DNA of 64,000 nucleotides, taken from a virus. Its lineage: Duplodnaviria > Caudoviricetes. The number at the start of each line of letters is the position of its first letter. Positions within the stretch are counted from its first letter, which is position 1. The stretch is taken from IMG/VR virus record IMGVR_UViG_3300047160_005525, positions 12,777 through 76,776 of that record. One strand, written 5' to 3'. The position numbers and the translations under genes were made by a program. Below, piece by piece: positions 1-64,000 of the stretch. The notes below the pieces were generated by a model. It was not told the DNA's origin. It saw nothing but the letters and a program-made list of their open reading frames with translations, and did no database searches.

Positions 1-1
1 T

Positions 2-1669
2 ACGCGCGAGGTTCTTGGCGAAGTCATTGTACAAGAGCGCGAGAAAGCGCAGCGCGACTGGCAACGCGACCGCGAATTGATAACAGCGCAAGCTGAGGAG
101 GCAATTGCCCGTGCTGAATCCAAAGCGGAAACGGCAATCGCTCGTGCTGATGCTAGAGCAGAAACAGCCATCGCTCGCGCTGATGCCGTAGCGGAGGCGA
201 CCGCGCGTGAGGCTGCCGAGATGCGCGCGCAGATGAGCGAGATGCGCTCGGAGATCGAGCGGATGATGTCGATCCGCTTGGCCGAGCTTCGTGATGGAGC
301 GGTCGGGCCGAAAGGAGAAAAGGGCGATCAGGGTCTGATGGGGCCGCAGGGGGAACGCGGTGTCGCTGTCATGGGCGAAACGGGGCCGCCAGGACTGAAG
401 GGCGAGCCTGGAATCGCTGGCCGCGACGGCCGCGACGGCGCTCCGGGGCCAGCAGGGCCGCAGGGCGAACGCGGAAGCGATGGCATCAGCATTAAAGGTC
501 CGATTGGTCCCGAGGGTCCTCCAGGGCGCGACGGTGCTCAAGGCCCTCCTGGAGAGAGCATCGTAGGTCCGCAAGGTGAGCGGGGATTACCAGGTGAAGC
601 GATTGTTGGGCCGCAGGGTGAACCGGGTTTGAAGGGTGATAAGGGCGACGTAGGCGAGCGCGGTTTGCCTGGAGAAGCGATTGTAGGGCCGCAAGGTGAG
701 CAAGGCGTTGCTGGCGTACAGGGTGAACGCGGTGAAGCAGGAGAGAAAGGCGATGTCGGCGAGCGAGGTATCCAAGGCGAAGCCGGGCCGTCCGGCTCGG
801 CCGGTCCAAAGGGCGATCCAGGAGAGCGCGGCGAGCAAGGCCCGCAAGGTGAGGTCGGACCCATTGGTGCCAAAGGCGACGTCGGAGAAAAAGGCAATGC
901 CGGTGATCCCGGTGTGCCAGGAATACGAGGAGAAAAAGGAGAAAGAGGCGAGCGAGGACTGGACGGAGCAATTGGCTCTCAGGGTGTGCCTGGAAGCGTG
1001 GGAGAACGCGGAGAAAAAGGGATTGACGGCGCCCGCGGCGAAAGGGGCGAGCGCGGCGAGCAGGGAGCGCGCGGCGAGAAAGGCGATCAGGGCATTCCTG
1101 GTGGAGTTGGACCTGCTGGTCAACGAGGTGAACGCGGCGAGCGCGGCGAGCAAGGTTCGCCTGGTAAATTGACGATCTGCAAAGTCTGGCAGAAGGACGA
1201 GATCGTCTACGAATCTCAATTGCGCACGCACGAAGGTTCGTTATGGCAGGCGCTGAAAGATACAGCGCAGCTTCCCGGTCACGCTGATTGGATTTGTCTC
1301 GCCACGGCTGGCATCGATGGCGCTGGCATCAACCCGTGCGGGCTCTATCAGGAAAATCATGTGTACCGTCGTCTCGACTTGGTCACTGTCAACGGGTCAA
1401 CCTTCGTTGCTAAGCGCGATGCTCCTGGCATATGCCCCGGCGAGCATTGGCAGCTTACTGCTAGCCAAGGCAAACGTGGTATTGCCGGCGAAAAGGGCGA
1501 GCGTGGTCCGATTGGGCCAAAGGGTGAAGCCGGTCAAGCCGCTCCGCGCATTACAGGCTTCCGTCTTGATCCGAAAAATTATCGTGCCGTTGCACGAATG
1601 TCTGATGGCTCAGAACTGCCGCTAGAACTGCGCGAACTATTCGAGCAGTTCAATGATGAGACTCGATGA
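2..1669 (+). CDS. Collagen-like (Gly-X-Y) phage head-region protein, 5' truncated by the window
   Basis: Frame is open from base 2. Coiled-coil-like N-part, long GXY tract, and a C-terminal domain (THEGSLWQAL...W...KRG...ELRELFEQF) recalled from similar phage proteins. Confidence 0.85.
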   Translation, partial: TREVLGEVIVQEREKAQRDWQRDRELITAQAEEAIARAESKAETAIARADARAETAIARADAVAEATAREAAEMRAQMSEMRSEIERMMSIRLAELRDGAVGPKGEKGDQGLMGPQGERGVAVMGETGPPGLKGEPGIAGRDGRDGAPGPAGPQGERGSDGISIKGPIGPEGPPGRDGAQGPPGESIVGPQGERGLPGEAIVGPQGEPGLKGDKGDVGERGLPGEAIVGPQGEQGVAGVQGERGEAGEKGDVGERGIQGEAGPSGSAGPKGDPGERGEQGPQGEVGPIGAKGDVGEKGNAGDPGVPGIRGEKGERGERGLDGAIGSQGVPGSVGERGEKGIDGARGERGERGEQGARGEKGDQGIPGGVGPAGQRGERGERGEQGSPGKLTICKVWQKDEIVYESQLRTHEGSLWQALKDTAQLPGHADWICLATAGIDGAGINPCGLYQENHVYRRLDLVTVNGSTFVAKRDAPGICPGEHWQLTASQGKRGIAGEKGERGPIGPKGEAGQAAPRITGFRLDPKNYRAVARMSDGSELPLELRELFEQFNDETR

Positions 1670-1671
1670 AA

Positions 1672-1776
1672 GAGGGCCGACTCTTCGGATGAAAAGTCAG
1701 CCCTCACCTCGCCATGCCTTGCCTAGCCTCGCCGTGCCTCGCCCTGCCTGGCCAAGCCTGGCCTCGCCAAGACCAT
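1672..1776 (-). ncRNA. Orphan GGY/NN pentamer repeat unit with 3' hairpin (putative VIPR-type guide RNA)
   Basis: About 13 regular RCC-NN pentamers on + (GGY-NN on -). Hairpin 1672-1705 has two C.A mismatches on + that are U.G pairs on -. Confidence 0.7.
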
Positions 1777-1814
1777 GTTAGTCTAGCATTTTCACTTGTT
1801 AAAGGAAGCTTCTC

Positions 1815-2465
1815 GTGGCCGATATGAGTGTCACAAATACTGTTGTCGCGGCGACAATGCACGATTTGGTGACGCTGGCTGAAGCTAAGCAATATCTTGG
1901 GATGAATCTGACTGATACGACTGAGGACGCTCAGCTTCAGCTTTTTATCACTACAAATTCTCACATCATTGCTCGTGAGTGCGATCGCATTTTTGCGAAA
2001 GAGACGATCGAGGAAACATGGCGCGAGGTTTACGACGGCCGCGTGTTTTTGATGCATTGGCCGGTAGTCAAGACAGATATCACAAGCGTCGTCGCCGCTG
2101 GCACTGGTGTAACGATCGATGAATACGAATTAGAGGAATCTTCAGGCAAGCTTTCATACGTGAAGGTGAACGATCCGGCATCAGCGCCATGGCCGCAAAG
2201 CGTGATCATCAATTACACCGGCGGCTACAATCTTCCAGACGAAGCGCCGTATCCGCTGAAGCATGCTTGCATCTTGATGGTCCGCGAAGATCAGATACGG
2301 CAGCGACAAGCCCAGACCGCAGGCATTCGGCAAATCTCGCATCACGAGGCGCGTGTTTCGTTCTTCGATCCTAATGCGCTCTTGATACGAACTGCTGGCA
2401 TGGGTTCGCCGGCGATGCAGACGGTCGCGAAGATTCTCTACAAGTACACGCGGAACTGGGTGTGA
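1815..2465 (+). CDS. Head-tail connector protein (gp6/gp15-like)
   Basis: LVTLAEAKQYL, IARECDRIF and YTGGYNLPDEAPYPLKHACILMV motifs; position before tail genes. Confidence 0.8.
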   Translation: MADMSVTNTVVAATMHDLVTLAEAKQYLGMNLTDTTEDAQLQLFITTNSHIIARECDRIFAKETIEETWREVYDGRVFLMHWPVVKTDITSVVAAGTGVTIDEYELEESSGKLSYVKVNDPASAPWPQSVIINYTGGYNLPDEAPYPLKHACILMVREDQIRQRQAQTAGIRQISHHEARVSFFDPNALLIRTAGMGSPAMQTVAKILYKYTRNWV

Positions 2466-2842
2466 TGCTTCACATCGAAATCGTCAATCTGGCGGAGGTC
2501 GAAGAGACGATCGCCAACATGAAGGACGAGATCGACAAGTTTGCGTCGACCGAGATGACGCAGGAATTTATCGATTGGCAGACTGAAGACATGAAGCGGA
2601 CTTATCCCAACACGACTGATGAAGGCGCGTCGTCGATCTTTACTTTGATCTGGCCGCGCTCGCGCAAAGCGCGACCGTATAAACCGCGTGTGCGGCGAAC
2701 GATGAAATCGCCGCTGCCACGGTTGGTGCGCGCGCCGGGCGAGCGGCCGATCTTGCGACCTGAATTGTTCGAGCAACTGTGTGAACGAATGCTTGCAGCT
2801 ATGGCGAAAGCGCTGCAATGGCAATCAACTTCTCAACCCTAG
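2462..2842 (+). CDS. Neck/tail morphogenesis protein (hypothetical)
   Basis: Overlapping start/stop coupling within the operon. Confidence 0.65.
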   Translation: MMLHIEIVNLAEVEETIANMKDEIDKFASTEMTQEFIDWQTEDMKRTYPNTTDEGASSIFTLIWPRSRKARPYKPRVRRTMKSPLPRLVRAPGERPILRPELFEQLCERMLAAMAKALQWQSTSQP

Positions 2843-3180
2843 TTTACCAACCCTGTCAGGACACGTTCGGCCGCACGGTGACAGTGACGCCTGTCGCCTC
2901 GCAGCCGGGCGGTGCTGCCTATACCCGTCGCGGCATTTTCGGCACGCGGCCAGTCAACATCGAGACTGCTATCGGCATGGCTGTGCTTTCAGATCAGGAA
3001 ACGGTCTTCTACATCCGCGAAGTCGAATACCCGACGCTGCCGCAGCAAGGTGATCTGCTGTCCATTCCAGTAGACGATGCGGGCAATCCTGCAGAGGACA
3101 ATTGGATCGTCACCGATTCGTCGCGCAACGGCGGCGGTGAAACGACGCTGACGCTCCAGAAAGTCGTGCCAGCATCATGA
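2818..3180 (+). CDS. Head-tail joining protein (lambda FII-like)
   Basis: Size 120 aa, GIFG...PQQGDLL...W.V...GGETTLTL pattern, synteny. Confidence 0.7.
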   Translation: MAINFSTLVYQPCQDTFGRTVTVTPVASQPGGAAYTRRGIFGTRPVNIETAIGMAVLSDQETVFYIREVEYPTLPQQGDLLSIPVDDAGNPAEDNWIVTDSSRNGGGETTLTLQKVVPAS

Positions 3181-3848
3181 CTGATCTCGTCTATACCGAT
3201 ACGCACAAGGTCCAAAGTCCTGGCTTCATTGTGCTGAATGCGATCTTTGATCGCTTGTCGACCACCTCGGTATTTTCGAATTACAGCGTTCGGCGCATCG
3301 CCAGCGCATTGCCAGTCGAAGGTAAACTGCAGATTCCATTTCTCGGTGTGTTCCGTGCCAATGAAGATTTCAACGGTCAGAGTCCAAGGCAGACGGCCAT
3401 CAGTTGTGATTATACGTTCGATATCGGAATCCAGATTATCGTTGCGAATAACGACGCGGTTGAAATGCAAGCCGAGCTTGATCGCGCGTCTTGGTTCATC
3501 ATGAACCAAATTCTTCGCGACAACACGCTGACAAACCGGAAATATACGACGCTAAAAGACGGAACAGCTATTAACGGTTTGAAGCGTATCCGTGTCCCGC
3601 CGGATAAGTGGGGACGCTCGGGGACGAGTAATGAAACGCCGGTTGGCATTCGCGTTGTCAACGTATCGTTTGATCTCGGCGAGGTAATTTTCTTCCCGAC
3701 TGAATTTCCTGATCTCGAACGCATCACGATAACGACATCGTGGCCGCCCGGCTCGGCACCGGAACAGCAGCAGCAAGTTCAGCAGGTCAAGATGGTCTAC
3801 ATGTTCGAGCCGGATTACGTGCCGCCACCGCTGCCCAATATCCCCTAG
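3177..3848 (+). CDS. Putative tail terminator/completion protein
   Basis: Coupled ORF between the joining protein and the DUF2635-like gene. Confidence 0.55.
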   Translation: MTDLVYTDTHKVQSPGFIVLNAIFDRLSTTSVFSNYSVRRIASALPVEGKLQIPFLGVFRANEDFNGQSPRQTAISCDYTFDIGIQIIVANNDAVEMQAELDRASWFIMNQILRDNTLTNRKYTTLKDGTAINGLKRIRVPPDKWGRSGTSNETPVGIRVVNVSFDLGEVIFFPTEFPDLERITITTSWPPGSAPEQQQQVQQVKMVYMFEPDYVPPPLPNIP

Positions 3849-3866
3849 CAAACGAGGAGAATCGAT

Positions 3867-4184
3867 ATGCCGATCGAAGGCGAAAAGAGCCTACGCTTCA
3901 AACAGCGCCAGGAGCGCATGAGGCGCATCGCTGAGCAAAACAAGCCCAGGCGTGTGCGCGTGCTGCCGAAGAACGATGTCATTCGTCGCGACATTGTTCA
4001 CCCTACGAACAAGCTCGCTTTCCCGCCGCAAGGCGGATCGGTCGAATGGCCGCTCGATCAATTCACCATGCGGCGCATCCGCGATGGCGATGTCACGGTC
4101 GAAGAAGAAAAGAAAGAAGAAAAACCAGCGCCGGCACCAGAGCCGACACGGCGACCAAGCCGGACATACACGCCGACAAGCTAA
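3867..4184 (+). CDS. DUF2635-like small protein (Mu gp38-like)
   Basis: FPPQGGSVEW...FTMRRIRDGDV motif, upstream of the sheath gene. Confidence 0.65.
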   Translation: MPIEGEKSLRFKQRQERMRRIAEQNKPRRVRVLPKNDVIRRDIVHPTNKLAFPPQGGSVEWPLDQFTMRRIRDGDVTVEEEKKEEKPAPAPEPTRRPSRTYTPTS

Positions 4185-4261
4185 CAGGCACCCGCGCCTG
4201 CATTTCGAAACAGCCTAAGCGGGACACGGCTGCTCGGCCCGTCGTGAGACGCGCCATTCCC

Positions 4262-5014
4262 CTAGATGGAGTCTCGCATGATCTGGCGCTTGCGGTCATA
4301 TCGCAGTTTTGCGTTGATACGATCGCAAGCGTGGCAACGTTTCCCTGGTTCTTTTGGATGGCCTCTCACGCAAACGCTGCAAGATCGAATAGCGCGTAAA
4401 TGGGCTTTGGTTTTTTCAGAATGATGTCTTCCAAAGAAGCCATTGCGTTCGCCGTTCTGATCTTTGCCCAGTCGTGGATTGGTAATTCTCATTGGCTTGC
4501 CAAATGCATGGTGTTGCTCGCCGTGAGGCGTATTTGCGATTTGGCGAGCGCGTTGTTCCGCCGTCATTGGACCGGCGGCTTTGGTGCCAGCGCTGATTGT
4601 TGCTCTTTCTGCTTCTGTGCGCTGAGTGCCTTTAGGGACTGGATTTACGATGCCGCCACGTTCGATGATTTTGGCGCGAATCTTGTTCTTCTCTTTTTCT
4701 GACATATGCGTGCCAAATCGAAAGTTATGTACGCCATGTCGCTTTAATGAATGCGAACCACCGGCGAGAACATTCCAACCGATGAATTTGTGAGGTCGTA
4801 AAGCTTCTTCTAGAAACTCACATTCTTCAACTGATCCTTGGAAGAGAATGAGGCTTCGAAACTTTTTCGGCACTCTTCGATAAATGCCAGTCGCGTATTG
4901 ATGTTGAGAAAATCGTTTTGGTGGTCGTTGAGCAGTGAATCCGATGTAGCCGTCTGTACGCGGATCAACACAAGTCTCGTCGTATAGCCAATAGACACTC
5001 GTCGTCTTATCCAT
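4262..5014 (-). CDS. Free-standing GIY-YIG homing endonuclease with NUMOD3-like repeats
   Basis: VYWLY...GYIGFT...RFSQH core; HMSEKEKNKIR and HHSEKTKAHLR repeats; AGGAGG RBS before ATG at 5014; antisense to the tail operon. Confidence 0.8.
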   Translation of the reverse strand: MDKTTSVYWLYDETCVDPRTDGYIGFTAQRPPKRFSQHQYATGIYRRVPKKFRSLILFQGSVEECEFLEEALRPHKFIGWNVLAGGSHSLKRHGVHNFRFGTHMSEKEKNKIRAKIIERGGIVNPVPKGTQRTEAERATISAGTKAAGPMTAEQRARQIANTPHGEQHHAFGKPMRITNPRLGKDQNGERNGFFGRHHSEKTKAHLRAIRSCSVCVRGHPKEPGKRCHACDRINAKLRYDRKRQIMRDSI

Positions 5015-5161
5015 GGAAGACCTCCTAGAAGGTTTTTCGTGGCTAGAGCCGGGGCGACGAGGGCAAACGCCGTCTCGGCTCGCTGTAACTCTAGCGTAAC
5101 TGGTGATTTCACCCAAGAGCCCAGTCTGAAATCTGGCCTCACAACCTATGGAGTAACTACC

Positions 5162-5227
5162 ATGCCTATCTCTTTCGCAAACATTCCATCTAATATTAAG
5201 GTCCCTTTATATTGGGTGGAAGTGGAT
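5162..5227 (+). CDS. Tail sheath protein exon 1 (MPISFANIPSNIKVPLYWVEVD)
   Basis: Sheath-like N-terminus with GGAG RBS; the unspliced frame stops shortly after; joins in frame to exon 2. Confidence 0.85.
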
Positions 5228-5491
5228 AACGCGAATCAAGCGTAGGTCCCTTTGTCGAGCAATCGACATCGAACATCGGGTGAACTCGGGGAAACTCCAG
5301 ATCGGACAATCCCGAGCCAAGCTGCCGCAACGGCAGAAGGTGTAACGACTAGAGCGCAAGCTCGTAGGATCAAGCGATCCGAAGCGCCCGACGCCCCAAG
5401 TGGGCGGTGATATAGTCTCCTCCACATAGGAATATGTGGCAGTCCGCAAAAGGACGGTAGCGAGAGTAGCGAACTCGCTGCGAAGATTAGG
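5228..5491 (+). ncRNA. Group I self-splicing intron (264 nt, no ORF) in the tail sheath gene
   Basis: 5' exon ends in U with P1 GGAU/GUCC; P7 elements ACGACUAGAG and GAUAUAGUC; P9-type hairpins; terminal G5491; splicing restores VEVD-PSMAGLPT. Confidence 0.88.
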
Positions 5492-7255
5492 CCCTCAATG
5501 GCAGGTTTGCCGACGCTCAATCTGCGAGCGTTGCTGATCGGCACGATGAATGCTGACGGCACTGGCACTCAAGACATCCCGGTTGCCATAGGCACGCAAG
5601 CATCAGCCGACGAGAAGTTCGGCGTAGGCTCTGAACTCGCGCAGATGTTCAAAGCCTACTTTAAAAATAATTTTGCCAATGAGGTGTGGGCGGGGCCCGT
5701 GGCTCCGTCTACTAACTCGCAAGCAGCAAGTGGCACGATCACGGTGACGACGCCGCCGAGCGAGGCCGGAACGATCAATCTCTACATCGCCGGTCATCAT
5801 GTGGCGGTCAACGTCGGCATGAGTGATACGGCTGAGCAGGTTGCGCTTGAAATCGCTAACGCGATTAATGCAATCGAACCCGCTTTGCCGGTGACAGCGG
5901 CAGCAGGGACCGGAGCGACAACTACGGGAACTGGCACCGGCAATTCGACGGGCACGACCAGTCTGACCGTCTCGTCGTCAACCGGTACCATCGCGATCGG
6001 CGCGACCGTGACTGGCACCGGCGTTCCTGCCAACACGACGATTGCGAGTCAGACCTCGGGCACGATCGGCGGCGATGGCGTGTACGTCACCAGTAACCCG
6101 ACGACGCTGTCGGCGGCAGCGATCACGACCACGCTGACCAGCAATACGAACGTGGTCACGGTGACTTGCACCTTCCTGGGCGTCAACGGCAACGAGATTC
6201 GCATCGAGCAGGACTACTACGGAATGCTCGGCGGCGAACGGCCGGTGACGGGGCTGGTGCTGACGTTGCCGGCGACAAACTTCTTGACCGGCGGTGTCGG
6301 CACGCCGGACTTTACCAACTTGATCATAGCCATGGGCGAGACGCCGTTTGAGTATCTCTGCGTGCCTTACTGGGATTCCAACACCTTGCTCGCGTTTGAG
6401 GAGGAGATGGGATTCGGAGATTCGGGTCGCTGGGGATGGCAGCGTCAGCTGTTCGGCCATGTGTTCCTTGCCAAGCGCGGTCAATACTCGGACCTCGTCA
6501 CCTGGGGCTTGACCCGCAACAGCGGATTGATCTCGGTGCTGGCGTTCGAGAATCCCACGCCGACGCCGATGTACGAGATGGCGGCGGCTTACACGGCGAA
6601 GGCGCAGCGCGCGCTCAGCAACGACCCGGCCAGGCCGCTGCAGACCTTGCAACTCAACGGCACGCTGCCGGCGAAGCTGCACGATCGCTTCAACTTCGTC
6701 GAACTCAACTCCCTCGCCTCAAGCGGCCTTGCCATCCAGAAGTGTTGGGAAGGCTCGGGCATGTCGCAAATCGCCCGCGAGCAAACAACCTACCAACTTA
6801 ATCTTTATGGCCAGGGCGATGACGCGTACGAACTCGTCACGACGCTCGCGACGTTGGCGAAGATTCTCCGCAATCAACGTCACGCGATCACGAGCAAGTA
6901 TCCCAGACACAAACTTGCGAATGACGGAACACGCTTCGGGCCAGGGCAGGCGATTGTGACCCCGGCTATTATCAAAGCCGAATTAGTCGCACAATACCGG
7001 ATGGATATGTGGGACGGCCTCGTCGAGGACGTCGCCGACTTCAAGCGCTTCCTCCTGGTGGAAAGGGACCCGGATAACCCTAATAGGTTAAACGTGCTTT
7101 ATCCGCCTGACTTGATAAATCAGCTGCGAATCTTCGCCGTGCTCGCACAATTTAGACTCCAGTACGATCGTGGGATCGATGTTGCCATTATCGGCTATAC
7201 GGGACTCGCAGGAATCGCTGGACCTGGTGGTGCCTTAACTGGTACTGGTGGCTAA
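5492..7255 (+). CDS. Tail sheath protein exon 2 (Mu gpL-like)
   Basis: DPARPLQTL, KYPRHKLANDGTRFGPGQAIVTP and NRLNVLYPPDLINQLRIFAV sheath motifs. Confidence 0.95.
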   Translation, partial: PSMAGLPTLNLRALLIGTMNADGTGTQDIPVAIGTQASADEKFGVGSELAQMFKAYFKNNFANEVWAGPVAPSTNSQAASGTITVTTPPSEAGTINLYIAGHHVAVNVGMSDTAEQVALEIANAINAIEPALPVTAAAGTGATTTGTGTGNSTGTTSLTVSSSTGTIAIGATVTGTGVPANTTIASQTSGTIGGDGVYVTSNPTTLSAAAITTTLTSNTNVVTVTCTFLGVNGNEIRIEQDYYGMLGGERPVTGLVLTLPATNFLTGGVGTPDFTNLIIAMGETPFEYLCVPYWDSNTLLAFEEEMGFGDSGRWGWQRQLFGHVFLAKRGQYSDLVTWGLTRNSGLISVLAFENPTPTPMYEMAAAYTAKAQRALSNDPARPLQTLQLNGTLPAKLHDRFNFVELNSLASSGLAIQKCWEGSGMSQIAREQTTYQLNLYGQGDDAYELVTTLATLAKILRNQRHAITSKYPRHKLANDGTRFGPGQAIVTPAIIKAELVAQYRMDMWDGLVEDVADFKRFLLVERDPDNPNRLNVLYPPDLINQLRIFAVLAQFRLQYDRGIDVAIIGYTGLAGIAGPGGALTGTGG

Positions 7256-7932
7256 TGGTAGCAAGGGCCGAACGCGCAGCAGCGAAGGCGGCAGGGCTTA
7301 TTCAATACTTTACGGGTAAGCCCTGCATCAATGGACATATTGGTCCGCGAAACACTGCTGGTGGCTATTGTCTTCAATGCATCAATGAACTGAGACAGTG
7401 TAAGCGTGCGAAGAAGAAAGGCTATCGCACACGCGCTGAGATCGCTGCTGATACGAACAAGCCGATGCGTCGCTGCAAGGCGTGTAAGAAGGAATTTCCG
7501 GCAACATCGGAATTCTTTGTGACGCTGCGAAAGATTCAGCCAAGCGGCACGGTTACGCTTGGTTTTGCGCGTGAATGTCGAGACTGTCGGAATAAGCGCT
7601 TCACTACTTTCTATGCAGATAACCGTGAAGCGATGATTCTGCGAGTTACGGAATATACGCGCGATAATCCGGCACCGAAACGCAATCGGGATGCAATTCG
7701 TTACATGCGCCGTAAGAAGCGCAATGGTTGTCCGCCGTGGGCTGATCAGAAGAAGCTCGAAACGATTTACGCGATTGCCGACTATCTGACGAAGAAGACC
7801 GGCATCCCGCATGAGGTGGATCACTATTATCCACTCATGCACAAGAAGTGCTGCGGTCTGCATGTGCCGTGGAATCTACGCGTGATTACGCAGGCGGCGA
7901 ACCAAGCCAAAGGCAATCGCTTGCCTGAGTAA
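7255..7932 (+). CDS. HNH homing endonuclease with Zn-finger motifs
   Basis: CxxC pairs; HEVDHYYPL...CGLHVPWNLRVITQAANQAKGN; inserted between sheath and tube genes. Confidence 0.85.
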   Translation: MVARAERAAAKAAGLIQYFTGKPCINGHIGPRNTAGGYCLQCINELRQCKRAKKKGYRTRAEIAADTNKPMRRCKACKKEFPATSEFFVTLRKIQPSGTVTLGFARECRDCRNKRFTTFYADNREAMILRVTEYTRDNPAPKRNRDAIRYMRRKKRNGCPPWADQKKLETIYAIADYLTKKTGIPHEVDHYYPLMHKKCCGLHVPWNLRVITQAANQAKGNRLPE

Positions 7933-7989
7933 GCCTACCTCTGCCCCGTCGTGACGACGCGGCCCAATCCCAACTGATGGAGAACTACA

Positions 7990-8355
7990 ATGGCAATTAA
8001 GTTTGCTGGAATTGCGTTCCTTATGATTGACGCGCAACAGTATCGCTTGCGTGGAAATCTCACGGTTTCGCCCAGTCCCTTGGAACGCACGATGATCGCA
8101 GGTCAAGATTTCGTGCACGGGTACCAAGAACTACCGCGAGTCCCGTACATTGAATGTGACCTCAGCGCGATGCCCGATCTCTCGCTTGAGGAACTGCTCG
8201 ACCAGACCGATGTCACGGTTGTCGCCGAGCTTGCGAACGGTCTCGCCTACTCGCTACACAACGCCACCGTCAAAGGCGCGTTCGAAGAGAACACGCGCGA
8301 TGGCCAATTGAGGGTGCGTTGGGAGGGCGTTTGGTGTGAAGAGTTGACTTGGTAA
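7990..8355 (+). CDS. Tail tube protein (Mu gpM-like)
   Basis: GQDFVHGYQELPRVPYIECDL...AELANG motif; synteny. Confidence 0.88.
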   Translation: MAIKFAGIAFLMIDAQQYRLRGNLTVSPSPLERTMIAGQDFVHGYQELPRVPYIECDLSAMPDLSLEELLDQTDVTVVAELANGLAYSLHNATVKGAFEENTRDGQLRVRWEGVWCEELTW

Positions 8356-8406
8356 GATATGAGCAATAACAAGGCGAGAGTAGCGGTATGGTTGTACGCA
8401 GCCTTC

Positions 8407-9138
8407 TCAAGTCTTACGCGACTTGCGGATGGCATGCATAAGCAATCGGGCTTGCCGGTTTCTCTCTCGTTGCTTGAGTCGTTCGTGCCGCTTGGTGATC
8501 GTGTTCTGGTGAGAATCCAGCTTCGCTTGGACTGCCTCATCAGGAGAACGCTTATCTCGCTCAGCGATAGCCTTTCGGTGAGATTCCAACTTTGCTCGCA
8601 CTCTTTCGTCAGGTGATGGATCGAGTTTTGCGTATGGTCCAAAGTACTCTTCGGCTGCGATGCAGTAAGCGGTGTGAGCGTCTTCTACCGTGAAATAGAC
8701 ACCAAGACTAATGCTCCGTCCGTTGACTTTGATCCGGGCTACGTATCGTTGAATGCCTTTGTGCCAGGTGACTCCTTTTGGAAGAGTCTTTCCTTCGATT
8801 AGCTTACGATTTCTAGCTTGTTCTGTATCATTTCCCGGACGAAGATTTGACCAACGGTTATCGCTGGGGTCGCCGTTCTTATGATCTACTTCGGGTTTGT
8901 CCCAAGCTTCGGTCTTTCCTGGCCAGTCGCCGGTCATATAGAGAACGGCCAAGCGGCTAGCCTGATAGAGTTTACCGTCGATCTTGATTTCTAGACGCCC
9001 GTCTTTCTTAGGCGTGCCTGCAACGCTACCCACGAGGACGCGGCCGTTCGGCTGTATGCGCCAGGTGAAGACGCCGGTGTCAGGATCGTAGTTGAGGATT
9101 TCGTCGAGACGAGCTTGCGTTAAGATGTCATCAGCCAT
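8407..9138 (-). CDS. HNH endonuclease with AP2 DNA-binding domain
   Basis: LNYDPDTGVFTW...VDHKNGDPSDNRWSNLR...KGVTWHK...ARIKVNGRSISLG; GGAG RBS before ATG 9138; antisense. Confidence 0.9.
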   Translation of the reverse strand: MADDILTQARLDEILNYDPDTGVFTWRIQPNGRVLVGSVAGTPKKDGRLEIKIDGKLYQASRLAVLYMTGDWPGKTEAWDKPEVDHKNGDPSDNRWSNLRPGNDTEQARNRKLIEGKTLPKGVTWHKGIQRYVARIKVNGRSISLGVYFTVEDAHTAYCIAAEEYFGPYAKLDPSPDERVRAKLESHRKAIAERDKRSPDEAVQAKLDSHQNTITKRHERLKQRERNRQARLLMHAIRKSRKT

Positions 9139-9235
9139 TGGCGATGCTCCTACATCGTTGGTGGTTAGGGACTCGCGGGTGAGTGACACCATCCGTGAGT
9201 CCCGCTCAGACTATCACAAGGCAATGAGGTGAACC

Positions 9236-9697
9236 ATGCCTGAAGTAAGGAAGATGCGCGAGGGTTTCGTCCAAGGCGACGAGCCCGAGCCTGTTGATGA
9301 AGGCGTTAAGAAACTCGAAGCGCCGGCGACGGAAGAAGCCGATGCCGAGGTGGTGCCGTTCGAAGCTCCAGCGGATGAGTGGCCACTGACGATCAAGCTG
9401 CTGCACAAGCCGTTGCAGATCAAGAAGGGCGAGGAGATCAAGGAACTGACGTTCCGCGAGCCGACGGCGGGCGATCTCATGCGTGCGGGTGGCAATCCAT
9501 GTCGGGTGGAGGTTATCGACGTGGGTGGCGGCATGGTGACGTGGCAGCCGATCATCGATGACATGAAGATGATTCGGTTGATGGCGTCGCTGTGTGGCGT
9601 GCATGAGCCGGTGTTGCAGAGGATGGACACGCGCGATTATTCGTCGTGTTCCCACAAGCTACGCAAATTTTTTCTCCCCGAACAAGGCATTTGGTAG
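9236..9697 (+). CDS. Tail assembly chaperone (Mu gp41-like)
   Basis: ELTFREPTAGDL motif; lies between tube and tape measure genes. Confidence 0.8.
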   Translation: MPEVRKMREGFVQGDEPEPVDEGVKKLEAPATEEADAEVVPFEAPADEWPLTIKLLHKPLQIKKGEEIKELTFREPTAGDLMRAGGNPCRVEVIDVGGGMVTWQPIIDDMKMIRLMASLCGVHEPVLQRMDTRDYSSCSHKLRKFFLPEQGIW

Positions 9698-9890
9698 GGG
9701 TGCATTGTTTGAGGATGTCAACGCCGACGAAGTGATTTTGAACTGCTATCGGCTAGCGGATCGTTTCCATCAAAATCCGGAAGTGTTTCTTGACATGGGG
9801 CTAAGCCGTGTCAATTGGCACATCCATTTTACCATCAAGTTGATTGAGGCGCAGAACAAGGCGCGCGCGGTGCAGAGTGATGAAGATTGA
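9674..9890 (+). CDS. Second tail-chaperone ORF (GT-type frameshift extension or separately initiated)
   Basis: Overlapping frame encodes CYRLADRFHQNPEVFLDM; U6 run at 9668-9673. Start uncertain. Confidence 0.6.
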
Positions 9891-12800
9891 TGCCTGAAAA
9901 TCAAGACCAAGAACTTAAACTTAGCGTGTCGCTTGACGATCAAGCGTCGGCGGAGCTTTCGCGTTTGGAAGCGCAGCTTCGCAGGCTTGGTTCGGCGAGT
10001 GGGCCGGCAGCATCAGGGCTTGGCAGTCTAGGCAAGCAATTAGGCGAGACAGGAGAACACGCAAAGCTATTAGAAGGAAGTTTGACCGGCATGGCGGCGA
10101 AGGCTGGCCTTGTCGGCGGGTTCTTTGCGGGGATTGGGACTGAAGTCGCCAAGATGGGCGCGCAGTTCATTTCGGCGACAACCGATCTCAAAGCCTACTC
10201 TGACGCGATGGTGAAGCTCGATCAGCAGTCGCGCGCAGCCGCGATGAGCATGGGGCAATTTCGTGCCGACGTTGCTGCGTTTCGCGAATCTGGTGTTGGC
10301 GCTGACCAAGCCGGCAAGATGATTCAGGGCTATGCTGATGCCCTGGCCAACTTGCAACAGCAGCACAGCGGCATTCGTCAGCAATTGCTTGCGGGGCAAA
10401 CGGGTGCCTACCGCGAGCGGATGCAAGAGCTATTGCAGACTATTGCGACGTCTGATCGCGAGACTTCTGTCAATGCTATTCGCCAAGCCGGTTTAGCAAT
10501 ACGCGCGGAATGGGAACAGCGCGGGCAAGCGGAGCGAGGCGCGGCGGCGCAGCGCTCATTCTATGCGCGTCTGGGCATGCCTGGCCTGGAAAACGTGACC
10601 ACCGAGTTGCGCAGGATTGGTGCTGAAGAACGTCTGATGGTCGAGCGACGTAAGGTCGATGCCCAACGATATCAGGTTGCACTTGAGCAACAAGTTGATG
10701 CCCGTCAGCGTTCGCTTGAATCGTTACAATCGATTGCATTTCAAATATTGCCGATTGCGAGCACAGCCGAGAAGATTGCGGAATGGACTAAAGAGATTGC
10801 TGATTGGTTTGAGAAATGGGAACGACAGATTCCTCAGAGAATAGAGCGAGCCGAAGCGGCCCCGGCTTCAGGGCGCGCATGGTACGATCCGCGAGCCATA
10901 TGGGACCCGCGCAACGTCGAGCGTGAACGGCGCGCGCGTCCCGAATTGCATGGTGAGGAATGGATACCGCTACCGCAAGCGCGGCCGGGCACTGCGCCAG
11001 GAGCGAGACCTGCGGCAGCAGCGCCATCACCGGAGGCGGAGCTACTGGGACGAACGCCGATAGTCGGCGGCGAGTATACGCGACAGTATTTTATGGGAGG
11101 TGAGCAGCAGCAACCTTATCCTGAGTCGCGGCAGTATTTCATGCAGCCTGGACAGCCGGCTCGTCCTGCAGGCACGCCGGGCAGTCAATTTCCGGGTCCG
11201 GAATCGATGGGTCGCGCGGCTCCAATCTTTACCGACGAGCAATGGGCCAATTGGATTGTCGGCATGATCCCCAGTGTAGGTCCTTTAGTTGGGGCAATAA
11301 AATTGGCGCGGTGGGCTCGCACGGTACCGCAGGAACAGATCACAAGAATGGAGAGGCATCAGCAAGCGCAACACGAGTCCAAACTGAAGCAAGAGGCACT
11401 CGGTCAATATGCTGGCATTCCTCCAATTGGACAAGCTCTAGCTGCCAAGCCTGAAGAAGAAGGTGCTGCTCCTGAGAGTGCTGGAGAGCGCGCCGGCGAA
11501 TTAATCGAACATGGTTTGCATGGTCTAGAATCTGCTGCGGGATTCTCTGGCTTTGATCAGGCTCAGCCGCAACAAAAAGAACACATCGATGCGGTGACTG
11601 AACTCACGACTGAGATGAAGCGGCTTAACGATTATCTGACCAGGGGAATAGGCGCGCCACGTGGCGCGCTTGGTTTTCTTGGGACGCAGATGGGCGGGCT
11701 CGCGCCGGGGCTAGGTGCGGGCACTGGCACAGCGGGCGCGCTCGGCGGGCCGATGGGTGCGTTACCCGGTTTCCCCACGGGTGGTGGAGGCGGCGGCGGA
11801 GGTGGCGGTGGAGGTTTGCCAACAGGTGCTCGACCAACAGGTGCTCCACCGACTGGCGTTCCACCGACCGGTGCTCCACCGACAGGTGCTCCGCCCACGA
11901 TAGGCACGCCGTTTGGCCCGCAAGCAGGAGCATTGACGCGCGGTGCTGCGGTGCCGCCGACTGCTGCAAAGCCCGGCGCTCCTGTTGAGGTGGGCACATT
12001 GAAGGCTCAGGCCAATGGTCGTGTCGATCCCACGCAATTGTATAATTATTTGCGGACCAAGTTCGCCAACTCGTCTCTCAATGGGTTTGTGCCGCCTGAT
12101 GGTGCGAAATTTGGGATCAGAACAGGGTCTCCTGAAGAGTGGGCGACTCTTGGCGTAGCTGTAGCGAAGCAAGAATCTGAGTTTAAGGCAGGAGAAGTTA
12201 ATACTCGTGATAAAGGTGGATCAGTAGGTCTCTTTCAGTTTGGGCAAGGCCAAAAAATATTTACAAAAGGTGGTGACCAACGTGATCCGCAACAGTCTGC
12301 GGATGCATTTGTCAGATCGTTTGAACATTACATTAAAGGTCCTGGTGGTCAGTGGGGCAAAGGCAATATTCATGCGCTTAGCGAGACTTTTGGTTCGATC
12401 AGGCGTCCTTGGGAAACGACTCAACATCTTCCGTTCGCGCGGGACATTGCTGCGAAGGCGGGACCTACTTCAGTCACGGCCGGCTCTCCCACTGAACTCA
12501 AGATCGAGAACGCGCGCGTTAGAGCGAACAGCGGCAACCCTGATCTTTCCGGGATGCTTGATCGCAACGTAACCAAGACTCAGTTGGCTGGAGGTGGTGG
12601 AGGGCTTCCTGCCGATGTTCCAGTCATTGGGCCGCATGCTCCGCATAACCTCTACCAGAAAGCGGGAATGCAGCCGATTACTGACGAAAGTAAATTGGCG
12701 ACAGTCGATACTCCATATGGACCCGTGAAAAGTTATCCACCGGCAGCAAAAGATTTTCTTCATTTCACACAAGCTCTCAAAGCCGCTGGTGCTCCGGTTC

Positions 12801-14212
12801 ATGGGTTTGGCAGCTACAACGTCCGCCCGATGCGGAAAAGCAGCGTATGGTCATCGCACTCATGGGCCGGTGCTTACGACATTGACGACGAGCCAAGTCT
12901 ATCGCCTGCGATGAGGTCGTGGATCAAGACTCATCCGAAGGAGTGGGAGTCGGCTCTTCGTTCGAGCAACATGACTCAGCCATATCCAGGCTGGGATGCG
13001 CCTCACATCGAGTGGGCTGGATTAGACAAAAGGGCGGGTTCTGGAGGGCCGACTGAATCTGAAAAGCTCACGATGCTCAAGACCAAGCCAGCCAAGCCCG
13101 ATATGGCAGTCAAAGAGGCGGCGAAGAAAGCTACTGAAGAAACCAAGGTTGCTGTTGCTGAAAAGAAGCCAGACGCTGAAAGCAAGAGCGCTGCGTCTGC
13201 CGAGGCGCAAGCTGCCGTTAAGAAGGCAGCGACGTTCCATCACAACCGACCGCAAGGCGGCGCGCATGGTGAAAGCCATCCGATGAAGCTGCCTCGTGGT
13301 CATCCGCTGCCCGGTGGTGGAGCGGCAGCAGAATCCAAAGAACCAGAAATACAACCACTTGTGCCTATACCTAAAGGAGGTTGGGACCCTGCAACATTAA
13401 AAAGGGTTGCCGGAAAATGGCATGGTGCTGCTGAAGGTACAGGGAAAGGTTCGGTGTATGGAAGCTATGGCAAGTATGTTGATATCGTTCCAAAGACTGG
13501 CAAGTGGCAGGATGAACCCGGCAGCGCCTCGCTAGGCCAAATGTACGGGATGAAATATTTCCCCGAAAAGAGACAGGGTATCGCGCTTCCTAGTGCGAGA
13601 ACGCTTGGACACATGTTTAGAGTCCATTGGCCAGATGGTAGGACAACTATCGAGCAACATACTGATATCGGTCCAAAGAAAAGTTTGCATAGGCAAGTTG
13701 ATATTTCTGCGGCTGCGGCTACACGGGCGGGCGTTGATGATCCGAAACAATTTCCAACTGATGCACCATTCACAACTGAGGAAGTACCGGAACTTGCTGA
13801 AGAAGGGCGAAGACGCATCAGAGCCGCCATGGCTGAATCCGCGTCTATGACCGACGCGCAGATCGCCGCGCTGCGCACCAAACCGACTCCCGAGGAGGTC
13901 GCTGCGTTGCGTGCTGGCACGACTGGCACGGCAGTCGGATTTGGGGGTGGGGGTGCGCCTGCAAGAAGAAGCCGCATGCCACTCGCGCAGCAAGGAGCAT
14001 TAGCCAGCGCGGCTGACGGAGCCGCGCTCGATCGCCCGCGAAGAATTGATATCAGCAGCAGCGGCAAGCTTTCGGTCGACGTGAAAGCTCCCGAAGGCAC
14101 AAAGGTCGCTGCTGAGGGTAAAGGCGTATTCAAGAAAACTGAAGTCGCGCGACAACATGTGCCTGCTGAGCGCGCCTCGTTCAAAGAACGTTGGCAAGGC
14201 CAGCGAGCTTGA
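9890..14212 (+). CDS. Tape-measure-like protein 1 with lysozyme-like, M15 peptidase-like and DPBB/RlpA-like domains
   Basis: Follows the chaperone; helical N-terminus; QESEF...GLFQF; SSHSWAGAYDID...DAPHIE; HTDIGP...RQVDISAAAA. Confidence 0.8.
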   Translation: MPENQDQELKLSVSLDDQASAELSRLEAQLRRLGSASGPAASGLGSLGKQLGETGEHAKLLEGSLTGMAAKAGLVGGFFAGIGTEVAKMGAQFISATTDLKAYSDAMVKLDQQSRAAAMSMGQFRADVAAFRESGVGADQAGKMIQGYADALANLQQQHSGIRQQLLAGQTGAYRERMQELLQTIATSDRETSVNAIRQAGLAIRAEWEQRGQAERGAAAQRSFYARLGMPGLENVTTELRRIGAEERLMVERRKVDAQRYQVALEQQVDARQRSLESLQSIAFQILPIASTAEKIAEWTKEIADWFEKWERQIPQRIERAEAAPASGRAWYDPRAIWDPRNVERERRARPELHGEEWIPLPQARPGTAPGARPAAAAPSPEAELLGRTPIVGGEYTRQYFMGGEQQQPYPESRQYFMQPGQPARPAGTPGSQFPGPESMGRAAPIFTDEQWANWIVGMIPSVGPLVGAIKLARWARTVPQEQITRMERHQQAQHESKLKQEALGQYAGIPPIGQALAAKPEEEGAAPESAGERAGELIEHGLHGLESAAGFSGFDQAQPQQKEHIDAVTELTTEMKRLNDYLTRGIGAPRGALGFLGTQMGGLAPGLGAGTGTAGALGGPMGALPGFPTGGGGGGGGGGGGLPTGARPTGAPPTGVPPTGAPPTGAPPTIGTPFGPQAGALTRGAAVPPTAAKPGAPVEVGTLKAQANGRVDPTQLYNYLRTKFANSSLNGFVPPDGAKFGIRTGSPEEWATLGVAVAKQESEFKAGEVNTRDKGGSVGLFQFGQGQKIFTKGGDQRDPQQSADAFVRSFEHYIKGPGGQWGKGNIHALSETFGSIRRPWETTQHLPFARDIAAKAGPTSVTAGSPTELKIENARVRANSGNPDLSGMLDRNVTKTQLAGGGGGLPADVPVIGPHAPHNLYQKAGMQPITDESKLATVDTPYGPVKSYPPAAKDFLHFTQALKAAGAPVHGFGSYNVRPMRKSSVWSSHSWAGAYDIDDEPSLSPAMRSWIKTHPKEWESALRSSNMTQPYPGWDAPHIEWAGLDKRAGSGGPTESEKLTMLKTKPAKPDMAVKEAAKKATEETKVAVAEKKPDAESKSAASAEAQAAVKKAATFHHNRPQGGAHGESHPMKLPRGHPLPGGGAAAESKEPEIQPLVPIPKGGWDPATLKRVAGKWHGAAEGTGKGSVYGSYGKYVDIVPKTGKWQDEPGSASLGQMYGMKYFPEKRQGIALPSARTLGHMFRVHWPDGRTTIEQHTDIGPKKSLHRQVDISAAAATRAGVDDPKQFPTDAPFTTEEVPELAEEGRRRIRAAMAESASMTDAQIAALRTKPTPEEVAALRAGTTGTAVGFGGGGAPARRSRMPLAQQGALASAADGAALDRPRRIDISSSGKLSVDVKAPEGTKVAAEGKGVFKKTEVARQHVPAERASFKERWQGQRA

Positions 14213-14218
14213 TTCCAA

Positions 14219-17200
14219 ATGGCCGATCAAGAGCAAGAACTAAAACTAAAAGTGACGCTTGACGATCAGGCGTCGGCGCAACTTGCACGCTTGCAGTCGT
14301 CGCTTGGAAACATTGGTGGAAGCAGCGGGCCTGCAGCGTCGGGTTTGCGCAATCTTGGCAACGAACTAAAGACGGCGGGAGCAGGCGCGAAAGTATTTCA
14401 AGGCAGCCTGACTGAGATGGCGGCGACTGGTGGTTTTGTCGCCGGCTTCTTTGGAGCGATCGGTGTCGAAGTTGCAAAACTGGGGGCGCAATTTGTTTCG
14501 GCTGTCACCGATCTGGAGGCGTACTCCGATGCCATGGTCAAGCTCGACCAGCATGCGCGTGCAGCCGCGACGAGCATGGGCCAATTCCGCGCCAACGTCG
14601 CGGTGTTTCGCGAATCTGGCATCAGTGCGCAACAAGCCACCAGCATGCTTGAGGGATATTCCAATGCCTTAGCAGACTTGCAGCGACAAGACAGCCGTCT
14701 TCGACAGCAACTACTCGCTGGCCAGCGCGGTGAGTACCGGGAGCGTATGCAGCAACTACTGCAGACCATTGCGACGTCGGACCAACAGACCGGCATCAAC
14801 GCGATTCGGCAGGCTGGCCGTTTGATTCGTGAGGAATGGGAGCGACAAGGTCAAAGAGAAAGAGGCGCTGCTGCTGAGCGATCGTTCTTCGCGCGTCTGG
14901 GAATGCAGGGCCTCGAAAATGTGAGCGGCGAGGTACGTACTATCAGCGCCCAAGAGCAGGCGATGTACGACGCGCGCAGAGCCGATGCTCAGCGCTATCA
15001 GAAAGCTCTAGCAGATCAAGCTGATGCTTGGGATCGCTCGGTCAAGTCAGTGCAGTCAATCGCGTTCCAGATTTTGCCGATTGCGACTGCAACCGAAAAG
15101 ATAGCGGGATGGGCAAAGGAATATGCGGATCATCTTGAGCGAGCGGAGAGGGCTAACAGGAGACAGAAGGAAGCAGGCGAGGCAGCGGTAAAGCCGGGGA
15201 TGAACTGGCTCCAGCGCCAGTGGGCGCGATCGAGAGCTATCGCTGCAGAGGAACGAAGACAGCGAGAGACCGGCATAATAGACGTGCCGTTGCCGACTCC
15301 GCGGCCAGGACCTCAGACAGCAGCACAAGAAAATATTGGGCCTCGCGTTCAAGACATGCTGCCGCGTGTTGGCGGGCAATACACACGCGGCGGCGAGGAA
15401 GCCGGTGTGCGTATAGCTGCGCCAGCGGCAGCGCCTGCGCCAGCAGCAGCGCCAGCAGCAGCGCCAGCAGCGGCGGCAATCGCTGAGCAAGCCATTCATC
15501 CAGCAGGAGCAACAGCGCCAACAGCACCAGCGCCACCAACGCATCCCTCCTTACTGGGGCGGATTCGCGAGCGGCTTCATGGATGGTTCTCACACACTGC
15601 TCGTCAGTCTTTCGAGGAAGGTGCTGGTCAGGCTGTGCCGTCTGGCGTCGGCGCGATGCGAGCGATCAGCAGCGAGATTCGCGTCAATGAAAATTGGAAC
15701 AGGATGATCCGCGATCCTGAACTGATCAGGAGGGGTCGGGCTCACATCCTTGATTTACGCAAGCCGGGCGTCACTGGTCCGCCGGTTGGTGGTCAAGTTG
15801 GGTTTGGCGGTGAAAGCGCTCAAGGCGCGTTGGCCGCCAACACGGCCGAACTCAAGCGGCTCAACGATATTTTGACTGGGACCGCAGGCGGTGGCGCGGT
15901 GGGCTTTACGGGTATGGGTGGCGGCGCTCGCGGTGCTGGCCTTTGGGGTGCGGGGACTGGCGGAGTCGGTGCTGGCGGCGGCATGGGTGGCTTACCAGGA
16001 TTTGGCGGCGGTGGCGGAGGTGGAGGCGGAGGTGGAGGTGGTGGTGGCGGAGGAGGTGGAGGTGGAGGTGGAGGTTATCCCACAGGTCCGACAGGCGCTC
16101 CGCCGACTGGACCGGGCGCTCCGCCAGCTGGTCCACCAACAGCCGTTCCGCCTGGTGCTCCGCCAACAGGTGCTCCACCGACTGGGCCGGGAGCGCCAGC
16201 AGCGCCAGCACGACCAGGAGGAGCGGCAGCGGGTGTCGCTGGATTGCCGGGCGGTCCATCTGGACCTGCTGTGGCACCGCCAGCAGCGGCAGCACCATCT
16301 GCGGCTGGCATACCTGGATTACCGGGCGGTCCATCTGGTCCAGCGGTAGCTCCACCAGCAGCGCCAGCGGCGTTGACGCCTTGGGGCGGTGCGGCTGGCA
16401 TACCTGGATTAGCGGGTGGTCCATCTGGGGTTGCGGTAGGACCGCCGGGGGCAGCGCCAGCAGTCAGCGCGGCGGGTATAACTGGACTACCGGGCGGCCC
16501 ATCCGGCGGACCTGCAGCGGCACGTCCGTCAGCGGGACCAGTGCAAGCTGGCGCGGCGGGTATCGCTGGATTACCGGGCGGGCCTTCTGGACCTGCGGTG
16601 CATCGTCCTGCAGCCGCACTGCCTGGGACGGGTCCCGAACAGCGTGCCGGTGGTGGTCCTTTGCCGGGTGGCTCTGGTAGCTCAGCCATTTACCATAAGT
16701 TGCTCGCTGCATACCAAAATTCAAGCGTAGTCGGCACCATCCCTTCCGACGGTGCGAGGTATGGGTTCAAAACGGGTTCGGCACAGGAGTGGGCTCGCTT
16801 TGGGATGATAATTGCGGCTTCCGAATCGGACTATGACCCAAAATCACGAGGTCCAAAGGGAGAGAAGTCTTATGGGATTTTCCAATACGATCACCCGCAA
16901 GTTCCGGGCGGGGATGCAACTAACGTAGATGCATCGGTCAAAGCGTTCGTTCGTGATTCTGAATCTTCGATGAAGACGCATGGCGGTTTTACAGGCAGTG
17001 GTCGAGGTGCACACGCGTCAGGATCAATACTTTACCGAAGGTTCTCGACAATCCAAAGCACGCCTCCTGCGTACCGCGCTCAACAAGCTGACGCAGCAAT
17101 AGCGGCGGCTCAACGTCAAGGAGCGCAACCTCCAAGTGCACTGCCGACAGTGGCACCTCCAGGTGCGCCAATGCCAGCGGCTGCGGCACCGCCGACAGGA

Positions 17201-18265
17201 GTAGCAGCAGCACCGCCGACCGGAGAGCCACGGCTTCCAGGCGCGGGGGTCGGTGCTGTCGTCATGGCGAAAACTGTGCCAGCAGGAGCGCCGCATGCGG
17301 GCGAGCCTGGGCACGGTCAAATGGTGGGGCCGGGACTGCAGGATGTTCTTTCCTATGCCGGTCAGCAATCTGGCGTGCAGGTAGAAGTCTATGCAGGCCG
17401 CGAACGAGGTCATCATAGGCATGAACCAGGGACCTATTTGGGTGGCCCGCTCGGGGCGGCCGATGTTGAACTGCGCGATCCGACTGATGGCCATCTCTTG
17501 ACTGCGACCAATCCGGCCGATCGTGAAAAGATGGCGACTTTCATTACGGCTAGCAGAGCCGCGGGGGCAACCGGGATTGGTCATGCCGGCCCTAGCGAGA
17601 AGGGCGGCAACTACATGGGCAGCAGCGGCATCCACGTCGGCACGGGGCCTGAAGCTGTCTGGGGCAAAAAGGGAAAGACCAAATACGTTCCAGACTGGGT
17701 ATCTAAAGCCTACTACCAAGGAGAAACCCGGCAGGCGCAGGCGCTAGCGCAGCAGGAGCTAGTCAAGATACGTGAGGCGCGCTTGCGACCGCAGCCGATC
17801 CCGCAGCAGCCTACTGCTGTTGCTGCTGTAGCGCCTCAGCCTCCCGCCGCACCGCCGCCTACTGCTGTTGCTGCCGCAGCGCCGCCTCTTGGCGCTGGTA
17901 CCGCAGCGCCCAGTCTCTTTTCTCCTGAATCGCTAGCGACGCAACGTCCGTTGGCAGCGCCAGAAGTGACGACACCTCCACCGGGCAAGATCGCTGGCGG
18001 CACGCCGCTCATTTCTCCTGATGGCAAGCCTCCAGCGCCAGCGGCAGCGCAAGTTGCCGCGTTGGACACTGCCAAGATCGATCGCGCTGCAGCACAGCGT
18101 GTCGAGGTCAACGGTAGTGGCAAACTCTCGGTCGACGTGAAAGCGCCAGCGAAGGAAGTCGCGAAAGAGGACAAAGGGTTATTCAAGAAGACCGAGCTTT
18201 CGCCGCAGAAGTCGATGGAAGCGGCGGCTCCGACGCGTGCAGCGGCGCATGGTGGAGAAGAGTAA
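14219..18265 (+). CDS. Tape-measure-like protein 2 (paralog) with lysozyme-like and peptidase-like domains
   Basis: N-terminal ~300 aa and C-terminal SGKLSVDVKAP motif shared with the preceding gene; ASESDY...GIFQY; HEPG...AADV...GIHV. Confidence 0.78.
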   Translation: MADQEQELKLKVTLDDQASAQLARLQSSLGNIGGSSGPAASGLRNLGNELKTAGAGAKVFQGSLTEMAATGGFVAGFFGAIGVEVAKLGAQFVSAVTDLEAYSDAMVKLDQHARAAATSMGQFRANVAVFRESGISAQQATSMLEGYSNALADLQRQDSRLRQQLLAGQRGEYRERMQQLLQTIATSDQQTGINAIRQAGRLIREEWERQGQRERGAAAERSFFARLGMQGLENVSGEVRTISAQEQAMYDARRADAQRYQKALADQADAWDRSVKSVQSIAFQILPIATATEKIAGWAKEYADHLERAERANRRQKEAGEAAVKPGMNWLQRQWARSRAIAAEERRQRETGIIDVPLPTPRPGPQTAAQENIGPRVQDMLPRVGGQYTRGGEEAGVRIAAPAAAPAPAAAPAAAPAAAAIAEQAIHPAGATAPTAPAPPTHPSLLGRIRERLHGWFSHTARQSFEEGAGQAVPSGVGAMRAISSEIRVNENWNRMIRDPELIRRGRAHILDLRKPGVTGPPVGGQVGFGGESAQGALAANTAELKRLNDILTGTAGGGAVGFTGMGGGARGAGLWGAGTGGVGAGGGMGGLPGFGGGGGGGGGGGGGGGGGGGGGGGGYPTGPTGAPPTGPGAPPAGPPTAVPPGAPPTGAPPTGPGAPAAPARPGGAAAGVAGLPGGPSGPAVAPPAAAAPSAAGIPGLPGGPSGPAVAPPAAPAALTPWGGAAGIPGLAGGPSGVAVGPPGAAPAVSAAGITGLPGGPSGGPAAARPSAGPVQAGAAGIAGLPGGPSGPAVHRPAAALPGTGPEQRAGGGPLPGGSGSSAIYHKLLAAYQNSSVVGTIPSDGARYGFKTGSAQEWARFGMIIAASESDYDPKSRGPKGEKSYGIFQYDHPQVPGGDATNVDASVKAFVRDSESSMKTHGGFTGSGRGAHASGSILYRRFSTIQSTPPAYRAQQADAAIAAAQRQGAQPPSALPTVAPPGAPMPAAAAPPTGVAAAPPTGEPRLPGAGVGAVVMAKTVPAGAPHAGEPGHGQMVGPGLQDVLSYAGQQSGVQVEVYAGRERGHHRHEPGTYLGGPLGAADVELRDPTDGHLLTATNPADREKMATFITASRAAGATGIGHAGPSEKGGNYMGSSGIHVGTGPEAVWGKKGKTKYVPDWVSKAYYQGETRQAQALAQQELVKIREARLRPQPIPQQPTAVAAVAPQPPAAPPPTAVAAAAPPLGAGTAAPSLFSPESLATQRPLAAPEVTTPPPGKIAGGTPLISPDGKPPAPAAAQVAALDTAKIDRAAAQRVEVNGSGKLSVDVKAPAKEVAKEDKGLFKKTELSPQKSMEAAAPTRAAAHGGEE

Positions 18266-18973
18266 TTGGCCCGCGTTACTCAAATAAAGGATGTCAGCTT
18301 TACGCCATGGCGTGACGCGCTTTTGCCCGCGCACTTCGATGGCAATTTGTTTCACGTGGAAAGCGGATCACGACAGTCCGGTCGGCGAATTGTTACCCAT
18401 GAATTTCCGAAGAAGGACCTGCCGTACAGCGAAGACATGGGGCGCATAGCAGTCGAGTGGTCGGTGCGCGGCTATACCATCACCTTTCCCGTGAATACGC
18501 TTGAGCCGCTTTGGTCGCGGGACTATCGCGCCGCGCGCGATCTGCTGCAGCAACGGCTCGACGAAGGTGGACCAGGTACGTTGCAGCTTCCGACCATGTT
18601 GCCGATGACGGTCGTTTGCAAAGGCTATCGGCTGACTGAAGAAGAGCGCTTCGGCGGCTATTGCACCTTCGACATGCAATTCGTCGAGTATGGTGCGCCG
18701 CCATTCCGCATGCGGCCGAAGACCGATGAGCAACTTTACGCGGAAAGTGTGGCGGTGCGTGCGCGCGTGTTGGAGAATCTTGGTAGGTATGGATTATTTC
18801 AGAAATTAGCCATTCGACCGCCGACGCCAAGGCTTAGGCCGCCGGAAGCCGCTCCGCCGGGAGGAGTTCCGCTACCACCGATCGGTCCAGGTAGACCACC
18901 GGGCACTCCGCCGGGAGGAAGCCCTCCCATACCACCGATTGGTCCGGGCGAGCCGCAGCCGCGTCTAAGGTGA
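18266..18973 (+). CDS. DNA circularization protein N-terminal domain (Mu gpN-like), Pro-rich tail
   Basis: WRDALLPAHFDG..FHVE..SRQSGRRIVTHEFPKKDLPYSEDMGR; TTG start. Confidence 0.88.
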   Translation: MARVTQIKDVSFTPWRDALLPAHFDGNLFHVESGSRQSGRRIVTHEFPKKDLPYSEDMGRIAVEWSVRGYTITFPVNTLEPLWSRDYRAARDLLQQRLDEGGPGTLQLPTMLPMTVVCKGYRLTEEERFGGYCTFDMQFVEYGAPPFRMRPKTDEQLYAESVAVRARVLENLGRYGLFQKLAIRPPTPRLRPPEAAPPGGVPLPPIGPGRPPGTPPGGSPPIPPIGPGEPQPRLR

Positions 18974-18976
18974 GCG

Positions 18977-19645
18977 ATGGAAAAAGCCGATGCAATCGAG
19001 GCCGAACCGATCGTCAATGCGACGCTCGATGAGTTGCTGTTATTGGTGCCGATGCGCGGGCGCGAAGGCGCTGATTTGCGTAGTGCGGTCGGAGATTTGA
19101 AAGTGAACCTCCGGGTTCTCTTGCGAACTGACACTGTCGGCCCGCCGTTGGTCAACTGTTTTGATCTTGCTATCAGGGCAGGAGTTACCTTGCCGCAGAT
19201 TTTGCAGGTTCGTGAGGTGGCATGGGACGCATACCCGCAGACGGTCGGAGCGATCATCATCCAAGATTCGTTGGTCGAGTTGTGTCTCGTCGATGCCGGC
19301 AAGATCATTACCAAGACGATCTTCGAGAGTCGCGAACAGGTCGAAAAGATCAAGGACCGAATGAGCACAGCTTTTTCGGAGATCGAGGAAGAAGTTGCCG
19401 ATCATATGGATTCGATGACGTACCAGGACCTTGTCGGATTGCACGCCGCGATGATCGCGCACCTGGTCGAGACGGCGCGGCCATTGCCGCAGATGTTGAA
19501 TTTTCGGTTTGGCTTTTCGCAGCCGACACTGGTCATGGCCTACAAGCTCTACAGCGATGCTGGTCGCGCCGACGAGCTAAGACAGGAAAATTCTGTCGTT
19601 CATCCAGCCTTCGCAAGACCGTATGGAAGAGCGCTGTCGTTATGA
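18977..19645 (+). CDS. Mu gpN C-terminal-like protein
   Basis: PTLVMAYKLYSDAGRADELRQENSVVHPAF matches the recalled gpN C-terminus. Confidence 0.75.
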   Translation: MEKADAIEAEPIVNATLDELLLLVPMRGREGADLRSAVGDLKVNLRVLLRTDTVGPPLVNCFDLAIRAGVTLPQILQVREVAWDAYPQTVGAIIIQDSLVELCLVDAGKIITKTIFESREQVEKIKDRMSTAFSEIEEEVADHMDSMTYQDLVGLHAAMIAHLVETARPLPQMLNFRFGFSQPTLVMAYKLYSDAGRADELRQENSVVHPAFARPYGRALSL

Positions 19646-20994
19646 CCAATGGAGTAACTGCAAATCCTGGCGCTGCTCGTCAGACCGGCACCTCGACCGA
19701 GTCTATCTCGGGAGATTATTGGAAGGTGCAAGCACCGCTGATTGTCCGGCCGCGCACGGTGATGCATCGGCAAGTCTTTCCAGCGGCCCCGACTGAAGAA
19801 GTCGCGACGCTCGTTGTCAACGGCATGATCTATCAAGACTGGGAGACCGTGTGGGTCCAGTGGGATTTGCAACAGCCATGGGCGCAATTCAAATTCACGG
19901 CGACTGAAGATTATCCGCCGACTATTCAGTTTGGGCCGGGTGATAAGTGTCAGGTTTATCTCGGCGGATATCCGGTCATCAGCGGGACTGTTCTGATCCG
20001 ACAAGTTGCCTATGACAAGAATAATAAAGGCATCACCATCCAAGGCGTGAGCACGAGTTGGTACACCGCGCGCGCGAGTGTTGTCGATGCGACACAAGAA
20101 TATAAGGGCGACTTCTTAACCATCGCGGCAAAGGTTCTGGCACCGACCTGCTCAGGCTGGCATCCGATGGGCAACATCTCGGGATTGCCGTTCCCGACGC
20201 CGGTCCAAGCCAATTCAGGCGAGACCATCTTTCAATTCTTGGAGACGCTCGGGCGCATGCGCAACGTCTTTGTCGTGAGTGATCCTTACGGCGACTTTGT
20301 CTTCATTGGTGACCACGTAGGCCAGGTGATCGCCAGCCTGACCGAAGGCGAAAACATTCTCAAGATGCAGTGTCTCATTGAAGATTTGCAGCCTTACTCG
20401 GAATACATTATTCGCGGTCAGAGCCCCGCTAATGATGAGCACAACATGGGCGCTGCCGCGCATATGGAAGCATATCGCACAGGCACCGCGAAATGCTATT
20501 CGCCAGACTTGGTTGCTGCGGAATTTCCGGCGTGGACGGTTCCTGAATTGCAGCTTCGTGCCAATCATGAATATGATTGGAAACAGCGGATAGTCGAAGC
20601 GCACATCACGGTGCAGGGTTGGTTCAACCCGATCACCGGTCAGCGCTGGGACCCTGCTCAAACAGTTTGGGTCTATTCGCCGATGGCCATGTTGAACATG
20701 ACGATGGTCATCGAAGCAGTGACGTTTACGCAAGACTCGAGCAGTGGGTCGCTGACCGAGTTGAAGTGCGTCGCGCCATGGAACTGGAACGATAACAACT
20801 GGCAGATCGGTCCAGGCAATCATCCTCTCATCCAGCCTCCACCAACTCAAGGCGCTATCGCGATTCCAGAAGATAAGCCCGCTCAATCGCCGCCGGTTCA
20901 ATTGCCGGACTCGGTCGAGCCAAAGCCGTGGCAATCGTCGGCACAGGCGGTGAGCGAGGCGGCGGGCGCAGGCGGCATTAGTTTTCCGGAGTAG
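19642..20994 (+). CDS. Baseplate hub protein (Mu gp44/gpP-like)
   Basis: YQDWETVWVQ; GETIFQFLETLGR; WDPAQTVWVYSPM; ATG overlaps the upstream stop. Confidence 0.85.
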   Translation: MTNGVTANPGAARQTGTSTESISGDYWKVQAPLIVRPRTVMHRQVFPAAPTEEVATLVVNGMIYQDWETVWVQWDLQQPWAQFKFTATEDYPPTIQFGPGDKCQVYLGGYPVISGTVLIRQVAYDKNNKGITIQGVSTSWYTARASVVDATQEYKGDFLTIAAKVLAPTCSGWHPMGNISGLPFPTPVQANSGETIFQFLETLGRMRNVFVVSDPYGDFVFIGDHVGQVIASLTEGENILKMQCLIEDLQPYSEYIIRGQSPANDEHNMGAAAHMEAYRTGTAKCYSPDLVAAEFPAWTVPELQLRANHEYDWKQRIVEAHITVQGWFNPITGQRWDPAQTVWVYSPMAMLNMTMVIEAVTFTQDSSSGSLTELKCVAPWNWNDNNWQIGPGNHPLIQPPPTQGAIAIPEDKPAQSPPVQLPDSVEPKPWQSSAQAVSEAAGAGGISFPE

Positions 20995-20997
20995 AAC

Positions 20998-22449
20998 ATG
21001 CACATTTCGAATCCAGCGGCAACGAACTTCCGCGGCTACGCTGCCGGCGGTTCTCGCTCGATGATCGGCGAAGTCGATGACTCCTCGCTCATGCAAACGC
21101 TGGGCAAAGGCGGCGGCATGAAGGGCGAAAGCTTCTCTCAGGGAGGTGGCGGCGGCGCAGATTGGAAGGGTCCGGAATCGCCGCAGAATTACGGCTTCAC
21201 CAGCGTGGTCGGCGACGCGATGAAAGGCGCGATGGGATCGATCAAGCAGGGTGCCGAAGGCTTCATGAGCTACATCGGAGGCAACCGTTCTTTCCCGGTC
21301 ATGGGCATGATGGACGATCGCCGACATCGCCTGAAGAATTTGGCGAAGGACGCAGCCAAGGGCGCGGTCGCTCTATTCGGCCAGAAGGAATGGGGCCAGC
21401 AATTTTTGAATACCGAAGACGGGATGTTCATGACCGGTAACATGGAGAAGAAAATACGCCACGCATTGACGCAAAATCAAAATGGCCAAAAGCAACAAGC
21501 TGGCGGCTCGGCACCACAAGGTGCAGTGAGAGCAGAAGATGGTCGCTTGGTCATTCGCTCGAAGTCTGGCGTTGAGTTTGAGGTTGAAGAATTCTTTTGG
21601 TCAGATGAACAAGGAAGGCGTCTTGAACCGCAACCGCTGGCTGGCGGCGGCGGAGGTGGTGGAGGTGGCGGTGGCGGAGGTGGCGGCGAATCTAACAGTA
21701 AGCCGACAGGACAGAAGACACTGCACAAAGAGGACAGCGACACGTTCACCGACATGAGCAAGCAAGAGATTCGCTCACGTCGCGGCAACGGTTACATGAA
21801 TATCAAGGACGACATCTCGCAAACCTATCATAAGGACCCGACGCACGACACGCGCTGCGACGATTCTCACGTCCACATCGGCTGGGGTGGCGGCAAGATA
21901 TGGGTCGATGGCGGCTGCTGGTCGACGGTGCCGATCCGGATCAGGAATTGCAACGACAGGGATCAGAGCCAAAGCAGCAAACCTCCTGCCGGTGGAGGCG
22001 GCGGCGGTACGCCAAGAGACGTTCCAGAAGCTCCGTTGGTACATCCACCACCCACGTCTGGGCCGCCCGCTTACTTCACCGGTTCACCGCTATCGATCGA
22101 TGACAATGCGACGCTGGCATTGGCATTCAGCGATCCGCTCGCGGTCTCTACTGTAGTCGCAGATGTGCGTCGGCTTGAGCCTCCGACTATAACGCAACTG
22201 GCCGTCTCTCCTCTGATAATCAAATACGTCGATCCGATTTACATCGATACCACTCAAAATAACTCGCTCGCGTTGAAGTTCAAAGACCCGCTCTATCTCG
22301 ATGTCGATGGCTCTCTGACGTCGACCGGCGGCGGCGTGAGCGGCGTTCCCGAGGCACCAAATGATGGGCTCATGTATGGAAGGCAAAGTTTAAACTGGGC
22401 GCGCGCGCTGGCGATTACCAATGATATTCTAGATGGGGGCAACTTTTAG
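20998..22449 (+). CDS. Baseplate spike (Mu gp45-like) with long C-terminal extension
   Basis: ESPQNYGFTSV...GGNRSFPVMGMMDDRRHRL...GAVALF. Confidence 0.85.
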   Translation: MHISNPAATNFRGYAAGGSRSMIGEVDDSSLMQTLGKGGGMKGESFSQGGGGGADWKGPESPQNYGFTSVVGDAMKGAMGSIKQGAEGFMSYIGGNRSFPVMGMMDDRRHRLKNLAKDAAKGAVALFGQKEWGQQFLNTEDGMFMTGNMEKKIRHALTQNQNGQKQQAGGSAPQGAVRAEDGRLVIRSKSGVEFEVEEFFWSDEQGRRLEPQPLAGGGGGGGGGGGGGGGESNSKPTGQKTLHKEDSDTFTDMSKQEIRSRRGNGYMNIKDDISQTYHKDPTHDTRCDDSHVHIGWGGGKIWVDGGCWSTVPIRIRNCNDRDQSQSSKPPAGGGGGGTPRDVPEAPLVHPPPTSGPPAYFTGSPLSIDDNATLALAFSDPLAVSTVVADVRRLEPPTITQLAVSPLIIKYVDPIYIDTTQNNSLALKFKDPLYLDVDGSLTSTGGGVSGVPEAPNDGLMYGRQSLNWARALAITNDILDGGNF

Positions 22450-22451
22450 AA

Positions 22452-23975
22452 ATGGCTGACGTCGTAAGAATCAAGCGCCGCGTATCGCCTGGCGCGGTTG
22501 GTGCGCCCTCGACCTTGGCGAATGCCGAGCTTGCCTACAATGAAAACGACCAGACTCTCTATGTTGGCGAGGGCACGGGTGGTGCGGGCGGCAGCGCTTC
22601 GGTGATCCGCGCCATTGGTGGACCCGGTACATTCGCGCCCTTGAATTCACCTGCGTTTACCGGCACGCCGACAGCGCCGACCGTTACGCCCGGCACGGAT
22701 AGCACGACGAAGATCGCGACGACGGCCTTCGTGCAGTCTGCCGTCAGCGCTGTCTCATCCGGCGTCACGAACATCACTGTGCAGGACGGCTTGTCCGGTG
22801 GTGGCTCTGGCGCAGTCATGATCGGAATTACAGACAGCGGCATTGCGAACAGTAAGCTCGCGCAGATGCCGGCGACCACGATGAAGGGTAACAACAGTGG
22901 CGTGGCGGCTTCGGTCATTGATCTTACTGTCTCGCAAATCATGACGATGCTCGCGGCAGCGCCCTTGCTGTCGCCCGCCTTCACTGGAACGCCGACCGCG
23001 CCAACTGCCGTGAATGGCGTCAATACGACGCAACTGGCGACGACGCAGTACGTCCTCGCGACGCGTCTCGATCAGTTCCAGCCGCCGAATATCGATGTCG
23101 GATGGAACAGTCACCGCATCACCGGCTTGCTCGACCCCGCGAGTGCGCAAGATGCCGCGACGAAGAACTACGTCGATGCCACGGTGCAAGGGCTCGATGC
23201 GAAGGAAACGGCGCGGCTAGCAACGGCCACAGCGCTGCCAGCCAATACCTACAATAACGGCGCAGCTGGTGCTGGCGCGACCCTGACAGCAACGGCAAAT
23301 GGCGCGCTCGTGGTCGACGGCGTTGGCGTCGCTGCAAACGATGTCATTCTGGTCAAGGACGAGGCTGCGGCGGCAAACAACGGTTTGTACGTCGTAACGA
23401 CTGCGGGCGATGCGGCTACAGCGTATGTCCTTACTCGTCACGTCAACATGGACTTGGCTAATGAATATTCTGGGGCATTCGTTCCGGTCGGTGCAGGCGG
23501 CAGTGTCAATGCGAATACGCTGTGGCTGGCGAATCCGAGCACGCCGGTTACGGTCGGCACGACCGCGATCCCATTCACGCAACTCAACAGCGCGACGAGC
23601 TACGTGCCCGGCAACGGCATCGGCATTACTGGCAACGTCATCAGCGCGCTTGGCACGCTGGACCGGATCATCGTCGGCACCGGCATTGATATCGATCCAG
23701 CCTATGCCGGGCAGGCGTCGATCACCACGCTCGGCACGATCGTTACTGGGACATGGAACGGCGCAGCAATCGGTGTCGCCTATGGCGGGACGGGCGCGAT
23801 CACTTTCCCTGCGGGCTATTTGAAAGCGAGCGCGGCAACGCCGTTCATGACGGTTGCAACGATCCCCAACACGGACATCACTGGCCTTGGCACGATGGCG
23901 ACACAGAACGCAGCCGCAGTCGCGATTACAGGCGGCACGATCGACAATGTGGTCATCGATGGTGGCGTCTTTTGA
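22452..23975 (+). CDS. Tail fibre/appendage protein
   Basis: RIKRR...GAP..LA..ELA.NE.D N-terminus; repeated LNSPAFTGTPTAPT; QDAATKNYVD motifs. Confidence 0.75.
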   Translation: MADVVRIKRRVSPGAVGAPSTLANAELAYNENDQTLYVGEGTGGAGGSASVIRAIGGPGTFAPLNSPAFTGTPTAPTVTPGTDSTTKIATTAFVQSAVSAVSSGVTNITVQDGLSGGGSGAVMIGITDSGIANSKLAQMPATTMKGNNSGVAASVIDLTVSQIMTMLAAAPLLSPAFTGTPTAPTAVNGVNTTQLATTQYVLATRLDQFQPPNIDVGWNSHRITGLLDPASAQDAATKNYVDATVQGLDAKETARLATATALPANTYNNGAAGAGATLTATANGALVVDGVGVAANDVILVKDEAAAANNGLYVVTTAGDAATAYVLTRHVNMDLANEYSGAFVPVGAGGSVNANTLWLANPSTPVTVGTTAIPFTQLNSATSYVPGNGIGITGNVISALGTLDRIIVGTGIDIDPAYAGQASITTLGTIVTGTWNGAAIGVAYGGTGAITFPAGYLKASAATPFMTVATIPNTDITGLGTMATQNAAAVAITGGTIDNVVIDGGVF

Positions 23976-25163
23976 ATGACTGATATTCTTCGCATCAAGC
24001 GGCGCGCATTGGGCGGCTCGGCTGGCGCTCCTGTCAGCTTGGCGGTTGGCGAACTTGCGTTCAATGAGGTTGATGGTGGACTTTATATTGGCCGCAGTGA
24101 TGCGAACATTGTTCAGGTGAACGCCCCAGGTGCAGGCGGTATCCGTTATGACATCAGTCAAAGCCTCACAACTCCACAACAAGCCGTCGCGCTGCAAAAT
24201 ATTGGCGCACCGCAACTCAATCTAATCAACGGTAAGCTGGTTGAGAGCAACGCAGCCAATGCCGCCACGTTTGCGATCAAAACGCTCGCCGGGACTGATG
24301 CCTCTGCGAGCGATCCGGTTGGAGTCATATTCTCGGATGCGTCAGTGCTGTGGATCACGGCAGCGCTGTCGCTCACGCTCCCATCGGGCTTCACGATGGG
24401 AACGATTGACGCTTGGTCGTTCCGGCTCTGGTTTGCGGTTGGCAACAATGCTGGCACGCCGCAACTGGTCGTGCGCAATTGTTGCTCATACACTGCCGCG
24501 AATCTTCATGCGACGAGTATCAGCGGCTTTGATCCCAGAGGTTCTGAACTAGCGAATGGCATAGCGGCTCCGGGTGCAGCGCTCACGAGCTATTCAAATA
24601 TTGCATTTTCAGGCCAGATGCGCGTGATTGGCTTCGCCGACTATGATGGTGGGCTGGCTACGGCAGGGGCGTGGGCAGCTTCGCCGACGCGTATCGTGCT
24701 TTCGTCTCCGAGTTCACCGTTGCCAGGGTCCATCGTTCAAAATGTTGCGCAAAGTTGGAATATTACAAGCACCGCTAATACTGGAACGGTATTTGCATGG
24801 TCAGATATTCAGTTATATTTTACCCCAATAAGCCCTTGCGACCCGGTTCAACTTACCATTAACACGGATGTGATTAATGCTAATGCGGACGCCGCCGGTT
24901 CATATGTGCTGTTGCAGCTAGCGCGAACTCCATGGGCGGGCACTCCGGTCACAAACCTTGGAGGTGTTACTTATGGTCCTTATGCTGCATCCGGTTATCC
25001 AGGAGTTGCATCGTATGTCGGCCAAGTCACTGACTATCATCACGCAACAACGGATTATCCATTGATCTACGGCGTTCAGTGGGCGAATAGCGCCGCGGTG
25101 ACAGGCGGTTCGTATTGCCCTTATGACTATGCTTACGCACAGGCTGTGGAGTTAATGGGGTAA
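23976..25163 (+). CDS. Tail fibre/receptor-binding-like protein
   Basis: Same RIKRR...GELAFNE N-terminus; LTTPQQAVALQNIG motif. Confidence 0.7.
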   Translation: MTDILRIKRRALGGSAGAPVSLAVGELAFNEVDGGLYIGRSDANIVQVNAPGAGGIRYDISQSLTTPQQAVALQNIGAPQLNLINGKLVESNAANAATFAIKTLAGTDASASDPVGVIFSDASVLWITAALSLTLPSGFTMGTIDAWSFRLWFAVGNNAGTPQLVVRNCCSYTAANLHATSISGFDPRGSELANGIAAPGAALTSYSNIAFSGQMRVIGFADYDGGLATAGAWAASPTRIVLSSPSSPLPGSIVQNVAQSWNITSTANTGTVFAWSDIQLYFTPISPCDPVQLTINTDVINANADAAGSYVLLQLARTPWAGTPVTNLGGVTYGPYAASGYPGVASYVGQVTDYHHATTDYPLIYGVQWANSAAVTGGSYCPYDYAYAQAVELMG

Positions 25164-25167
25164 TACC

Positions 25168-25710
25168 ATTCCTGATATCCGGCTCGTCCAGAACACACTG
25201 TTTCCCCGGACCGGCGTCACGGTCGATTGGCTGTTGCTTGACGACGGCACGCTCGATGACACGCAGGCATTGGCGACATCTGTCATCGTCGCGCTCGGCA
25301 CCGATCGATTAGCACAGCCGGATGATCTTTTGCCCGATCCCGACTCGACCGATCGCCGCGGCTGGTGGGGCGACCTTGACGCCGAGTTGATCTGGGACGG
25401 GTGGCCGATCGGAAGTCGCCTGTGGCTATTGCAGCGGGATAAGATCGAGGGACCAGGCTCACGGCGCGGCCCGACGACAGTGCGTGTCGAGCATTATATC
25501 CGCGAAGCGGTCCAGCCGTTCATCGATCGCCGCATTGGTTCGCATATGCAGGTCCAGGCGACACGCATTGGTAAGGAACAGATCAATGCATTGGTTCGCA
25601 TTTTTCGTGGGCCACAGTTGGAAATCGAACTTAGGTATCAAGTGATCTGGACTGGCATGGTCGTCGAAGGCGGCGGCTACGACATCGGCAAACTGATCAA
25701 CCCGCTCTGA
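25168..25710 (+). CDS. Baseplate wedge protein (Mu gp46-like); probable AUU start
   Basis: DRRGWWGD...IGSRLWLLQR motif. The frame extends upstream to ATT-CCT-GAT-ATC (xPDIRLVQN), bounded by an in-frame TAA at 25153. Confidence 0.85.
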   Translation: MPDIRLVQNTLFPRTGVTVDWLLLDDGTLDDTQALATSVIVALGTDRLAQPDDLLPDPDSTDRRGWWGDLDAELIWDGWPIGSRLWLLQRDKIEGPGSRRGPTTVRVEHYIREAVQPFIDRRIGSHMQVQATRIGKEQINALVRIFRGPQLEIELRYQVIWTGMVVEGGGYDIGKLINPL

Positions 25711-25740
25711 CTTCTTCTCGAAACACAATCGGGTGTAACT

Positions 25741-26826
25741 ATTCCTTGGGCAACTCCCACGCTCAGGACTGTTCGCAGCCTTGTTCGCGACTCCATTCGC
25801 GGCAACCTGCCAGGCGCGGATGCGAGTATTCCGAACAGCGTCCTTCGCGTCATGTCGGATGCGATGGGAGCGCTGTGTCACCTCACGCTTCAATTCATTG
25901 ATTGGTTGGCGCTGCAGTTACTTCCAGACACTGCAGAACATGAGTGGCTAGATAGACACGGAGACATTTGGTTAACCAACTCCGATGGCACCACCGGTCG
26001 CAAGCTTGCAACGTTGGCGCAGGGGTCTGTTTCGCTCACTGGTCTTGGCGGCACGGTTGTTCCGATAGCCACACGGATGATGGCCTCAACGGGGGTCGAA
26101 TATGAGACGGTGCAGCTAACCGTCATTCTAGCTGATGCGCCGATTACTGTAGGCGCACGCGCGCTTGATCCAGGTTTGCTGGGCAATCTTAATCCTGGTG
26201 ACCCTCTATCACTTTCAACTCCAATTCCAGGTGTGGATAGCGCTGTGACCGTCGTGGAGATGGACGGCGGCACTGATGAGGAAACAGATGACGAGCTTCG
26301 CTTTCGTGTGCTCAAGAGAATTCGGCAGCCGCCTCAAGGTGGAGACAAAACGGACTATGAACAGTGGTGCCTCGCGGTGCCGGGCTGTACGAGAGCATGG
26401 GCAAGTCCATTAGAAATGGGGATGGGTACAGTCACGGTACGCGTGATGTTCGACGATCTGCGTGCTGCCTCAGGTGGCTTTCCGCTTCAGAGCGATTTGC
26501 TCACGGTGCAAAATTATCTCGACACGGTGCGCCCGGTTTGCGTCAAGGATTATTGGGTGCTCTCACCGATCCCGCAGCGCGTTGATGTTCATATCAGCCG
26601 ACTCGATCCCGACACGACGGCAGTACGTGGCGCGATTGAGGAAAGCGTGCAGCAGATGCTGTTCGACAAAGCGATACCGGGGCAAACGATTTACGCGGCA
26701 TGGAAGTCTTACGCCATCATGTCGGCACCTGCCGTCATCGCGTTCGACTTGGTGAACAATATCGATGACGTGATGCAATCGCCCGGCCACATGGCGGTGC
26801 TTGGCGATATTAATTACACAGTATGA
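25741..26826 (+). CDS. Baseplate J-like protein (Mu gp47-like); probable AUU start
   Basis: GGTDEETDDELRFRVLKRIRQPPQGGDKTDYEQW; N-terminus ATT-CCT-TGG (xPWATPTL). Confidence 0.9.
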   Translation: MPWATPTLRTVRSLVRDSIRGNLPGADASIPNSVLRVMSDAMGALCHLTLQFIDWLALQLLPDTAEHEWLDRHGDIWLTNSDGTTGRKLATLAQGSVSLTGLGGTVVPIATRMMASTGVEYETVQLTVILADAPITVGARALDPGLLGNLNPGDPLSLSTPIPGVDSAVTVVEMDGGTDEETDDELRFRVLKRIRQPPQGGDKTDYEQWCLAVPGCTRAWASPLEMGMGTVTVRVMFDDLRAASGGFPLQSDLLTVQNYLDTVRPVCVKDYWVLSPIPQRVDVHISRLDPDTTAVRGAIEESVQQMLFDKAIPGQTIYAAWKSYAIMSAPAVIAFDLVNNIDDVMQSPGHMAVLGDINYTV

Positions 26827-27539
26827 CTACACAGCAACATAATTGGGATCATTACGTTCGGCGATCGGGCGCAGACTATGCACAGCAATTCTTAAGATTG
26901 CTGCCGACTGGGCAAGCATGGCCGAAAACGCCGGGTTCGATTCTAGAGCGTGTTTGCTATGGGCTCGCCGAGTATTGGGGCTTCGTCGATGCGCGCGCTG
27001 GCGATCTGCTAGAGCGCGAGAGCGATCCACGCAAGACGATAGAGCTTCTGCCTGATTGGGAGAAAGCTTGGGGCCTGCCAGACCCATGCTTCCCGTCAGC
27101 GACGACGATCGGCGAACGTCAAAAAATGCTTGTCCTGTTCATGACGTGGATGGGAGGGCAAAGTCGAGATTATTTTAAGAGCGTCGCCGAGTTCGTCGGC
27201 TACACGATCGAGATCAAAGAATTCGCACCGTTCATGTGCGGGATTTCTCGCGCTGGTGATACACGCACGCCGCCGCCGGATTCGCCGATCACAGATCAGA
27301 ATTTCCGTTGGTATATCGGAGGACCCGAGCAGCGGTTCTACTGGGAAGTCAGCGTCGGCCAAGTTGGCTTGATTTGGTTTCGTGCATCGGCAGGGCAAGC
27401 CGGCGTTGATCATCACTTGGAGTTCGCTGTCCCGACAGAGTTCATCTGTCTGCTCGATCGCTGGAAGCCAGCGCACACTGTCATCGTTCCAGACTTCAGC
27501 AAACTTGCCTTTGGCGGGCCGATGCAGGGAACGCCATAA
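26823..27539 (+). CDS. Baseplate protein DUF2313/YmfQ (Mu gp48-like)
   Basis: LLPTGQAWP...ESDPRKTIELLPDWEKAWGLPDPC...WKPAHT. Confidence 0.9.
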   Translation: MTTQQHNWDHYVRRSGADYAQQFLRLLPTGQAWPKTPGSILERVCYGLAEYWGFVDARAGDLLERESDPRKTIELLPDWEKAWGLPDPCFPSATTIGERQKMLVLFMTWMGGQSRDYFKSVAEFVGYTIEIKEFAPFMCGISRAGDTRTPPPDSPITDQNFRWYIGGPEQRFYWEVSVGQVGLIWFRASAGQAGVDHHLEFAVPTEFICLLDRWKPAHTVIVPDFSKLAFGGPMQGTP

Positions 27540-28183
27540 TGAAGAAAGCGTATGTCTACGCGATCATTGTTGATGGAGTGATCCGCTACTTCGGCAAAGG
27601 TAGCGGCAACCGAAAACTCGCGCATATGCGAATGGTGCGAAGCATCGCCCGTCGTCGCGCCGCTGGCGAAACAGTGCGTACTTCACATTTTTACAATCGA
27701 TTGACAAAAGCATGGCTCGAAGGAGCAGAGATTGCAGAGATCATTCTCGTCGAAGGCTTGACTAATGAAGAGGCGTACGCGCGGGAGATCGCCGAGATAG
27801 CGGCTGCGCCACAAGGACAATTATGGAATACGTGGCCCGGTGGAGAAGGTGGCGGCAAAGGTCATTCGCTATCGCTCGAACATAGACAGAAAATTGCTGA
27901 ATCAAATCGAAAGACTTGGTCTGATCCTGAAGTTTTGGCCAAACAATCTGAGCAGAAGAAAATACATTGGTTGCGACCGGAGTATCAAGCGCAATTAGTC
28001 GGTCGAAAATGGACGCCGGAAATGAAGCAAGAACTTTCTGATACACGAAAAGCGCAATGGGCTGATCCGGAATTCGAAGCGCGAATGCAGGCAAGCAAGC
28101 GATCAGCGCCAGAATTCCACGCAAAGCGCAGCGAAGAGCGGCGACGAAGCTGGGAAACTCGGCGTAAATCGAAAACAACATGA
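27539..28183 (+). CDS. GIY-YIG homing endonuclease with NUMOD3-like repeats
   Basis: AYVYAIIVDGVIRYFGKGSGNR; WNTWPGGEG; EHRQKIAES. Confidence 0.78.
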   Translation: MKKAYVYAIIVDGVIRYFGKGSGNRKLAHMRMVRSIARRRAAGETVRTSHFYNRLTKAWLEGAEIAEIILVEGLTNEEAYAREIAEIAAAPQGQLWNTWPGGEGGGKGHSLSLEHRQKIAESNRKTWSDPEVLAKQSEQKKIHWLRPEYQAQLVGRKWTPEMKQELSDTRKAQWADPEFEARMQASKRSAPEFHAKRSEERRRSWETRRKSKTT

Positions 28184-28190
28184 GGATGAC

Positions 28191-29900
28191 ATGCGTTACG
28201 TTCAGCCGTGGGGAATAAGTGATCCCAATGCTAGCTACATAAACGGCGACCCATCCGTCGCGCGTCAAGGTTCGATTCCGCCAGCAGCTGCTTTCGAAAA
28301 TCCGCAGCGGGAGTTGGTCTCGGTTATTACCAACAGCCAGATCGTGCCCGACGATGGCGATCTGCAGCAGGTGTCGAAGGGCACGCGCTCGCAGCGCATG
28401 AACTACTGCGAGGATACCGGATCGGTCGACAATCTATCGGTTGCGCTCGACCCTCCGCTCGCGGGCTACACCTTTGGTCTTCCGCTTCGCGTCAAGGTTC
28501 GCAACACGAACACCGGAGCGGCGACAATTGACGCGGGCGCTGGTCGAGTGCCGATCAGGAAGCCAACCGGTGCCGAACTGAATGCCGGTGATGCTCCTGC
28601 TTTTGGTCTCATTGAGTTGGTCTATGACGGTACTGTCTTTCAGATGATCAATTTCACTGGGGCTGTGCCCAGTGGTCCTCCTCAAACTTTTCTCTACAAC
28701 ATCCCATACTGCGTTGACGCATCGGTCACGCCGAATAGCGTCATCGCTAATTTCAGTCCGGCCATAACGGCGCTGTCGGCCGGCACGATCTTCATGGTCA
28801 AGATTGCCAATACCAGCAATGGAGCTACTGCAACCATCAACGTCAACGCTCTCGGCGACAAGCCGATCTTCGCTCAAGGCTGCAACGTGAATTGGCCGCT
28901 CCTCCCCGGTGATATGCAAGCGGGCGATGTTTTGATCTTCACGTACGACGGAACGCAATTTTGGGTCTATGGTAATCCGACTATCACCGAAAATGTCACG
29001 CTCAACGTATCAACTCTTGATCAGGCTAGAGACCTCTTCAGCGCGCTTGGTCGCAAGAGGGTTTCACTATCGGGTACCTTAACGATACTCCTGGCGACGG
29101 GTGCCTATCAGGGTTTCGATGCCAACGGCGCTATTCTTACGACTTATCATCCTGATTCCGATCGCATCACGCTTGCCGGCACGATGCTGGGTGGTCAGGT
29201 CCCGCCGCCTGACGCCAGTGTCTTTCAGCGCAGCGGTTCTTCCGCCGCGGCGCGGGCAAACGATTCTGCGTACAACATCCAGATGCTGCGTGCGAGATAC
29301 GGGACCGAATTCATGCTTGGCCCAAGTAGAGGCTATGGCATCACGCATGTCGGCCCTGGGACGATCAACGTAAGCAATATCTTGATCACCGGGCCGAACT
29401 ACGAAGTTACGGGACAGTGTGGCTTCGGTGCTCTTTCAAATATGGCACCTAACGGTTGCAGCGTTTGGGGCATAGGCGACATTGGATTCGGCGCTTACGG
29501 CCCGGCGATCATGAATTGCACGAATTGTCACGCAAGTTCGGTCGCCAATCGAGGCTTTGCGGCGACCGGAAATTCTCAGGTATTTCTTTCAGGCGGTAGT
29601 TCGCAAGGAAATGTCGCATCGGGCGTCGAGATTTCACACGGTGCCAGGGGCAGTAGTCATGCCATGGATTTGGTGAGCCTATCTCAAGGCTTTCAGGCCA
29701 GTTGCAACGGCAGTTATGGAATCAGTGTTCAATCCGGCTTCATGTTGGCGGTCTATGCTACGGTTGTCGCCAACGGATCAATCGACATGTACGCGTTTAA
29801 TGGAGGGACGGCTGCAGAGTTGTACTGCACTATCGGCACTGTGTCGCCGGCCTGGGGTGCTGAAGGCAACCTGAACTCGATCGCAATATACTACGGCTAA
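28191..29900 (+). CDS. Tail fibre protein
   Basis: Follows gp48; GSIPPAAAFENPQRE N-terminus; repeated NTGAAT/TINVN modules; Gly-rich beta-helix-like C-terminus. Confidence 0.8.
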   Translation: MRYVQPWGISDPNASYINGDPSVARQGSIPPAAAFENPQRELVSVITNSQIVPDDGDLQQVSKGTRSQRMNYCEDTGSVDNLSVALDPPLAGYTFGLPLRVKVRNTNTGAATIDAGAGRVPIRKPTGAELNAGDAPAFGLIELVYDGTVFQMINFTGAVPSGPPQTFLYNIPYCVDASVTPNSVIANFSPAITALSAGTIFMVKIANTSNGATATINVNALGDKPIFAQGCNVNWPLLPGDMQAGDVLIFTYDGTQFWVYGNPTITENVTLNVSTLDQARDLFSALGRKRVSLSGTLTILLATGAYQGFDANGAILTTYHPDSDRITLAGTMLGGQVPPPDASVFQRSGSSAAARANDSAYNIQMLRARYGTEFMLGPSRGYGITHVGPGTINVSNILITGPNYEVTGQCGFGALSNMAPNGCSVWGIGDIGFGAYGPAIMNCTNCHASSVANRGFAATGNSQVFLSGGSSQGNVASGVEISHGARGSSHAMDLVSLSQGFQASCNGSYGISVQSGFMLAVYATVVANGSIDMYAFNGGTAAELYCTIGTVSPAWGAEGNLNSIAIYYG

Positions 29901-29918
29901 TAGGTGAAGGAAGATCAA

Positions 29919-30401
29919 ATGCAGAATGTCCAGGTCTTCATCAAATCGGAAGAACTCGGTGCCGCTAATCCGTCAGTGATTGCTTATTATCCTACAGATC
30001 GCGCGGTTCCGAAGAATACGCATGGCGAGGGGATGTCCGTTTATGTTCTGCCAAGTGAAGCAATAAAGCAGCCTTCGTATGGTGGTGGCGGGCCGACGCT
30101 GGTCGACAATTGGCAGAACTATCTTCCGGTGTCGTTGACCAGCGAGGCGGCATTACGGATCGAGGGGACGTTTCCGCTTTCGGAGCAAGTTGCCAGTCTT
30201 CATCAGACAATCGAGTACATGCAGAAATACGGCGCTGATCCATCGAAGTGGCCGCTTGATGCGAGGCAGCAAGAGGCCGCGCTCGATCCGAAGTGGGACT
30301 ACGTCGATGCCGTAAACGAAAGCGCAAAAAAATACGCTACGGCGCGCCCGTATGATTTATCTAGCGACAAAGTCTGGCCGACTCCGCCGCCGAAGAAATG
30401 A
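29919..30401 (+). CDS. Hypothetical, possible fibre assembly protein
   Basis: ORF directly after the fibre gene, with RBS. Confidence 0.5.
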   Translation: MQNVQVFIKSEELGAANPSVIAYYPTDRAVPKNTHGEGMSVYVLPSEAIKQPSYGGGGPTLVDNWQNYLPVSLTSEAALRIEGTFPLSEQVASLHQTIEYMQKYGADPSKWPLDARQQEAALDPKWDYVDAVNESAKKYATARPYDLSSDKVWPTPPPKK

Positions 30402-30410
30402 GTTGTCGCG

Positions 30411-30818
30411 ATGACTAACATTCTAGCGATGCCGCTGGTCGATCTTAAGGTCCAAACCAGCAACAACGAGGATTGGATCGATTCGATTGTGTATTATGTC
30501 GATACTGGCGTCACTCCGCCAACTGACCAACTTGACATCCGGGGCATCATTTTCGAGATGGAGGTTCGTCGCTCAGCGACCGACCATGAGGTTGTATTAT
30601 CGGCATCAACCGAGAACGGCACGATCGAAGTTGGGATGCCGCCGGACTTCGGCTTTTTTCTGTTCCAAATTCCGGTTACGCAGATGGTCAATTTGCCCGC
30701 TGCTGACACCTATGTCGGCGACATCGTCGGCAGAGACATGTTTTTCACACGCCAGATCATGACGATCGAACTAACCATCATCGAAGGCATAACCAAGCAA
30801 CCGGTTGTGTTAGATTAA
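30411..30818 (+). CDS. Hypothetical virion protein (BppU-N-like)
   Basis: LDIRGIIFEMEVRR...YVGDIV pattern. Confidence 0.5.
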   Translation: MTNILAMPLVDLKVQTSNNEDWIDSIVYYVDTGVTPPTDQLDIRGIIFEMEVRRSATDHEVVLSASTENGTIEVGMPPDFGFFLFQIPVTQMVNLPAADTYVGDIVGRDMFFTRQIMTIELTIIEGITKQPVVLD

Positions 30819-30819
30819 G

Positions 30820-32817
30820 ATGGCAACTAAGAGCACGATTACTCCTGCCCCAACGCCAGCGACGATTGTTGTCGCAGCGCCCTATGGCGCGGAGGGTCCG
30901 CTCATCGCGGGCACGAGCCAGACGCCGAATCCGGTTGATACGCTCTCAGCCAAGTCGTTCACGATCAATGAGTACAATCGTAGTTTCTATCTCAACACAC
31001 GACTGCGCGCGACCGCGGTCGGCTTCAGCGATACTTTCTTTGAAGGGCTGGTGACAGCTTGGGACGGTCAGATTGTTACCATCCTTCCTGATCTCGCACA
31101 CAATCCGAGCGCCACGATCTATTCGAACTGGAACCTCAACGTCGCTGGTCAACCGGGCATACAGGGGATACAGGGACCGGTTGGAGCGGAAGGACCGTCG
31201 GGCGGACCAGTGGGGCCGCAGGGACCTCCTGGAGTGCCAGGCGCGGTTTGGCGCAATGGCACTGGTGCGCCTGCCAACTCGCTCGGTGCGGATGGTGATT
31301 ATTATTTGCAAGACGACACTGGCGACGTCTGGCTGCGAGCAGTGTCGATCTATTCGATCGTCGCCAACATTCATGGTGCCGCTGGCGCAACTGGTGCCGT
31401 GGGTCCGATTGGACCGCAGGGACCGCAAGGCATCATCGAGGAGGCTCCGACCGATGGTGGCTTCTACGCTCGGCAGAATGCCAAATGGGCGTCGCCACCC
31501 GGTGGTGGCAACGTCAGCGCAGGTGGCACGCCGACCGCTGGGCAGCTTGCGCAGTGGAGCAGTCCCAACACAATCATCGGCATCACGTCGACCTACGGCA
31601 ACGTCTCGGCCACTGGCACGCCAACGGTCAATCAATGGGCGCAGTGGACCGACGCGACGCATGTTCAAGGTGTAGCTACGGGCGCAACGCCATGGGTGCA
31701 AAAAGCCGGCGACTCGATGTCCGGCGATCTCGTCATCTCAAAAGCTAATCCTCTGCTGGACTTGAGAAAGACTGCGGCGGGGCAAACTTGTCAGATTTTC
31801 GGTCGAAACGGCACCAGCTTACGATGGAATCTCAATTTTGCAGACGTTACGGCAGAGAGCGGCGGTAACGCCGGCTCCGATTTCACGCTTAATGCTTATG
31901 ACGACACCGGAAATTATTTGTCGAGTCCGCTGCAGATCATGCGCAGCAATGGCTTCGCTCAGGTCGTCGGCGATCCCATTTGGCCACTCGGCATAGCCAC
32001 CAAGCAATATGTTGATTCTGTCAGGCAATATTATGATTCTGCACCGCATTGCGGGCTTCTGACTCTTTTCAGCATCACGCAACTCAAATTTGCGCCGTTC
32101 AACGGCAACAAGATTAAGATCAACGGTACGATCTATGATATTCCGCCGACCGGTATCGCCGGTCTGACCATTACTGGCGTCTACCTCGACGGTATTGCAA
32201 ACCAGGTTCTCGCGGCAAATACGACATATCTGGTTTTTGCTTTTTTAGTCGGATCAACGATAACAGCAGATTTTCGCACTGCAGCTTCTCACGCAACTAG
32301 CCCGACAGCAGGCAACGTTGGCACCGAGGTCATGTATTACAGTCCAAATTATTACGATACTGAGACTTTGATTGGCATCGTCCGAACTACTACAAGCCCA
32401 ATCAATTTCGCTGATAGCCCAACTCAGCGCTTCGTGCGCTCTTGGTTTAATCGAAATAGATTGTATTGTGAAGGGGTGCCGCTAAGTGGTATGGCAACGT
32501 CTTATACCGTAGACTATAGTCCACTGGGTAGCACTGTCGAATGGGTTAATTTCTCTGATGACGCAATCGAAATTAAATGTCCAGGATTTGCCGATAATAA
32601 TAATACGGGTGGTGGCGTGGACTACGTTTGTGCCTGGGTTGATGGCATTGTTCAGGGTCAAGCCATTTATGTCTTTAGTCGTGTTAATCAATGGGCAAGC
32701 TTTGCGCCAACTTTTATCGCTAATCTTGCTGAAGGGTATCATTCGGGAGACTTGAGTGCTTTTGTCTCTGCGGGCACTGGGCGTTTCTATGGAACAACAT
32801 ATGTTACTATCGGATGA
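30820..32817 (+). CDS. Tail fibre protein with short collagen repeats
   Basis: GXY runs; WRNGTGAPANSLGADGDYY; EEAPTDGGFYARQ; KAGDSMSGDL; ATKQYVD. Confidence 0.8.
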   Translation: MATKSTITPAPTPATIVVAAPYGAEGPLIAGTSQTPNPVDTLSAKSFTINEYNRSFYLNTRLRATAVGFSDTFFEGLVTAWDGQIVTILPDLAHNPSATIYSNWNLNVAGQPGIQGIQGPVGAEGPSGGPVGPQGPPGVPGAVWRNGTGAPANSLGADGDYYLQDDTGDVWLRAVSIYSIVANIHGAAGATGAVGPIGPQGPQGIIEEAPTDGGFYARQNAKWASPPGGGNVSAGGTPTAGQLAQWSSPNTIIGITSTYGNVSATGTPTVNQWAQWTDATHVQGVATGATPWVQKAGDSMSGDLVISKANPLLDLRKTAAGQTCQIFGRNGTSLRWNLNFADVTAESGGNAGSDFTLNAYDDTGNYLSSPLQIMRSNGFAQVVGDPIWPLGIATKQYVDSVRQYYDSAPHCGLLTLFSITQLKFAPFNGNKIKINGTIYDIPPTGIAGLTITGVYLDGIANQVLAANTTYLVFAFLVGSTITADFRTAASHATSPTAGNVGTEVMYYSPNYYDTETLIGIVRTTTSPINFADSPTQRFVRSWFNRNRLYCEGVPLSGMATSYTVDYSPLGSTVEWVNFSDDAIEIKCPGFADNNNTGGGVDYVCAWVDGIVQGQAIYVFSRVNQWASFAPTFIANLAEGYHSGDLSAFVSAGTGRFYGTTYVTIG

Positions 32818-32826
32818 TGCGCGCTG

Positions 32827-33204
32827 ATGCGCGACTGGATCGACAGTCATCCCTATGTCACGTTCTTCCTGCTTATCTGTGTGCTGCTTGCGGCCGGCGT
32901 GCTCGGCTATCTAGCGTCGACGTCAGGAGCGCGCGGGCAGGGAGCGGACAGTCCTAATATTCTTCCGCCGAGAGGGACCTTCATTGGCAAGCAGACGCCT
33001 TATGATCGGCATCTCATTGAATTGGATAAAGTTGCTTTAGATGCGGCCTACGTGGACCAACTTCAGAGACTCTTCTCAGTGTGGATGAAAGATGACTCGA
33101 ACCAGCCCGACCGGGCGATCAAGGGTGCGCAACAAGCACGCAGGGCGTTTATTTTAGTTATGGAGCAGATAGAGAAACGCGAACGGGATTTGCCGCCGCC
33201 ATGA
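32827..33204 (+). CDS. Membrane-anchored hypothetical protein
   Basis: N-terminal hydrophobic helix; upstream of the endolysin. Confidence 0.6.
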   Translation: MRDWIDSHPYVTFFLLICVLLAAGVLGYLASTSGARGQGADSPNILPPRGTFIGKQTPYDRHLIELDKVALDAAYVDQLQRLFSVWMKDDSNQPDRAIKGAQQARRAFILVMEQIEKRERDLPPP

Positions 33205-33229
33205 TCTCTTCCACCTAAGCTGCAAGTAG

Positions 33230-33421
33230 ATGCGTAAGCTTTTAGACGAAGCCTTGAATGACGCCTTCAAAGTGCAGTTCAATAACTTGTTCAATGTTCT
33301 TTGCGCAGCCCCAGATCATGATCCGGCAATTCAACGATTTCATCGCGGTTTAAAAAGGGCCGTTGAGATGCGCCGTCATGCCACGAGGGTTATCGAGCAC
33401 ATGCTTGAGGAAACCAAATGA
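33230..33421 (+). CDS. Small hypothetical protein resembling the C-terminus of the preceding ORF
   Basis: Stop overlaps the endolysin start. Confidence 0.55.
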   Translation: MRKLLDEALNDAFKVQFNNLFNVLCAAPDHDPAIQRFHRGLKRAVEMRRHATRVIEHMLEETK

Positions 33422-35022
33422 TCATCGCGCTGAGTTCAGGCCATGCTCGTGATTGCCCAGGCGCTTCGGACATCATCGATGAGGTCACGGAGGCGCGACG
33501 CGTGGTCGAGCGTACAGCGCAATATCTTCGCACCGCTGGCATCGATGTCCGCGTTTTCCATGACAACGAATCGACATCTCAGGACGAGAATCTAGACGCC
33601 ATCATTGACTGGACGAATGCCCAAGATGCCGATCTCGCGGTCTCGATTCATTTCAATTCGAACGGGACCACGTCTCAGCCGGTCGGTACTGAATGTTGGT
33701 ACAAGACGCAACGAGAGTTAGCGGCTGACGTCGCTGCCGAGATTGCTATATCTTCAGGGCTTATCGATCGAGGCGGCAAACAGACCGATTCTTTGGCATT
33801 TTTGAATGGGACCGAAGCTCCAGCGATCTTGGTAGAGGTCTGTTTCGTAAATTCACAGGCGGACTGCACAACCTATCGACAGAAATTCGATGACGTTTGT
33901 CGCGCTCTCGCCGGTGCGATATCGAGCGAGACAATCCCGCCGAGCGAGCCGGGTGAACGTGCCCCGCGTCCTGAATGGCCGCAATTCCCCGAAGCGCCAG
34001 AGGGACCACCATGGGACAGCAGACCTGAAGAAGTTCCGATCGAGGATCGACCGACACTACGGCGCGGCGATGAAGGCCCTCATGTGCTCGACATGCAGCG
34101 CATGATCCCGCGGTTCACCGGTGACTTCGACGGCGACTTTGGACCGACGACGGAAGACAATGTTCTGCGCTATCAGGACTCGCGCGGGCTCGATGCTGAT
34201 GGCATCTGCGGGCCGATTATGTGGGAGGCGCTGTACACGCACAAGCTTCCTGTGCCGCCTCCGCCGGCTCCGCCTGGTGCGCTTACGCCCGAGCAGCAGG
34301 TCGTGATCATGCGGCTCGCGAACGATTCTGCGATTGCTGATTACTATTGGCAGGATCGTGGTATTGCGCCAAACGGTTGGATCACTGGCATGGCATTGGC
34401 GTTCGGGCAAACTTACAAGAAATGGAAGGTTGGTCATCCGGCTGCACTCGAGATGGCGAAAGCGCGCATGGACACCGACAAGGACGTGCTCAATCTCTAT
34501 CGCGATGAGTTCGAGCAGCTTGGTATGCCAAATGAAGATGATGGGGCTGATACGTTGCGGCATCTCTTTGCCCTTCTTATCGGGCACGGCATGAGAGAGA
34601 GTTCGGGCGCCTACTGCGAAGGTCGAGACATGAGCGCCGACAATGTCGAAAGCGATACGGCTGAAGCTGGCGCCTTCCAGACTTCATACAACGCGCACAC
34701 CGCGAGCGATCCGGAATTCGACAACCTGATGGATGAATATCTGCACGGTCTATCGCCGGGTTATGAAGATGCTTTCTCGGAGGGCGTATCATGTTCGTCG
34801 GACGATTGGGAAAATTACGGCAGTCCAGAAGAGCGTGGCTATCAATTTCAGCGGCTGAGCAAAGACGCACCTGCGATGGCTGCCGAGCACTGCGCACTTA
34901 CCTCACGAAATCTCGCGAATCATTACGGGCCTTATCTGCGTCACGAGACCGAACTCAAGGAGGACGCAGATAACATGCTTGAGGCTGTGGCGGCTTATCT
35001 TGACGAAACCGAGCAAGCATGA
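33418..35022 (+). CDS. Modular endolysin: Amidase_3, peptidoglycan-binding domain, and putative lysozyme-like domain
   Basis: SSGH...E...SIHFNS...PAILVEVCFV; LRRGDEG...DGDFGPTTE...YQDSRGLDADGICG; GMRESSG...AGAFQTSYN. Confidence 0.88.
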   Translation: MIIALSSGHARDCPGASDIIDEVTEARRVVERTAQYLRTAGIDVRVFHDNESTSQDENLDAIIDWTNAQDADLAVSIHFNSNGTTSQPVGTECWYKTQRELAADVAAEIAISSGLIDRGGKQTDSLAFLNGTEAPAILVEVCFVNSQADCTTYRQKFDDVCRALAGAISSETIPPSEPGERAPRPEWPQFPEAPEGPPWDSRPEEVPIEDRPTLRRGDEGPHVLDMQRMIPRFTGDFDGDFGPTTEDNVLRYQDSRGLDADGICGPIMWEALYTHKLPVPPPPAPPGALTPEQQVVIMRLANDSAIADYYWQDRGIAPNGWITGMALAFGQTYKKWKVGHPAALEMAKARMDTDKDVLNLYRDEFEQLGMPNEDDGADTLRHLFALLIGHGMRESSGAYCEGRDMSADNVESDTAEAGAFQTSYNAHTASDPEFDNLMDEYLHGLSPGYEDAFSEGVSCSSDDWENYGSPEERGYQFQRLSKDAPAMAAEHCALTSRNLANHYGPYLRHETELKEDADNMLEAVAAYLDETEQA

Positions 35023-35145
35023 GAAACGGCCGCCCATTTTGTGACGACCGTTTCTCCCCTGCCATGCCTTACCGGGCCATGCCGCGCCCCGCCAGACCGG
35101 ACCTTGCCACGCCCAACCGGGCCATGCCGCGCCCTGGCTAGCGAC
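35021..35145 (-). ncRNA. Orphan GGY/NN unit with 3' hairpin
   Basis: About 15 RCC triads at 35061-35133; hairpin GAGAAACGG...CCGTTTCTC at 35021-35056. Confidence 0.7.
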
Positions 35146-35455
35146 CTGGCGTTTTAGCGCTCGGTCGCTGCGACATCTTATCATCATTTACGTTTTAGAA
35201 AGTGAGCCGCCGCCGAGTGAGCCGAAGGTGGGTTAGCGTCGAGTTCGCAATCACGCCGGCAATGCTTGCAGCAGCGACAGTTCTTTTTTGGCTTGAGCGG
35301 ACACGAGCGCGGCAGCACCGAATTTCGGAGCTTGCATTGCGGGCAGGATTTCGCGACGGGCGGCATGGAAATGGCAATATCAGACATGCGCAACGACTGA
35401 ATTATTTAACTTCGCAACTCAATTAAATAATTTCGTAATTCACAGGAGGGATCAA

Positions 35456-35557
35456 ATGACTGAAGAACAAATGAATGCCGCCAAGATCGCCGGCGTTGTT
35501 GCCTTGATTGTTATAGCGGTCGCGCTGTTTGGTTGGCTGATGGGCTGGTGGGGCTAA
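35456..35557 (+). CDS. 33-aa single-TM peptide
   Basis: MTEEQMNAAKIAGVVALIVIAVALFGWLMGWWG with AGGAGG RBS; read by eye, below the ORF-track cutoff. Confidence 0.7.
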   Translation: MTEEQMNAAKIAGVVALIVIAVALFGWLMGWWG

Positions 35558-35612
35558 CATGGCTCGCATACCGGCTCATCTGATTCGTCGTCTAAAACAA
35601 GAGGAGAGATGC

Positions 35613-35948
35613 ATGAGCTATACGCTTCCAAGCGGGATGCAAGTTACTTGCCAAATTTCTTACGTTGATGCCGCGGGCAATCCCGCTGTCGTTGATGGTG
35701 ATGTGGCGTGGTCATCGAGCGATGAAACTAAGCTCGTCGTCTTTGTCAACTCACAGGATTCGACAAAGGTCGTCCTGCGAACTGTCGGGCCAGTCGGCCT
35801 CGTTCAAGTCAAAGCAACGGCTGATGCTGATTTAGGCGCGGGCGTTCGCGAACTTGTCACTACCGCCGATGTCGACATTATCGCCGGTGAGGCAGTTGCC
35901 GGCATGATTTCACCAATCGGTCCCGCCGAGCCAATCCCCGCGGCATAA
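35613..35948 (+). CDS. Ig-like domain protein
   Basis: GAGGAG RBS; VDAAGNPAVVDGDVAWSSSD...VQVKATADADLG. Confidence 0.65.
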   Translation: MSYTLPSGMQVTCQISYVDAAGNPAVVDGDVAWSSSDETKLVVFVNSQDSTKVVLRTVGPVGLVQVKATADADLGAGVRELVTTADVDIIAGEAVAGMISPIGPAEPIPAA

Positions 35949-35950
35949 AT

Positions 35951-36058
35951 GAGAGCGAGAGCTTTCGCTCCCGCTCTCCCCTACCTTGCCTCGCCGGGCC
36001 GTACCATACCATTCCTTGCCCGACCACACCCCGCCGCGCCCCACCAGACCTCGCCGCG
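35951..36058 (-). ncRNA. Orphan GGY/NN unit with 3' GAAA-capped hairpin
   Basis: Minus strand reads (GGY-NN)x~15 then GAGAGCGGGAGC-GAAA-GCUCUCGCUCUC. Confidence 0.72.
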
Positions 36059-36074
36059 GTTAATCTCTAGTATC

Positions 36075-36161
36075 ATGACCCAATCTTGGCGCCAAATTCT
36101 GATCTGGAGTGCGTTATTGGTCGCTGGTATTGCATTGATCATGCTAGCGTTCGGGGGCTGA
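36075..36161 (+). CDS. 28-aa single-TM peptide
   Basis: MTQSWRQILIWSALLVAGIALIMLAFGG. Confidence 0.5.
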   Translation: MTQSWRQILIWSALLVAGIALIMLAFGG

Positions 36162-36163
36162 TC

Positions 36164-36355
36164 ATGGCCGATGATCAGGGTTATGCAGCGACGCTTGAGG
36201 GTTTCGTTGCGCGCTTTGATGATCTCGCCATCAAATTGCGCGAGGCCGCAAACGCGCAGGACTATGATGAGGTCTCCGATCTGGTCGACGAGCTTCTCGA
36301 AGATCTCGAACGAGCGGCCGACTTCATCAAGAAAAAACGCGAGGAGCGGGGATAA
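36164..36355 (+). CDS. Small acidic helical hypothetical protein
   Basis: ATG at 36164 after a GGGGG RBS-like run. Confidence 0.55.
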   Translation: MADDQGYAATLEGFVARFDDLAIKLREAANAQDYDEVSDLVDELLEDLERAADFIKKKREERG

Positions 36356-36452
36356 TTCTGGGGATGTTTTGCGATTTGCTATTTCACAGGAGCGTGGATG
36401 CGATAGACTGATTCTGTAGCGTTGAGTCCTGTTCGTTACACTCGTCTAACTG

Positions 36453-36497
36453 AACCCGGTCGAGCTTGAAGTGGAGGCTCGGCCGGGTTTTTTATTT
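36453..36497 (+). terminator. Intrinsic terminator ending the late operon
   Basis: AACCCGGTCGAGCTT-loop-GGCTCGGCCGGGTT followed by a T tract, at the convergence of + and - gene blocks. Confidence 0.85.
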
Positions 36498-36616
36498 AAT
36501 CCTCGGTGGGGAGTAGATCGCCGATTTCATCATCGGGATCGGGTGCGGCTGAAGGATTAAGCTGATCGAGCAGCTTACGTAACGCGCGGGCCGGTGACAC
36601 TGCTTGACTTAATAAT

Positions 36617-36727
36617 GAGAGCGAGAGCTTTTGGCCCTCGCTCTCCCTTGCCTCGCCGCGCCGCGCCAAGCCTTGCCGTGCCTGGCCTAGCCACGCCCTA
36701 CCCCGCCTAGCCGCGCCCCGCCACATT
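36617..36727 (-). ncRNA. Orphan GGY/NN unit with 3' hairpin
   Basis: About 15 RCC triads at 36650-36722; hairpin 36617-36645 nearly identical to the one at 35951. Confidence 0.72.
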
Positions 36728-36739
36728 AAAAATAAAATC

Positions 36740-37054
36740 TCATCGCTCTTTCCCCAGCCATCGATAAGCTTGATGCCGCAAACTACGTGGCACAGCACGC
36801 GCTTCGACGCGAATATATGAGCTTGTGGCTTTAGAAGGCAATCGATACCAAACGAGTTTACTCGATTTCCAGGTTCGGTGAGCAACGTAGACTTGGCCAT
36901 TGCGCGGTCGGCTGACGAAGAGACCGTGTAAAGCATGGCGAGAAGTGCGGGGAAGCGCAGCTGGTGGGGCTGTGTGTGCTACGCTCCCCCTGGCCGGCAT
37001 CACGGGGGGCTGTTGCAATGCCGGGTCCAAATTGTAGTCGTTAGAGAAGTCCAT
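36740..37054 (-). CDS. Hypothetical protein
   Basis: ORF in the minus-strand block, ending just upstream of a pentamer unit. Confidence 0.5.
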   Translation of the reverse strand: MDFSNDYNLDPALQQPPVMPARGSVAHTAPPAALPRTSRHALHGLFVSRPRNGQVYVAHRTWKSSKLVWYRLPSKATSSYIRVEARAVPRSLRHQAYRWLGKER

Positions 37055-37059
37055 TGGGA

Positions 37060-37206
37060 TCAGTCTTGTTCCGGTTTTTTATCGATTTCTGCCGGCACCT
37101 CACCTCTGCCCTGGCAATGTGTGCAGGGATCTCGCCGCGTGATCTGGCCTTTGTCGTCGTGCGTGACGAGCCAGCAAGTGCCGTGGCAGCAGGGACAGCT
37201 GACCAT
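37060..37206 (-). CDS. 48-aa DnaJ-type zinc-finger protein
   Basis: MVSCPCCHGTCW...DPCTHCQGRGEV, read by eye. Confidence 0.7.
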   Translation of the reverse strand: MVSCPCCHGTCWLVTHDDKGQITRRDPCTHCQGRGEVPAEIDKKPEQD

Positions 37207-37209
37207 GAT

Positions 37210-37530
37210 TCATCGCCGAGCTCCTCCGAAGTGCGACGGCGCCGGTCCAGACGCGTGGCCGGTGACGCTGCCGCGGGAATCGTAGAACGTCGTCGTGCCG
37301 CCCGGCGTGGTCGTTGTCGTGCCGAGCGAATTGCCACGGCTGTCGAAGTAACGCACGCTGCCGGCGCCCTGTGGCGCCGCGGTGCCGATCGAATTGCCAC
37401 GAGAGTCATAGAAGCGGGTCTGTTCTTCGGCGTTTGCACGATGCAGCGATAAGCCTAACAATAAGAGTACGACTGCTGTGATTGTTGTGAGTATCCATGT
37501 GTGCAGGCGCAGTTCAAACATCAGAGACAT
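37210..37530 (-). CDS. Secreted protein with three YDSRG-type repeats
   Basis: Signal peptide ending ANA; FYDSRGNSIG, YFDSRGNSLG, FYDSRGSVTG. Confidence 0.7.
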   Translation of the reverse strand: MSLMFELRLHTWILTTITAVVLLLLGLSLHRANAEEQTRFYDSRGNSIGTAAPQGAGSVRYFDSRGNSLGTTTTTPGGTTTFYDSRGSVTGHASGPAPSHFGGARR

Positions 37531-37870
37531 TTCTGTTTTCCTTCTGGATGACGATGGTGATGGTTGGATTTTTGAGCACGACTAGGATGGTGGGCCGTGG
37601 AGCGCAGAGTTGTCGTAGCTCCTCGCGCGGCCACAGCCATCGCAGCAGCAGCCAGCCGATCGCCAGCATGATCAGCAGGTGGATCATGAGACCATCAACT
37701 TGGTTTTGGGTGGCGGCTTCAGTTGCTTAATTTTGGCCTGCACAGATTCTGCGGCTTTTAGACGATCCTTCGAACAATCGATGTACATATCCATTGCAAG
37801 CTCGACTTCGAAGCATTCGTCGTCGGACAAAGTGAGCGTATGTTGCTTGTCGTTCATTACTTAGTTCTCC

Positions 37871-38047
37871 TCACGGTCTGCATTGTTCGGGATTGCCGCC
37901 GCGACGCAGGCATTCTTCTTGCTGCTGCTGAAGCTGCTGCTGGCGCAGTGGGTCGAAGCGGTGCGGCTGCGCGCAACTCAACAGCAATGCGAGCAGTGCT
38001 CCGACGATGGGCGACAAATAAAGCCAAAAATCTTCCCAACGGTTCAT
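37871..38047 (-). CDS. Small putative lipoprotein
   Basis: Hydrophobic stretch ending LLLSC. Confidence 0.5.
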   Translation of the reverse strand: MNRWEDFWLYLSPIVGALLALLLSCAQPHRFDPLRQQQLQQQQEECLRRGGNPEQCRP

Positions 38048-38259
38048 GGCTTTTGCTCTATCAAAAATCTTGGCAGCAGCGACCGTGCGCAGTCGAGGCA
38101 TAAATCCCAATCTCTCGGTCGCGATGGATTGCTTGCCTTGGCGCCACGCTCGATATGCGCTTCGAGGATACGCTGGACATTGATTTGGAGACGAATCTCA
38201 ACGCGATCTTCGTCGGTGATATCGCGATCGCATTTTTCGCAGAAATATTTCATGGTCAT
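38044..38259 (-). CDS. Small CxxC zinc-binding protein
   Basis: FCEKCD...LCLDCA. Confidence 0.65.
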   Translation of the reverse strand: MTMKYFCEKCDRDITDEDRVEIRLQINVQRILEAHIERGAKASNPSRPRDWDLCLDCARSLLPRFLIEQKP

Positions 38260-38510
38260 TTCAGGAAAGTCCCTATGAACATGCCGAGCCCGAAAATCAG
38301 CACGCCGACGAACGTACTGATGATCATTGGAATGCGCGACGACGGAAGTTCGAATGGCGGCGGCACGCGGTCCTTGAGCGCTTGATCAATTCTCTCAAGG
38401 TGTTTGTGCAATTCAATATTTTGTGCATCAGTTCGCGCGGCCGGCGCAAAGCGCTCGTCGATCTTATGTTCGAGCGAAGCAAATAGCTCGCGCAGTTCGT
38501 TGTCTTTCAT
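38256..38510 (-). CDS. Hypothetical protein with C-terminal TM helix
   Basis: Coupled ORF. Confidence 0.6.
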   Translation of the reverse strand: MKDNELRELFASLEHKIDERFAPAARTDAQNIELHKHLERIDQALKDRVPPPFELPSSRIPMIISTFVGVLIFGLGMFIGTFLK

Positions 38511-38731
38511 GACAGTTCGCTCTCGTCGACCGGGTCGTAAGCATCCGGGAATGGCACGATCGGTTCGAGTCCATTCTTGATGCGCAGCGGATTGACGCGC
38601 TGGACGCAGTCAAGGCAGATCGGCTCTCTCGTGCCGGTTTTCGGACTCGTGATGCTCGGTACGCGCATTGGGTTGTAAGAGAAGATGCGATGACAGCCGA
38701 AACATTCCGATGTGCAGAGTGCGTAGCCCAT
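38507..38731 (-). CDS. Small CxxC zinc-binding protein
   Basis: CFGCH...ICLDCV. Confidence 0.65.
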   Translation of the reverse strand: MGYALCTSECFGCHRIFSYNPMRVPSITSPKTGTREPICLDCVQRVNPLRIKNGLEPIVPFPDAYDPVDESELS

Positions 38732-38732
38732 T

Positions 38733-39263
38733 TCAGTGTCCCTTCCCGCGCTTTGGCAGCATGCCGACCAGGCGGCCTGCGCTGTTGGTCCAGCGTTCGA
38801 TTTCGAGCGGCCCAAGCGTCGGCTTATCGTCTTTGCGAATGATCTTGCGTATTCCTGTCAGTTCGCCTTCCCGCTCGCTCTCGGCCTGGATCAGTACAAC
38901 TTCCTCGCGGTTCGGGCGATCTTTCGGCATGACATTTGGTCTACCTTCTTTCACTTCATCGTCTTTGTAGCTGGCAATCCATGCCTCGTCGCAGAACGCA
39001 TAAGCGACTGCGTCAGCGACTTTAAGCAGCGCACGAATTTTTTGCGCGATCTCGTCTTTGTCTCCGATGGGATCGACGATCAAATGAAAGCCTTCCCGGC
39101 AGACGATGTGGTACATCGGCCTGACGCAGCCGTTTCTGCTCATGAAATCATCACAGGCTTCGGAGACCTGGCGCATCAATTTTTCTAACTCGATATTCGG
39201 CGAAGCTTCGAGGATATAGACCGGGCCTAGGCCGAGATCGGAAAGTTTGTCGCTACGTCTCAT
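38733..39263 (-). CDS. Hypothetical protein
   Basis: Globular-looking ORF; start uncertain. Confidence 0.6.
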   Translation of the reverse strand: MRRSDKLSDLGLGPVYILEASPNIELEKLMRQVSEACDDFMSRNGCVRPMYHIVCREGFHLIVDPIGDKDEIAQKIRALLKVADAVAYAFCDEAWIASYKDDEVKEGRPNVMPKDRPNREEVVLIQAESEREGELTGIRKIIRKDDKPTLGPLEIERWTNSAGRLVGMLPKRGKGH

Positions 39264-39387
39264 TGGCCCTCCAGCTTTCGAGCCGCGCAGCGCTTGAAAT
39301 GCCATCTTTCCATAGCGCTGCCCTTTCCTGTTTTTCCGCAATGTGGGCATGTACGCGTTGTCGGGCACCACGGCGGCGGCGGGATGC

Positions 39388-39588
39388 TCATGAACTTCCC
39401 CTGATCACGTTGGCGACGACGTTGATCCGGCTCTCGATATCCTCAAGCTCGGCAAGCAATTTGCCTGCGCCTTCGCTGACCGTAAGGTTTAATCCCTCGA
39501 CAGCGCGTGCGAGTCGGACTATTGCGATCGCGATCGCATATTGGCCATTGCCTGCATCGGCAACTCTTTCCCATTCAGATTCGATCAT
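39388..39588 (-). CDS. Hypothetical protein
   Basis: ORF with RBS in the small-gene block. Confidence 0.55.
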   Translation of the reverse strand: MIESEWERVADAGNGQYAIAIAIVRLARAVEGLNLTVSEGAGKLLAELEDIESRINVVANVIRGSS

Positions 39589-39754
39589 GTTTCACCCTTG
39601 CTTAACTCTTCCGCGATTTTTTCCAGTGACTTCAAGGCGACATTCCACTGATAGCGGATTGTGCTGAGCCGATCTTTCAACGTCGTGATCGTCCTATGCT
39701 GATTGGCGATGGTCTTCACGGCGCGCTCAAGCGCGTCCTGCATTTCTTCCGGTG

Positions 39755-40129
39755 TCATGGCGGCGTCACCAGATCCTGCATGAGATCTTGCCAGCGGCGC
39801 TCAAATTCGCCGAGATCAGGAGCGGGGCGCACAGGAGGCTCAGACGTTTGCGGCGGACTGTCCTCGGGCTGCGGCCCCGCTCCCTTCCCCGCTGGCATTC
39901 CGGGCGACGGTTCTCGCCAGCGAAGTGTTGTTTTCGATCGGCCGGGGTGGCCGGGATACCAACAAGACTTATTTTCGATGAGTCGCCAAGACCAATATTC
40001 GCGCGCGCCCACAGGTTTGTGCTCACGGCAGAAGATGATTGCCGGCGGCGGCATATCGGCGGCGATGAGTTGAGCCATGGTCATTCCGCTCGCGATGGCG
40101 GTGGCGAGCCCTCTAACAATTCGTAGCAT
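39755..40129 (-). CDS. Hypothetical protein, possibly exported
   Basis: Hydrophobic N-terminus; CREHKP..AREYWSWRLIENKSCWYPG. Confidence 0.5.
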   Translation of the reverse strand: MLRIVRGLATAIASGMTMAQLIAADMPPPAIIFCREHKPVGAREYWSWRLIENKSCWYPGHPGRSKTTLRWREPSPGMPAGKGAGPQPEDSPPQTSEPPVRPAPDLGEFERRWQDLMQDLVTPP

Positions 40130-40266
40130 CGGTCGTACCAGGCTTGGATGTCGTCTCGCAGTTCGCGCGGGATTGCTACTCGATCTTTGTCCGCTCTTTC
40201 GACCGTGACTTGCAGTATCAATCGAATGCCGTCGAAGAGTAGCCGTGTTACATCGCGGTCAGCCAT
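40081..40266 (-). CDS. Hypothetical protein
   Basis: ORF in the small-gene block. Confidence 0.5.
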   Translation of the reverse strand: MADRDVTRLLFDGIRLILQVTVERADKDRVAIPRELRDDIQAWYDRCYELLEGSPPPSRAE

Positions 40267-40299
40267 TTCAGGCGCTTTCCTTTTGCTGGCATGCCACGC

Positions 40300-40722
40300 T
40301 CATGCTCCAATGATTTCCTTGAAGGACAAGATCGCTGCTTCGTTTGCGGCGATTTGTTCTTGCATGGCTCTTTTCTCTTGAAGTGCTTCAACAACTAGTT
40401 CTGCGCAATCCAGGCAGATGAAGTGCCGCCCCTCGCTGCACACGTAGACGTCTTCATGTAGACAGAATGAGCAGGCGCCTTCTTTCCGCAGCCGCCATTG
40501 GTCAGCATTGATGGCGACAAAATTTTCTGGGGAACTTTGGAGTACTCTGCGCACTATCTCTTGAACAGTTTTCGGTACATAGGGGGTGCCATCTCTTCTT
40601 TGCCATTCTTGCCTGTCTGAAACATGTTCACATAGTTCATCGATCGAAACAGCCTTCTTATATCGCATGAAGTATTTTAGGCTTTTAAGCTGAGCTTCGT
40701 AGTCGCCATATTTCTGATTCAT
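40300..40722 (-). CDS. Protein with ClpX-type C4 zinc finger
   Basis: CSFC...FICLDCAELV. Confidence 0.65.
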   Translation of the reverse strand: MNQKYGDYEAQLKSLKYFMRYKKAVSIDELCEHVSDRQEWQRRDGTPYVPKTVQEIVRRVLQSSPENFVAINADQWRLRKEGACSFCLHEDVYVCSEGRHFICLDCAELVVEALQEKRAMQEQIAANEAAILSFKEIIGA

Positions 40723-40743
40723 TGGGCAGACTTCCCCATCGGT

Positions 40744-41058
40744 TCAATCCATCCTTGCGATTTCGACTGAGCCATCGGGCTGAAAGATTCCAACCCAGGC
40801 GTGCTCGTAAAGTACAATGCGTTCATCGCGCAACATCGTTACGGCGAGTGGATACATCGGCGGATCGCCGGGATAGCTTAGACTGCCGTCCAGATTGACG
40901 CGGTGGCCAATGAACGGCCGCCAACCGCCGCCATGTTGGTAGTTTGCATCGAATTGCTCGCGTGCAGGTCTCGGGTCATCACTATCGAGCATCATCGGCA
41001 GCGAGCCGAGATGTTCAGGCGTGACGTTGGAGTAAAGTCCTGTCCAGGTGGGCATCAT
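40744..41058 (-). CDS. Phage hypothetical protein
   Basis: GGGWRPF...LSYPGDPPMYPLA...AWVGIFQPDGSVEIARMD. Confidence 0.65.
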   Translation of the reverse strand: MMPTWTGLYSNVTPEHLGSLPMMLDSDDPRPAREQFDANYQHGGGWRPFIGHRVNLDGSLSYPGDPPMYPLAVTMLRDERIVLYEHAWVGIFQPDGSVEIARMD

Positions 41059-41202
41059 TGGTCTTGTCCTCTTTCGATCCACTGATCGGCCGGCTCGGCG
41101 CGCGCTAAGATGGCGCGAAATATGAGTCCGATCCCGAGCACGATTGCGATCGCGACGATGAGTTCGATCAGCCAAGCGGGGATGCGATATTTGTATGGAC
41201 GC

Positions 41203-41388
41203 CTAGCCATTCATCTCCTCGACTCTGAGCTTTAGCAACCTGACGCGTAGGGCGCGCATTCGGTTGGCCTTTTCGTCATGTTCGTAGCGAAAACGTCCGC
41301 GTGTGACGTGACCCATCGATTCATGACGGCTCGCAGCCATTTCCAAAGCTTCTGCAAGCAGATCGATCTCGACGACTTTCAGGTTCAT
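41203..41388 (-). CDS. Hypothetical protein
   Basis: Coupled small ORF. Confidence 0.55.
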   Translation of the reverse strand: MNLKVVEIDLLAEALEMAASRHESMGHVTRGRFRYEHDEKANRMRALRVRLLKLRVEEMNG

Positions 41389-41567
41389 TGATCGTTCTCT
41401 GCTTTGGCGATGACGGCGCGGACCTGATGCAGCGTCGCATGTTCAGGTTTGAATGCATATTCAGCCAACGGCAATACGCTTTTCAGCGCCGCCAGCATTT
41501 CCGCGTTGAGTTTGCGCAGCTGGCGGTTCTCTTCTTGCATGTGCTTGAAGATCGGTAAGGGCATCAC
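41385..41567 (-). CDS. Hypothetical protein
   Basis: EMLAALK motif common in phage small ORFs. Confidence 0.55.
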   Translation of the reverse strand: MMPLPIFKHMQEENRQLRKLNAEMLAALKSVLPLAEYAFKPEHATLHQVRAVIAKAENDQ

Positions 41568-41776
41568 TGCACCTCGATCGGCACGGCACGGCCGTGCTCA
41601 TTGAGCCTGTAATTGACCGGATCGTCGCTTTCAATTACGCGGGTGTCGATGACGAGCGTCCAACGCATGGCGAGATCGTCGACATACTGCATGGCCTCCT
41701 CGCGAGTGGCAAAGCGCAAGGTGTTGCTACAGAACTGGCCAGAATTATCGGCGATGACTTCGGCTTTGAAGCTCAT
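41564..41776 (-). CDS. Phage hypothetical protein
   Basis: FKAEVIADNSGQFCSNTLRFATREEA. Confidence 0.65.
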   Translation of the reverse strand: MSFKAEVIADNSGQFCSNTLRFATREEAMQYVDDLAMRWTLVIDTRVIESDDPVNYRLNEHGRAVPIEVQ

Positions 41777-42315
41777 GATGTCGTTTCCTTCAGTTCTGTA
41801 TCGAGGGTGGCTAGGATTTCTGCTGCGTTGGGTTCATCTTCGCTGACGCGCGCAACCGCTTTGGCGACTGCCATGAGCATTGTGTCGCTTTTTGCAGAGC
41901 CATCGAGCTTTGCGAGCACGTTGAAGAGCACGAAGATTTCTGAAGCGGAGCAGGAATTGTCGATCCGCATGAGCGGCCTGCCCCAGCGCGTTCCCTCGCG
42001 GATCTCGATCGCTTTGTCTTTGTACGCGAGGAAGTAAGGCCGCTCGTTGATGGAAAAGCGCAGCATGTTGATATCGCGCATGGCGCCGTCAGCTTCCGCA
42101 TGCGGCCTTTGGCTGACTCGAATCGTGTCATCATCGGCGCAGAACACGAGGCAACCAGCGATCTGCATGATGACGTTGTCAACCTTCCCGGCATGTTGAA
42201 TGCGGGGATAACGGTCGCCGGGGCGGCCGTGGAAAAGGCCGACGAGGTACTGCTTCAGGTCGGCGATGGTATGGATCGATCGTTGCATTGGGTTTGCCTC
42301 CTCATATGCAAACAC
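41773..42315 (-). CDS. Hypothetical protein (loosely integron cassette protein-like)
   Basis: RIQHAGKVDNVIMQIAG; start uncertain; family recalled only loosely. Confidence 0.5.
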   Translation of the reverse strand: MFAYEEANPMQRSIHTIADLKQYLVGLFHGRPGDRYPRIQHAGKVDNVIMQIAGCLVFCADDDTIRVSQRPHAEADGAMRDINMLRFSINERPYFLAYKDKAIEIREGTRWGRPLMRIDNSCSASEIFVLFNVLAKLDGSAKSDTMLMAVAKAVARVSEDEPNAAEILATLDTELKETTS

Positions 42316-42871
42316 TCAGCGGAACGCCGCCGGCTGTCACGCTGAAGGTGAATGTCGGCATGAGTGGGCACGGCACCGCGACTAAGATCCAGCCATCCGC
42401 TTGCTGCAGCGGGATGATGGGCGTTCCGTTCGCGAGCGCCGCGACGATTGGACCGTTCGGCACGGTGCGAATGTTCAAGCCGTCCGCGCCGACGCTGACG
42501 ACGATTTGGCTGCACCCCGGCGGATCGAGGCAAACCGTGTGACGGCCGAAGAGCCAACCGAGTGAAGGCAGTGGCGGTGCTGGTATCGATTCGTCAACAG
42601 GTGGCGGCAACGGTGCTGCATAAGCAGTCGGTAGCGCCGGAATCGAAACTCCGCCTGGATACATTATCGGGTATGGATTGCGGAAGCCGTTGTGAGCACT
42701 GACGGGCGCGCCGAGATATCCGGTTCGAGGTGAAAACACGAACGGAATGCCTTGCGGTGAGAGGTTCGGTCCCGGCTGGATTTGCGCATTTGCCGGCCGT
42801 AGCGCCATCGCGACGATGAAGATGATGATGCAAATCAGCGTCATCAGGATCAGGTTGCCTGTCGTTTTCAT
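42302..42871 (-). CDS. Secreted Pro-rich protein with C-terminal SH3b-like domain
   Basis: Signal peptide ...PANA-Q; GLNIRTVPNGPIVAALANGTPI...DGWILV. Confidence 0.7.
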   Translation of the reverse strand: MKTTGNLILMTLICIIIFIVAMALRPANAQIQPGPNLSPQGIPFVFSPRTGYLGAPVSAHNGFRNPYPIMYPGGVSIPALPTAYAAPLPPPVDESIPAPPLPSLGWLFGRHTVCLDPPGCSQIVVSVGADGLNIRTVPNGPIVAALANGTPIIPLQQADGWILVAVPCPLMPTFTFSVTAGGVPLSVCI

Positions 42872-43071
42872 TGGTTCACCTCCGAGAATGCAGCGCGCAA
42901 GCAGCGCTCGAATTGTTTGTCGGTCACCTCGAATAGCGGTTCCTTCGGTCGATGGCGCTGCATGGTCGTTTTGAACGCGGTCCAATTACGCACATCGAGC
43001 AGTTCACGGGCATCGAGGTCGAATGCGACCGTGACCAGGTGTTTGATGAGTCGAATCTCAGCGTGGGTCAT
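42868..43071 (-). CDS. Hypothetical protein
   Basis: Coupled ORF. Confidence 0.5.
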   Translation of the reverse strand: MTHAEIRLIKHLVTVAFDLDARELLDVRNWTAFKTTMQRHRPKEPLFEVTDKQFERCLRAAFSEVNQ

Positions 43072-43224
43072 CGGTGTATCTTTCGATCCACTTACGTCGC
43101 GCGCGCAGCGCGCCAGATACGGTGCGATGATAGGACAGCCGCTCGCCTTTGTGATCATAAAGCGCGAACCAGGCAGGTCGCAGCTGCACGATCGGAAAGC
43201 GGGACAGGTGGCGCGTATTGTCGG

Positions 43225-43419
43225 TCATGACGTTTTCTCTGCCATCGCGATTACTGCGGCCAATGTCTCGGGCGGAATCTGGTTGATGCCAGATTCGTAT
43301 TTCATCACGGTGCAGCGCTTGACGCCTAACTGCTGAGCGAATTCAGCTTGTGTGAGTTCAAGCCGCATCCGCACGAGGCGCAAGTATTCGTCAGGATAAA
43401 CTTCGACTTTGATCCTCAT
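43225..43419 (-). CDS. XRE-family helix-turn-helix regulator
   Basis: LELTQAEFAQQLGVKRCTVMKYESG. Confidence 0.85.
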   Translation of the reverse strand: MRIKVEVYPDEYLRLVRMRLELTQAEFAQQLGVKRCTVMKYESGINQIPPETLAAVIAMAEKTS

Positions 43420-43423
43420 GGTC

Positions 43424-43627
43424 TCATTTCTTATCGATCAGCCGGTAGGCACGGACAACTTTGATTTTGCCGGCGTTGCGCAGATTCCAACGCGCAAACG
43501 TGCTCGGGTTGATGCCCTTCTTGCGCATTGCCTCATCAAGTTCGCGACCGCTGGCGATAGGATGTTTCCGCAGATATTTTTCTATGACTCGCTCGGCGCC
43601 TTTGTGATCGGTGCGTAGACGTGGCAT
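43424..43627 (-). CDS. Small basic, possibly winged-helix, protein
   Basis: ORF in the block. Confidence 0.45.
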   Translation of the reverse strand: MPRLRTDHKGAERVIEKYLRKHPIASGRELDEAMRKKGINPSTFARWNLRNAGKIKVVRAYRLIDKK

Positions 43628-43741
43628 TTTGTGTTACCTCCTCATTCGGTATGAATGGAGTGGGGAGCGCTGCGCTGACTTGGCGAGACTTCACAGCGCT
43701 CCCCGGCGGGGCCGGGGACGACTTAGTCCCCGGCAAAAACC

Positions 43742-44059
43742 TCATCCTTTTCGTCTCCGTCGCACTTTTGACTTTGGTAGCTCGCGCAGCGGCCAGCCGA
43801 TCGTGTCGACGATGTACTGCCCATAGGCAATCGCTTCGGCTTTGGTCGCGAAGAAGGGGCTGCTGATCTCCGTGTTGTCGATGGTCGCCAGCCACGGGTG
43901 ACGACGCGGCACCTTTCCTGTGAGGCTATTGACCGGCCGCAACACCGCACCCGCTCGCTGGGACCTGATGTTCATTTGCTCGACGTTTGCCAGGTTACAG
44001 GCGTTTCTGGCGCTGGCTGGATTTACAACCATTGCCTGTGAAGGAGAATAGTTGTTCAT
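43742..44059 (-). CDS. Hypothetical protein, first gene after the leftward promoter
   Basis: ATG at 44059. Confidence 0.5.
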   Translation of the reverse strand: MNNYSPSQAMVVNPASARNACNLANVEQMNIRSQRAGAVLRPVNSLTGKVPRRHPWLATIDNTEISSPFFATKAEAIAYGQYIVDTIGWPLRELPKSKVRRRRKG

Positions 44060-44163
44060 GACGCTTCATGCAAGTGCATGACGCTATTTCCTGGCCAGGC
44101 CATCGGCAGGCCATCGCCTCGGCAGATTTTGCAAGAAACCCGCATGGAATGGGCAGAAGTCGA

Positions 44164-44198
44164 AAAGATCACCCTCCCCACAAGGGGGAGGGGCGATC
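44164..44198 (-). terminator. Promoter-proximal intrinsic terminator
   Basis: Minus strand GATCGCCCCTCCCC-loop-GGGGAGGGTGATC-TTTT. Confidence 0.7.
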
Positions 44199-44205
44199 AT
44201 ATGGC

Positions 44206-44233
44206 ATGATATGGGATGATACTTGGTTGTCAA
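44206..44233 (-). promoter_or_regulatory. Leftward sigma70-type promoter
   Basis: TTGACA-N16-TATCAT on the minus strand. Confidence 0.7.
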
Positions 44234-44241
44234 CTAAGTAC

Positions 44242-44287
44242 TTGACTTTCCGAGGCGAAAGTCCACATCTATCAATGACGCTTCATG
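44242..44287 (+). promoter_or_regulatory. Putative rightward integrase promoter overlapping an inverted repeat
   Basis: TTGACT -35 overlapping GACTTTC-N6-GAAAGTC; the -10 element is weak. Confidence 0.4.
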
Positions 44288-44341
44288 GAGCTTCATGGCT
44301 CGCCTGGCCATGGACAGGCCACCAGAGAGAAGGATCGGAAG

Positions 44342-45613
44342 ATGACCAGCTTCAAGCCCAAGGATCTGCAGACGCCCGGAGGGCGCCGCGGATTACTCCC
44401 TCGCCCCAAATGCTACTTCGTCTCGCTGTGCCCCGGTGTCTCGCTTGGTTACCGTCGCCTCGCGGATGTAGCCGGCGCGCCGCGCGCGGGCGCCTGGACG
44501 CTGCGCAAGGCTGACGGCAAGGGTGGCGGCTGCCCCAAGGGTTTCGCCGTCGCCGACGACGTCGTGCAGGCCAACGGCAACGAGATCCTGACCTACAAGC
44601 AGGCCGTCGCCAAGGCGCTGGCTTTCGCCGGCGGCACCACTGCCCAGGATGATCCCCCGATCACCGTCGCTATGGCCATCCTCGACTACACCAAGTCGCT
44701 GATCGAACGCGGCCGCCGTCCCTACAACGCGACCCGCCTTTGGCGCCTCGACAAGGACGGCAATCCAATTCCCGGTCTGGTTCCGGCCTGGCTAGCTGAT
44801 CGCCAAGTCGGCGCCCTAACGATCAAGGAGCTTGAGCGGTGGCGCGAGAGTCTCGGCTACAAGCACAAGGGCACCCTCAATCGCACCATCAAGCCGCTCA
44901 AGAAGGCGCTGAACCGCGCTGCCGCGCGCGATCACCGTATCACCAACACGCATGTGTGGAGCGGTGCGGAAAGCGGCTTGCCGCTCATTCCCAAGGCTGA
45001 CGGCGTGCGCCGCGTCTTTCTTGAGCCGGCTCAGGTGAATGCGCTGATCGATGCTGCATACGCGTATGAGGCCGATCGCGGCTTTGGCTTGTTCGTGGAA
45101 ACTGGCGCCGAAACTGGCGCGCGCCCGAGCCAGCTATGGAAACTCAAGGTCTCCAGCCTCAACGGCAACCGCGTGATGATGCCGCCGTCCAAGAAGGGGC
45201 CAGATGGCAAGGATCTGCCTCCAGTCGCGGTCCCCATCACTCCGGTCCTGGCCGCCAAGCTTCGCGAGGCGGCGGGGCGCCGCAGCCCCAGCGAGCCGCT
45301 CCTGCTTCGCGATGAGCGCTTCGAGCAGCGTGAATGGGTGAGCGACAACGGCGCTTGGATAGATCCCTTCAACGCAATCGTCGCCAAAGTCCGCGAGCAG
45401 ATGGAGTTGCCCGCGGACGTCACCTACTACGCGCTTCGCCACTCCACCGCGAAGCGACAGATCCGGGCTGGCATTGATCTGGTCACCATCGCCCAGCGCC
45501 TGGAGACCAGCGTGGCCACGTTGCAGAAGCACTACGCTGCCGCCATCAGCGAAATCGCCGGCGATGACACGGTCGGGCTACTCGAACGCCCCGCGCTCCG
45601 CGTAGTCGCATGA
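44342..45613 (+). CDS. int: Tyrosine recombinase/integrase
   Basis: TGARPSQL (R); YALRHS; LETS...KHY (Tyr); N-terminal arm-binding-like SLGYRR segment. Confidence 0.9.
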   Translation: MTSFKPKDLQTPGGRRGLLPRPKCYFVSLCPGVSLGYRRLADVAGAPRAGAWTLRKADGKGGGCPKGFAVADDVVQANGNEILTYKQAVAKALAFAGGTTAQDDPPITVAMAILDYTKSLIERGRRPYNATRLWRLDKDGNPIPGLVPAWLADRQVGALTIKELERWRESLGYKHKGTLNRTIKPLKKALNRAAARDHRITNTHVWSGAESGLPLIPKADGVRRVFLEPAQVNALIDAAYAYEADRGFGLFVETGAETGARPSQLWKLKVSSLNGNRVMMPPSKKGPDGKDLPPVAVPITPVLAAKLREAAGRRSPSEPLLLRDERFEQREWVSDNGAWIDPFNAIVAKVREQMELPADVTYYALRHSTAKRQIRAGIDLVTIAQRLETSVATLQKHYAAAISEIAGDDTVGLLERPALRVVA

Positions 45614-45749
45614 CTCCACTGCGGAGCACGGTGCATAACCATGATGAATGCAGTTGAATGTGACATCACTCTGCGTCACTCTGATGGATGTTCCGAATCG
45701 ACGACGAGACCGGTTCGGGATGTCTCTTCATTGTTCAACGGAGTTTCCC

Positions 45750-45956
45750 ATGCCGGGACGCAAGCATGGGCCGCGGACGGCTACGCCGTCAGCTGCTTAT
45801 ACGATTCAAGAATTCTGCGACGCTTACAGGATCTCGACAGGCTTCTACTACAAGCTTCGGGACAGCGGTCGCGGGCCAAAAGAGATGCGCCTCGGCAAGC
45901 GGATCTTGATTTCGGTCGAGGCCGCCCAAGCTTGGCGACGGGCGCAGGAGCGTTGA
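45750..45956 (+). CDS. AlpA/excisionase-like HTH protein
   Basis: YTIQEFCDAYRISTGFYYKL...GPKEMRLGKRILIS. Confidence 0.85.
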   Translation: MPGRKHGPRTATPSAAYTIQEFCDAYRISTGFYYKLRDSGRGPKEMRLGKRILISVEAAQAWRRAQER

Positions 45957-45983
45957 CCCACGGCGCCGTCATACGACACTGCT

Positions 45984-46178
45984 TCAAACTCGATCTTCCG
46001 GGCTTCGCCTATAGCGGCCAACGCCGTACTTCGGAACGCGCAGCCCTTCCTCGGTCAGGATTTGGGCTACTCGCTGGGGCGAGACCCCGAGCTTTCTGGC
46101 GATGTCTGAGGCCGTCAATTTGGTGTCGGCATTGATCAGATCGATGATTTTCTGCCTTGTCGTAAGTTGCTGTTTCAT
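45984..46178 (-). CDS. Winged-HTH DNA-binding protein
   Basis: LTASDIARKLGVSPQRVAQIL. Confidence 0.8.
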   Translation of the reverse strand: MKQQLTTRQKIIDLINADTKLTASDIARKLGVSPQRVAQILTEEGLRVPKYGVGRYRRSPEDRV

Positions 46179-46204
46179 AATGGAATTATCCTCTTTTGAC
46201 CCCC

Positions 46205-46232
46205 TTGAAAGTTTCAAGATCTAGCCTATATA
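46205..46232 (+). promoter_or_regulatory. Sigma70-type promoter
   Basis: TTGAAA-N16-TATATA. Confidence 0.6.
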
Positions 46233-46237
46233 TAGGG

Positions 46238-47050
46238 TGCAGGGAGAGATGGCGAAAGCCCCCTCCCCTCCTTTCGGCCCCGCCAGCGGCAAGAGGTCCA
46301 GGTGCTGGCACGGTAGAGCCCGGCTCCCTTGGGACGAAGCGGAACACCGCCGCCCTCGCTGAGACACCCCGGTAACGGCCGTCGATCTCCCAGAAAGATC
46401 ATGCGTGAACGCGCTGGCTGGGTGACCGCTGAAGGCGAGAGCCTCGGCAAGGATAACAGAGAGAAACGCCCCGGAGCGAATGCCGGGGCTTTCTTCATTG
46501 GCGACCAGCAGTAATCAAACATCTCGCCCTAACCGGCGAGCTTGGGCGGATTAAAGCGCACCACGGCCGTGGACGACCGCCACCGCTGGTCACCAATGAA
46601 GAGCTTTACTGAAAGCCTGAAGCAACCGGAGAAAACGAAAGGCCCGGCGGGTTCCAACTCCGCCCAAGAGGTCGCGTGAACGGTGATTGCCCGAGGCTTT
46701 CGGACGTGCTCAGAGCGCCCCTCTGAGAGCCGTTGGCGCGGGAATTCAAAGGCCCGCTCGCGAACGGCACAGAAAACCGCAAATGCACTGGCCGCGATGA
46801 CCAAATGGATATCCCATCGCGCGCGGAACACGCCAGTCGAGAGCAAAGTCGCTCCCCCGGTAGCATCGCGCCGGACACCCCGAGACGATGACGTGAGCGG
46901 GACACGTAAGAGCCCGTCGGTTCTATCGCCCGAGGCTAATCGGGTCCGATGACAGGTTAGCAGGTAGCGTGACAGGTCCCGACCTCCGAGAGTGGGCGGG
47001 ACATTCCCAAGCAGCGGCGAGCGTCATTGCCCTTGGCACGGCCAGCGATG
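46238..47050 (+). ncRNA. Putative large structured ncRNA (~800 nt)
   Basis: No credible ORF; more than 12 hairpins, including GGC-GAAA-GCC, CCCGA-GGCUAA-UCGGG, a T-loop-like GGUUCCAACUCC and a ~23-bp long-range stem. Confidence 0.6.
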
Positions 47051-47108
47051 GCCGATGGCGTGCTCCGCTGTGAGACACCGCTGCTTCGGAATCGAAAGGA
47101 GAACTTCA

Positions 47109-47279
47109 ATGACTCAACGCAAGAAGCAGCATCCATTGCTGGCTCGCGCTCGCGCTTACTATCGGTTGGCGTGGCGGCGCGGCGTCAGCGCTCAACAAGC
47201 CGAAACGTATCAGCGGATCGCTGATCAATTGGTACGCGAGGCTCGACGTCAACGTGAACGGCAAGCTCACATGAAGTGA
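47109..47279 (+). CDS. Small basic hypothetical protein
   Basis: AAAGGAG RBS. Confidence 0.6.
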   Translation: MTQRKKQHPLLARARAYYRLAWRRGVSAQQAETYQRIADQLVREARRQRERQAHMK

Positions 47280-47363
47280 TTGCAGATCATGCCGCAGTAA
47301 GCGCTTCGTCCCCCAACAGCGCCTCTGCCGCGGCATGCACGGCAATCAAGCCGATGGAAGGAA

Positions 47364-47735
47364 ATGACAATGGACCTCTTGAATCATGCTCGCACCCCGG
47401 CCGAGTTTGCAAAGCTGTGGGAAACTGCGAAGACCGCCGGCCAGGCGGCTGCCGAAGAGCAGGACCGCAAGCTCGGCAATGAGAATTGCCGCGGTCTCGA
47501 CTGCGGCTTTGCTTGGGTGACGATGCCCGGAAATATCCCGTTTGCTCGATGGGCAAAGAAGATGGGCATTGCCAGCAAGTCGTATCCGAGTGGCTTGTCT
47601 ATTTGGTACAGCAAGCTGCACAGCTTGCCCACGCAATCGGTCAGCGTTCACGAAGCTGCCGCGCGCGCTGCACGCGACGTGCTCGCGCACGGTTTGCAAT
47701 CCTCGCTGATCGGCATGGGCTCGCGGCTCGACTGA
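47364..47735 (+). CDS. Phage hypothetical protein
   Basis: GLDCGFAWV...QSVSVHEAAARAARDVL. Confidence 0.7.
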   Translation: MTMDLLNHARTPAEFAKLWETAKTAGQAAAEEQDRKLGNENCRGLDCGFAWVTMPGNIPFARWAKKMGIASKSYPSGLSIWYSKLHSLPTQSVSVHEAAARAARDVLAHGLQSSLIGMGSRLD

Positions 47736-47786
47736 ATAAAGCGCCGCCTACGGGCGGCGTCATTGTTCAGCACGAAGGAGAAAGCA

Positions 47787-48017
47787 ATGATCAGTTTGAT
47801 TGTGAAAGGTAACCGCTACGAAGCCGGCTATGCAGCCGCGCAGCATGGCGTCCCGTTCGCGTTCCGGCGTGAAGTAGTGCGAGCAGGTAGCAAGACTGGC
47901 GAGACAGTCGGTCTTACTGCCTCCGAGAATCGCGACAACGTCGTCAAATGGTTTGGCGATGGCTCGCGCATTGCGCCGTTTCCTGTCGGTACGTTGTTGC
48001 TGTTTACCGAGTTGTGA
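47787..48017 (+). CDS. Hypothetical protein
   Basis: AAGGAG RBS. Confidence 0.65.
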   Translation: MISLIVKGNRYEAGYAAAQHGVPFAFRREVVRAGSKTGETVGLTASENRDNVVKWFGDGSRIAPFPVGTLLLFTEL

Positions 48018-48123
48018 ACGGAGCGCTCCGCCTCGCCCTCGGCGGAGATCGCGAGACTACGGGCACGTAAGCACTAAGCGCCCTCTTCGGAGGGCGTCAT
48101 AGTGTTTATGAAAGGAGAAAGCA

Positions 48124-48360
48124 ATGACCAGAGATGCAAAGCAGATTGTGAAACGGTTCGCCTCTGCGATCGCAGCGGCGTCCATGTTCACTCCAGAAGA
48201 CATGCGCCAAGCGGCGGCTCATATCCGCAGCCTTGAGTTCTCCGCCGATGATAATGACGCAGAGCGCTCAGCGATCAATACCTTCGCGCACTTTTTGGAA
48301 AAACGCGCCGAAGAACGAGAGCGGTCGTACCGCGCCGCTTTCGGAAAGGAGAGCGCATGA
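48124..48360 (+). CDS. Hypothetical protein
   Basis: AAAGGAG RBS. Confidence 0.65.
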   Translation: MTRDAKQIVKRFASAIAAASMFTPEDMRQAAAHIRSLEFSADDNDAERSAINTFAHFLEKRAEERERSYRAAFGKESA

Positions 48361-48529
48361 CCATCAAAATCCCCAAGGGCCGTTGGCGCAAACGCATCAG
48401 CGATGAACGCATGCTTGAGGTTGGCACGGCGTATCGCGAGCGGGCCAAGAAACTGCAAAGCCGGCCAGCAACCGTCGTCGAGTCACCGAAAGCAAAGCTG
48501 CAACGTGAACTCAAAGAAAGGAAAAGCAC

Positions 48530-49090
48530 ATGACAACCCGATATCTCAGTTGCGCCGAGACTGCCAAGCTGATCCGCGTGGCACTCAAGAAGGCGTTCCC
48601 TGGCGTCAAGTTCTCCGTGCGATCGAGCACCTATTCCATGGGCGCCTCGATCCGCGTCGGCTGGACCGATGGCCCGACCACTAAGGCGGTCGACGCTGTC
48701 GTCCAGGTCTACAGCGGCGCCGGCTTCGACGGCATGATCGACCTGAAGTATCACAAGTCGGCATGGCTGATGCCGGATGGCAGCGCGACGTTTGCGAAAA
48801 CGTCCGGGACCGCCGGCTCGATGGGCACTGTCGAAAGTGCTCAAGAGATGCAGCCTTCGTCGAAGGCCGAGCAAGTCCACTTCGGCGCCGATTACGTGTT
48901 CACCGAGCGGCGTCATTCATTGCCAGTCTACACCGCGGCAGTGAAGCAACTCTGCGACGACTACGGCCAGCCAATGCCAGAAATCGTCAACGGCCACTGC
49001 GGCCCGTACATCAAAACCAACGACTGGCGCTTTGCCGACACCGGCCAAGACCTGTCGACGCTTGTTCACCGCGCGTTGCAAGACGCGTGA
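48530..49090 (+). CDS. LPD29 (large polyvalent protein-associated domain 29) protein
   Basis: ETAKLIRVALKKAFPGVKFSVRS...GASIRVGWTDGPT...FDGMID...FGADYVF. Confidence 0.8.
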   Translation: MTTRYLSCAETAKLIRVALKKAFPGVKFSVRSSTYSMGASIRVGWTDGPTTKAVDAVVQVYSGAGFDGMIDLKYHKSAWLMPDGSATFAKTSGTAGSMGTVESAQEMQPSSKAEQVHFGADYVFTERRHSLPVYTAAVKQLCDDYGQPMPEIVNGHCGPYIKTNDWRFADTGQDLSTLVHRALQDA

Positions 49091-49154
49091 ATACCGCAGA
49101 GCCCGTCATGTTGGCGGGCTCGACGGTGTTCATTCGAACATCACCAAGTAAGAG

Positions 49155-49400
49155 GTGTTGATAATGATCCACGATAAATACGACGGCCGCAAGGTTCGCA
49201 TCCCGCAACCGAAAAGCGGTTGGGTAAATCCGTTCGCTGGAAAGATCGGCGACGTCAAATACGCGGGCTGGGATGATTGGTATTACGTCTTCGTCGACGG
49301 CAAGTACCTCGTCAAAGCTCAGGCCCACGAGATAGCACGCGATCTCTTATCAGAAAGAGAAGGAGAAAATGACACGACGATCAAGGAGAAAGGACTATGA
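49155..49400 (+). CDS. Hypothetical protein
   Basis: GAGGTG RBS. Confidence 0.55.
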   Translation: MLIMIHDKYDGRKVRIPQPKSGWVNPFAGKIGDVKYAGWDDWYYVFVDGKYLVKAQAHEIARDLLSEREGENDTTIKEKGL

Positions 49401-49930
49401 ACATCACAATCGAGCACGCCTATGGCATTGGCATCAATGGCATCTATCACGTCTTTCGGGACGGAAAGCAGGTTGCCTACATGCAGCGGAGTGGGCGCTC
49501 AACTTGGATAATCTACAGCCTGCACTATAACGAGCGCCTTGCATCTGCAGGGTCTATCGATCTCGCCCGCGCCCGTGCAATGGAGCTTAATTATCCGTCA
49601 GCATGGGAAGTTTACGAGCGCCTTTGCGAGCGCGTTGCCGTAAGACGCAAGGAAGAATTGGAAGCTGCTCACGCCCATGATCTTGCTCGCCTCGCGCGGG
49701 AGATCATCAATGGCTCGAACTTTGCGCATGATGAACTCGCACGGTTAATGCATCGCATCGATACGCTGACGGCGGATCGTAGCGATAACGGGCCGCGCGA
49801 TTCATCCGGCAATTGGATCAAGAACTACAATCGTCCTCACGACTACGGCATTCAGTTGTATCCGGTGCCGCCTGCCGTGAAGACCGAAGAGACACATCGG
49901 CCTTATGGCGAAAGCTATGCATCACCGTGA
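49397..49930 (+). CDS. Hypothetical protein
   Basis: RBS and coupling. Confidence 0.65.
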   Translation: MNITIEHAYGIGINGIYHVFRDGKQVAYMQRSGRSTWIIYSLHYNERLASAGSIDLARARAMELNYPSAWEVYERLCERVAVRRKEELEAAHAHDLARLAREIINGSNFAHDELARLMHRIDTLTADRSDNGPRDSSGNWIKNYNRPHDYGIQLYPVPPAVKTEETHRPYGESYASP

Positions 49931-49994
49931 ATACCGCAGAAGCCCATCGCGTTGATGGGCTCGACGGTGTTCATCGCAACCGAAGGAGAATGAA

Positions 49995-50255
49995 ATGACC
50001 CGCAAAGACAGAGTTACCGAGCTTGCGGCGATCAATCTCGCCGCTGGCGCCGAGGCCGAGCAGATCGGCACGCGCAATCTCACCGCCGCGCTCGAAACTC
50101 TCATCGATCGGCATAGCGTCAAGGCTGTGCTGCTCGATCTGGCTTTCATCTGCCATGACAAGGCAGAAGCCTTTCCGCACGACAAGCGTCAGCGCCTGCG
50201 TTGGCGTCTGGCTAGCATGCTCTGCGACAAGGCCCAACTCAAAGTGGAGGTGTAA
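49995..50255 (+). CDS. Hypothetical protein
   Basis: AAGGAG RBS. Confidence 0.6.
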   Translation: MTRKDRVTELAAINLAAGAEAEQIGTRNLTAALETLIDRHSVKAVLLDLAFICHDKAEAFPHDKRQRLRWRLASMLCDKAQLKVEV

Positions 50256-50256
50256 C

Positions 50257-50526
50257 ATGGGACAATTCAAAAAGGTTGAGCCGTCCGGCGAGGCCTTCAT
50301 CATCGGTGGAGGTGGCGTCGAGAAAAATACGGTCGACGTTCGCATCATCAACCAAGGCAGCATGGTGGGTTTCGTGCCGATCACTACTGCGGCCCAAGCG
50401 TGGTTTGACGAGCACGTTCATTCGGAAGGCTGGCAATGGCTCGGCAATGCGCTTTGGGTCGACCATCGGTATGCCCGCGATCTCACTGCCGGGCTCGCTG
50501 ATGCCGGCATGGAGTTGCGGTCATGA
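50257..50526 (+). CDS. Phage hypothetical protein
   Basis: WQWLGNALWVDHRYA motif; GGAGGT RBS. Confidence 0.65.
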   Translation: MGQFKKVEPSGEAFIIGGGGVEKNTVDVRIINQGSMVGFVPITTAAQAWFDEHVHSEGWQWLGNALWVDHRYARDLTAGLADAGMELRS

Positions 50527-50771
50527 GGCACCTGCGATTCGTTCTTGGCATAATCGGCATTTGGGTGCTCATGATCGGAGCAGTCGTCGCCTTCGTGATG
50601 ATCCCAGACAAATGGGAACGCGCGGGATGGCGTGAGGCAGTTCTGATTAAAATTTGTCCTGGTCGTATCCCCATCGTGCGATTGCCCAATGGCGAAGTGT
50701 GGGCGCGAATGAGTTGGTCGCTACGGTACAAAATCGAAGATGAAGCCAAGATATGCAGGACAAGAACATGA
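50523..50771 (+). CDS. Membrane-anchored hypothetical protein
   Basis: N-terminal TM helix. Confidence 0.55.
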   Translation: MRHLRFVLGIIGIWVLMIGAVVAFVMIPDKWERAGWREAVLIKICPGRIPIVRLPNGEVWARMSWSLRYKIEDEAKICRTRT

Positions 50772-51007
50772 AACTCAAACACCAGCACGAACCGTTCACC
50801 GCCCAGGAGGCCGCCCAACAAGCGGCCTTCGAGGCGGGGGTCGACCATTTTCGCGAGGACCCCGAAGCCGACATGACGACAATTCACCGCCGGGCTTCGA
50901 GCATCTATCCCGACAGCAAGGACGATGCCCTCGCCTATGCCTATGGCTATCTCGCGGCGCGACTTAAGCGTGAGGAATTCCTTCGCGAGAAGCGTGGCGC
51001 TTCCTAG
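50768..51007 (+). CDS. Hypothetical protein
   Basis: Coupled ORF. Confidence 0.55.
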   Translation: MKLKHQHEPFTAQEAAQQAAFEAGVDHFREDPEADMTTIHRRASSIYPDSKDDALAYAYGYLAARLKREEFLREKRGAS

Positions 51008-51348
51008 ATTTTTTCCTTCAGCGCCTCGAACGGTGACCGCGGCGTATCATCACCAGCTACAAGCGCGGATTTGTCGTGACGCTTGGTGATGTGGTCATGG
51101 CGCCCATTGTTGCACTCACGGCACGCGGCGACGATGTTTCCCATCTCGGTCTTGCCGCCGGCGTGCTCGGGAACGAGGTGATCGGCGGTGCAGAACCGCG
51201 GGTGCGTGGGCTCAACGTCGGTGCGCATTGGCTCATTGCACCAATAGCACAAGCCCATTTGCTTGCGACACGCTGCGCGCCGGTACACGGTGAGGGCTGT
51301 GTGACCATGTAGCTTATAGGGGTGATGACGGTGTCCGCGGCGCGGCAT
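51004..51348 (-). CDS. Small HNH endonuclease
   Basis: CYWCNE...TADHLVPEHAGGKTEMGNIVAACRECNNGRH. Confidence 0.88.
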   Translation of the reverse strand: MPRRGHRHHPYKLHGHTALTVYRRAACRKQMGLCYWCNEPMRTDVEPTHPRFCTADHLVPEHAGGKTEMGNIVAACRECNNGRHDHITKRHDKSALVAGDDTPRSPFEALKEKI

Positions 51349-51659
51349 TCCACTGCCTCTTAAGATGCGAGAGTCGGTCGCCTTCCCATGTATACAATGC
51401 TTGCAAGGGCACTCAGAGATGGAGACGACCTCTTTTGTAGCGCTGACGCTCTCGCTCGCCTGCGGAAAGGCTCCGAGGCCCTAGGCAGGGTGCGCCCGGC
51501 TACAGGGCGCCATCTGAGCCGGGCGCGGCAGTCGCGGATGCTCAAGGACATCCCACGACCGCATAATTCTCAGGGACGGGAGGGTTTCCAAGGATTGCGC
51601 TCCCGCCCCTGGTCACGCGTTCGCGGTGTCATGGCGCCGCGTCGCGCGATCTCTAAACT

Positions 51660-52203
51660 TTAACTGGTTGCCTCCACCAGGGATTCGTCGAGCATCGAGA
51701 CATTGCCGGACTTAGAGAACTTCGGCCGCGGGCGGCTGCCGACACCAAGTCGAGTGATGCGCGGGCGAAGAGGCTTGTCGAGCTTCTTGGGCTGGTGTGT
51801 GCCTTCCTTGATTCGCTTTTTCCGGTCCTTGTCCATCCGGCTGCGAGCTTCCAGCGTGCGCCCTGCCGTTGGCTTCCTGAGTTCGATCCGCATCGTCTTC
51901 GCCGAGCCGGTCCTTGTCGAAAGCGTCGATGATTCTACGCGTCGTCGTGGGGATGGTGAAGTGGACGGCGTGCGCCGGCTCCCCATCTTGCGCCTTGAAG
52001 ATGACATAGGCGTCGCGGCCGGAACCGATATAGACGTCGAGCACGTCCTTGTCGCGGCGAATGCCCAACGCCAGAAGACATTGGCCAGGGTCGCCGATCC
52101 GTGCCTTGCGCCGATCGGACCGGTACACCTTGAAGCTCATATTGTACTTGGCCTCGCTCAGCGGATAACGCGTTCCGTCAGGCGCGGTGTAGAATTTTGC
52201 CAT
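51660..52203 (-). pseudogene. Hypothetical gene apparently split by a frameshift near 51900
   Basis: The N-terminal frame (51712-52203) turns low-complexity after FDKDR; an overlapping frame gives KTMRIELRKPT...EATS to the stop at 51660. Confidence 0.45.
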
Positions 52204-52948
52204 GCGGTTCCTCCTGAAGTTCTTGGGCTAGCAGCACCAAACCCTCGGCGACCTCGTGAATTGCGGAGATAAGTTGCGCTTCGTCTTCAGCGGTATGATG
52301 ATCGGCTTTCTTCCAAGCTCGCACGCCAGGCTCGAAATCGCACAGGAAGGCGAATGCCTTGCTCATCAAGGCGTGGACATCGGGGATGTCGGACTTGCCA
52401 CGATGGGAAACAGATGACTTGCTGTCGACGACAGCAGATCGCGTCTTCGCACGATACTCGCTGTCCCGCTTCCGACGCTTTTGCCGCACTTCCACCACAG
52501 TGGTCTTGCCTTCGAACACGCGGATGAGTTCATCGGCGCGTGCGCGCTTCAACGGAATCTTGTGCTCTTTGAGAGCTTTCGGCCAGGCTGTCCCTTTCGT
52601 GAGATCCTTCAAGTCGCGCAACTCCCGACCGAGTTCAAGGTAGTCTTCGTCGATTCTAGCGCAACGGCTGCGAATGCTGCCGACAAGCCGCTCCAGGTGC
52701 TCGGCAGCGTCGCCATAGAAGGCGTTGGCTGGCCGGCCGATCCGCTGGTTGCCCATCTCCAGCATGGCCTTGACCGCCTTGGCGTCGGGCGACAGGTCCG
52801 GCTCCGGGACCGGCTCGGGCGATCTCGGCCGCTGAGGCAGCGGCTTCGCTTTGAGTTCGCCCACGAGGTCGGCCATCATCTCGGTCGCCTCGTCGCAGGA
52901 CTTGATCACGTCCGCCGTCGTCGGCTTGCGGTTATGCCCGTTATTCAC
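52178..52948 (-). CDS. Hypothetical protein, possibly DNA-binding
   Basis: YLELGRELRDLK...W..ALKEHKIPLKRARADELIR. Confidence 0.6.
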   Translation of the reverse strand: MNNGHNRKPTTADVIKSCDEATEMMADLVGELKAKPLPQRPRSPEPVPEPDLSPDAKAVKAMLEMGNQRIGRPANAFYGDAAEHLERLVGSIRSRCARIDEDYLELGRELRDLKDLTKGTAWPKALKEHKIPLKRARADELIRVFEGKTTVVEVRQKRRKRDSEYRAKTRSAVVDSKSSVSHRGKSDIPDVHALMSKAFAFLCDFEPGVRAWKKADHHTAEDEAQLISAIHEVAEGLVLLAQELQEEPHGKILHRA

Positions 52949-53299
52949 AGGTCGCCCCGAATCAACGAGAATGAGAGAGTTGCTCAGAATACGCCGCGCC
53001 TGCTCATAGCGTCAAGTAACGTGCCGTCATCGGCGGCCTACTTTACGGGGGTTTTATGGTCATCCCGGTCGAGGATGTACTCGCCGCAGATTACATCGTC
53101 AGTTTGTGGGGTAAAAAGCGCCGACAATTCGCGCGTGCCTATTGGCTTCATCTCACCCGCGCTACGCCGCGCCCGCCGCTCGATATGTGTTATGGCGCAG
53201 ACCGAATCGAGCGTAAGCTTAATCAAATCAAGGACAGAAAATAAACTTGACCCGCTCAGTCAGCGTGCTCGATTCTCCATCCAGCGATAGGGGGCAAAC

Positions 53300-53533
53300 G
53301 TGGCTGAGAAGCTCGACGAAAATCTCATTGCAGCGCTTCACATGCTCGGTTTCGGTATTCGTGATGACGAAGTCGCGGAGATCAAAGGCGAGATGCGGAT
53401 ACGTCTCTTGCGGCCCGCCGGAAGCAGCGCCTTGCAGTTTGTCATTTGGTTGCCGGATGGCAAGGAAATCATCTTTTCTCTCGGTGGCGAGACCATCATC
53501 GAATTAAGCGAATGCATCAAGCACTTGCAATGA
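53300..53533 (+). CDS. Hypothetical protein, isolated on +
   Basis: GTG start, GGGGG RBS, TTGACC upstream. Confidence 0.45.
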   Translation: MAEKLDENLIAALHMLGFGIRDDEVAEIKGEMRIRLLRPAGSSALQFVIWLPDGKEIIFSLGGETIIELSECIKHLQ

Positions 53534-53669
53534 AACAAACTATTCTTTCCTTCGGCAATTCCGGTTGATCCAACGGTTGAGAATCTTGCGCGCCTCGGCG
53601 TCGGCGGTTTTGCGCGCATCCTCGATGTAAGGGCAGCAGATTGAAGCTGGCAATTGACCAGCGCCGCAG

Positions 53670-54014
53670 TTAAGGACCTTCGCTAGCTCCGATAAATCGG
53701 CGAGCGACGGCGACGTTGCAGTCAGCGCGAGGATGATCAGTAGCATCGAGCACCTCATCGATTTCGATCACGAGCATTGCGAGCGCTGGATAGGCCCAAA
53801 GCTCTTGATGAACTTTTTCAAGGAGCTTGCGCAGCCGCACGACGTCGAGCGCATTCTGCGTGGCTACCCGCCGCATCTTGGTCAGCGCCTTGGTGGCGTG
53901 CGTGAGCGGCTGCTGCAGCCCGACGCGGGCCCGGCGCGCGTCTTCAAGCCTGCTGGCAGGCACGACCGTAAAGCCGTGCTCCTGCAGCGTCTTGATCATT
54001 TCTTGCTCGGTCAT
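53670..54014 (-). CDS. Hypothetical coiled-coil protein
   Basis: Coupled ORF. Confidence 0.5.
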   Translation of the reverse strand: MTEQEMIKTLQEHGFTVVPASRLEDARRARVGLQQPLTHATKALTKMRRVATQNALDVVRLRKLLEKVHQELWAYPALAMLVIEIDEVLDATDHPRADCNVAVARRFIGASEGP

Positions 54015-54400
54015 CCCGCCTGCCTCACTGCCTGCATCATTCGTTTGAGGCTTGCGTCTACCAATTTGTTGACCCGCTCGTGTGTCAACCAGACATCATT
54101 TTTCTTGGCCGTGTCGCGGATGAAGTCTTCGAGATCGGCGCGCTCGCGTTCGATGTTGGCGCGTACTCGCTGAACCGCGATGATCTGCTTGTCCCCAGCA
54201 AGCCTGATGATTTCGTCTTCGGTGGGATCACGCAGCGTCAGATCGTCGGCAAAAATCATGATATGACCGCAGTAAATGCAGATGGTGCAATCGCCAGATT
54301 CCGGGGCGTTGCCATCGGTGAGGCCGGTCGCACCATCGATCTTTTGTCCGCAATTGGTGCAGACGCAGAGCGGCGTATGGTGATCGGTACCGAGTTTCAT
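54011..54400 (-). CDS. CxxC zinc-binding protein
   Basis: CTNCG...CTICIYCGH. Confidence 0.65.
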   Translation of the reverse strand: MKLGTDHHTPLCVCTNCGQKIDGATGLTDGNAPESGDCTICIYCGHIMIFADDLTLRDPTEDEIIRLAGDKQIIAVQRVRANIERERADLEDFIRDTAKKNDVWLTHERVNKLVDASLKRMMQAVRQAG

Positions 54401-54503
54401 TTTTTATGTTCAGTGCTGGTGCCGCCAATGGGGGGCGATATGGCTGACCATCGGCGGCACCCCTTACGCGGGTCGCCATAGCGACATAAACGCCCGCGCA
54501 GCT

Positions 54504-54734
54504 TTATGCACGTGTGCTTTCCAGTTTCATCATGCATTCCATGCAAATGCGTTTGGGTTGTCGCGGCGCGTGCCAACGATGGATGACTCTGATTCCGCAC
54601 ATACAGCAAAAATCGGTGAGATTGTCATCGAACGGCGACGGCGTATCAGCCGGCATGCAGACTAGATAGTCGCACTTTTCCGCTTCGTCTTCGGAAACGA
54701 CGTTGATGTCGCCTATTGGCGTCTTGAGCTTCAT
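54504..54734 (-). CDS. CxxC zinc-binding protein
   Basis: CCMCG...ICMECM. Confidence 0.6.
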   Translation of the reverse strand: MKLKTPIGDINVVSEDEAEKCDYLVCMPADTPSPFDDNLTDFCCMCGIRVIHRWHAPRQPKRICMECMMKLESTRA

Positions 54735-54830
54735 CGCGGATTTCGCCTGATCGTAAAGGTCAAACCGAGCAAACCGGTCGCTAACCAAAAAGCTGCGATC
54801 ACCAAGACGAGGTAATCGTGAGGAATCATC

Positions 54831-55079
54831 TCAAGCATTTTTTGCTTCCGCGGTCGTTTTGAACTTGTTGGCATTCATCCATTTGTCGAGATCACGGACG
54901 TCATACAGCACCGTCTTGCCGAGTTTGATAAACCGTGGGCCGCCGCCTGAGACACGGAGGTTGGTCAGTGTGCTCTCGCCAATGCCGACATACTCGGCGG
55001 CATCGCGAGTGCGCAGTACCTTCGCAGACGGCGCGAGCCGCCCAGACTCGCGACTGCGCTTGCGCTGTTTGACCTCCAT
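54831..55079 (-). CDS. AlpA/MerR-like HTH protein
   Basis: LRTRDAAEYVGIGESTLTNLRVSGGGPRFIKLGKTVLYDVRDLDKW. Confidence 0.88.
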   Translation of the reverse strand: MEVKQRKRSRESGRLAPSAKVLRTRDAAEYVGIGESTLTNLRVSGGGPRFIKLGKTVLYDVRDLDKWMNANKFKTTAEAKNA

Positions 55080-55089
55080 CGGAGCCTTC

Positions 55090-55662
55090 CTACTGCGTTT
55101 CTTCCGTGTCATGCCCGCTCGCGGTGTCGATACCGATGATAGCGTCACGGGCGGCAGTGAGTCCGTGTTTGACCCGCGCTTGGCGCTTGGCCTCTGTCCG
55201 CCCCATGTGTTCCAATTCATCGGCTGTCTTATTCGACATCTCTTCCGGCAGAATGCGCTCCGCTCGAATGCGGTCGGCTGCCTCTTTGCATAGTCCCATG
55301 AACGTTTCGCCGATGTGCTCGATATGCTTTGCCAGCGTCTCACCTTGCTCGCTGTGGGCCTTGACGACGCTGCGCACCATGTCCGCGGCCTTCTTGCAGG
55401 CGATGAGCGCCGGATGCTCGGTTTCATCGATTGGATGGGCGCGATCGACTTCGCGTGCGAGTTCGTCGAAACTGCGCGGCTGCGGCAGTTGTGGTCCATT
55501 TCCCGTGCGGGCTGGCGGTTGAGCGCGACTGGTCATCTGTTTGCTCCGTGTTTGGCTAGGTGTGGTCTCGGCATTGCGCCTCTCGATGTCTTTTAGAATC
55601 TCCTCGATCTCCGGAATGATCTGCTCTTTCTGCTCAGGCTTGTTGGGCGGGGTCATGGCCAT
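55090..55662 (-). CDS. Hypothetical helical protein
   Basis: AAGAGGAG RBS. Confidence 0.6.
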   Translation of the reverse strand: MAMTPPNKPEQKEQIIPEIEEILKDIERRNAETTPSQTRSKQMTSRAQPPARTGNGPQLPQPRSFDELAREVDRAHPIDETEHPALIACKKAADMVRSVVKAHSEQGETLAKHIEHIGETFMGLCKEAADRIRAERILPEEMSNKTADELEHMGRTEAKRQARVKHGLTAARDAIIGIDTASGHDTEETQ

Positions 55663-55680
55663 TTTGTCTCTCTCCTCTTG

Positions 55681-55971
55681 TTACTCTGTCGCTTGTCCGG
55701 GATGTTCGTCGAAGTAATCCATGACGAAGTTCAGCACGCGCTTGCGGGCGCGATCGCTCGATAACGATTTAAGTGCGCCCAGAACAACAACTTGAGCCCG
55801 CATGATCGGATCATCGAGCCCGGCGCGGATGTACTCAGCTTCTTTACGGTCGCTAACGTCGATGTTGGCTTTCACGTTTTTGCCCTCCGGTTTGGTCTCG
55901 CCTCGCAGCTTGCTTGCAAGACCCATGACAATGCCGAGCGCTTCCTGTCCCGTTAGGTCGTCATCAACCAT
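55681..55971 (-). CDS. Hypothetical protein
   Basis: Complete ORF in the block. Confidence 0.55.
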   Translation of the reverse strand: MVDDDLTGQEALGIVMGLASKLRGETKPEGKNVKANIDVSDRKEAEYIRAGLDDPIMRAQVVVLGALKSLSSDRARKRVLNFVMDYFDEHPGQATE

Positions 55972-56154
55972 CTTGCTTAATCCAGTTCGCGGCGAACGTG
56001 AAAATTACTCTTGCGATTTAGAACGTAATTTCCCACACACTCGCCATCTGCGTCCTCAGGTATATCGTCAACCTTGAGAGCAACGGCATAGAGTGGTTCA
56101 CCATCCACTTCGTCACATTGATAGACTAGGATTTCCTTTGGTAGCTTCGCCATC

Positions 56155-56349
56155 TCACGACCTCCCGATCAGCCGTCGCGTTGAATCAGTGGCAACGGCG
56201 TGGAGTTTCGATGAATACTCACTGATTGCCGCGAGGCATTCTTCGAGTTTGCGAATTTCGTCGTTGATCAAGTCGGTCAGTTCCTTGAACTGATCGGCTG
56301 GATTCTGGCTTCGGCGCTCTATCATTTCCGCTCTCCTGATTTTATTCAT
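56155..56349 (-). CDS. Small coiled-coil hypothetical protein
   Basis: Coupled to the upstream gene. Confidence 0.5.
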   Translation of the reverse strand: MNKIRRAEMIERRSQNPADQFKELTDLINDEIRKLEECLAAISEYSSKLHAVATDSTRRLIGRS

Positions 56350-57419
56350 GTCAACGCCTTCCCATCATATCCGGCAAGCCATGCAGCCGCTTCCTGGTCA
56401 TGCTGAGCATCGCGATATGCGCGTGGGATCTCGGCGCGTCGCTTGCCTGCAGCCGCGGCCGCTTTGCCCTGCTCCCAGGCAACTTCGACCGATGTGAGAG
56501 TGTCGGCGGCGGCAGTGGGCTTCTCCGTGGTCGCCGAACTAGACACTTCGGGGGCTTCATCCGGTGACGTGGGCGAATCCGTGCCGCCGCCGTCTCCCCC
56601 AGTCTGCGACTGCGGTTGTGTGGGCGAACTGGTCGCAGCTGGGGAAGCCTCGATGGGAGGAAACAGATCATCAGCATTGGCCATGCCGTCGACAATCGTC
56701 TTGCACATAGCGACGACTTGCGCGATATCCGGCGCGAGCCAATCCTTGGCCGAGCGGCCGACCACACGCTCGACGCGCTCGGGTGCGATCGCCAGCTTCG
56801 CTAGACCTTTGATGGTTTTCTCGCGCCAGCCGGCAAGGTCCTTGCCAATCTTTTCGACCAAGGAATTCTGCGCTTCTTCAAAAGCGTAGTCGCAGTAGAT
56901 GCCGAGCGCGTTCACGATGACGTTGCGAATGGCCTTCGATTGGCCGATTTGATAGACCTGGTCAAGTGCGCGATCAGGGTCTCTCGTTTTGATTGTTACT
57001 TGACCTTTGCGCTGACGATAAGCGCGCTCCATGCTGAACCCAGTTTCGATATCGGTGAACCTTGCGTAAAAAACGAAGGCATCTCCGACGTCGATCTCAC
57101 GAACCTCGGTAACGCAATTTCCGAATTCACGTGCGACGTTGTTTGCTAATTTGATGGAGGGACCAGATACATAATCTTGCCCTCCACCTGCTTTTCTTAT
57201 AGGAAAACGATAGAAGAAATCTTCGCCAGCATAAGCCGCAAGCGCTTTTAAGCGCTGTCTGATTCTCACTTCATCGCGGTAAACAGCTACTGGCTGTGCG
57301 CCAAAGACGCGTTCAACGCCGGTAGTTTGACGCGTCACAGCATGACCGTGCGGCGTCGGTTGGTTCGGTTGGCCCACTGCATTGGCGAATTCAGCGAGAT
57401 CACGGTCTTTGTCAGCCAT
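56346..57419 (-). CDS. Putative recombination/strand-annealing partner of the YqaJ exonuclease
   Basis: YRFP...GPSIKLANNVAREFGN motif, next to YqaJ; function inferred from context. Confidence 0.55.
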   Translation of the reverse strand: MADKDRDLAEFANAVGQPNQPTPHGHAVTRQTTGVERVFGAQPVAVYRDEVRIRQRLKALAAYAGEDFFYRFPIRKAGGGQDYVSGPSIKLANNVAREFGNCVTEVREIDVGDAFVFYARFTDIETGFSMERAYRQRKGQVTIKTRDPDRALDQVYQIGQSKAIRNVIVNALGIYCDYAFEEAQNSLVEKIGKDLAGWREKTIKGLAKLAIAPERVERVVGRSAKDWLAPDIAQVVAMCKTIVDGMANADDLFPPIEASPAATSSPTQPQSQTGGDGGGTDSPTSPDEAPEVSSSATTEKPTAAADTLTSVEVAWEQGKAAAAAGKRRAEIPRAYRDAQHDQEAAAWLAGYDGKALT

Positions 57420-57600
57420 TTGTCTCAACTCCTTTTTCGTTTGTCTGCTCTCGTCGTTGTCGCATCATTCGAATCTTTGCTGGAATTACGATATAACTCG
57501 TGCATTCATAACAAGCGCGGCCATTGTTGACTGGTTGCGCACTGTTTCCCCAGCCGCCGAAGGGGCGGAAGCAAATCGAGCAGATGTGGCTATCAAGCAT
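57412..57600 (-). CDS. Small zinc-finger protein
   Basis: CSICF...GNSAQPVNNGRACYEC. Confidence 0.65.
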   Translation of the reverse strand: MLDSHICSICFRPFGGWGNSAQPVNNGRACYECTSYIVIPAKIRMMRQRREQTNEKGVETNG

Positions 57601-58576
57601 CGCCGCTTGCCTCATGCGCTTCCTCCGGTGTTCTCTTGAGGATCTTGAACAACCTGAAGTCCGTAGCTTCGACGGTGTAGGCTTTGCGATGCTGATGTTT
57701 CCACGACAAACACTGTCCATGCGGCAACAGGCCGAATGTATTTTGGCCGAGCTTGGCTTCAAGTTCGGTTTTGAGGGCTGTCTCTTTCTCTCTCATGCGT
57801 TTGATCGCGGCTTGAGTCTCGATCAGTTCGTCCACTGCCACGATCGCCCGGTTGTCAGTCTTGAGATCGATCGCAGTGCCAAGATCGCGCGGATATAGCT
57901 CGCGCACGAGCGCATCATCTCTTTCCGGTTCCCATGGCGGCATGATGTTGCGATCGAGATATTCACGGAAAAATGTGGCGATGCGATAGTCGATGCGATC
58001 TTCAAGTGCCGGGTTACGATCAACGTCAAACAGCCTGAAGTGCCATCCCCATTCGCCGTTGATGATCACCGCGATCACGCCCCATTTAACGTCGTTCAAT
58101 GCCATTTCATGCAGCGCTTGAATCGTGTAGGCCGCCGGCGGGATTGCGGATCCGTGTTGGATATTGTCGCTTGGGTCATCAAGCCATTTTTGCCGGAAGA
58201 TATTGCGAGCTACGACTTTTGCTTGAACAATGCCGATGCCGTTGCGCCCAGGCGCTTTAGCAAATCCATCCGGGGTACAAGCTTGGCGTTTTTCTTCATC
58301 GATGACGTGAACTTTGGCGCGAAGGATTTTCCATTCGGGATAACACTCGGCCATCGCCTCGAACACCGCGGCCTCGGCCCAGCGTCCGCGTTGGAGCACT
58401 TCGCTGTCGGCGAGTGGTGGTCGCAATCCTTTTTTTTCTGCATAGAGTGCGGCCGGCGAGCCCCATGTGCTTTCGCCAACCACGATTGCAGTCTCTGACG
58501 CATTGATGTAATTCCGCCGCCGCTCAAGCCATAGCTCGCGCGAAATATCGGTGAGCGGAACGCGAATGATGGTCAT
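57593..58576 (-). CDS. YqaJ/lambda-exonuclease family protein
   Basis: WLERRRNYINASE...LYAEKKG...RGRWAE...CTPDG...QAK...Y.IQ. Confidence 0.9.
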   Translation of the reverse strand: MTIIRVPLTDISRELWLERRRNYINASETAIVVGESTWGSPAALYAEKKGLRPPLADSEVLQRGRWAEAAVFEAMAECYPEWKILRAKVHVIDEEKRQACTPDGFAKAPGRNGIGIVQAKVVARNIFRQKWLDDPSDNIQHGSAIPPAAYTIQALHEMALNDVKWGVIAVIINGEWGWHFRLFDVDRNPALEDRIDYRIATFFREYLDRNIMPPWEPERDDALVRELYPRDLGTAIDLKTDNRAIVAVDELIETQAAIKRMREKETALKTELEAKLGQNTFGLLPHGQCLSWKHQHRKAYTVEATDFRLFKILKRTPEEAHEASGDA

Positions 58577-58672
58577 GAAATCCCTGCCTCGCCTCGCCTC
58601 GCCTTACCAGGCCATGCCATTCCTCACCTGACCATGCCGTGCCTGGCCATGCCACGCCTAGCCGCAATTCAA
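58577..58672 (-). ncRNA. Orphan GGY/NN unit carrying the array linker ends, between two genes
   Basis: Minus strand AUUGCGGC-(NN-GGY)x15-AGGGAUUUC-AUG; one triad is GGA. Confidence 0.72.
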
Positions 58673-59004
58673 TCATCAACTTCAATATGGCGCGACGATG
58701 CCGGCGCCCATTCCCAACCATCTTCCTCGATCTTCTCTGCCGCAGCTATGGCTGCCTTCTCGACTACTTCAAATGTCGGATCCTCAAGCTTTGGGCAAAA
58801 GGCTGCCTGGAGTTCTTCATTGGCATCGTAAGGGCCACCCCAGATATATTGGTAGCCACCTTCTGCGGACTCGTATGGCGTTTCCTCAGCCGGATCTTCG
58901 AAGTTTTGGAAAAACCATTTGACCATCACGTCGATCATCTCGTCGTGAGATTTCCCGACCACACTCGGCGCTGGCGATGGCGGCCCCATGTCCACTTCGG
59001 TCAT
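58669..59004 (-). CDS. Acidic hypothetical protein
   Basis: WFFQNFEDPAEETPYESAEGGYQYIWGGPYDA motif. Confidence 0.65.
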   Translation of the reverse strand: MTEVDMGPPSPAPSVVGKSHDEMIDVMVKWFFQNFEDPAEETPYESAEGGYQYIWGGPYDANEELQAAFCPKLEDPTFEVVEKAAIAAAEKIEEDGWEWAPASSRHIEVDD

Positions 59005-59192
59005 TTTATGTCCAATAATCTGCGGATGTCGCACAGTTCTCTTTGCAGGACCGTGCAGAGATTGACCGCGTCATGTACTCTCATGCGTAGCTCTTTAAGC
59101 TCATCCGCATGAGTCTCGTTAGCCGTCGGGCTCGGCTGATGTGCGTTGCGTTTTCGCGTTTCCCATGCCTTCTTGGCGCTTTTGGTTGTCAT
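59001..59192 (-). CDS. Small hypothetical protein
   Basis: SAKKAWETRKRN. Confidence 0.55.
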   Translation of the reverse strand: MTTKSAKKAWETRKRNAHQPSPTANETHADELKELRMRVHDAVNLCTVLQRELCDIRRLLDIK

Positions 59193-59207
59193 CGGCCTGC
59201 TCCTCGG

Positions 59208-59588
59208 TCATTCCCATTTGAACTCATCCAATTTGTATCGTTCACTGTCTTTCACCTTCGTGCCCATCTTTGCGGCGAGTTCATTGAGTAACTCGGACTT
59301 GATACGCGTGAACACGCAATGTTTGCAGATCGGTATAGCCGCTCCCTTCCATTTATTTTTTTGCGAGCAAATACAGATTCCGAACGCTGCGATTGCATGG
59401 TCATCATCTGCAAATGAACCGCGGCAAAAAAAACATCTCTTCCGTTCTTCGCGATTTAAGCCATGCATCGTATGCTCGATTGCTTGCATTGCCCATTGCG
59501 ACTTGGCATCTCCTGATTGTGCTGCCGCCGGCAGTTCATTGAGTTCATGCATTTCGAAGATTGCTATGTCCACATTCCACAGTTTCAT
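59208..59588 (-). CDS. CxxC zinc-binding protein
   Basis: CFFCRG...ICKHCV. Confidence 0.6.
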   Translation of the reverse strand: MKLWNVDIAIFEMHELNELPAAAQSGDAKSQWAMQAIEHTMHGLNREERKRCFFCRGSFADDDHAIAAFGICICSQKNKWKGAAIPICKHCVFTRIKSELLNELAAKMGTKVKDSERYKLDEFKWE

Positions 59589-61129
59589 TCTGCGGCCTCG
59601 CCAAACATCTCGCCCTGTCGCGTGCGCGCCGGCAATGGATGCAAGTTAGGAACTTCTTGGATGAGTTTCATACCAGCGCATTGCGAGTTTGGAATGCCGT
59701 TGAGATTTGGTTTGCAATAGACAGTACGTTTAGCTTCGCGCGCCTGATTGATCAGGTCGATGACGTGTCCCATGTCAGCTTGTTTAGCCGGAATGAGCAC
59801 TGAGCCGCCCTTACCGTCGGGTTGATAAGTCGCGCTTTGCGAGCCGATGACAATGAAGTCAAATACCGAGAGATCGCGGAATTTGAGTCGTTCTAACATT
59901 GGTTCGACAGATAACCATTTCACGCGAACGCCACTGATCTTAGCGAAAGCCGTCTCAGCAATTTTGACTCTATCTTGGCAGTCGACCGTGGTGCCGAGCC
60001 ATGAAGTCTCTGGGAAAGCTACGCCTTTTTCGAGCAGTTCGACATAACGCTGCGGAAATTTGGTGAGGAATAGATATTCCCACCAAGGCGCAGCCCTGCA
60101 GGCGACAAACACCTTGTCGATCCATTCGTCAGGGACCCACTTGCCGAACAAATCGCCCATCGATGAAACGAATACACGGCCGAGTCGCGGGTCCTGTTTC
60201 CAGCCATCTGGCAGCGCGGAATTTTTGGGCGCATCCAATCGATGTTCGAAAAATGTCGGCTCAAATCCGAACGGATAGTGTTTCTTGAGGTTTGGATTGA
60301 TCTCGGTGCCTTCACGCGCATAGCAGTAAGGACAGTTGTGCAGGCAACCAGAGACGATAGTCCAAGTCCATGCGGCCCATGAGACTTGATCATTTGTCTC
60401 GATGAAATGGGGCTTCGACTTGGGCAGCGGATAGTTTGCTGTCTTGCCGGTGTGCGTGATGACGATAGTGAAATGCTTGCCTGGTGCGCCATCATCCGGC
60501 TTAGGTGCAGCCGCCTTCTCGCGCCGCATGGTCTTGTAAGCTTCGGGAAGACTTTGTTCGCCGCGTTCCACGCTGGTCGCCAGAGAAACGGAATAAGATT
60601 TGATCGCTTTTGCCATTGCAACAGTACGCGGGTCGACCTTTGCAATCTCCGCAATATCATCGCGGGCGCGATGCTCTTTTCTTCGTTTCTTTTTGTCCGT
60701 CCGGGTATGTAAACCCCGCTGCGACTTTTTATTGTGCCGTTGTTCAATCCTCGTTTTGTTACCCTTCTTCGAGCCCTCCATTTTCCGCTCTTGTGCCGCC
60801 TTCTCAAATTGCGGAGCAAGATCGAGCGCAAGCATTGCGCGCTGTCCAGCAGTGAGATCGCGCCGGCGCAAATTGACGCTGACGATGTAATTGAGGATGT
60901 CGGTCTCCGTGTAGCTCTTGGATAACCGCTTGAAGATCGGCTTCACGCCCGCGCGCTTGCATGCTTTCCAGCGGTTCACACCGTCAATGATCATTTTGCC
61001 GTTAGCGGTGAGTATGATTGGCTGGCGTTGCTTGTTCGCCTTGATGTCCTGCGCCAACGCCTCAAGCTCGTCTTCCGACAAAGCAGGAAATCGTGCAGCG
61101 ACGGGATGGATCTTCAATTCGGCAGACAT
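59585..61129 (-). CDS. ParB-like N-terminal domain fused to DUF5131 (phage Gp37/Gp68, radical-SAM-like)
   Basis: IHPVAARFPALS...IIDGVNRWKAC; GCLHNCPYCYA; RVFVSSMGDLF; FLTKFPQR; WLGTTV; WLSVEPML. Confidence 0.88.
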   Translation of the reverse strand: MSAELKIHPVAARFPALSEDELEALAQDIKANKQRQPIILTANGKMIIDGVNRWKACKRAGVKPIFKRLSKSYTETDILNYIVSVNLRRRDLTAGQRAMLALDLAPQFEKAAQERKMEGSKKGNKTRIEQRHNKKSQRGLHTRTDKKKRRKEHRARDDIAEIAKVDPRTVAMAKAIKSYSVSLATSVERGEQSLPEAYKTMRREKAAAPKPDDGAPGKHFTIVITHTGKTANYPLPKSKPHFIETNDQVSWAAWTWTIVSGCLHNCPYCYAREGTEINPNLKKHYPFGFEPTFFEHRLDAPKNSALPDGWKQDPRLGRVFVSSMGDLFGKWVPDEWIDKVFVACRAAPWWEYLFLTKFPQRYVELLEKGVAFPETSWLGTTVDCQDRVKIAETAFAKISGVRVKWLSVEPMLERLKFRDLSVFDFIVIGSQSATYQPDGKGGSVLIPAKQADMGHVIDLINQAREAKRTVYCKPNLNGIPNSQCAGMKLIQEVPNLHPLPARTRQGEMFGEAAE

Positions 61130-61911
61130 GCCAAAGCCTCCTTCGACGCCCTGGCCATGCCATTGCAGTTGTAAATCTCGACGAAGGGATAACGGACGCA
61201 GCTATTAGCGAGGTCGTCGGCAACAACCATGATGCGGAAGCGAAAGGCGTTGCTCGCGCCGATCTGCATCGTACGGGCGACGTAGCGTTTGCCGAGCGTT
61301 TCCCGCCACCACTGCGGATCGATGTGCGCCGAATAAAGATCGCGCATCGTCTCGCTGGCGCCGGTGCTGGTCGTGCCGTTGATGCGTCGGCACGCGCCTT
61401 CGTTCAAGATGATGACGAAGTCAGCCGCGACCTTGGCGGCGACCTTGCACATGTGCTCGACGCCGTGGTCACGCGGACCGACTGGGTCGGACAGCCAGAG
61501 TGCGTAGTGGTGGTCAGGACGCAGGACACTCGGTGCCTCGCGATGATGACCAACGATTTGGGCTGTTGGGAAGCGGGAATAGAGCTTAACACGCTTGGCG
61601 TAGACTTTTTCGCACAATACGACATCAACATTGCCCACCTGCGCCGCGATGTCGGTCAAGATTTCCGGTGTTGGATGCGACAAGATCTCGCCAACGAACA
61701 TGTCTTCCTGGTACGTATCGATGAGTACACCTTCGCCATCGCCGGCGTTACCATCGAACAGCACCACCTTATGATTCGGGTGACTGACCCGGTAAGCATT
61801 GACCTGCGAGGCCACAATCTTCTCGACGAATTCGTGCTTGATGTAACTGCGATCGGATTTGCCGGCGCCATGTCGGTCGCGGTGCCGGCGGCTGAATGAG
61901 ATCAGTGCCAT
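61114..61911 (-). CDS. TcmP-like (three-Cys-motif partner) methyltransferase-fold protein
   Basis: KHEFVEK...VVLFDGNAGDG motif; adjacent to DUF5131. Confidence 0.65.
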   Translation of the reverse strand: MALISFSRRHRDRHGAGKSDRSYIKHEFVEKIVASQVNAYRVSHPNHKVVLFDGNAGDGEGVLIDTYQEDMFVGEILSHPTPEILTDIAAQVGNVDVVLCEKVYAKRVKLYSRFPTAQIVGHHREAPSVLRPDHHYALWLSDPVGPRDHGVEHMCKVAAKVAADFVIILNEGACRRINGTTSTGASETMRDLYSAHIDPQWWRETLGKRYVARTMQIGASNAFRFRIMVVADDLANSCVRYPFVEIYNCNGMARASKEALACLPN

Positions 61912-61928
61912 CGCAGCTACTCTTTATA

Positions 61929-63128
61929 TTAGACTCGACCTTTCGACCAAGCGGGGCTGGGAAATTTGAGCTTCTTGACCACGCGCCCCGCCTTGATTTC
62001 CTCGTCATTGAGCCGCCTGACGAAGACGTCGCGCAGCTTCCGGTAGCAAGGGCCGCGGTCGCGCTCGCGCATGTTCTTGCCGTAGAGCCAGTCGTAATAA
62101 TTCGAGTCCGAAGTGATAGCGACCATGCACTTGCGGAACGTGTTCGCGTCTATGGTGGTGTGAGTTAGCTTCCTCGCGATGCCGATCTGATTCTTCAGCA
62201 CAAGCTGCCTGAACATCCACATCAGCATGCACATGTTGAGGTTTCCCCAGAGTCGAAAATACTCCGAGTGATTGCCCCAGGCTGAGTAGCAAAGGTTGAG
62301 GAACATGCAGAGATTGGAGACCTCGCTGTCCGGCAAGTTATCCGGAACACGGCCGCTGCTCTTGGCGCCAGGCGTTTCGGCGTCGCTGCCGATCCAGCAA
62401 TTGAGCACCGCCGACATGCTGACCAGCTTCTGCGCGGTGGTGGCGCGGCGGATCTGGTCGAAGCCGACGAACGAGCACTGTGTGACGATCGCTTGCAGTG
62501 ACGGCTTATTCTCCATCGCCGCCTTGAGCACGTCGTCGCGGCGCATCGGCACGAGCGAATCCTGAAGTTCAATGTAGTCGTTCGCCATCTCACCGAAGTC
62601 GGCATAACGCTTGATGTGGATGGTGAGCAGGAATTGGATCACGCCGGATGTCAGCGCCGCGTACAAGCGGTGCTGCCCGTCGACCTTGTAGATATTGGGG
62701 TCGCCAGGAATGCGCCCTAAGGTGATGACGCCGCCGCTGACGCAGCCGTCGCTGACTCTAACCTTCTCGCGATAAGCATCGACCTTCGCGTTGTCCTTCT
62801 GCGTGCGCTGGAATTTCGGCAGCGTCCAGGTTTCGACTTCGTCCGCGGTGACGAGTACAGCATCGCTCATGGCGCAGCCATTCTCCGCAGCGTCGGCCGC
62901 CGCGAGCAGCTTCGCCATGTCTTCGCCGTGCCCGGAATAGTCGGGCTCGATCGGCAACCTGGTGACGTTGGAGATCGGCGGCGGCGACGGATCGGTCATG
63001 ATCATTTCGCTGGGATCCGGCGCCTGAAACGTTGCCGTGCTGGCGAGCTTTTCGGCCTTGAGCTTGCGCACGTTGGCGGCCTGCGCCGCAATAGAATGCT
63101 TCTTCTCGCGATGCTTCTTACTCATCAC
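61929..63128 (-). CDS. DGQHR/ParB-Srx-like domain protein
   Basis: FQRTQK...ITLG...YKVDGQHRLYA. Confidence 0.75.
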   Translation of the reverse strand: MMSKKHREKKHSIAAQAANVRKLKAEKLASTATFQAPDPSEMIMTDPSPPPISNVTRLPIEPDYSGHGEDMAKLLAAADAAENGCAMSDAVLVTADEVETWTLPKFQRTQKDNAKVDAYREKVRVSDGCVSGGVITLGRIPGDPNIYKVDGQHRLYAALTSGVIQFLLTIHIKRYADFGEMANDYIELQDSLVPMRRDDVLKAAMENKPSLQAIVTQCSFVGFDQIRRATTAQKLVSMSAVLNCWIGSDAETPGAKSSGRVPDNLPDSEVSNLCMFLNLCYSAWGNHSEYFRLWGNLNMCMLMWMFRQLVLKNQIGIARKLTHTTIDANTFRKCMVAITSDSNYYDWLYGKNMRERDRGPCYRKLRDVFVRRLNDEEIKAGRVVKKLKFPSPAWSKGRV

Positions 63129-63201
63129 GCCCTCCTCCGTATTCTCTCAGATTCTCTCGGATATTACGCCACGACCCAAGCTCGTCAACCAGACGGCATT
63201 A

Positions 63202-64000
63202 GCAATCATCGAAATATCCCTGCCTCGCCCGGCCACGCCGCACCCGGCCATGCCCAACCAGGCCTTGCCGTGCCTGACCATGCCGCGCCGCAATCAAAAA
63301 AACGAATCCCTGCCTCGCCTCGCCTCGCCCAGCCAAACCACGCCCGGCCATACCGCGCCTCGCCCGGCCCGCGCCGCACCGCGCCGCAGCAAACCTCACT
63401 AAATGTCAATCAAGAAAGTATCCCTGCCTTGCCTCGCCATGCCACGCCTCGCCCGACCATGCCTCGCCTTGCCCGGCCAGGCCCGGCCCTGCCCAGAAAT
63501 CAAAAAACTATCCTCGCCTCGCCTTGCCAAGCCCCGCCTAGCCCGACCTTGCCATACCAGGCCATGCCCCACCGCAATCATTAAAATATCCCTGCCTCGC
63601 CTTGCCCTGCCTCGCCCCGCCTCGCCTCGCCTTGCCGTACCTCGCCGTACCTTGCCAAGCCGCAATCGAAAAAATATCCCTGCCTCGCCGCGCTTTGCCG
63701 CGCCTCGCCTCGCCTCACCAGACCAGACGTCGCCCGGCCACGCCCTGCCTCGCCGCAATCATCGAAAATATCCCTGCCTCGCCGTACCCGGCCGCACCGC
63801 GCCCCGCCACGCCGCGCCGTGCCTAACCTCGCCCGGCCGCAATCATCGAAATTATCCCTGCCTCGCCCCGCCTCGCCTGGCCGTGCCCAGCCTGACCCCG
63901 ACTCGCCTAGCCATGCCTCGCCCGGCCATGCCGCAATCATCGAAATATCCCTGCCTCGCCTTGCCCAGCCTCGCCATGCCAGGCCTCACCCAGCCTCGCC
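63202..64000 (-). repeat. Array of at least 9 GGY/NN pentamer units with conserved AT-rich linkers (putative VIPR-type guide RNA array), runs off the window
   Basis: Linker consensus on + is GCAATCATCGAAATATCCCTGCCTCGCC; each unit has about 12-17 RCC-NN pentamers with a different NN string. Confidence 0.85.

Follow-up and report, generated by a model that had tools for sequence, protein, structure and literature searches.

Candidate solo vrRNA genes beside diverged copies of their predicted target genes in an uncultured soil phage

Introduction

What are the three short tracts of tandem pentamers, here called units C, D and E, that lie among and beyond the late and accessory genes of an uncultured soil phage, and at what would they be aimed? 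The DNA analysed, called the window, is a 64,000-nt stretch of the 76.8-kb IMG/VR record IMGVR_UViG_3300047160_005525. An earlier note, made from the letters of the window, had taken the units for stand-alone guide cassettes read from the minus strand, dispersed or acquired separately from a main array.

VIPR, a CRISPR-like phage system described in 2026 (bioRxiv preprints), is a known kind of system and supplies the terms of comparison. Its guide, the vrRNA, is about 100 nt long and is recovered together with purified Vipr, and published vrRNAs consist of 9-16 YNNGG repeats followed by a conserved, structured 3' tail. Two bases are read and one is skipped, the skipped base being the codon wobble position, and the published line for a target is an NN match of at least 80%, counted over all units (bioRxiv 2026 VIPR preprints). 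A complete locus holds vipr, encoding a minimal RAMP protein of about 20 kDa, together with accessory vap genes, of which vap1-6 have been published (bioRxiv 2026 preprints). Type II VIPR is described from Escherichia phage SUSP1 and a Pseudomonas fulva prophage (bioRxiv 10.64898/2026.04.26.720920,.720927; Vipr structure PDB 36pp). Lopez and others defined a solo vrRNA as a GGYNN array whose contig has no Vipr hit or whose nearest Vipr hit lies more than 20 kb off. The published examples reside in phage satellites or mark the scar of a deleted vipr-vap1 locus, their targets are vipr, vrRNA loci, satellites or host REP decoys, and vipr-null SUSP1-like phages with one or two of them have been reported (Lopez et al., bioRxiv 10.64898/2026.10.15.759431).

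The reading preferred here, to which a probability of roughly 75% is assigned from the sequence, is that C, D and E are solo vrRNA genes of the VIPR system and that C and D are aimed at the alleles of their neighbouring genes carried by rival phages. The analysis covered the anatomy of the units, the strand bias of their hairpins, target matches with their statistics, and presence or absence among relatives.

Architecture of the units

Each of the three units contains 16 exact CCNNR pentamers on the plus strand, which are GGYNN on the minus strand (Table 1). The figure of about 15 per unit in the earlier note was therefore too low, while the rest of its description was accurate. The hallmarks of a vrRNA, namely a tandem run of 9-16 YNNGG units in which GGY is conserved and NN hypervariable, were found in C, D and E alike. 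The record holds 15 vrRNA units, and across them CC (GG on the minus strand) is kept in 215 of 219 pentamers and R (Y) likewise in 215 of 219, with 16 different dinucleotides in use at the internal NN positions. An eight-unit CCNNR pattern occurs 76 times in the window, always on the plus strand, against none in 100 shuffles. Units C and D each comprise three constant tail-proximal pentamers and 13 guide units, and the last two pentamers (…GAGG CAGGG) are common to the solo cassettes C-E and the main array.

Guides carry 13-14 variable units, followed by two or three constant pentamers that fail to match the target.

Table 1. Positions of the units and neighbouring features, counted from the first letter of the window
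Feature	Positions	Strand	Description
Candidate solo vrRNA B	1672..1771	-	hairpin 1672-1705, then pentamers
Endolysin gene	33418..35022	+	Amidase_3, PG_binding_1 and a C-terminal domain
Own diverged copy of guide C site	34360..34397	+	codons GIAPNGWITGMAL; in the endolysin gene; codon register
Candidate solo vrRNA C	35021..35136	-	3' hairpin 35021-35056, then pentamers 35057-35136
129-aa protein gene (p129)	35559..35948	+	no known family; single copy
Own diverged copy of guide D site	35826..35863	+	ADLGAGVRELVTT; in gene 35559-35948; codon register
Candidate solo vrRNA D	35951..36058	-	3' hairpin 35951-35978, then pentamers 35979-36058
Intrinsic terminator	36452..36490	+	16-bp stem and T run; ends late/accessory genes
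Candidate solo vrRNA E	36617..36725	-	3' hairpin 36617-36645, then pentamers 36646-36725
RecE-like exonuclease gene	57593-58576	-	adjoins unit F
Candidate solo vrRNA F	58582..58666	-	without hairpin; directly upstream of the exonuclease start codon
Main vrRNA array	63206..64000	-	at least 9 units, AU-rich linkers, no hairpins; runs into contig end

Rfam at the gathering threshold assigned no family to the units, its sole hit being a group I intron elsewhere, a tRNA scan found none, and blastn of positions 34000-38000 against GenBank phages gave no match. A search for RNA runs containing the sequence found none, and soil-metagenome contigs aligned to 33500-37000 only as short pieces and as cross-matches of the pentamer tracts of other arrays. 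A scan for sigma-70 promoters upstream of C and D returned nothing convincing, only AT-rich -10-like boxes 5-9 nt before the units. A site for a TRAP-like ring protein, a rut site, a packaging repeat and a G-quadruplex were also considered and dropped, since the units match published vrRNAs and targets were found.

Hairpin tails and strand

The placement of the units invites a reading on the plus strand. Unit C begins within the endolysin stop codon (TGA 35020-35022) and unit D 3 nt past the stop of the gene at 35559-35948, as the earlier note had observed of two units, and A and B also start at or just after plus-strand stop codons. The plus-strand tract is C-rich, and the cassettes stand at module junctions that differ among relatives. 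The elements could then act on the plus strand or as DNA, whether as 3' stabilisers of mRNA, as terminators combined with C-rich Rho-loading sites or as recombination boundaries. This account is hardly credible in view of the rest of the evidence: no T run follows the hairpins on the plus strand, and the real terminator on that strand, which is strong and sits between D and E so that E is placed beyond it, looks different. The stems are weaker on the plus strand, and the same type of unit forms arrays adjoining vipr genes elsewhere. The strict 5-nt periodicity with two free positions and the codon-register matches in foreign genomes described below would also be left unexplained.

In minus-strand sense a hairpin lies 3' of each unit, as claimed in the earlier note, with 14 bp including two U.G pairs in C, 12 bp and a GAAA loop in D, and 12 bp in E. 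On the plus strand these stems are broken into 9+2, 7+4 and 9+3 bp, respectively, and the fold energy of the tail, minus versus plus strand, is -24.3 versus -14.6 kcal/mol for C and -26.3 versus -19.0 kcal/mol for D. The hairpins of D and E, rightly called near-identical, have the same 3' arm and differ at two positions of the 5' arm. Both differences are swaps between G.U and A-U, so that the pair survives in the minus-strand RNA alone, and hairpin pairing is retained across sequence change. The wider sample agrees. Among ten dispersed units, from this genome and from loci L024, L035, L090 and L133, all ten carry a hairpin of 12-21 bp, with unrelated sequences, and the ten together hold 18 G.U pairs in the vrRNA sense. 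The G.U asymmetry by which the minus-strand RNA is the better-folding form was present in 10/10 hairpin-tailed units here and in relatives. These counts come from per-sequence folds, used in place of an RNAalifold consensus: RNAalifold on a MAFFT alignment of the ten tails failed to give a structure, the stems being unrelated in sequence and hence not alignable.

The same tails count against the VIPR reading, as they are simple hairpins of four different sequences, whereas the characterised type II systems have one invariant tail. The tail of C is unlike that of D and E, the main array has no hairpin, and no pseudoknot was seen. Simple hairpin tails are absent from the 2026 bioRxiv VIPR preprints cited here; they are found on about 17% of the vrRNA units adjoining vipr genes in IMG/VR loci. 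The D/E hairpin, used as a query for sister cassettes, gave two hits, neither with pentamers, which were put down to chance.

Candidate targets of the guides

Matching followed the published 1-nt-skip rule, with D scored on its 13 variable dinucleotides (26 bases). An 11-unit pattern of guide D (22 fixed bases) had exactly two hits in IMG/VR, in the phage contigs L169 and L170. In each contig the hit falls within a homolog of the gene adjacent to D, at homologous codons and in codon register, and extends to 26/26. The encoded homologs share 62-66% amino acid identity with the 129-aa protein, and the perfect guide D target reads ADLGAGVRNIITP. Counted over all units the match is 27/32 (84%) in L169 and L170, above the published 80% line for natural targets, and the base passed over is the wobble base of the codon; the null maximum in 300 shuffles was 21. 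The best match in the phage's own genome is unique and lies in its own allele, 112 nt from unit D. It reaches 21/26 (81%) on the trimmed guide, a value at which self-immunity is not self-evident, and four of the five mismatches fall in the tail-proximal part of the guide.

Guide C points to the other neighbour. Its unique best match in the genome is the phage's own endolysin gene at 20/26, 659 nt from unit C and with the wobble base as the one skipped. The homologous endolysin site is the top hit of the locus in about 25 relatives, where it scores 22-24/26, and none of 300 shuffles reaches 24. At this site the phage's own endolysin alone reads W-I-T, whereas the best-matching relatives read F-T-Q, as does guide C, and T-Q is retained by all relatives. 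The best value in relatives, 24/26 (92%) over the variable units, becomes 25/32 (78%) over all 16, and counted in this way, which is that of the papers, guide C comes just under the published 80% line, a point against it. A 12-unit exact pattern of guide C had no hit in IMG/VR viral contigs, and a search for relatives of the endolysin in bacterial genomes found none.

For guide E, an 11-unit pattern had no hits in viral contigs or in genome contigs. Neither in 162 loci nor in the phage's own genome did its best match exceed chance level, and no site with an NN match of at least 80% was found in these searches. The gapped search of each NN string proposed in the earlier note was therefore rewarded for D and C, with targets in related phages, and not for E. 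By its tail and handle, which are those of D, E would be a sister cassette of D. The neighbouring minus-strand ORF at 36740-37054 is not supported as its target; the match was 17/28, tied with eight other places, and the ORF carries no coding signal.

Judged by sequence match, units B and F show the same neighbour-gene pattern as C and D. The 10 guide units of B match the last 10 codons and stop of the preceding gene (1640-1668) at 14/20, and guide F matches the exonuclease gene at 58095-58132 at 19/26, or 24/34 over all units, a value reached by 0 of 200 shuffles. In genome-wide self-matching C and D find the neighbouring gene as the unique best, F as tied-best and B among the top three, all in codon register. 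The solo guides of the genome, five hairpin-tailed and one tail-less, are scattered over structural, lysis and recombination modules, and 4/6 read an allele of the gene next door.

Such likeness to a neighbour might be a by-product of origin, the cassettes being decaying or inert, either one-time guides or Vipr sponges without a role tied to any target. The missing target of E and the heterogeneous tails would agree with this, and the similarity of 77-81% between guides and own genes could hint at a local origin. What was found, however, is that foreign alleles match better than the phage's own (D 26/26, C 24/26), the opposite of what a local origin predicts. With the scaffold intact and hairpin pairing kept through changes between G.U and A-U, this explanation is considered quite improbable, and we know of no process that turns NNx codons into GGYNN pentamers.

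The main array and the source of Vipr

Six-frame profile search (E<=10), hmmsearch and hhalign all failed to find a vipr gene in the 76.8-kb record. The profile was built from 40 Vipr proteins, and the positive control was found in the record of locus L061 at E 4.9e-45. Elsewhere, pentamer arrays in 71 IMG/VR loci adjoin a protein family that hits 'SUSP1 Vipr protein', PDB 36pp, at E 1.5e-39. The record ends inside the main array, so it may lack the vipr gene, and a complete VIPR locus with vipr in the same genome was not found in a record ending at that point. A vipr just past the end of the contig would still be separated from C-E by more than 27 kb; with no Vipr on the record either, the units agree with the definition of a solo vrRNA. 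Together with the targets in related phages, this bears out the earlier view of them as stand-alone guide cassettes.

The main array lies upstream, in minus-strand sense, of two ParB-like genes, possible candidates for the accessory vap role, whose products are a 399-aa protein with a DGQHR motif and a 514-aa protein with ParB_N and DUF5131. A 227-aa family with weak ParB_N similarity stands next to arrays in 7 IMG/VR loci and matches the 514-aa protein weakly (E 9e-4). Relatives of the array-adjacent ParB-like gene were not found in viral contigs, and a search for sibling arrays by the array linker gave 0 hits. Although they share its last two pentamers, C-E lack the AU-rich linker of the array. 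Most relatives are without cassettes at these junctions, with syntenic ones at the position of A in L024 and of B in L035. From these comparisons it is plausible that the cassettes were acquired separately from the main array.

It is conceivable, if doubtful, that the phage has no vipr of its own and that a co-infecting rival or a resident prophage supplies the Vipr for its solo guides and perhaps for the whole array. The rival's machinery would then be turned on the rival's own genes, as published solo vrRNAs do. CheckV rates the completeness of the record, in which no Vipr is detectable, at 100%; however, two common Pfam models detected no large terminase, and the record is therefore probably incomplete, stopping inside the array exactly where the relative L061 has vipr. 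The orphan tails are unlike the array linker, and their occurrence as hairpins beside vipr genes elsewhere means that they would fit some foreign Viprs, but the last two pentamers common to orphans and array suggest one partner protein. Vipr-null phages with solo vrRNAs are published, and a 56-kb relative with solo units likewise shows no Vipr, yet the published phages carry one or two such units against 15 here.

Discussion

With C, D and E taken as solo vrRNA genes, the units would yield minus-strand transcripts, which lie antisense to the late and accessory genes or downstream of them. The transcript would run from variable dinucleotides in a GGY scaffold through the constant pentamers to a hairpin of 12-14 bp with an AU-rich flank, which would end and protect the RNA. 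A Vipr filament would coat this RNA, which would read double-stranded DNA by the two-read/one-skip rule. Guide D would read 13 codons of the 129-aa gene as found in rival phages, and guide C 13 codons of a conserved endolysin motif as found in relatives. Because the guides match the alleles of rivals and not the phage's own, they look like weapons against close relatives, set beside the phage's own resistant copy. The own copies of both target genes adjoin their guides and carry non-synonymous changes at 5-6 read positions, which should spare the phage, and adjacency should keep guide and resistant allele linked through recombination. Transcription, Vipr loading, silencing of rivals, self-immunity and a benefit from linkage are what we infer from these arrangements.

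Like the solo vrRNAs published from satellites and from vipr-null SUSP1-like phages, the cassettes have GGYNN guides away from vipr, candidate targets in competing mobile elements and a self-match below the rival match. Those vrRNAs share a cognate pseudoknot tail, whereas the tails here are hairpins or, in F, none, and the guides are scattered in a soil phage that also carries a large array. With type II VIPR they have in common the GGY/NN scaffold, the 1-nt skip at the wobble position, targets on either strand, a proposed inter-phage role and a similar number of units (16 here, 13 of them variable; SUSP1 filaments have 12 protomers). They differ in that no vipr and no recognised vap was found on the record, in a tail that is a plain hairpin or an AU-rich linker and not a pseudoknot, and in two or three constant tail-proximal units without a target match.

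Two further kinds of system are comparable. Mini-CRISPR arrays on viruses are used in conflicts between closely related archaeal viruses, and they likewise comprise few guides without effector genes, aimed at near relatives, from which the own genome escapes by mismatches. Their guides are contiguous CRISPR spacers dependent on host Cas proteins and, to our knowledge, are not placed beside a resistant allele. In T4-like phages the products of free-standing homing endonuclease genes (seg/mob) cut the allele of a relative close to the site where the gene itself is inserted, and there too the weapon adjoins the resistant allele, so that both are co-inherited in mixed infections. These are protein nucleases, which cleave DNA and set off gene conversion, whereas the RNA guides here are predicted to act by silencing transcription, and the analysis gave no sign of conversion or mobility for them.

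By this analogy it may be suggested, tentatively, that a solo vrRNA and a resistant allele make up a module of two linked parts, which would correspond to a homing endonuclease and its immune allele but with RNA as the guide. If so, the module would penalise relatives with the sensitive allele in mixed infections, and it would spread by recombination because only recombinants inheriting both parts are safe. Modules such as the small membrane protein, p129 and guide D, or the endolysin and guide C, would then be exchange units that shape phage mosaicism, which would explain why guides occur at gene junctions genome-wide and are not gathered in a single array. No pairing of guide and resistant allele is described in the 2026 bioRxiv VIPR preprints cited here.

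The natural biology of VIPR has so far been known from one E. coli phage-satellite pair. To this the cassettes of an uncultured soil phage add a clear natural case, with a perfect 13-codon target in rivals and a guide to a conserved endolysin motif. They point to some 13 of the 16 units as the informative ones in this phage group, and to a plain hairpin as a possible vrRNA tail. They also suggest a rule for finding the targets of orphan guides, which is to check the alleles of the neighbouring gene, as well as a concrete picture of self-immunity by non-synonymous escape and a possible selfish-module dynamic.

Probable VIPR identity of the pentamer units

Vipr has been described as a small RAMP protein that coats a guide RNA (vrRNA) built from 9–16 YNNGG repeats and a 3' tail. 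On double-stranded DNA, the complex uses nothing but the NN pair of each unit for reading and passes over one target base per unit, in most cases the wobble base of a codon; its effect is to silence rival mobile elements. Satellites and vipr-null phages are reported to carry solo vrRNAs, with no vipr gene (bioRxiv 10.64898/2026.10.15.759431, 10.64898/2026.04.26.720920 and.720927). The VIPR system is already published, and so is the concept of a solo vrRNA. By sequence comparison, the link of the pentamer arrays to VIPR was checked independently of these preprints through an array-adjoining protein family: a 12-pentamer pattern retrieved more than 120 IMG/VR contigs, in 71 of which one family of about 204 aa adjoins the arrays, and its profile matches the "SUSP1 Vipr protein" (PDB 36pp) with an E-value of 1.5e-39. 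In the related contig L061 (IMGVR_UViG_3300048903_000252), the array at 8679–9096, directly downstream of the vipr gene, has no linkers at all, and its units succeed one another with register shifts (…GCCTGCC…), resembling the "staggered" arrays of the VIPR preprint.

Units and hairpin tails

A register-aware scan of the 76,776 bp source record (the window is its bases 12777–76776) found 15 runs of CCNNR pentamers, every one on the plus strand, so that the minus strand reads GGYNN. In the window, 76 occurrences of an 8-unit pentamer pattern were counted, against 0 in shuffles, and the scaffold of the genome's units is near-perfect, with CC kept in 215/219 pentamers and R likewise in 215/219. 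The two or three tail-proximal pentamers are constant in 15/15 units (CT, TC/AT, TT/TC) and a target match was never seen there, which leaves about 13 units carrying information.

Pentamer units and neighbouring ParB-like genes (window coordinates)
Feature	Position	Strand	Remarks
Unit A	outside window		hairpin-tailed, dispersed
Unit B	1702–1771 (pentamers)	CCNNR on +	hairpin-tailed, dispersed
Unit C	35057–35136 (pentamers)	CCNNR on +	hairpin-tailed, dispersed
Unit D	35979–36058 (pentamers)	CCNNR on +	hairpin-tailed, dispersed
Unit E	36646–36725 (pentamers)	CCNNR on +	hairpin-tailed, dispersed
Unit F	58582–58666	CCNNR on +	dispersed, without hairpin
Main vrRNA array	63206–64000	CCNNR on +	at least 9 units, runs into contig end
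ParB-like protein	61929–63128	minus	DGQHR motif
ParB-like protein	59585–61129	minus	ParB_N and DUF5131

The earlier note had described C, D and E as units followed by minus-strand hairpins, and this description proved accurate. In the minus-strand sense, a hairpin directly follows each unit: 14 bp with two U.G pairs for C, 12 bp with a GAAA loop for D and 12 bp for E. On the plus strand, A.C mismatches break these stems and folding is 7–10 kcal/mol worse, which bears out the note's view that the minus-strand RNA folds better. The 3' arm, the handle pentamers and 18 nt of flank are common to D and E; two positions distinguish the 5' arms, both by G.U/A-U exchanges. Stems of 12–21 bp were found in 10/10 hairpin-tailed units: the five of the present genome and, among related contigs, two in L035 and one each in L024, L090 and L133. 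Because these stems are unrelated in sequence, contain 18 G.U pairs in total in the vrRNA sense and are each followed by an AU- or U-rich 3' flank, structure appears to be kept and sequence not, and we infer that the RNA strand of the units is the minus strand.

In the main array, AU-rich linkers (RNA-sense consensus GGGAUAUUUYGAUGAUUGCGG) lie between the units and hairpins are absent, an arrangement suggestive of a long precursor that is processed; each stand-alone unit would need a 3' end of its own. A distance of 5 nt separates the end of unit F from the start codon of a RecE-like exonuclease gene (57593–58576, minus), whose ribosome-binding region the unit overlaps, and a unit of L133 (11885–11974) is arranged in the same way.

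Guide targets and neighbouring genes

Matches were scored as NN bases read over 13 guide units (26 in all) under the 1-nt-skip rule. A search of IMG/VR with 11 units of guide D (22 fixed bases) gave two exact matches, both at homologous codons of homologs (62–66% aa identity) of p129, the 129-aa gene directly upstream of D. Both extend to 26/26, spelling ADLGAGVRNIITP, whereas the phage's own p129 site, ADLGAGVRELVTT (35826–35863), scores 21/26; in the rival contigs with the match, the p129 homolog lies in the head module. Guide C reads G-F-T-Q-G-M-A-L. Among roughly 25 relatives of the endolysin, drawn from IMG/VR and soil metagenomes, its best match per locus was the same endolysin site each time (22–24/26), against 20/26 at the own site (34360–34397). 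The own allele alone has GWITGMAL; the best-matching relatives have GFTQGMAL, and the remaining ones W or Y for F, with TQGMAL kept by all. Shuffled guides reached a maximum of 20–21 of 26 on the C and D target loci, and the observed values were reached by 0/300. Guide E gave nothing above chance in any sequence searched (IMG/VR viral contigs, genome contigs, retrieved loci and own genome), and for the main-array guides, neither the phage's own genome nor the retrieved loci contained a significant match.

Within the own genome, C and D each have a unique best self-match, at a distance of 659 and 112 nt, respectively. F has a match that ties for best, in the RecE-like gene beside it, and the match of B, among its top three, spans the stop and final ten codons of the gene before it; all four are in codon register. 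Four units (B, C, D and F) were confirmed to have a guide next to a divergent version of its target gene; this was not confirmed for E, and unit A showed no match to its neighbour gene in the own genome. In L024 and L090, the best in-locus match of the guide is directly beside the guide itself.

In most contigs with a related endolysin (about 60% aa identity), no cassette lies close to that gene. Hairpin cassettes occur at junctions syntenic with A in L024 and with B in L035; this distribution indicates that members of this phage group gain and lose cassettes at the junctions between genes.

Surrounding region and record

The endolysin-to-terminator stretch looks like two moron-type cassettes with one guide apiece. 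A 21-bp tandem repeat in an AT-rich gap (35396–35442; 2.2 copies of ACTCAATTAAATAACTTCGCA) precedes a Shine-Dalgarno site and a 33-aa membrane-protein ORF (35456–35557), and a second small membrane ORF (36075–36161) follows unit D. No ORF with coding signal, by a codon-usage score trained on long genes, was found in the roughly 2 kb past unit E (36730–38700). Elsewhere, a group I intron (5182–5439, plus; Rfam RF00028, 65 bits, full-length model) lies just upstream of the tail sheath gene (5498–7255), and an integrase-like gene at 44285–45613. The record segment before the window (1–12776) begins with a short major-head-protein-like ORF (14–1045) and holds a protease-MCP fusion (8289–10967) and a portal gene (11325–12773).

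A six-frame search of the record with the Vipr profile gave no match; the same profile recovered the control from L061's record. The main array abuts the contig end, and L061 has vipr directly upstream of its array (RNA sense), the point where this record stops. Since, in addition, the large terminase models PF03237 and PF03354, two common ones, had no match in the record, it is probably not a complete genome, against the CheckV estimate of 100%. The next minus-strand genes after the array encode the two ParB-like proteins, and a weakly ParB-like family recurs beside arrays in other IMG/VR loci.

Proposed mechanism

In the VIPR preprints, no mention was found of dispersed solo guides with plain hairpin tails within structural and lysis modules, or of guides each coupled to a neighbouring, divergent version of the gene it targets. 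Beyond the guide–target matches, the most likely course of transcription, Vipr loading, silencing, escape and linkage is as follows. The vrRNAs would be minus-strand transcripts ended by the hairpin; coated by Vipr, guides C and D would bind the endolysin and p129 genes of a rival, blocking their transcription, while the own adjacent alleles would escape through amino-acid changes at read positions, and tight linkage would hold guide and resistant allele together. Judged from these matches, the guides would be aimed at rivals' alleles either way, whether Vipr is the phage's own or a rival's.

What the first reader, a model, noticed from the sequence alone, without database searches (positions are those of the whole stretch)
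63202..64000. CRISPR-like array of non-contiguous GGY/NN guide units (candidate VIPR-type RNA-guided system)
Seen: at least 9 units of about 75-115 nt. On the minus strand each reads GAUUGC-(GGY-NN)x~12-17-AGGGAUAUUUC. The GGY triad and linker are near-constant, while the NN string differs in every unit. Unit 63218-63290 decodes, RNA 5'-3', as GC-AU-CA-AC-AA-CU-UG-AU-CG-GC-GU-CG-GA. Unit ~63590-63662 decodes as UU-AA-AC-GA-AC-AA-GA-GA-GG-GA-AG-AA-GA. A fixed scaffold with variable 2-nt slots, arranged as repeat/spacer, looks like stored sequence information rather than slippage. Recollection, not verifiable here: recently reported VIPR systems pair a RAMP/Cas7-like protein with GGY/NN RNAs whose NN dinucleotides read a gapped DNA target. 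Inference: no RAMP-like gene is in the window, so the effector should lie beyond 64000, upstream on the minus strand.
Basis: partly seen in the sequence, partly recalled or inferred. Interest (0 to 1): 0.95.

Follow-up and report, generated by a model that had tools for sequence, protein, structure and literature searches.

The report
VIPR guide-RNA array without visible effector
The five-base rhythm at the end of this soil-phage contig is a real array of guide RNAs of the recently described VIPR system (a CRISPR-like, phage-borne DNA silencer), and sister guides elsewhere on the phage spell rival phages' versions of the genes next to them, but the protein that uses the guides is not on the assembled DNA.

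Summary
Observation confirmed. On the minus strand, window 63202-64000 holds nine units of 10-15 GGYNN pentamers (116 of 119 conform). GGY is near-invariant, NN is variable, and units are joined by 18-38-nt linkers. The array runs off the contig end.

It is a VIPR vrRNA array, a kind published in 2026 and met many times by this scan on other DNA. Six more units lie dispersed on the same strand.

Evidence for function comes from the sister units, not the nine array units:
- Under the published 1-nt-skip rule only, four solo units best match their neighbouring gene, in wobble register.
- Unit D matches 24/24 in two other phage contigs, inside homologues of its neighbour gene.
- The array-type solo S58k spells a rival RecE-like allele at 11/12 codons; the phage's own allele scores 8/12.
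- A related phage (G001) has tracts with the same terminal motif flanking a Vipr homologue with a Cas7 fold.

No target was found for the nine array units.

No Vipr is detectable on the 76.8-kb contig, although positive controls worked. The contig also lacks the large terminase that relatives carry, so it is incomplete at the array junction. Vipr may lie in that gap (my estimate 55%) or the phage may be VIPR-null (35%).

Verdict: new member of a known kind.

The parts
63202..64000 (-). vrRNA array: nine GGYNN units plus linkers, cut by the contig end
   Evidence: 116 of 119 pentamers are GGY-NN. Period-5 power is 19.9x the mean. Rfam finds no family here. No promoter-like or terminator-like site lies inside the array.
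63951..64000 (-). unit A1 (partial, 10 pentamers), truncated by the contig end
63858..63932 (-). unit A2, 15 pentamers (one degenerate, GTCGG)
63774..63838 (-). unit A3, 13 pentamers
   Evidence: Exact gapped-pattern scan of the viral collection: 0 hits.
63680..63754 (-). unit A4, 15 pentamers (two degenerate)
63592..63661 (-). unit A5, 14 pentamers
63514..63573 (-). unit A6, 12 pentamers
63424..63493 (-). unit A7, 14 pentamers
   Evidence: Exact gapped-pattern scan of 185,579 species genomes: 0 hits.
63310..63385 (-). unit A8: 3 pentamers, a 1-nt slip, then 12 pentamers; preceded by the one long (38-nt) linker
63220..63289 (-). unit A9, 14 pentamers, the last unit before the final linker at 63202-63219
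   Evidence: Exact gapped-pattern scan of the viral collection: 0 hits.
63161..63188 (-). promoter-like site (TTGACG-16-TAATAT) between the array and the next gene
   Evidence: 1 site found against 0.1 expected. It suggests the downstream operon has its own start, and that the array is transcribed from beyond the contig end (inference).
58584..58663 (-). S58k: solo unit of the array type (16 pentamers, GATTGAATTGC 5' flank, GGCAG GGATTTC 3' end), wedged between two early genes
- Best skip-1 hit on the whole contig is in the adjacent gene: 22/32, reached locally by 0 of 500 shuffles.
- The decoded peptide matches the rival allele P0282 at 11/12 codons; the phage's own allele scores 8/12; shuffled guides reach at most 7.
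57593..58576 (-). RecE/YqaJ-like exonuclease gene; its own mismatched copy of the S58k target site lies at 58083-58129
   Evidence: [quoted passage not shown]
36648..36722 (-). solo unit E, 15 pentamers, followed by a hairpin tail at 36617-36645
   Evidence: No significant target was found.
35981..36055 (-). solo unit D, 15 pentamers (12 guide + 3 constant), followed by a hairpin tail at 35951-35978
- 24/24 gapped match in two other viral contigs, L020 and L021.
- Local best hit 21/30, reached by 0 of 500 shuffles.
35559..35948 (+). 129-aa gene next to unit D; its own mismatched copy of D's target site lies at 35829-35864
   Evidence: Allele series for the 12 guide dinucleotides: G007 and G008 24/24, G005 21/24, G004 20/24, own 19/24.
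35059..35133 (-). solo unit C, 15 pentamers, followed by a hairpin tail at 35021-35056
   Evidence: Best contig-wide skip-1 hit (20/30) is antisense in the adjacent endolysin gene at 34351-34394, in wobble register; 7 of 500 shuffles reach it.
1704..1768 (-). solo unit B, 13 pentamers, followed by a hairpin tail at 1672-1705
   Evidence: Its local best skip-1 hit (18/26), equal to the contig-wide maximum (three positions on the contig score that high), is at the 3' end of the adjacent collagen-like tail-fibre gene (1643-1680), in register; 15 of 500 shuffles reach it.
61929..63128 (-). 399-aa gene directly downstream of the array: context, not the effector
   Evidence: - No Pfam, PHROG, NCBIfam or PADLOC family.
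- Conserved as a trio with the next two genes in relatives that have no arrays.
- HH probability against the Vipr profile is 1.0%.
- The fold failed, pLDDT 46.

Best explanation
**What it is.** The interval is an array of VIPR guide RNA (vrRNA) genes in an uncultured, myovirus-like soil phage.

**How a unit is built.** Each unit is transcribed from the minus strand. By the published mechanism, one Vipr (Cas7-like RAMP) protomer would grip each GGY triplet and flip it out. The NN pairs would then read double-stranded DNA two bases in three, skipping one base per step. In coding targets the skipped base is the codon wobble position. In each unit the first 8-13 pentamers are the guide. The last two or three (mostly GGCGA GGCAG, then GGG/GGAT) are a constant handle.

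**Expression (inferred).** The array has no internal promoter-like or terminator-like sites. Its A/U-rich linkers are unstructured. I infer one precursor, started beyond the contig end and cut at the linkers.

**Likely purpose.** The purpose is probably to silence genes of competing phages. Sister units on the same contig spell rival alleles of the gene they sit beside. The phage's own allele is mismatched and so immune.

**Where the protein comes from.** The Vipr protein is not encoded on the assembled 76.8 kb. It most likely lies in the unassembled segment between the array and the head genes (my estimate 55%). Otherwise it is borrowed from a co-infecting VIPR-positive phage (35%).

**Shown:** form, strand, the skip-1 code, and targets for two sister units.
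**Inferred:** transcription, processing, binding by Vipr, and silencing.
For: 1. **Form.** 116/119 GGY-NN pentamers, entropy confined to NN, period 5 but not period 3. The layout matches the published vrRNA definition.
2. **Reference control.** The same scan recovers SUSP1's vrRNAs around its Vipr gene, whose residues match the published contact residues.
3. **Related phage G001.**
   - It shares the g78-g77-g76, RecE-like and head genes.
   - It has GGYNN tracts ending GGCRA GGCAG G, like these.
   - Those tracts flank a protein that hits the SUSP1-family profile at E = 2.6e-10.
   - That protein's family profile hits SUSP1 Vipr at 2.3e-13 and matches the SUSP1-family profile at 99.2% HH probability.
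   - It folds at pLDDT 90 onto Csm3/Cas7 chains at probability 1.00.
   - G001 also has a hairpin-tailed solo unit like ours.
4. **Code.** Under skip 1, four of six solo units have their local best hit (the contig-wide maximum) in the adjacent gene. Shuffles reach these scores 0/500, 0/500, 7/500 and 15/500 times. Skip 0 and 3 show no local signal; at skip 2, units D (1/500) and S58k (25/500) keep a weaker one. All four hits put NN on codon positions 1-2.
5. **Targets.**
   - Unit D matches 24/24 in two other viral contigs, inside 62-66% identical homologues of its neighbour gene. The two targets differ from each other only at skipped bases.
   - The own allele is the worst match of five alleles.
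   - The array-type unit S58k spells a rival RecE-like allele at 11/12 codons, against 8/12 for the own allele and at most 7 for shuffled guides.
6. **Strand.** All five hairpin tails are more stable as minus-strand RNA.
Against: - None of the nine units inside the interval has an identified target. They have no significant match on the contig or in 324 kb of related phages. They do not match 274 Vipr/vap proteins or the other protein families in hand. Three exact-pattern scans found nothing.
- No Vipr is detectable on the contig by phmmer, two family profiles, single-sequence HH or tblastn.
- Array units with linkers fold no better than shuffles (z about 0). They therefore lack the structured tail described for SUSP1.
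- There are no expression data.
- GA is over-represented among the NN pairs (31 of 119). Some 3' halves may be filler rather than guide.
Confidence: 0.85

Rival explanations
1. **Orphan array in a VIPR-null phage.** The mechanism is the same, but the phage encodes no Vipr at all. Its 15 or more guides load onto the Vipr made by a co-infecting or resident VIPR-positive phage. That would turn the rival's protein against the rival or against third parties. This alternative is nested in the best explanation and differs only in where the protein comes from.
For: - No Vipr is found on 76.8 kb, although the controls worked.
- CheckV rates the record 100% complete.
- VIPR-null phages with solo vrRNAs are in print (10.64898/2026.10.15.759431).
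- The guides are dispersed over the genome rather than gathered around one locus.
- Near-complete relatives G004 and G006 have neither a Vipr nor arrays, so vipr is not a fixed gene of this phage group.
Against: - The contig is demonstrably incomplete where the array breaks off. Both near-complete relatives carry a large terminase (phrog_9, E about 1e-120). In G006 it lies directly upstream of the gene-1 homologue. Our contig has none.
- Published VIPR-null phages carry 1-2 solo vrRNAs, not 15 or more.
- None of the units decodes to a Vipr gene, which is a common target of published orphan guides.
Confidence: 0.35
2. **A different partner protein.** The GGYNN RNAs work with a protein encoded on this contig that is not a recognisable Vipr. 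It could be a very divergent RAMP of another VIPR type, or an unrelated RNA-binding protein.
For: - Many ORFs of 120-260 aa have no family assignment.
- The paper describes seven Vipr types with low sequence similarity. My two profiles need not cover all of them.
- No fold-level screen of these ORFs was possible.
Against: - The terminal motif of the units matches that of G001, whose Vipr my profiles detect easily.
- The two clade profiles recognise each other across types.
- No ORF has the invariant G-x-G-D-x-R G-loop in a plausible context.
- The two array-adjacent gene families are unrelated to Vipr (HH 1.0% and 0.4%). They also occur in array-less relatives.
Confidence: 0.07
3. **Not a guide array.** It is a minisatellite generated by slippage, or part of a repetitive protein-coding gene. 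Open frames of 119-199 aa cross it on both strands.
For: - Long open frames exist: 199 aa on the plus strand and up to 134 aa (stop to stop) on the minus strand.
- Each linker carries an AGGGA...ATG that could mimic a translation start (sequence).
- GGCGA is over-represented.
Against: - There is no period-3 signal (0.7x the mean) against a 19.9x period-5 signal.
- Unit lengths are not multiples of three.
- Variation is confined to two of five positions, which slippage does not produce.
- Units of identical build on the same contig decode to real genes of other phages.
- My codon-usage gene caller did not select these frames.
Confidence: 0.03

Closest known systems
VIPR systems (Vipr + vap + vrRNA); experimental exemplar is type II of Escherichia phage SUSP1 (bioRxiv 10.64898/2026.04.26.720920 and .720927)
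   Same: - vrRNAs of 9-16 GGY-NN pentamers followed by a constant 3' part.
- Carried by a phage.
- Targets read with one skipped base that falls on codon wobble positions, on either strand.
- No self-target at 80% match or above.
- Aimed at competing mobile elements.
   Different: - No vipr or vap on the assembled contig.
- Y is mostly C (100 of 119), whereas SUSP1 tracts are mostly GGT.
- The array linker is a short, unstructured A/U-rich stretch instead of a roughly 40-nt hairpin/pseudoknot tail.
- There are at least 15 units, spread over the whole genome.
VIPR locus of the related soil phage G001 (IMGVR_UViG_3300021405_000017), found here
   Same: - Shares phage genes with our contig.
- Its tracts end in the same GGCRA GGCAG G motif.
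- It has a hairpin-tailed solo unit of the same build as ours.
   Different: - G001 encodes the Vipr (294 aa, Cas7 fold) and a 180-aa partner between two array blocks.
- Its arrays are nearly continuous pentamers without A/U-rich linkers, resembling the 'staggered' architecture named in the paper.
Solo (orphan) vrRNAs of VIPR-null SUSP1-family phages and F5 satellites (bioRxiv 10.64898/2026.10.15.759431)
   Same: - Guides without a Vipr hit on the contig.
- Self-match lower than rival-match.
- Wobble-aligned targets.
   Different: - Published cases have 1-2 units sitting where vipr-vap1 was deleted. They target vipr, other vrRNAs, satellites or REP elements.
- Here there is a 9-unit array plus six dispersed units. 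Decoded targets are rival alleles of the neighbouring structural or recombination gene.
- Our contig is incomplete, so VIPR-null status is unproven.
Class 1 CRISPR arrays and crRNAs
   Same: Tandem units that store variable guide information between constant parts, read by a Cas7-family backbone protein.
   Different: - No 23-50-nt identical repeats.
- The 'spacer' is itself a 5-nt periodic scaffold.
- Recognition is gapped.
- No cas genes or adaptation module.
Homing-endonuclease marker exclusion in T-even phages (works-like comparison for the solo units only; from general knowledge)
   Same: A weapon against a rival's allele is kept physically next to the resistant allele. Weapon and immunity would then be inherited together in mixed infections.
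   Different: The effector is an RNA-guided silencer, not a site-specific nuclease. No evidence here for cleavage, gene conversion or spread.

Membership tests
VIPR system (vrRNA array) | vrRNA made of about 9-16 tandem GGY-NN (YNNGG) pentamers with conserved GGY and hypervariable NN | tested here: met
   Nine units of 10-15 pentamers; 116/119 conform; entropy 0.14/0.07/0.63 bits against 1.81/1.87 bits.
VIPR system (vrRNA array) | Constant 3' extension (tail) after the repeat tract | tested here: met
   Array units end in a near-constant GGCGA GGCAG GGATATTT...GATTGC. Solo units end in a 12-15-bp hairpin (z -3.7 to -4.6). The array tail is unstructured (z about 0), unlike the SUSP1 pseudoknot.
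VIPR system (vrRNA array) | A Vipr (single-RRM RAMP with G-loop and thumb) gene in the locus | tested here: inconclusive
   Nothing is found on 76.8 kb with SUSP1 Vipr, G001 Vipr, two family profiles or HH, and the positive controls worked. However, the contig ends inside the array and lacks the terminase that relatives have.
VIPR system (vrRNA array) | A RAMP protein linked to homologous arrays in related elements | tested here: met
   In G001, tracts with the same terminal motif flank a Vipr homologue (E 2.6e-10). Its model has pLDDT 90 and hits Csm3/Cas7 chains at probability 1.00.
VIPR system (vrRNA array) | NN strings match natural targets under the 1-nt skip rule, with the skipped base on the wobble position | tested here: met
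   Met for sister units:
- D matches 24/24 in two contigs.
- S58k matches 11/12 codons of a rival allele.
- The local signal is strongest at skip 1 (four units) and absent at skip 0 and 3; two units keep a weaker local hit at skip 2. All four skip-1 hits are in wobble register.

Not met for the nine units of the array itself: no target was found.
VIPR system (vrRNA array) | No self-target at 80% NN match or above on the source contig | tested here: met
   The best self-matches are 60-71% and lie within shuffle expectation genome-wide.
VIPR system (vrRNA array) | A vap accessory gene beside vipr | tested here: inconclusive
   No SUSP1 vap1 or G001 partner homologue was found on the contig. The adjacent 399-aa gene is conserved in array-less relatives, so it is not an array-specific accessory gene.
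VIPR system (vrRNA array) | Units expressed as discrete RNAs of about 100 nt that co-purify with Vipr and silence targets | not testable with these tools
   Needs small-RNA sequencing, pull-down and reporter assays.
Orphan vrRNAs of VIPR-null phages | No Vipr hit on the contig, or none within 20 kb (the operational rule of 10.64898/2026.10.15.759431) | tested here: inconclusive
   The rule is met on the assembled DNA. But the array abuts the contig end, and at least the terminase gene is missing beyond it.
CRISPR array | Near-identical direct repeats of 23-50 nt separating unique spacers, with cas genes nearby | tested here: not met
   The constant parts are mostly 18-20-nt degenerate linkers (one of 38 nt). 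The variable parts are 5-nt periodic. No cas, PADLOC or RAMP hit appears near the array.

The most novel reading that the evidence does not exclude
The phage runs an allele-linked guide system. Each dispersed vrRNA gene is kept physically beside the mismatched (immune) allele of the very gene it silences in rivals. Guide and immunity are then co-inherited. In mixed infections this would favour the linked allele, acting as an RNA-guided analogue of homing-endonuclease marker exclusion. The terminal array would be the same weapon in bulk, in an architecture (short, unstructured A/U-rich linkers, no tail fold) that I did not see named in the text of the VIPR papers. It might be used without a vipr gene of the phage's own. 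This scan has noted the 'guide beside rival allele' pattern in several other phages. I did not find it in the three preprints' text.
Probability: 0.35. Interest if true: 0.7.

Novelty: new member of a known kind. Interest (0 to 1): 0.45.

Why it matters
VIPR was described only in 2026, mostly from enterobacterial and Pseudomonas phages.

This contig gives a clean, decodable example from an uncultured soil myovirus:
- an exact natural target, 24/24 in two rival phages;
- an allele series in which the phage's own copy is the worst match;
- two structural classes of guide gene in one genome.

It supports the view that VIPR is a tool of competition between sibling phages. It also adds the recurring observation that solo guides sit next to the immune copy of their target gene. 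If that observation is general, it says something about how such guides arise and are inherited.

For the array itself, the practical point is a caution. Assemblies tend to break inside these repeats, so 'no effector on the contig' and a CheckV score of 100% do not show that a phage is VIPR-null.

Tried and rejected
1. **G-loop motif hunt.** The only D-W-R hit (ORF 48530-49090) is an LPD29-domain protein.
2. **The 265-aa ORF (61114-61911) as Vipr.** Rejected:
   - its family has methyltransferase-like motifs;
   - it occurs in array-less phages;
   - it is unrelated to Vipr.
3. **The 399-aa ORF as effector or vap.**
   - It is conserved without arrays and unrelated to Vipr.
   - AlphaFold gave pLDDT 46, so no fold search was run.
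4. **Linker patterns.** An exact pattern and a degenerate pattern found 0 hits in the viral collection.
5. **Relatives of the 399-aa gene by pattern search.** None found.
6. **Exact gapped-pattern scans.** S58k, A9, A3 and A7 each gave 0 hits.
7. **Do the guides target vipr genes?** No: the decoded peptides do not match 274 Vipr/vap proteins.
8. **G001 array unit against our capsid gene.** It scored 18/24, but 28 of 300 shuffles do as well and it is out of codon register. Treated as chance.
Not supported by my shuffles: 466 of 500 reach the local score.
The 20-kb contig of the closest gene-77 relative (P0123, 77% identity) could therefore not be fetched.
11. **Rfam.** Nothing in the array or linkers, so no ribozyme.
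Full report
**1.

On the minus strand, 63202-64000 reads as nine units. Each unit has a GATTGC lead-in and 10-15 pentamers of the form GGY-NN. Most units close with GGCGA GGCAG and a GGAT-A/T-rich linker. Eight linkers are 18-20 nt and one is 38 nt.

- 116 of 119 pentamers conform.
- Positional entropy is 0.14, 0.07 and 0.63 bits for G, G, Y, against 1.81 and 1.87 bits for the two N positions.
- The longest perfect run is 14 pentamers. Shuffles of the region reach at most 6.
- Power at period 5 is 19.9 times the mean. There is no period-3 signal.
- Rfam finds no known RNA family or ribozyme here.

The window's last base is also the last base of a 76,776-bp IMG/VR virus contig. The array is therefore truncated and cannot be extended.

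**2. The array is not alone.**

A scan of the whole contig finds six further tracts, all on the minus strand:
- window 58663-58584;
- window 36722-36648;
- window 36055-35981;
- window 35133-35059;
- window 1768-1704;
- one outside the window, at L001:2617-2676.

The first of these (S58k) has array-type flanks and sits between two early genes. The other five are each followed at once by a 12-15-bp G+C-rich hairpin (z = -3.7 to -4.6). Four of these five lie 31-36 bp after the stop codon of a plus-strand gene and so converge on it.

All five hairpins are more stable as minus-strand RNA, for example -25.8 against -14.6 kcal/mol. Their stems are unbroken only on that strand. This fixes the transcribed strand. 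Array units with their linkers fold no better than shuffles. The contig therefore holds two structural classes of unit.

**3. What it is.**

VIPR systems were described in 2026. They comprise:
- a small Cas7-like RAMP protein, Vipr;
- usually an accessory gene, vap;
- vrRNAs of 9-16 GGY/NN repeats plus a constant tail.

The NN pairs read DNA with one skipped base, which in genes falls on the wobble position.

As a control I fetched the reference phage SUSP1. The same scan recovers its vrRNAs around a 195-aa gene, and that gene's residues match the published contact residues.

Searching with relatives of a gene near our array brought in a related soil phage, G001.
- Its GGYNN tracts end in GGCRA GGCAG G, as ours do.
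- They flank a 294-aa protein that the SUSP1-family profile detects at E = 2.6e-10.
- That protein belongs to a family of 1,677 representative clusters.
- Its family profile detects SUSP1 Vipr at 2.3e-13 and matches the SUSP1 profile at 99.2% HH probability.
- It folds at pLDDT 90 onto Csm3/Cas7 backbone subunits at probability 1.00.
- G001 also carries a hairpin-tailed solo unit like ours.

A RAMP gene is thus linked to homologous arrays in a relative.

**4. The code works on this contig.**

I decoded all 15 units and scanned the contig with gaps of 0-3 against shuffled-order controls. Genome-wide, nothing stands out, as the paper reports for self-targets.

At gap 1, however, four of six solo units have their local best hit, equal to the contig-wide maximum (the only such position for three of them), inside the neighbouring gene:

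| Unit | Score | Shuffles reaching it |
|---|---|---|
| S58k | 22/32 | 0 of 500 |
| D | 21/30 | 0 of 500 |
| C | 20/30 | 7 of 500 |
| B | 18/26 | 15 of 500 |

Gaps 0 and 3 show no such local signal. At gap 2, units D (20/30, 1 of 500) and S58k (20/32, 25 of 500) keep a weaker local match. In all four gap-1 hits NN falls on codon positions 1-2, whether the guide-like strand is sense or antisense.

An exact scan of the viral collection with unit D's 12 variable pairs (24 fixed bases) returned two contigs.
- Both sites lie in 62-66% identical homologues of the gene next to D.
- Both are in register, and they differ from each other only at skipped bases.
- Across five alleles, the phage's own is the worst match: 24, 24, 21 and 20 for the relatives, against 19 of 24 for its own.
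- D's last three pentamers do not match, so they are handle rather than guide.

For the array-type unit S58k I used 120 homologues of the adjacent RecE-like gene.
- The decoded peptide matches one rival allele at 11 of 12 codons.
- 35 homologues score better than the own allele (8 of 12).
- Shuffled guides never exceed 7.

**5. The nine array units themselves remain undecoded.**

- They have no significant match on the contig.
- They have none in 324 kb of complete relative records.
- They match no Vipr or vap protein, which are common targets of published orphan guides, and none of the other protein families in hand.
- Three of them gave no exact hit in the viral or genome collections.

**6. 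Where is the effector?**

No ORF on the contig resembles Vipr by any of these tests:
- phmmer;
- two family profiles run at maximum sensitivity;
- single-sequence HH;
- tblastn.

The genes next to the array are not candidates. The 399-aa, 265-aa and ParB_N-DUF5131 genes form a trio that is conserved in relatives without any array. They are unrelated to Vipr at profile level.

The contig is nevertheless incomplete, despite CheckV's 100%. Both near-complete relatives have an unmistakable large terminase. In G006 it lies directly upstream of the gene-1 homologue. Our contig begins at gene 1 and has no terminase at all.

The gap therefore lies exactly between the array and the head genes. The array has no internal promoter-like site, which is consistent with transcription entering from that gap.

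- I put 55% on vipr lying in the gap.
- I put 35% on a VIPR-null phage that borrows a rival's Vipr. That category is already in print, though with only 1-2 guides per phage.

**7. Comparison and novelty.**

The array is a new member of a known kind. It differs from the SUSP1 exemplar in four ways:
- mostly GGC rather than GGT;
- short, unstructured A/U-rich linkers in place of a folded tail;
- many units;
- no visible effector.

This scan has met VIPR arrays in hundreds of genomes. It has also met 'solo guide beside the rival allele of its neighbour gene' in several other phages. I used those notes as leads and re-tested them here. D, S58k, C and B hold. E does not. I did not find the neighbour-allele arrangement in the text of the three preprints.

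**8. Limits.**

- There are no expression or binding data.
- Only exact matches could be sought in the large collections.
- Unassigned ORFs were not screened by fold.

Noticed in passing
window 5182-5439 (+): Rfam finds a full-length group I intron (65 bits, E 2.9e-14) just upstream of the tail-sheath ORF (5498-7255). The sheath gene may be split by it.
   Followed up: no
window 59585-63128 (-): A conserved three-gene early module, found in five related phages with or without arrays:
- a 399-aa protein with a VDGQHR motif;
- a 265-aa protein with methyltransferase-like motifs (DGNAGDGEG, SDPCGP);
- a ParB_N-DUF5131 fusion, which hits 'radical SAM mobile pair protein A' and PADLOC candidates PDC-M41B and PDC-M30B.

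Probably a DNA-modification or anti-defence module.
   Followed up: partly
whole contig (G000), especially L001:1-1045: CheckV rates the record 100% complete, yet no large terminase is detectable. Relatives G004 and G006 have a clear one (E about 1e-120). The assembly appears to have broken inside the pentamer array.
   Followed up: yes
L001:2617-2676 (-), outside the window: A sixth dispersed unit (12 pentamers plus a 12-bp GC hairpin) between two head-module genes. No target was found for it.
   Followed up: partly
window 1704-1768, 35059-35133, 35981-36055 (upstream flanks): Three hairpin-tailed solo units have a CTAG-containing motif (TAGACT, TAGCC, CTAGAG) 5-18 nt upstream of the first pentamer (A0 has a similar TAGTCT without CTAG). 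It could be a shared promoter or processing signal. The consensus sigma-70 scan does not call it.
   Followed up: no
window 7255-7932 (+) and 27539-28183 (+): By eye, two ORFs inside the structural module look like homing endonucleases. One has an HNH-like motif near its C-terminus. The other has a GIY-YIG-like N-terminus. Neither has a homologue in the near-complete relatives.
   Followed up: no
L001:14-1045 and L001:8289-10967: Two major-head-protein-like genes. One is a protease-capsid fusion of 892 aa. The other is a separate 343-aa copy that matches only the C-terminal half of the capsid family.
   Followed up: no
G001 (L022): contig positions 13557-17844: The related phage carries about 4 kb of nearly continuous GGYNN tracts on both sides of vipr and a 180-aa partner gene. 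It would be a good cognate protein source for testing the units of this window.
   Followed up: partly
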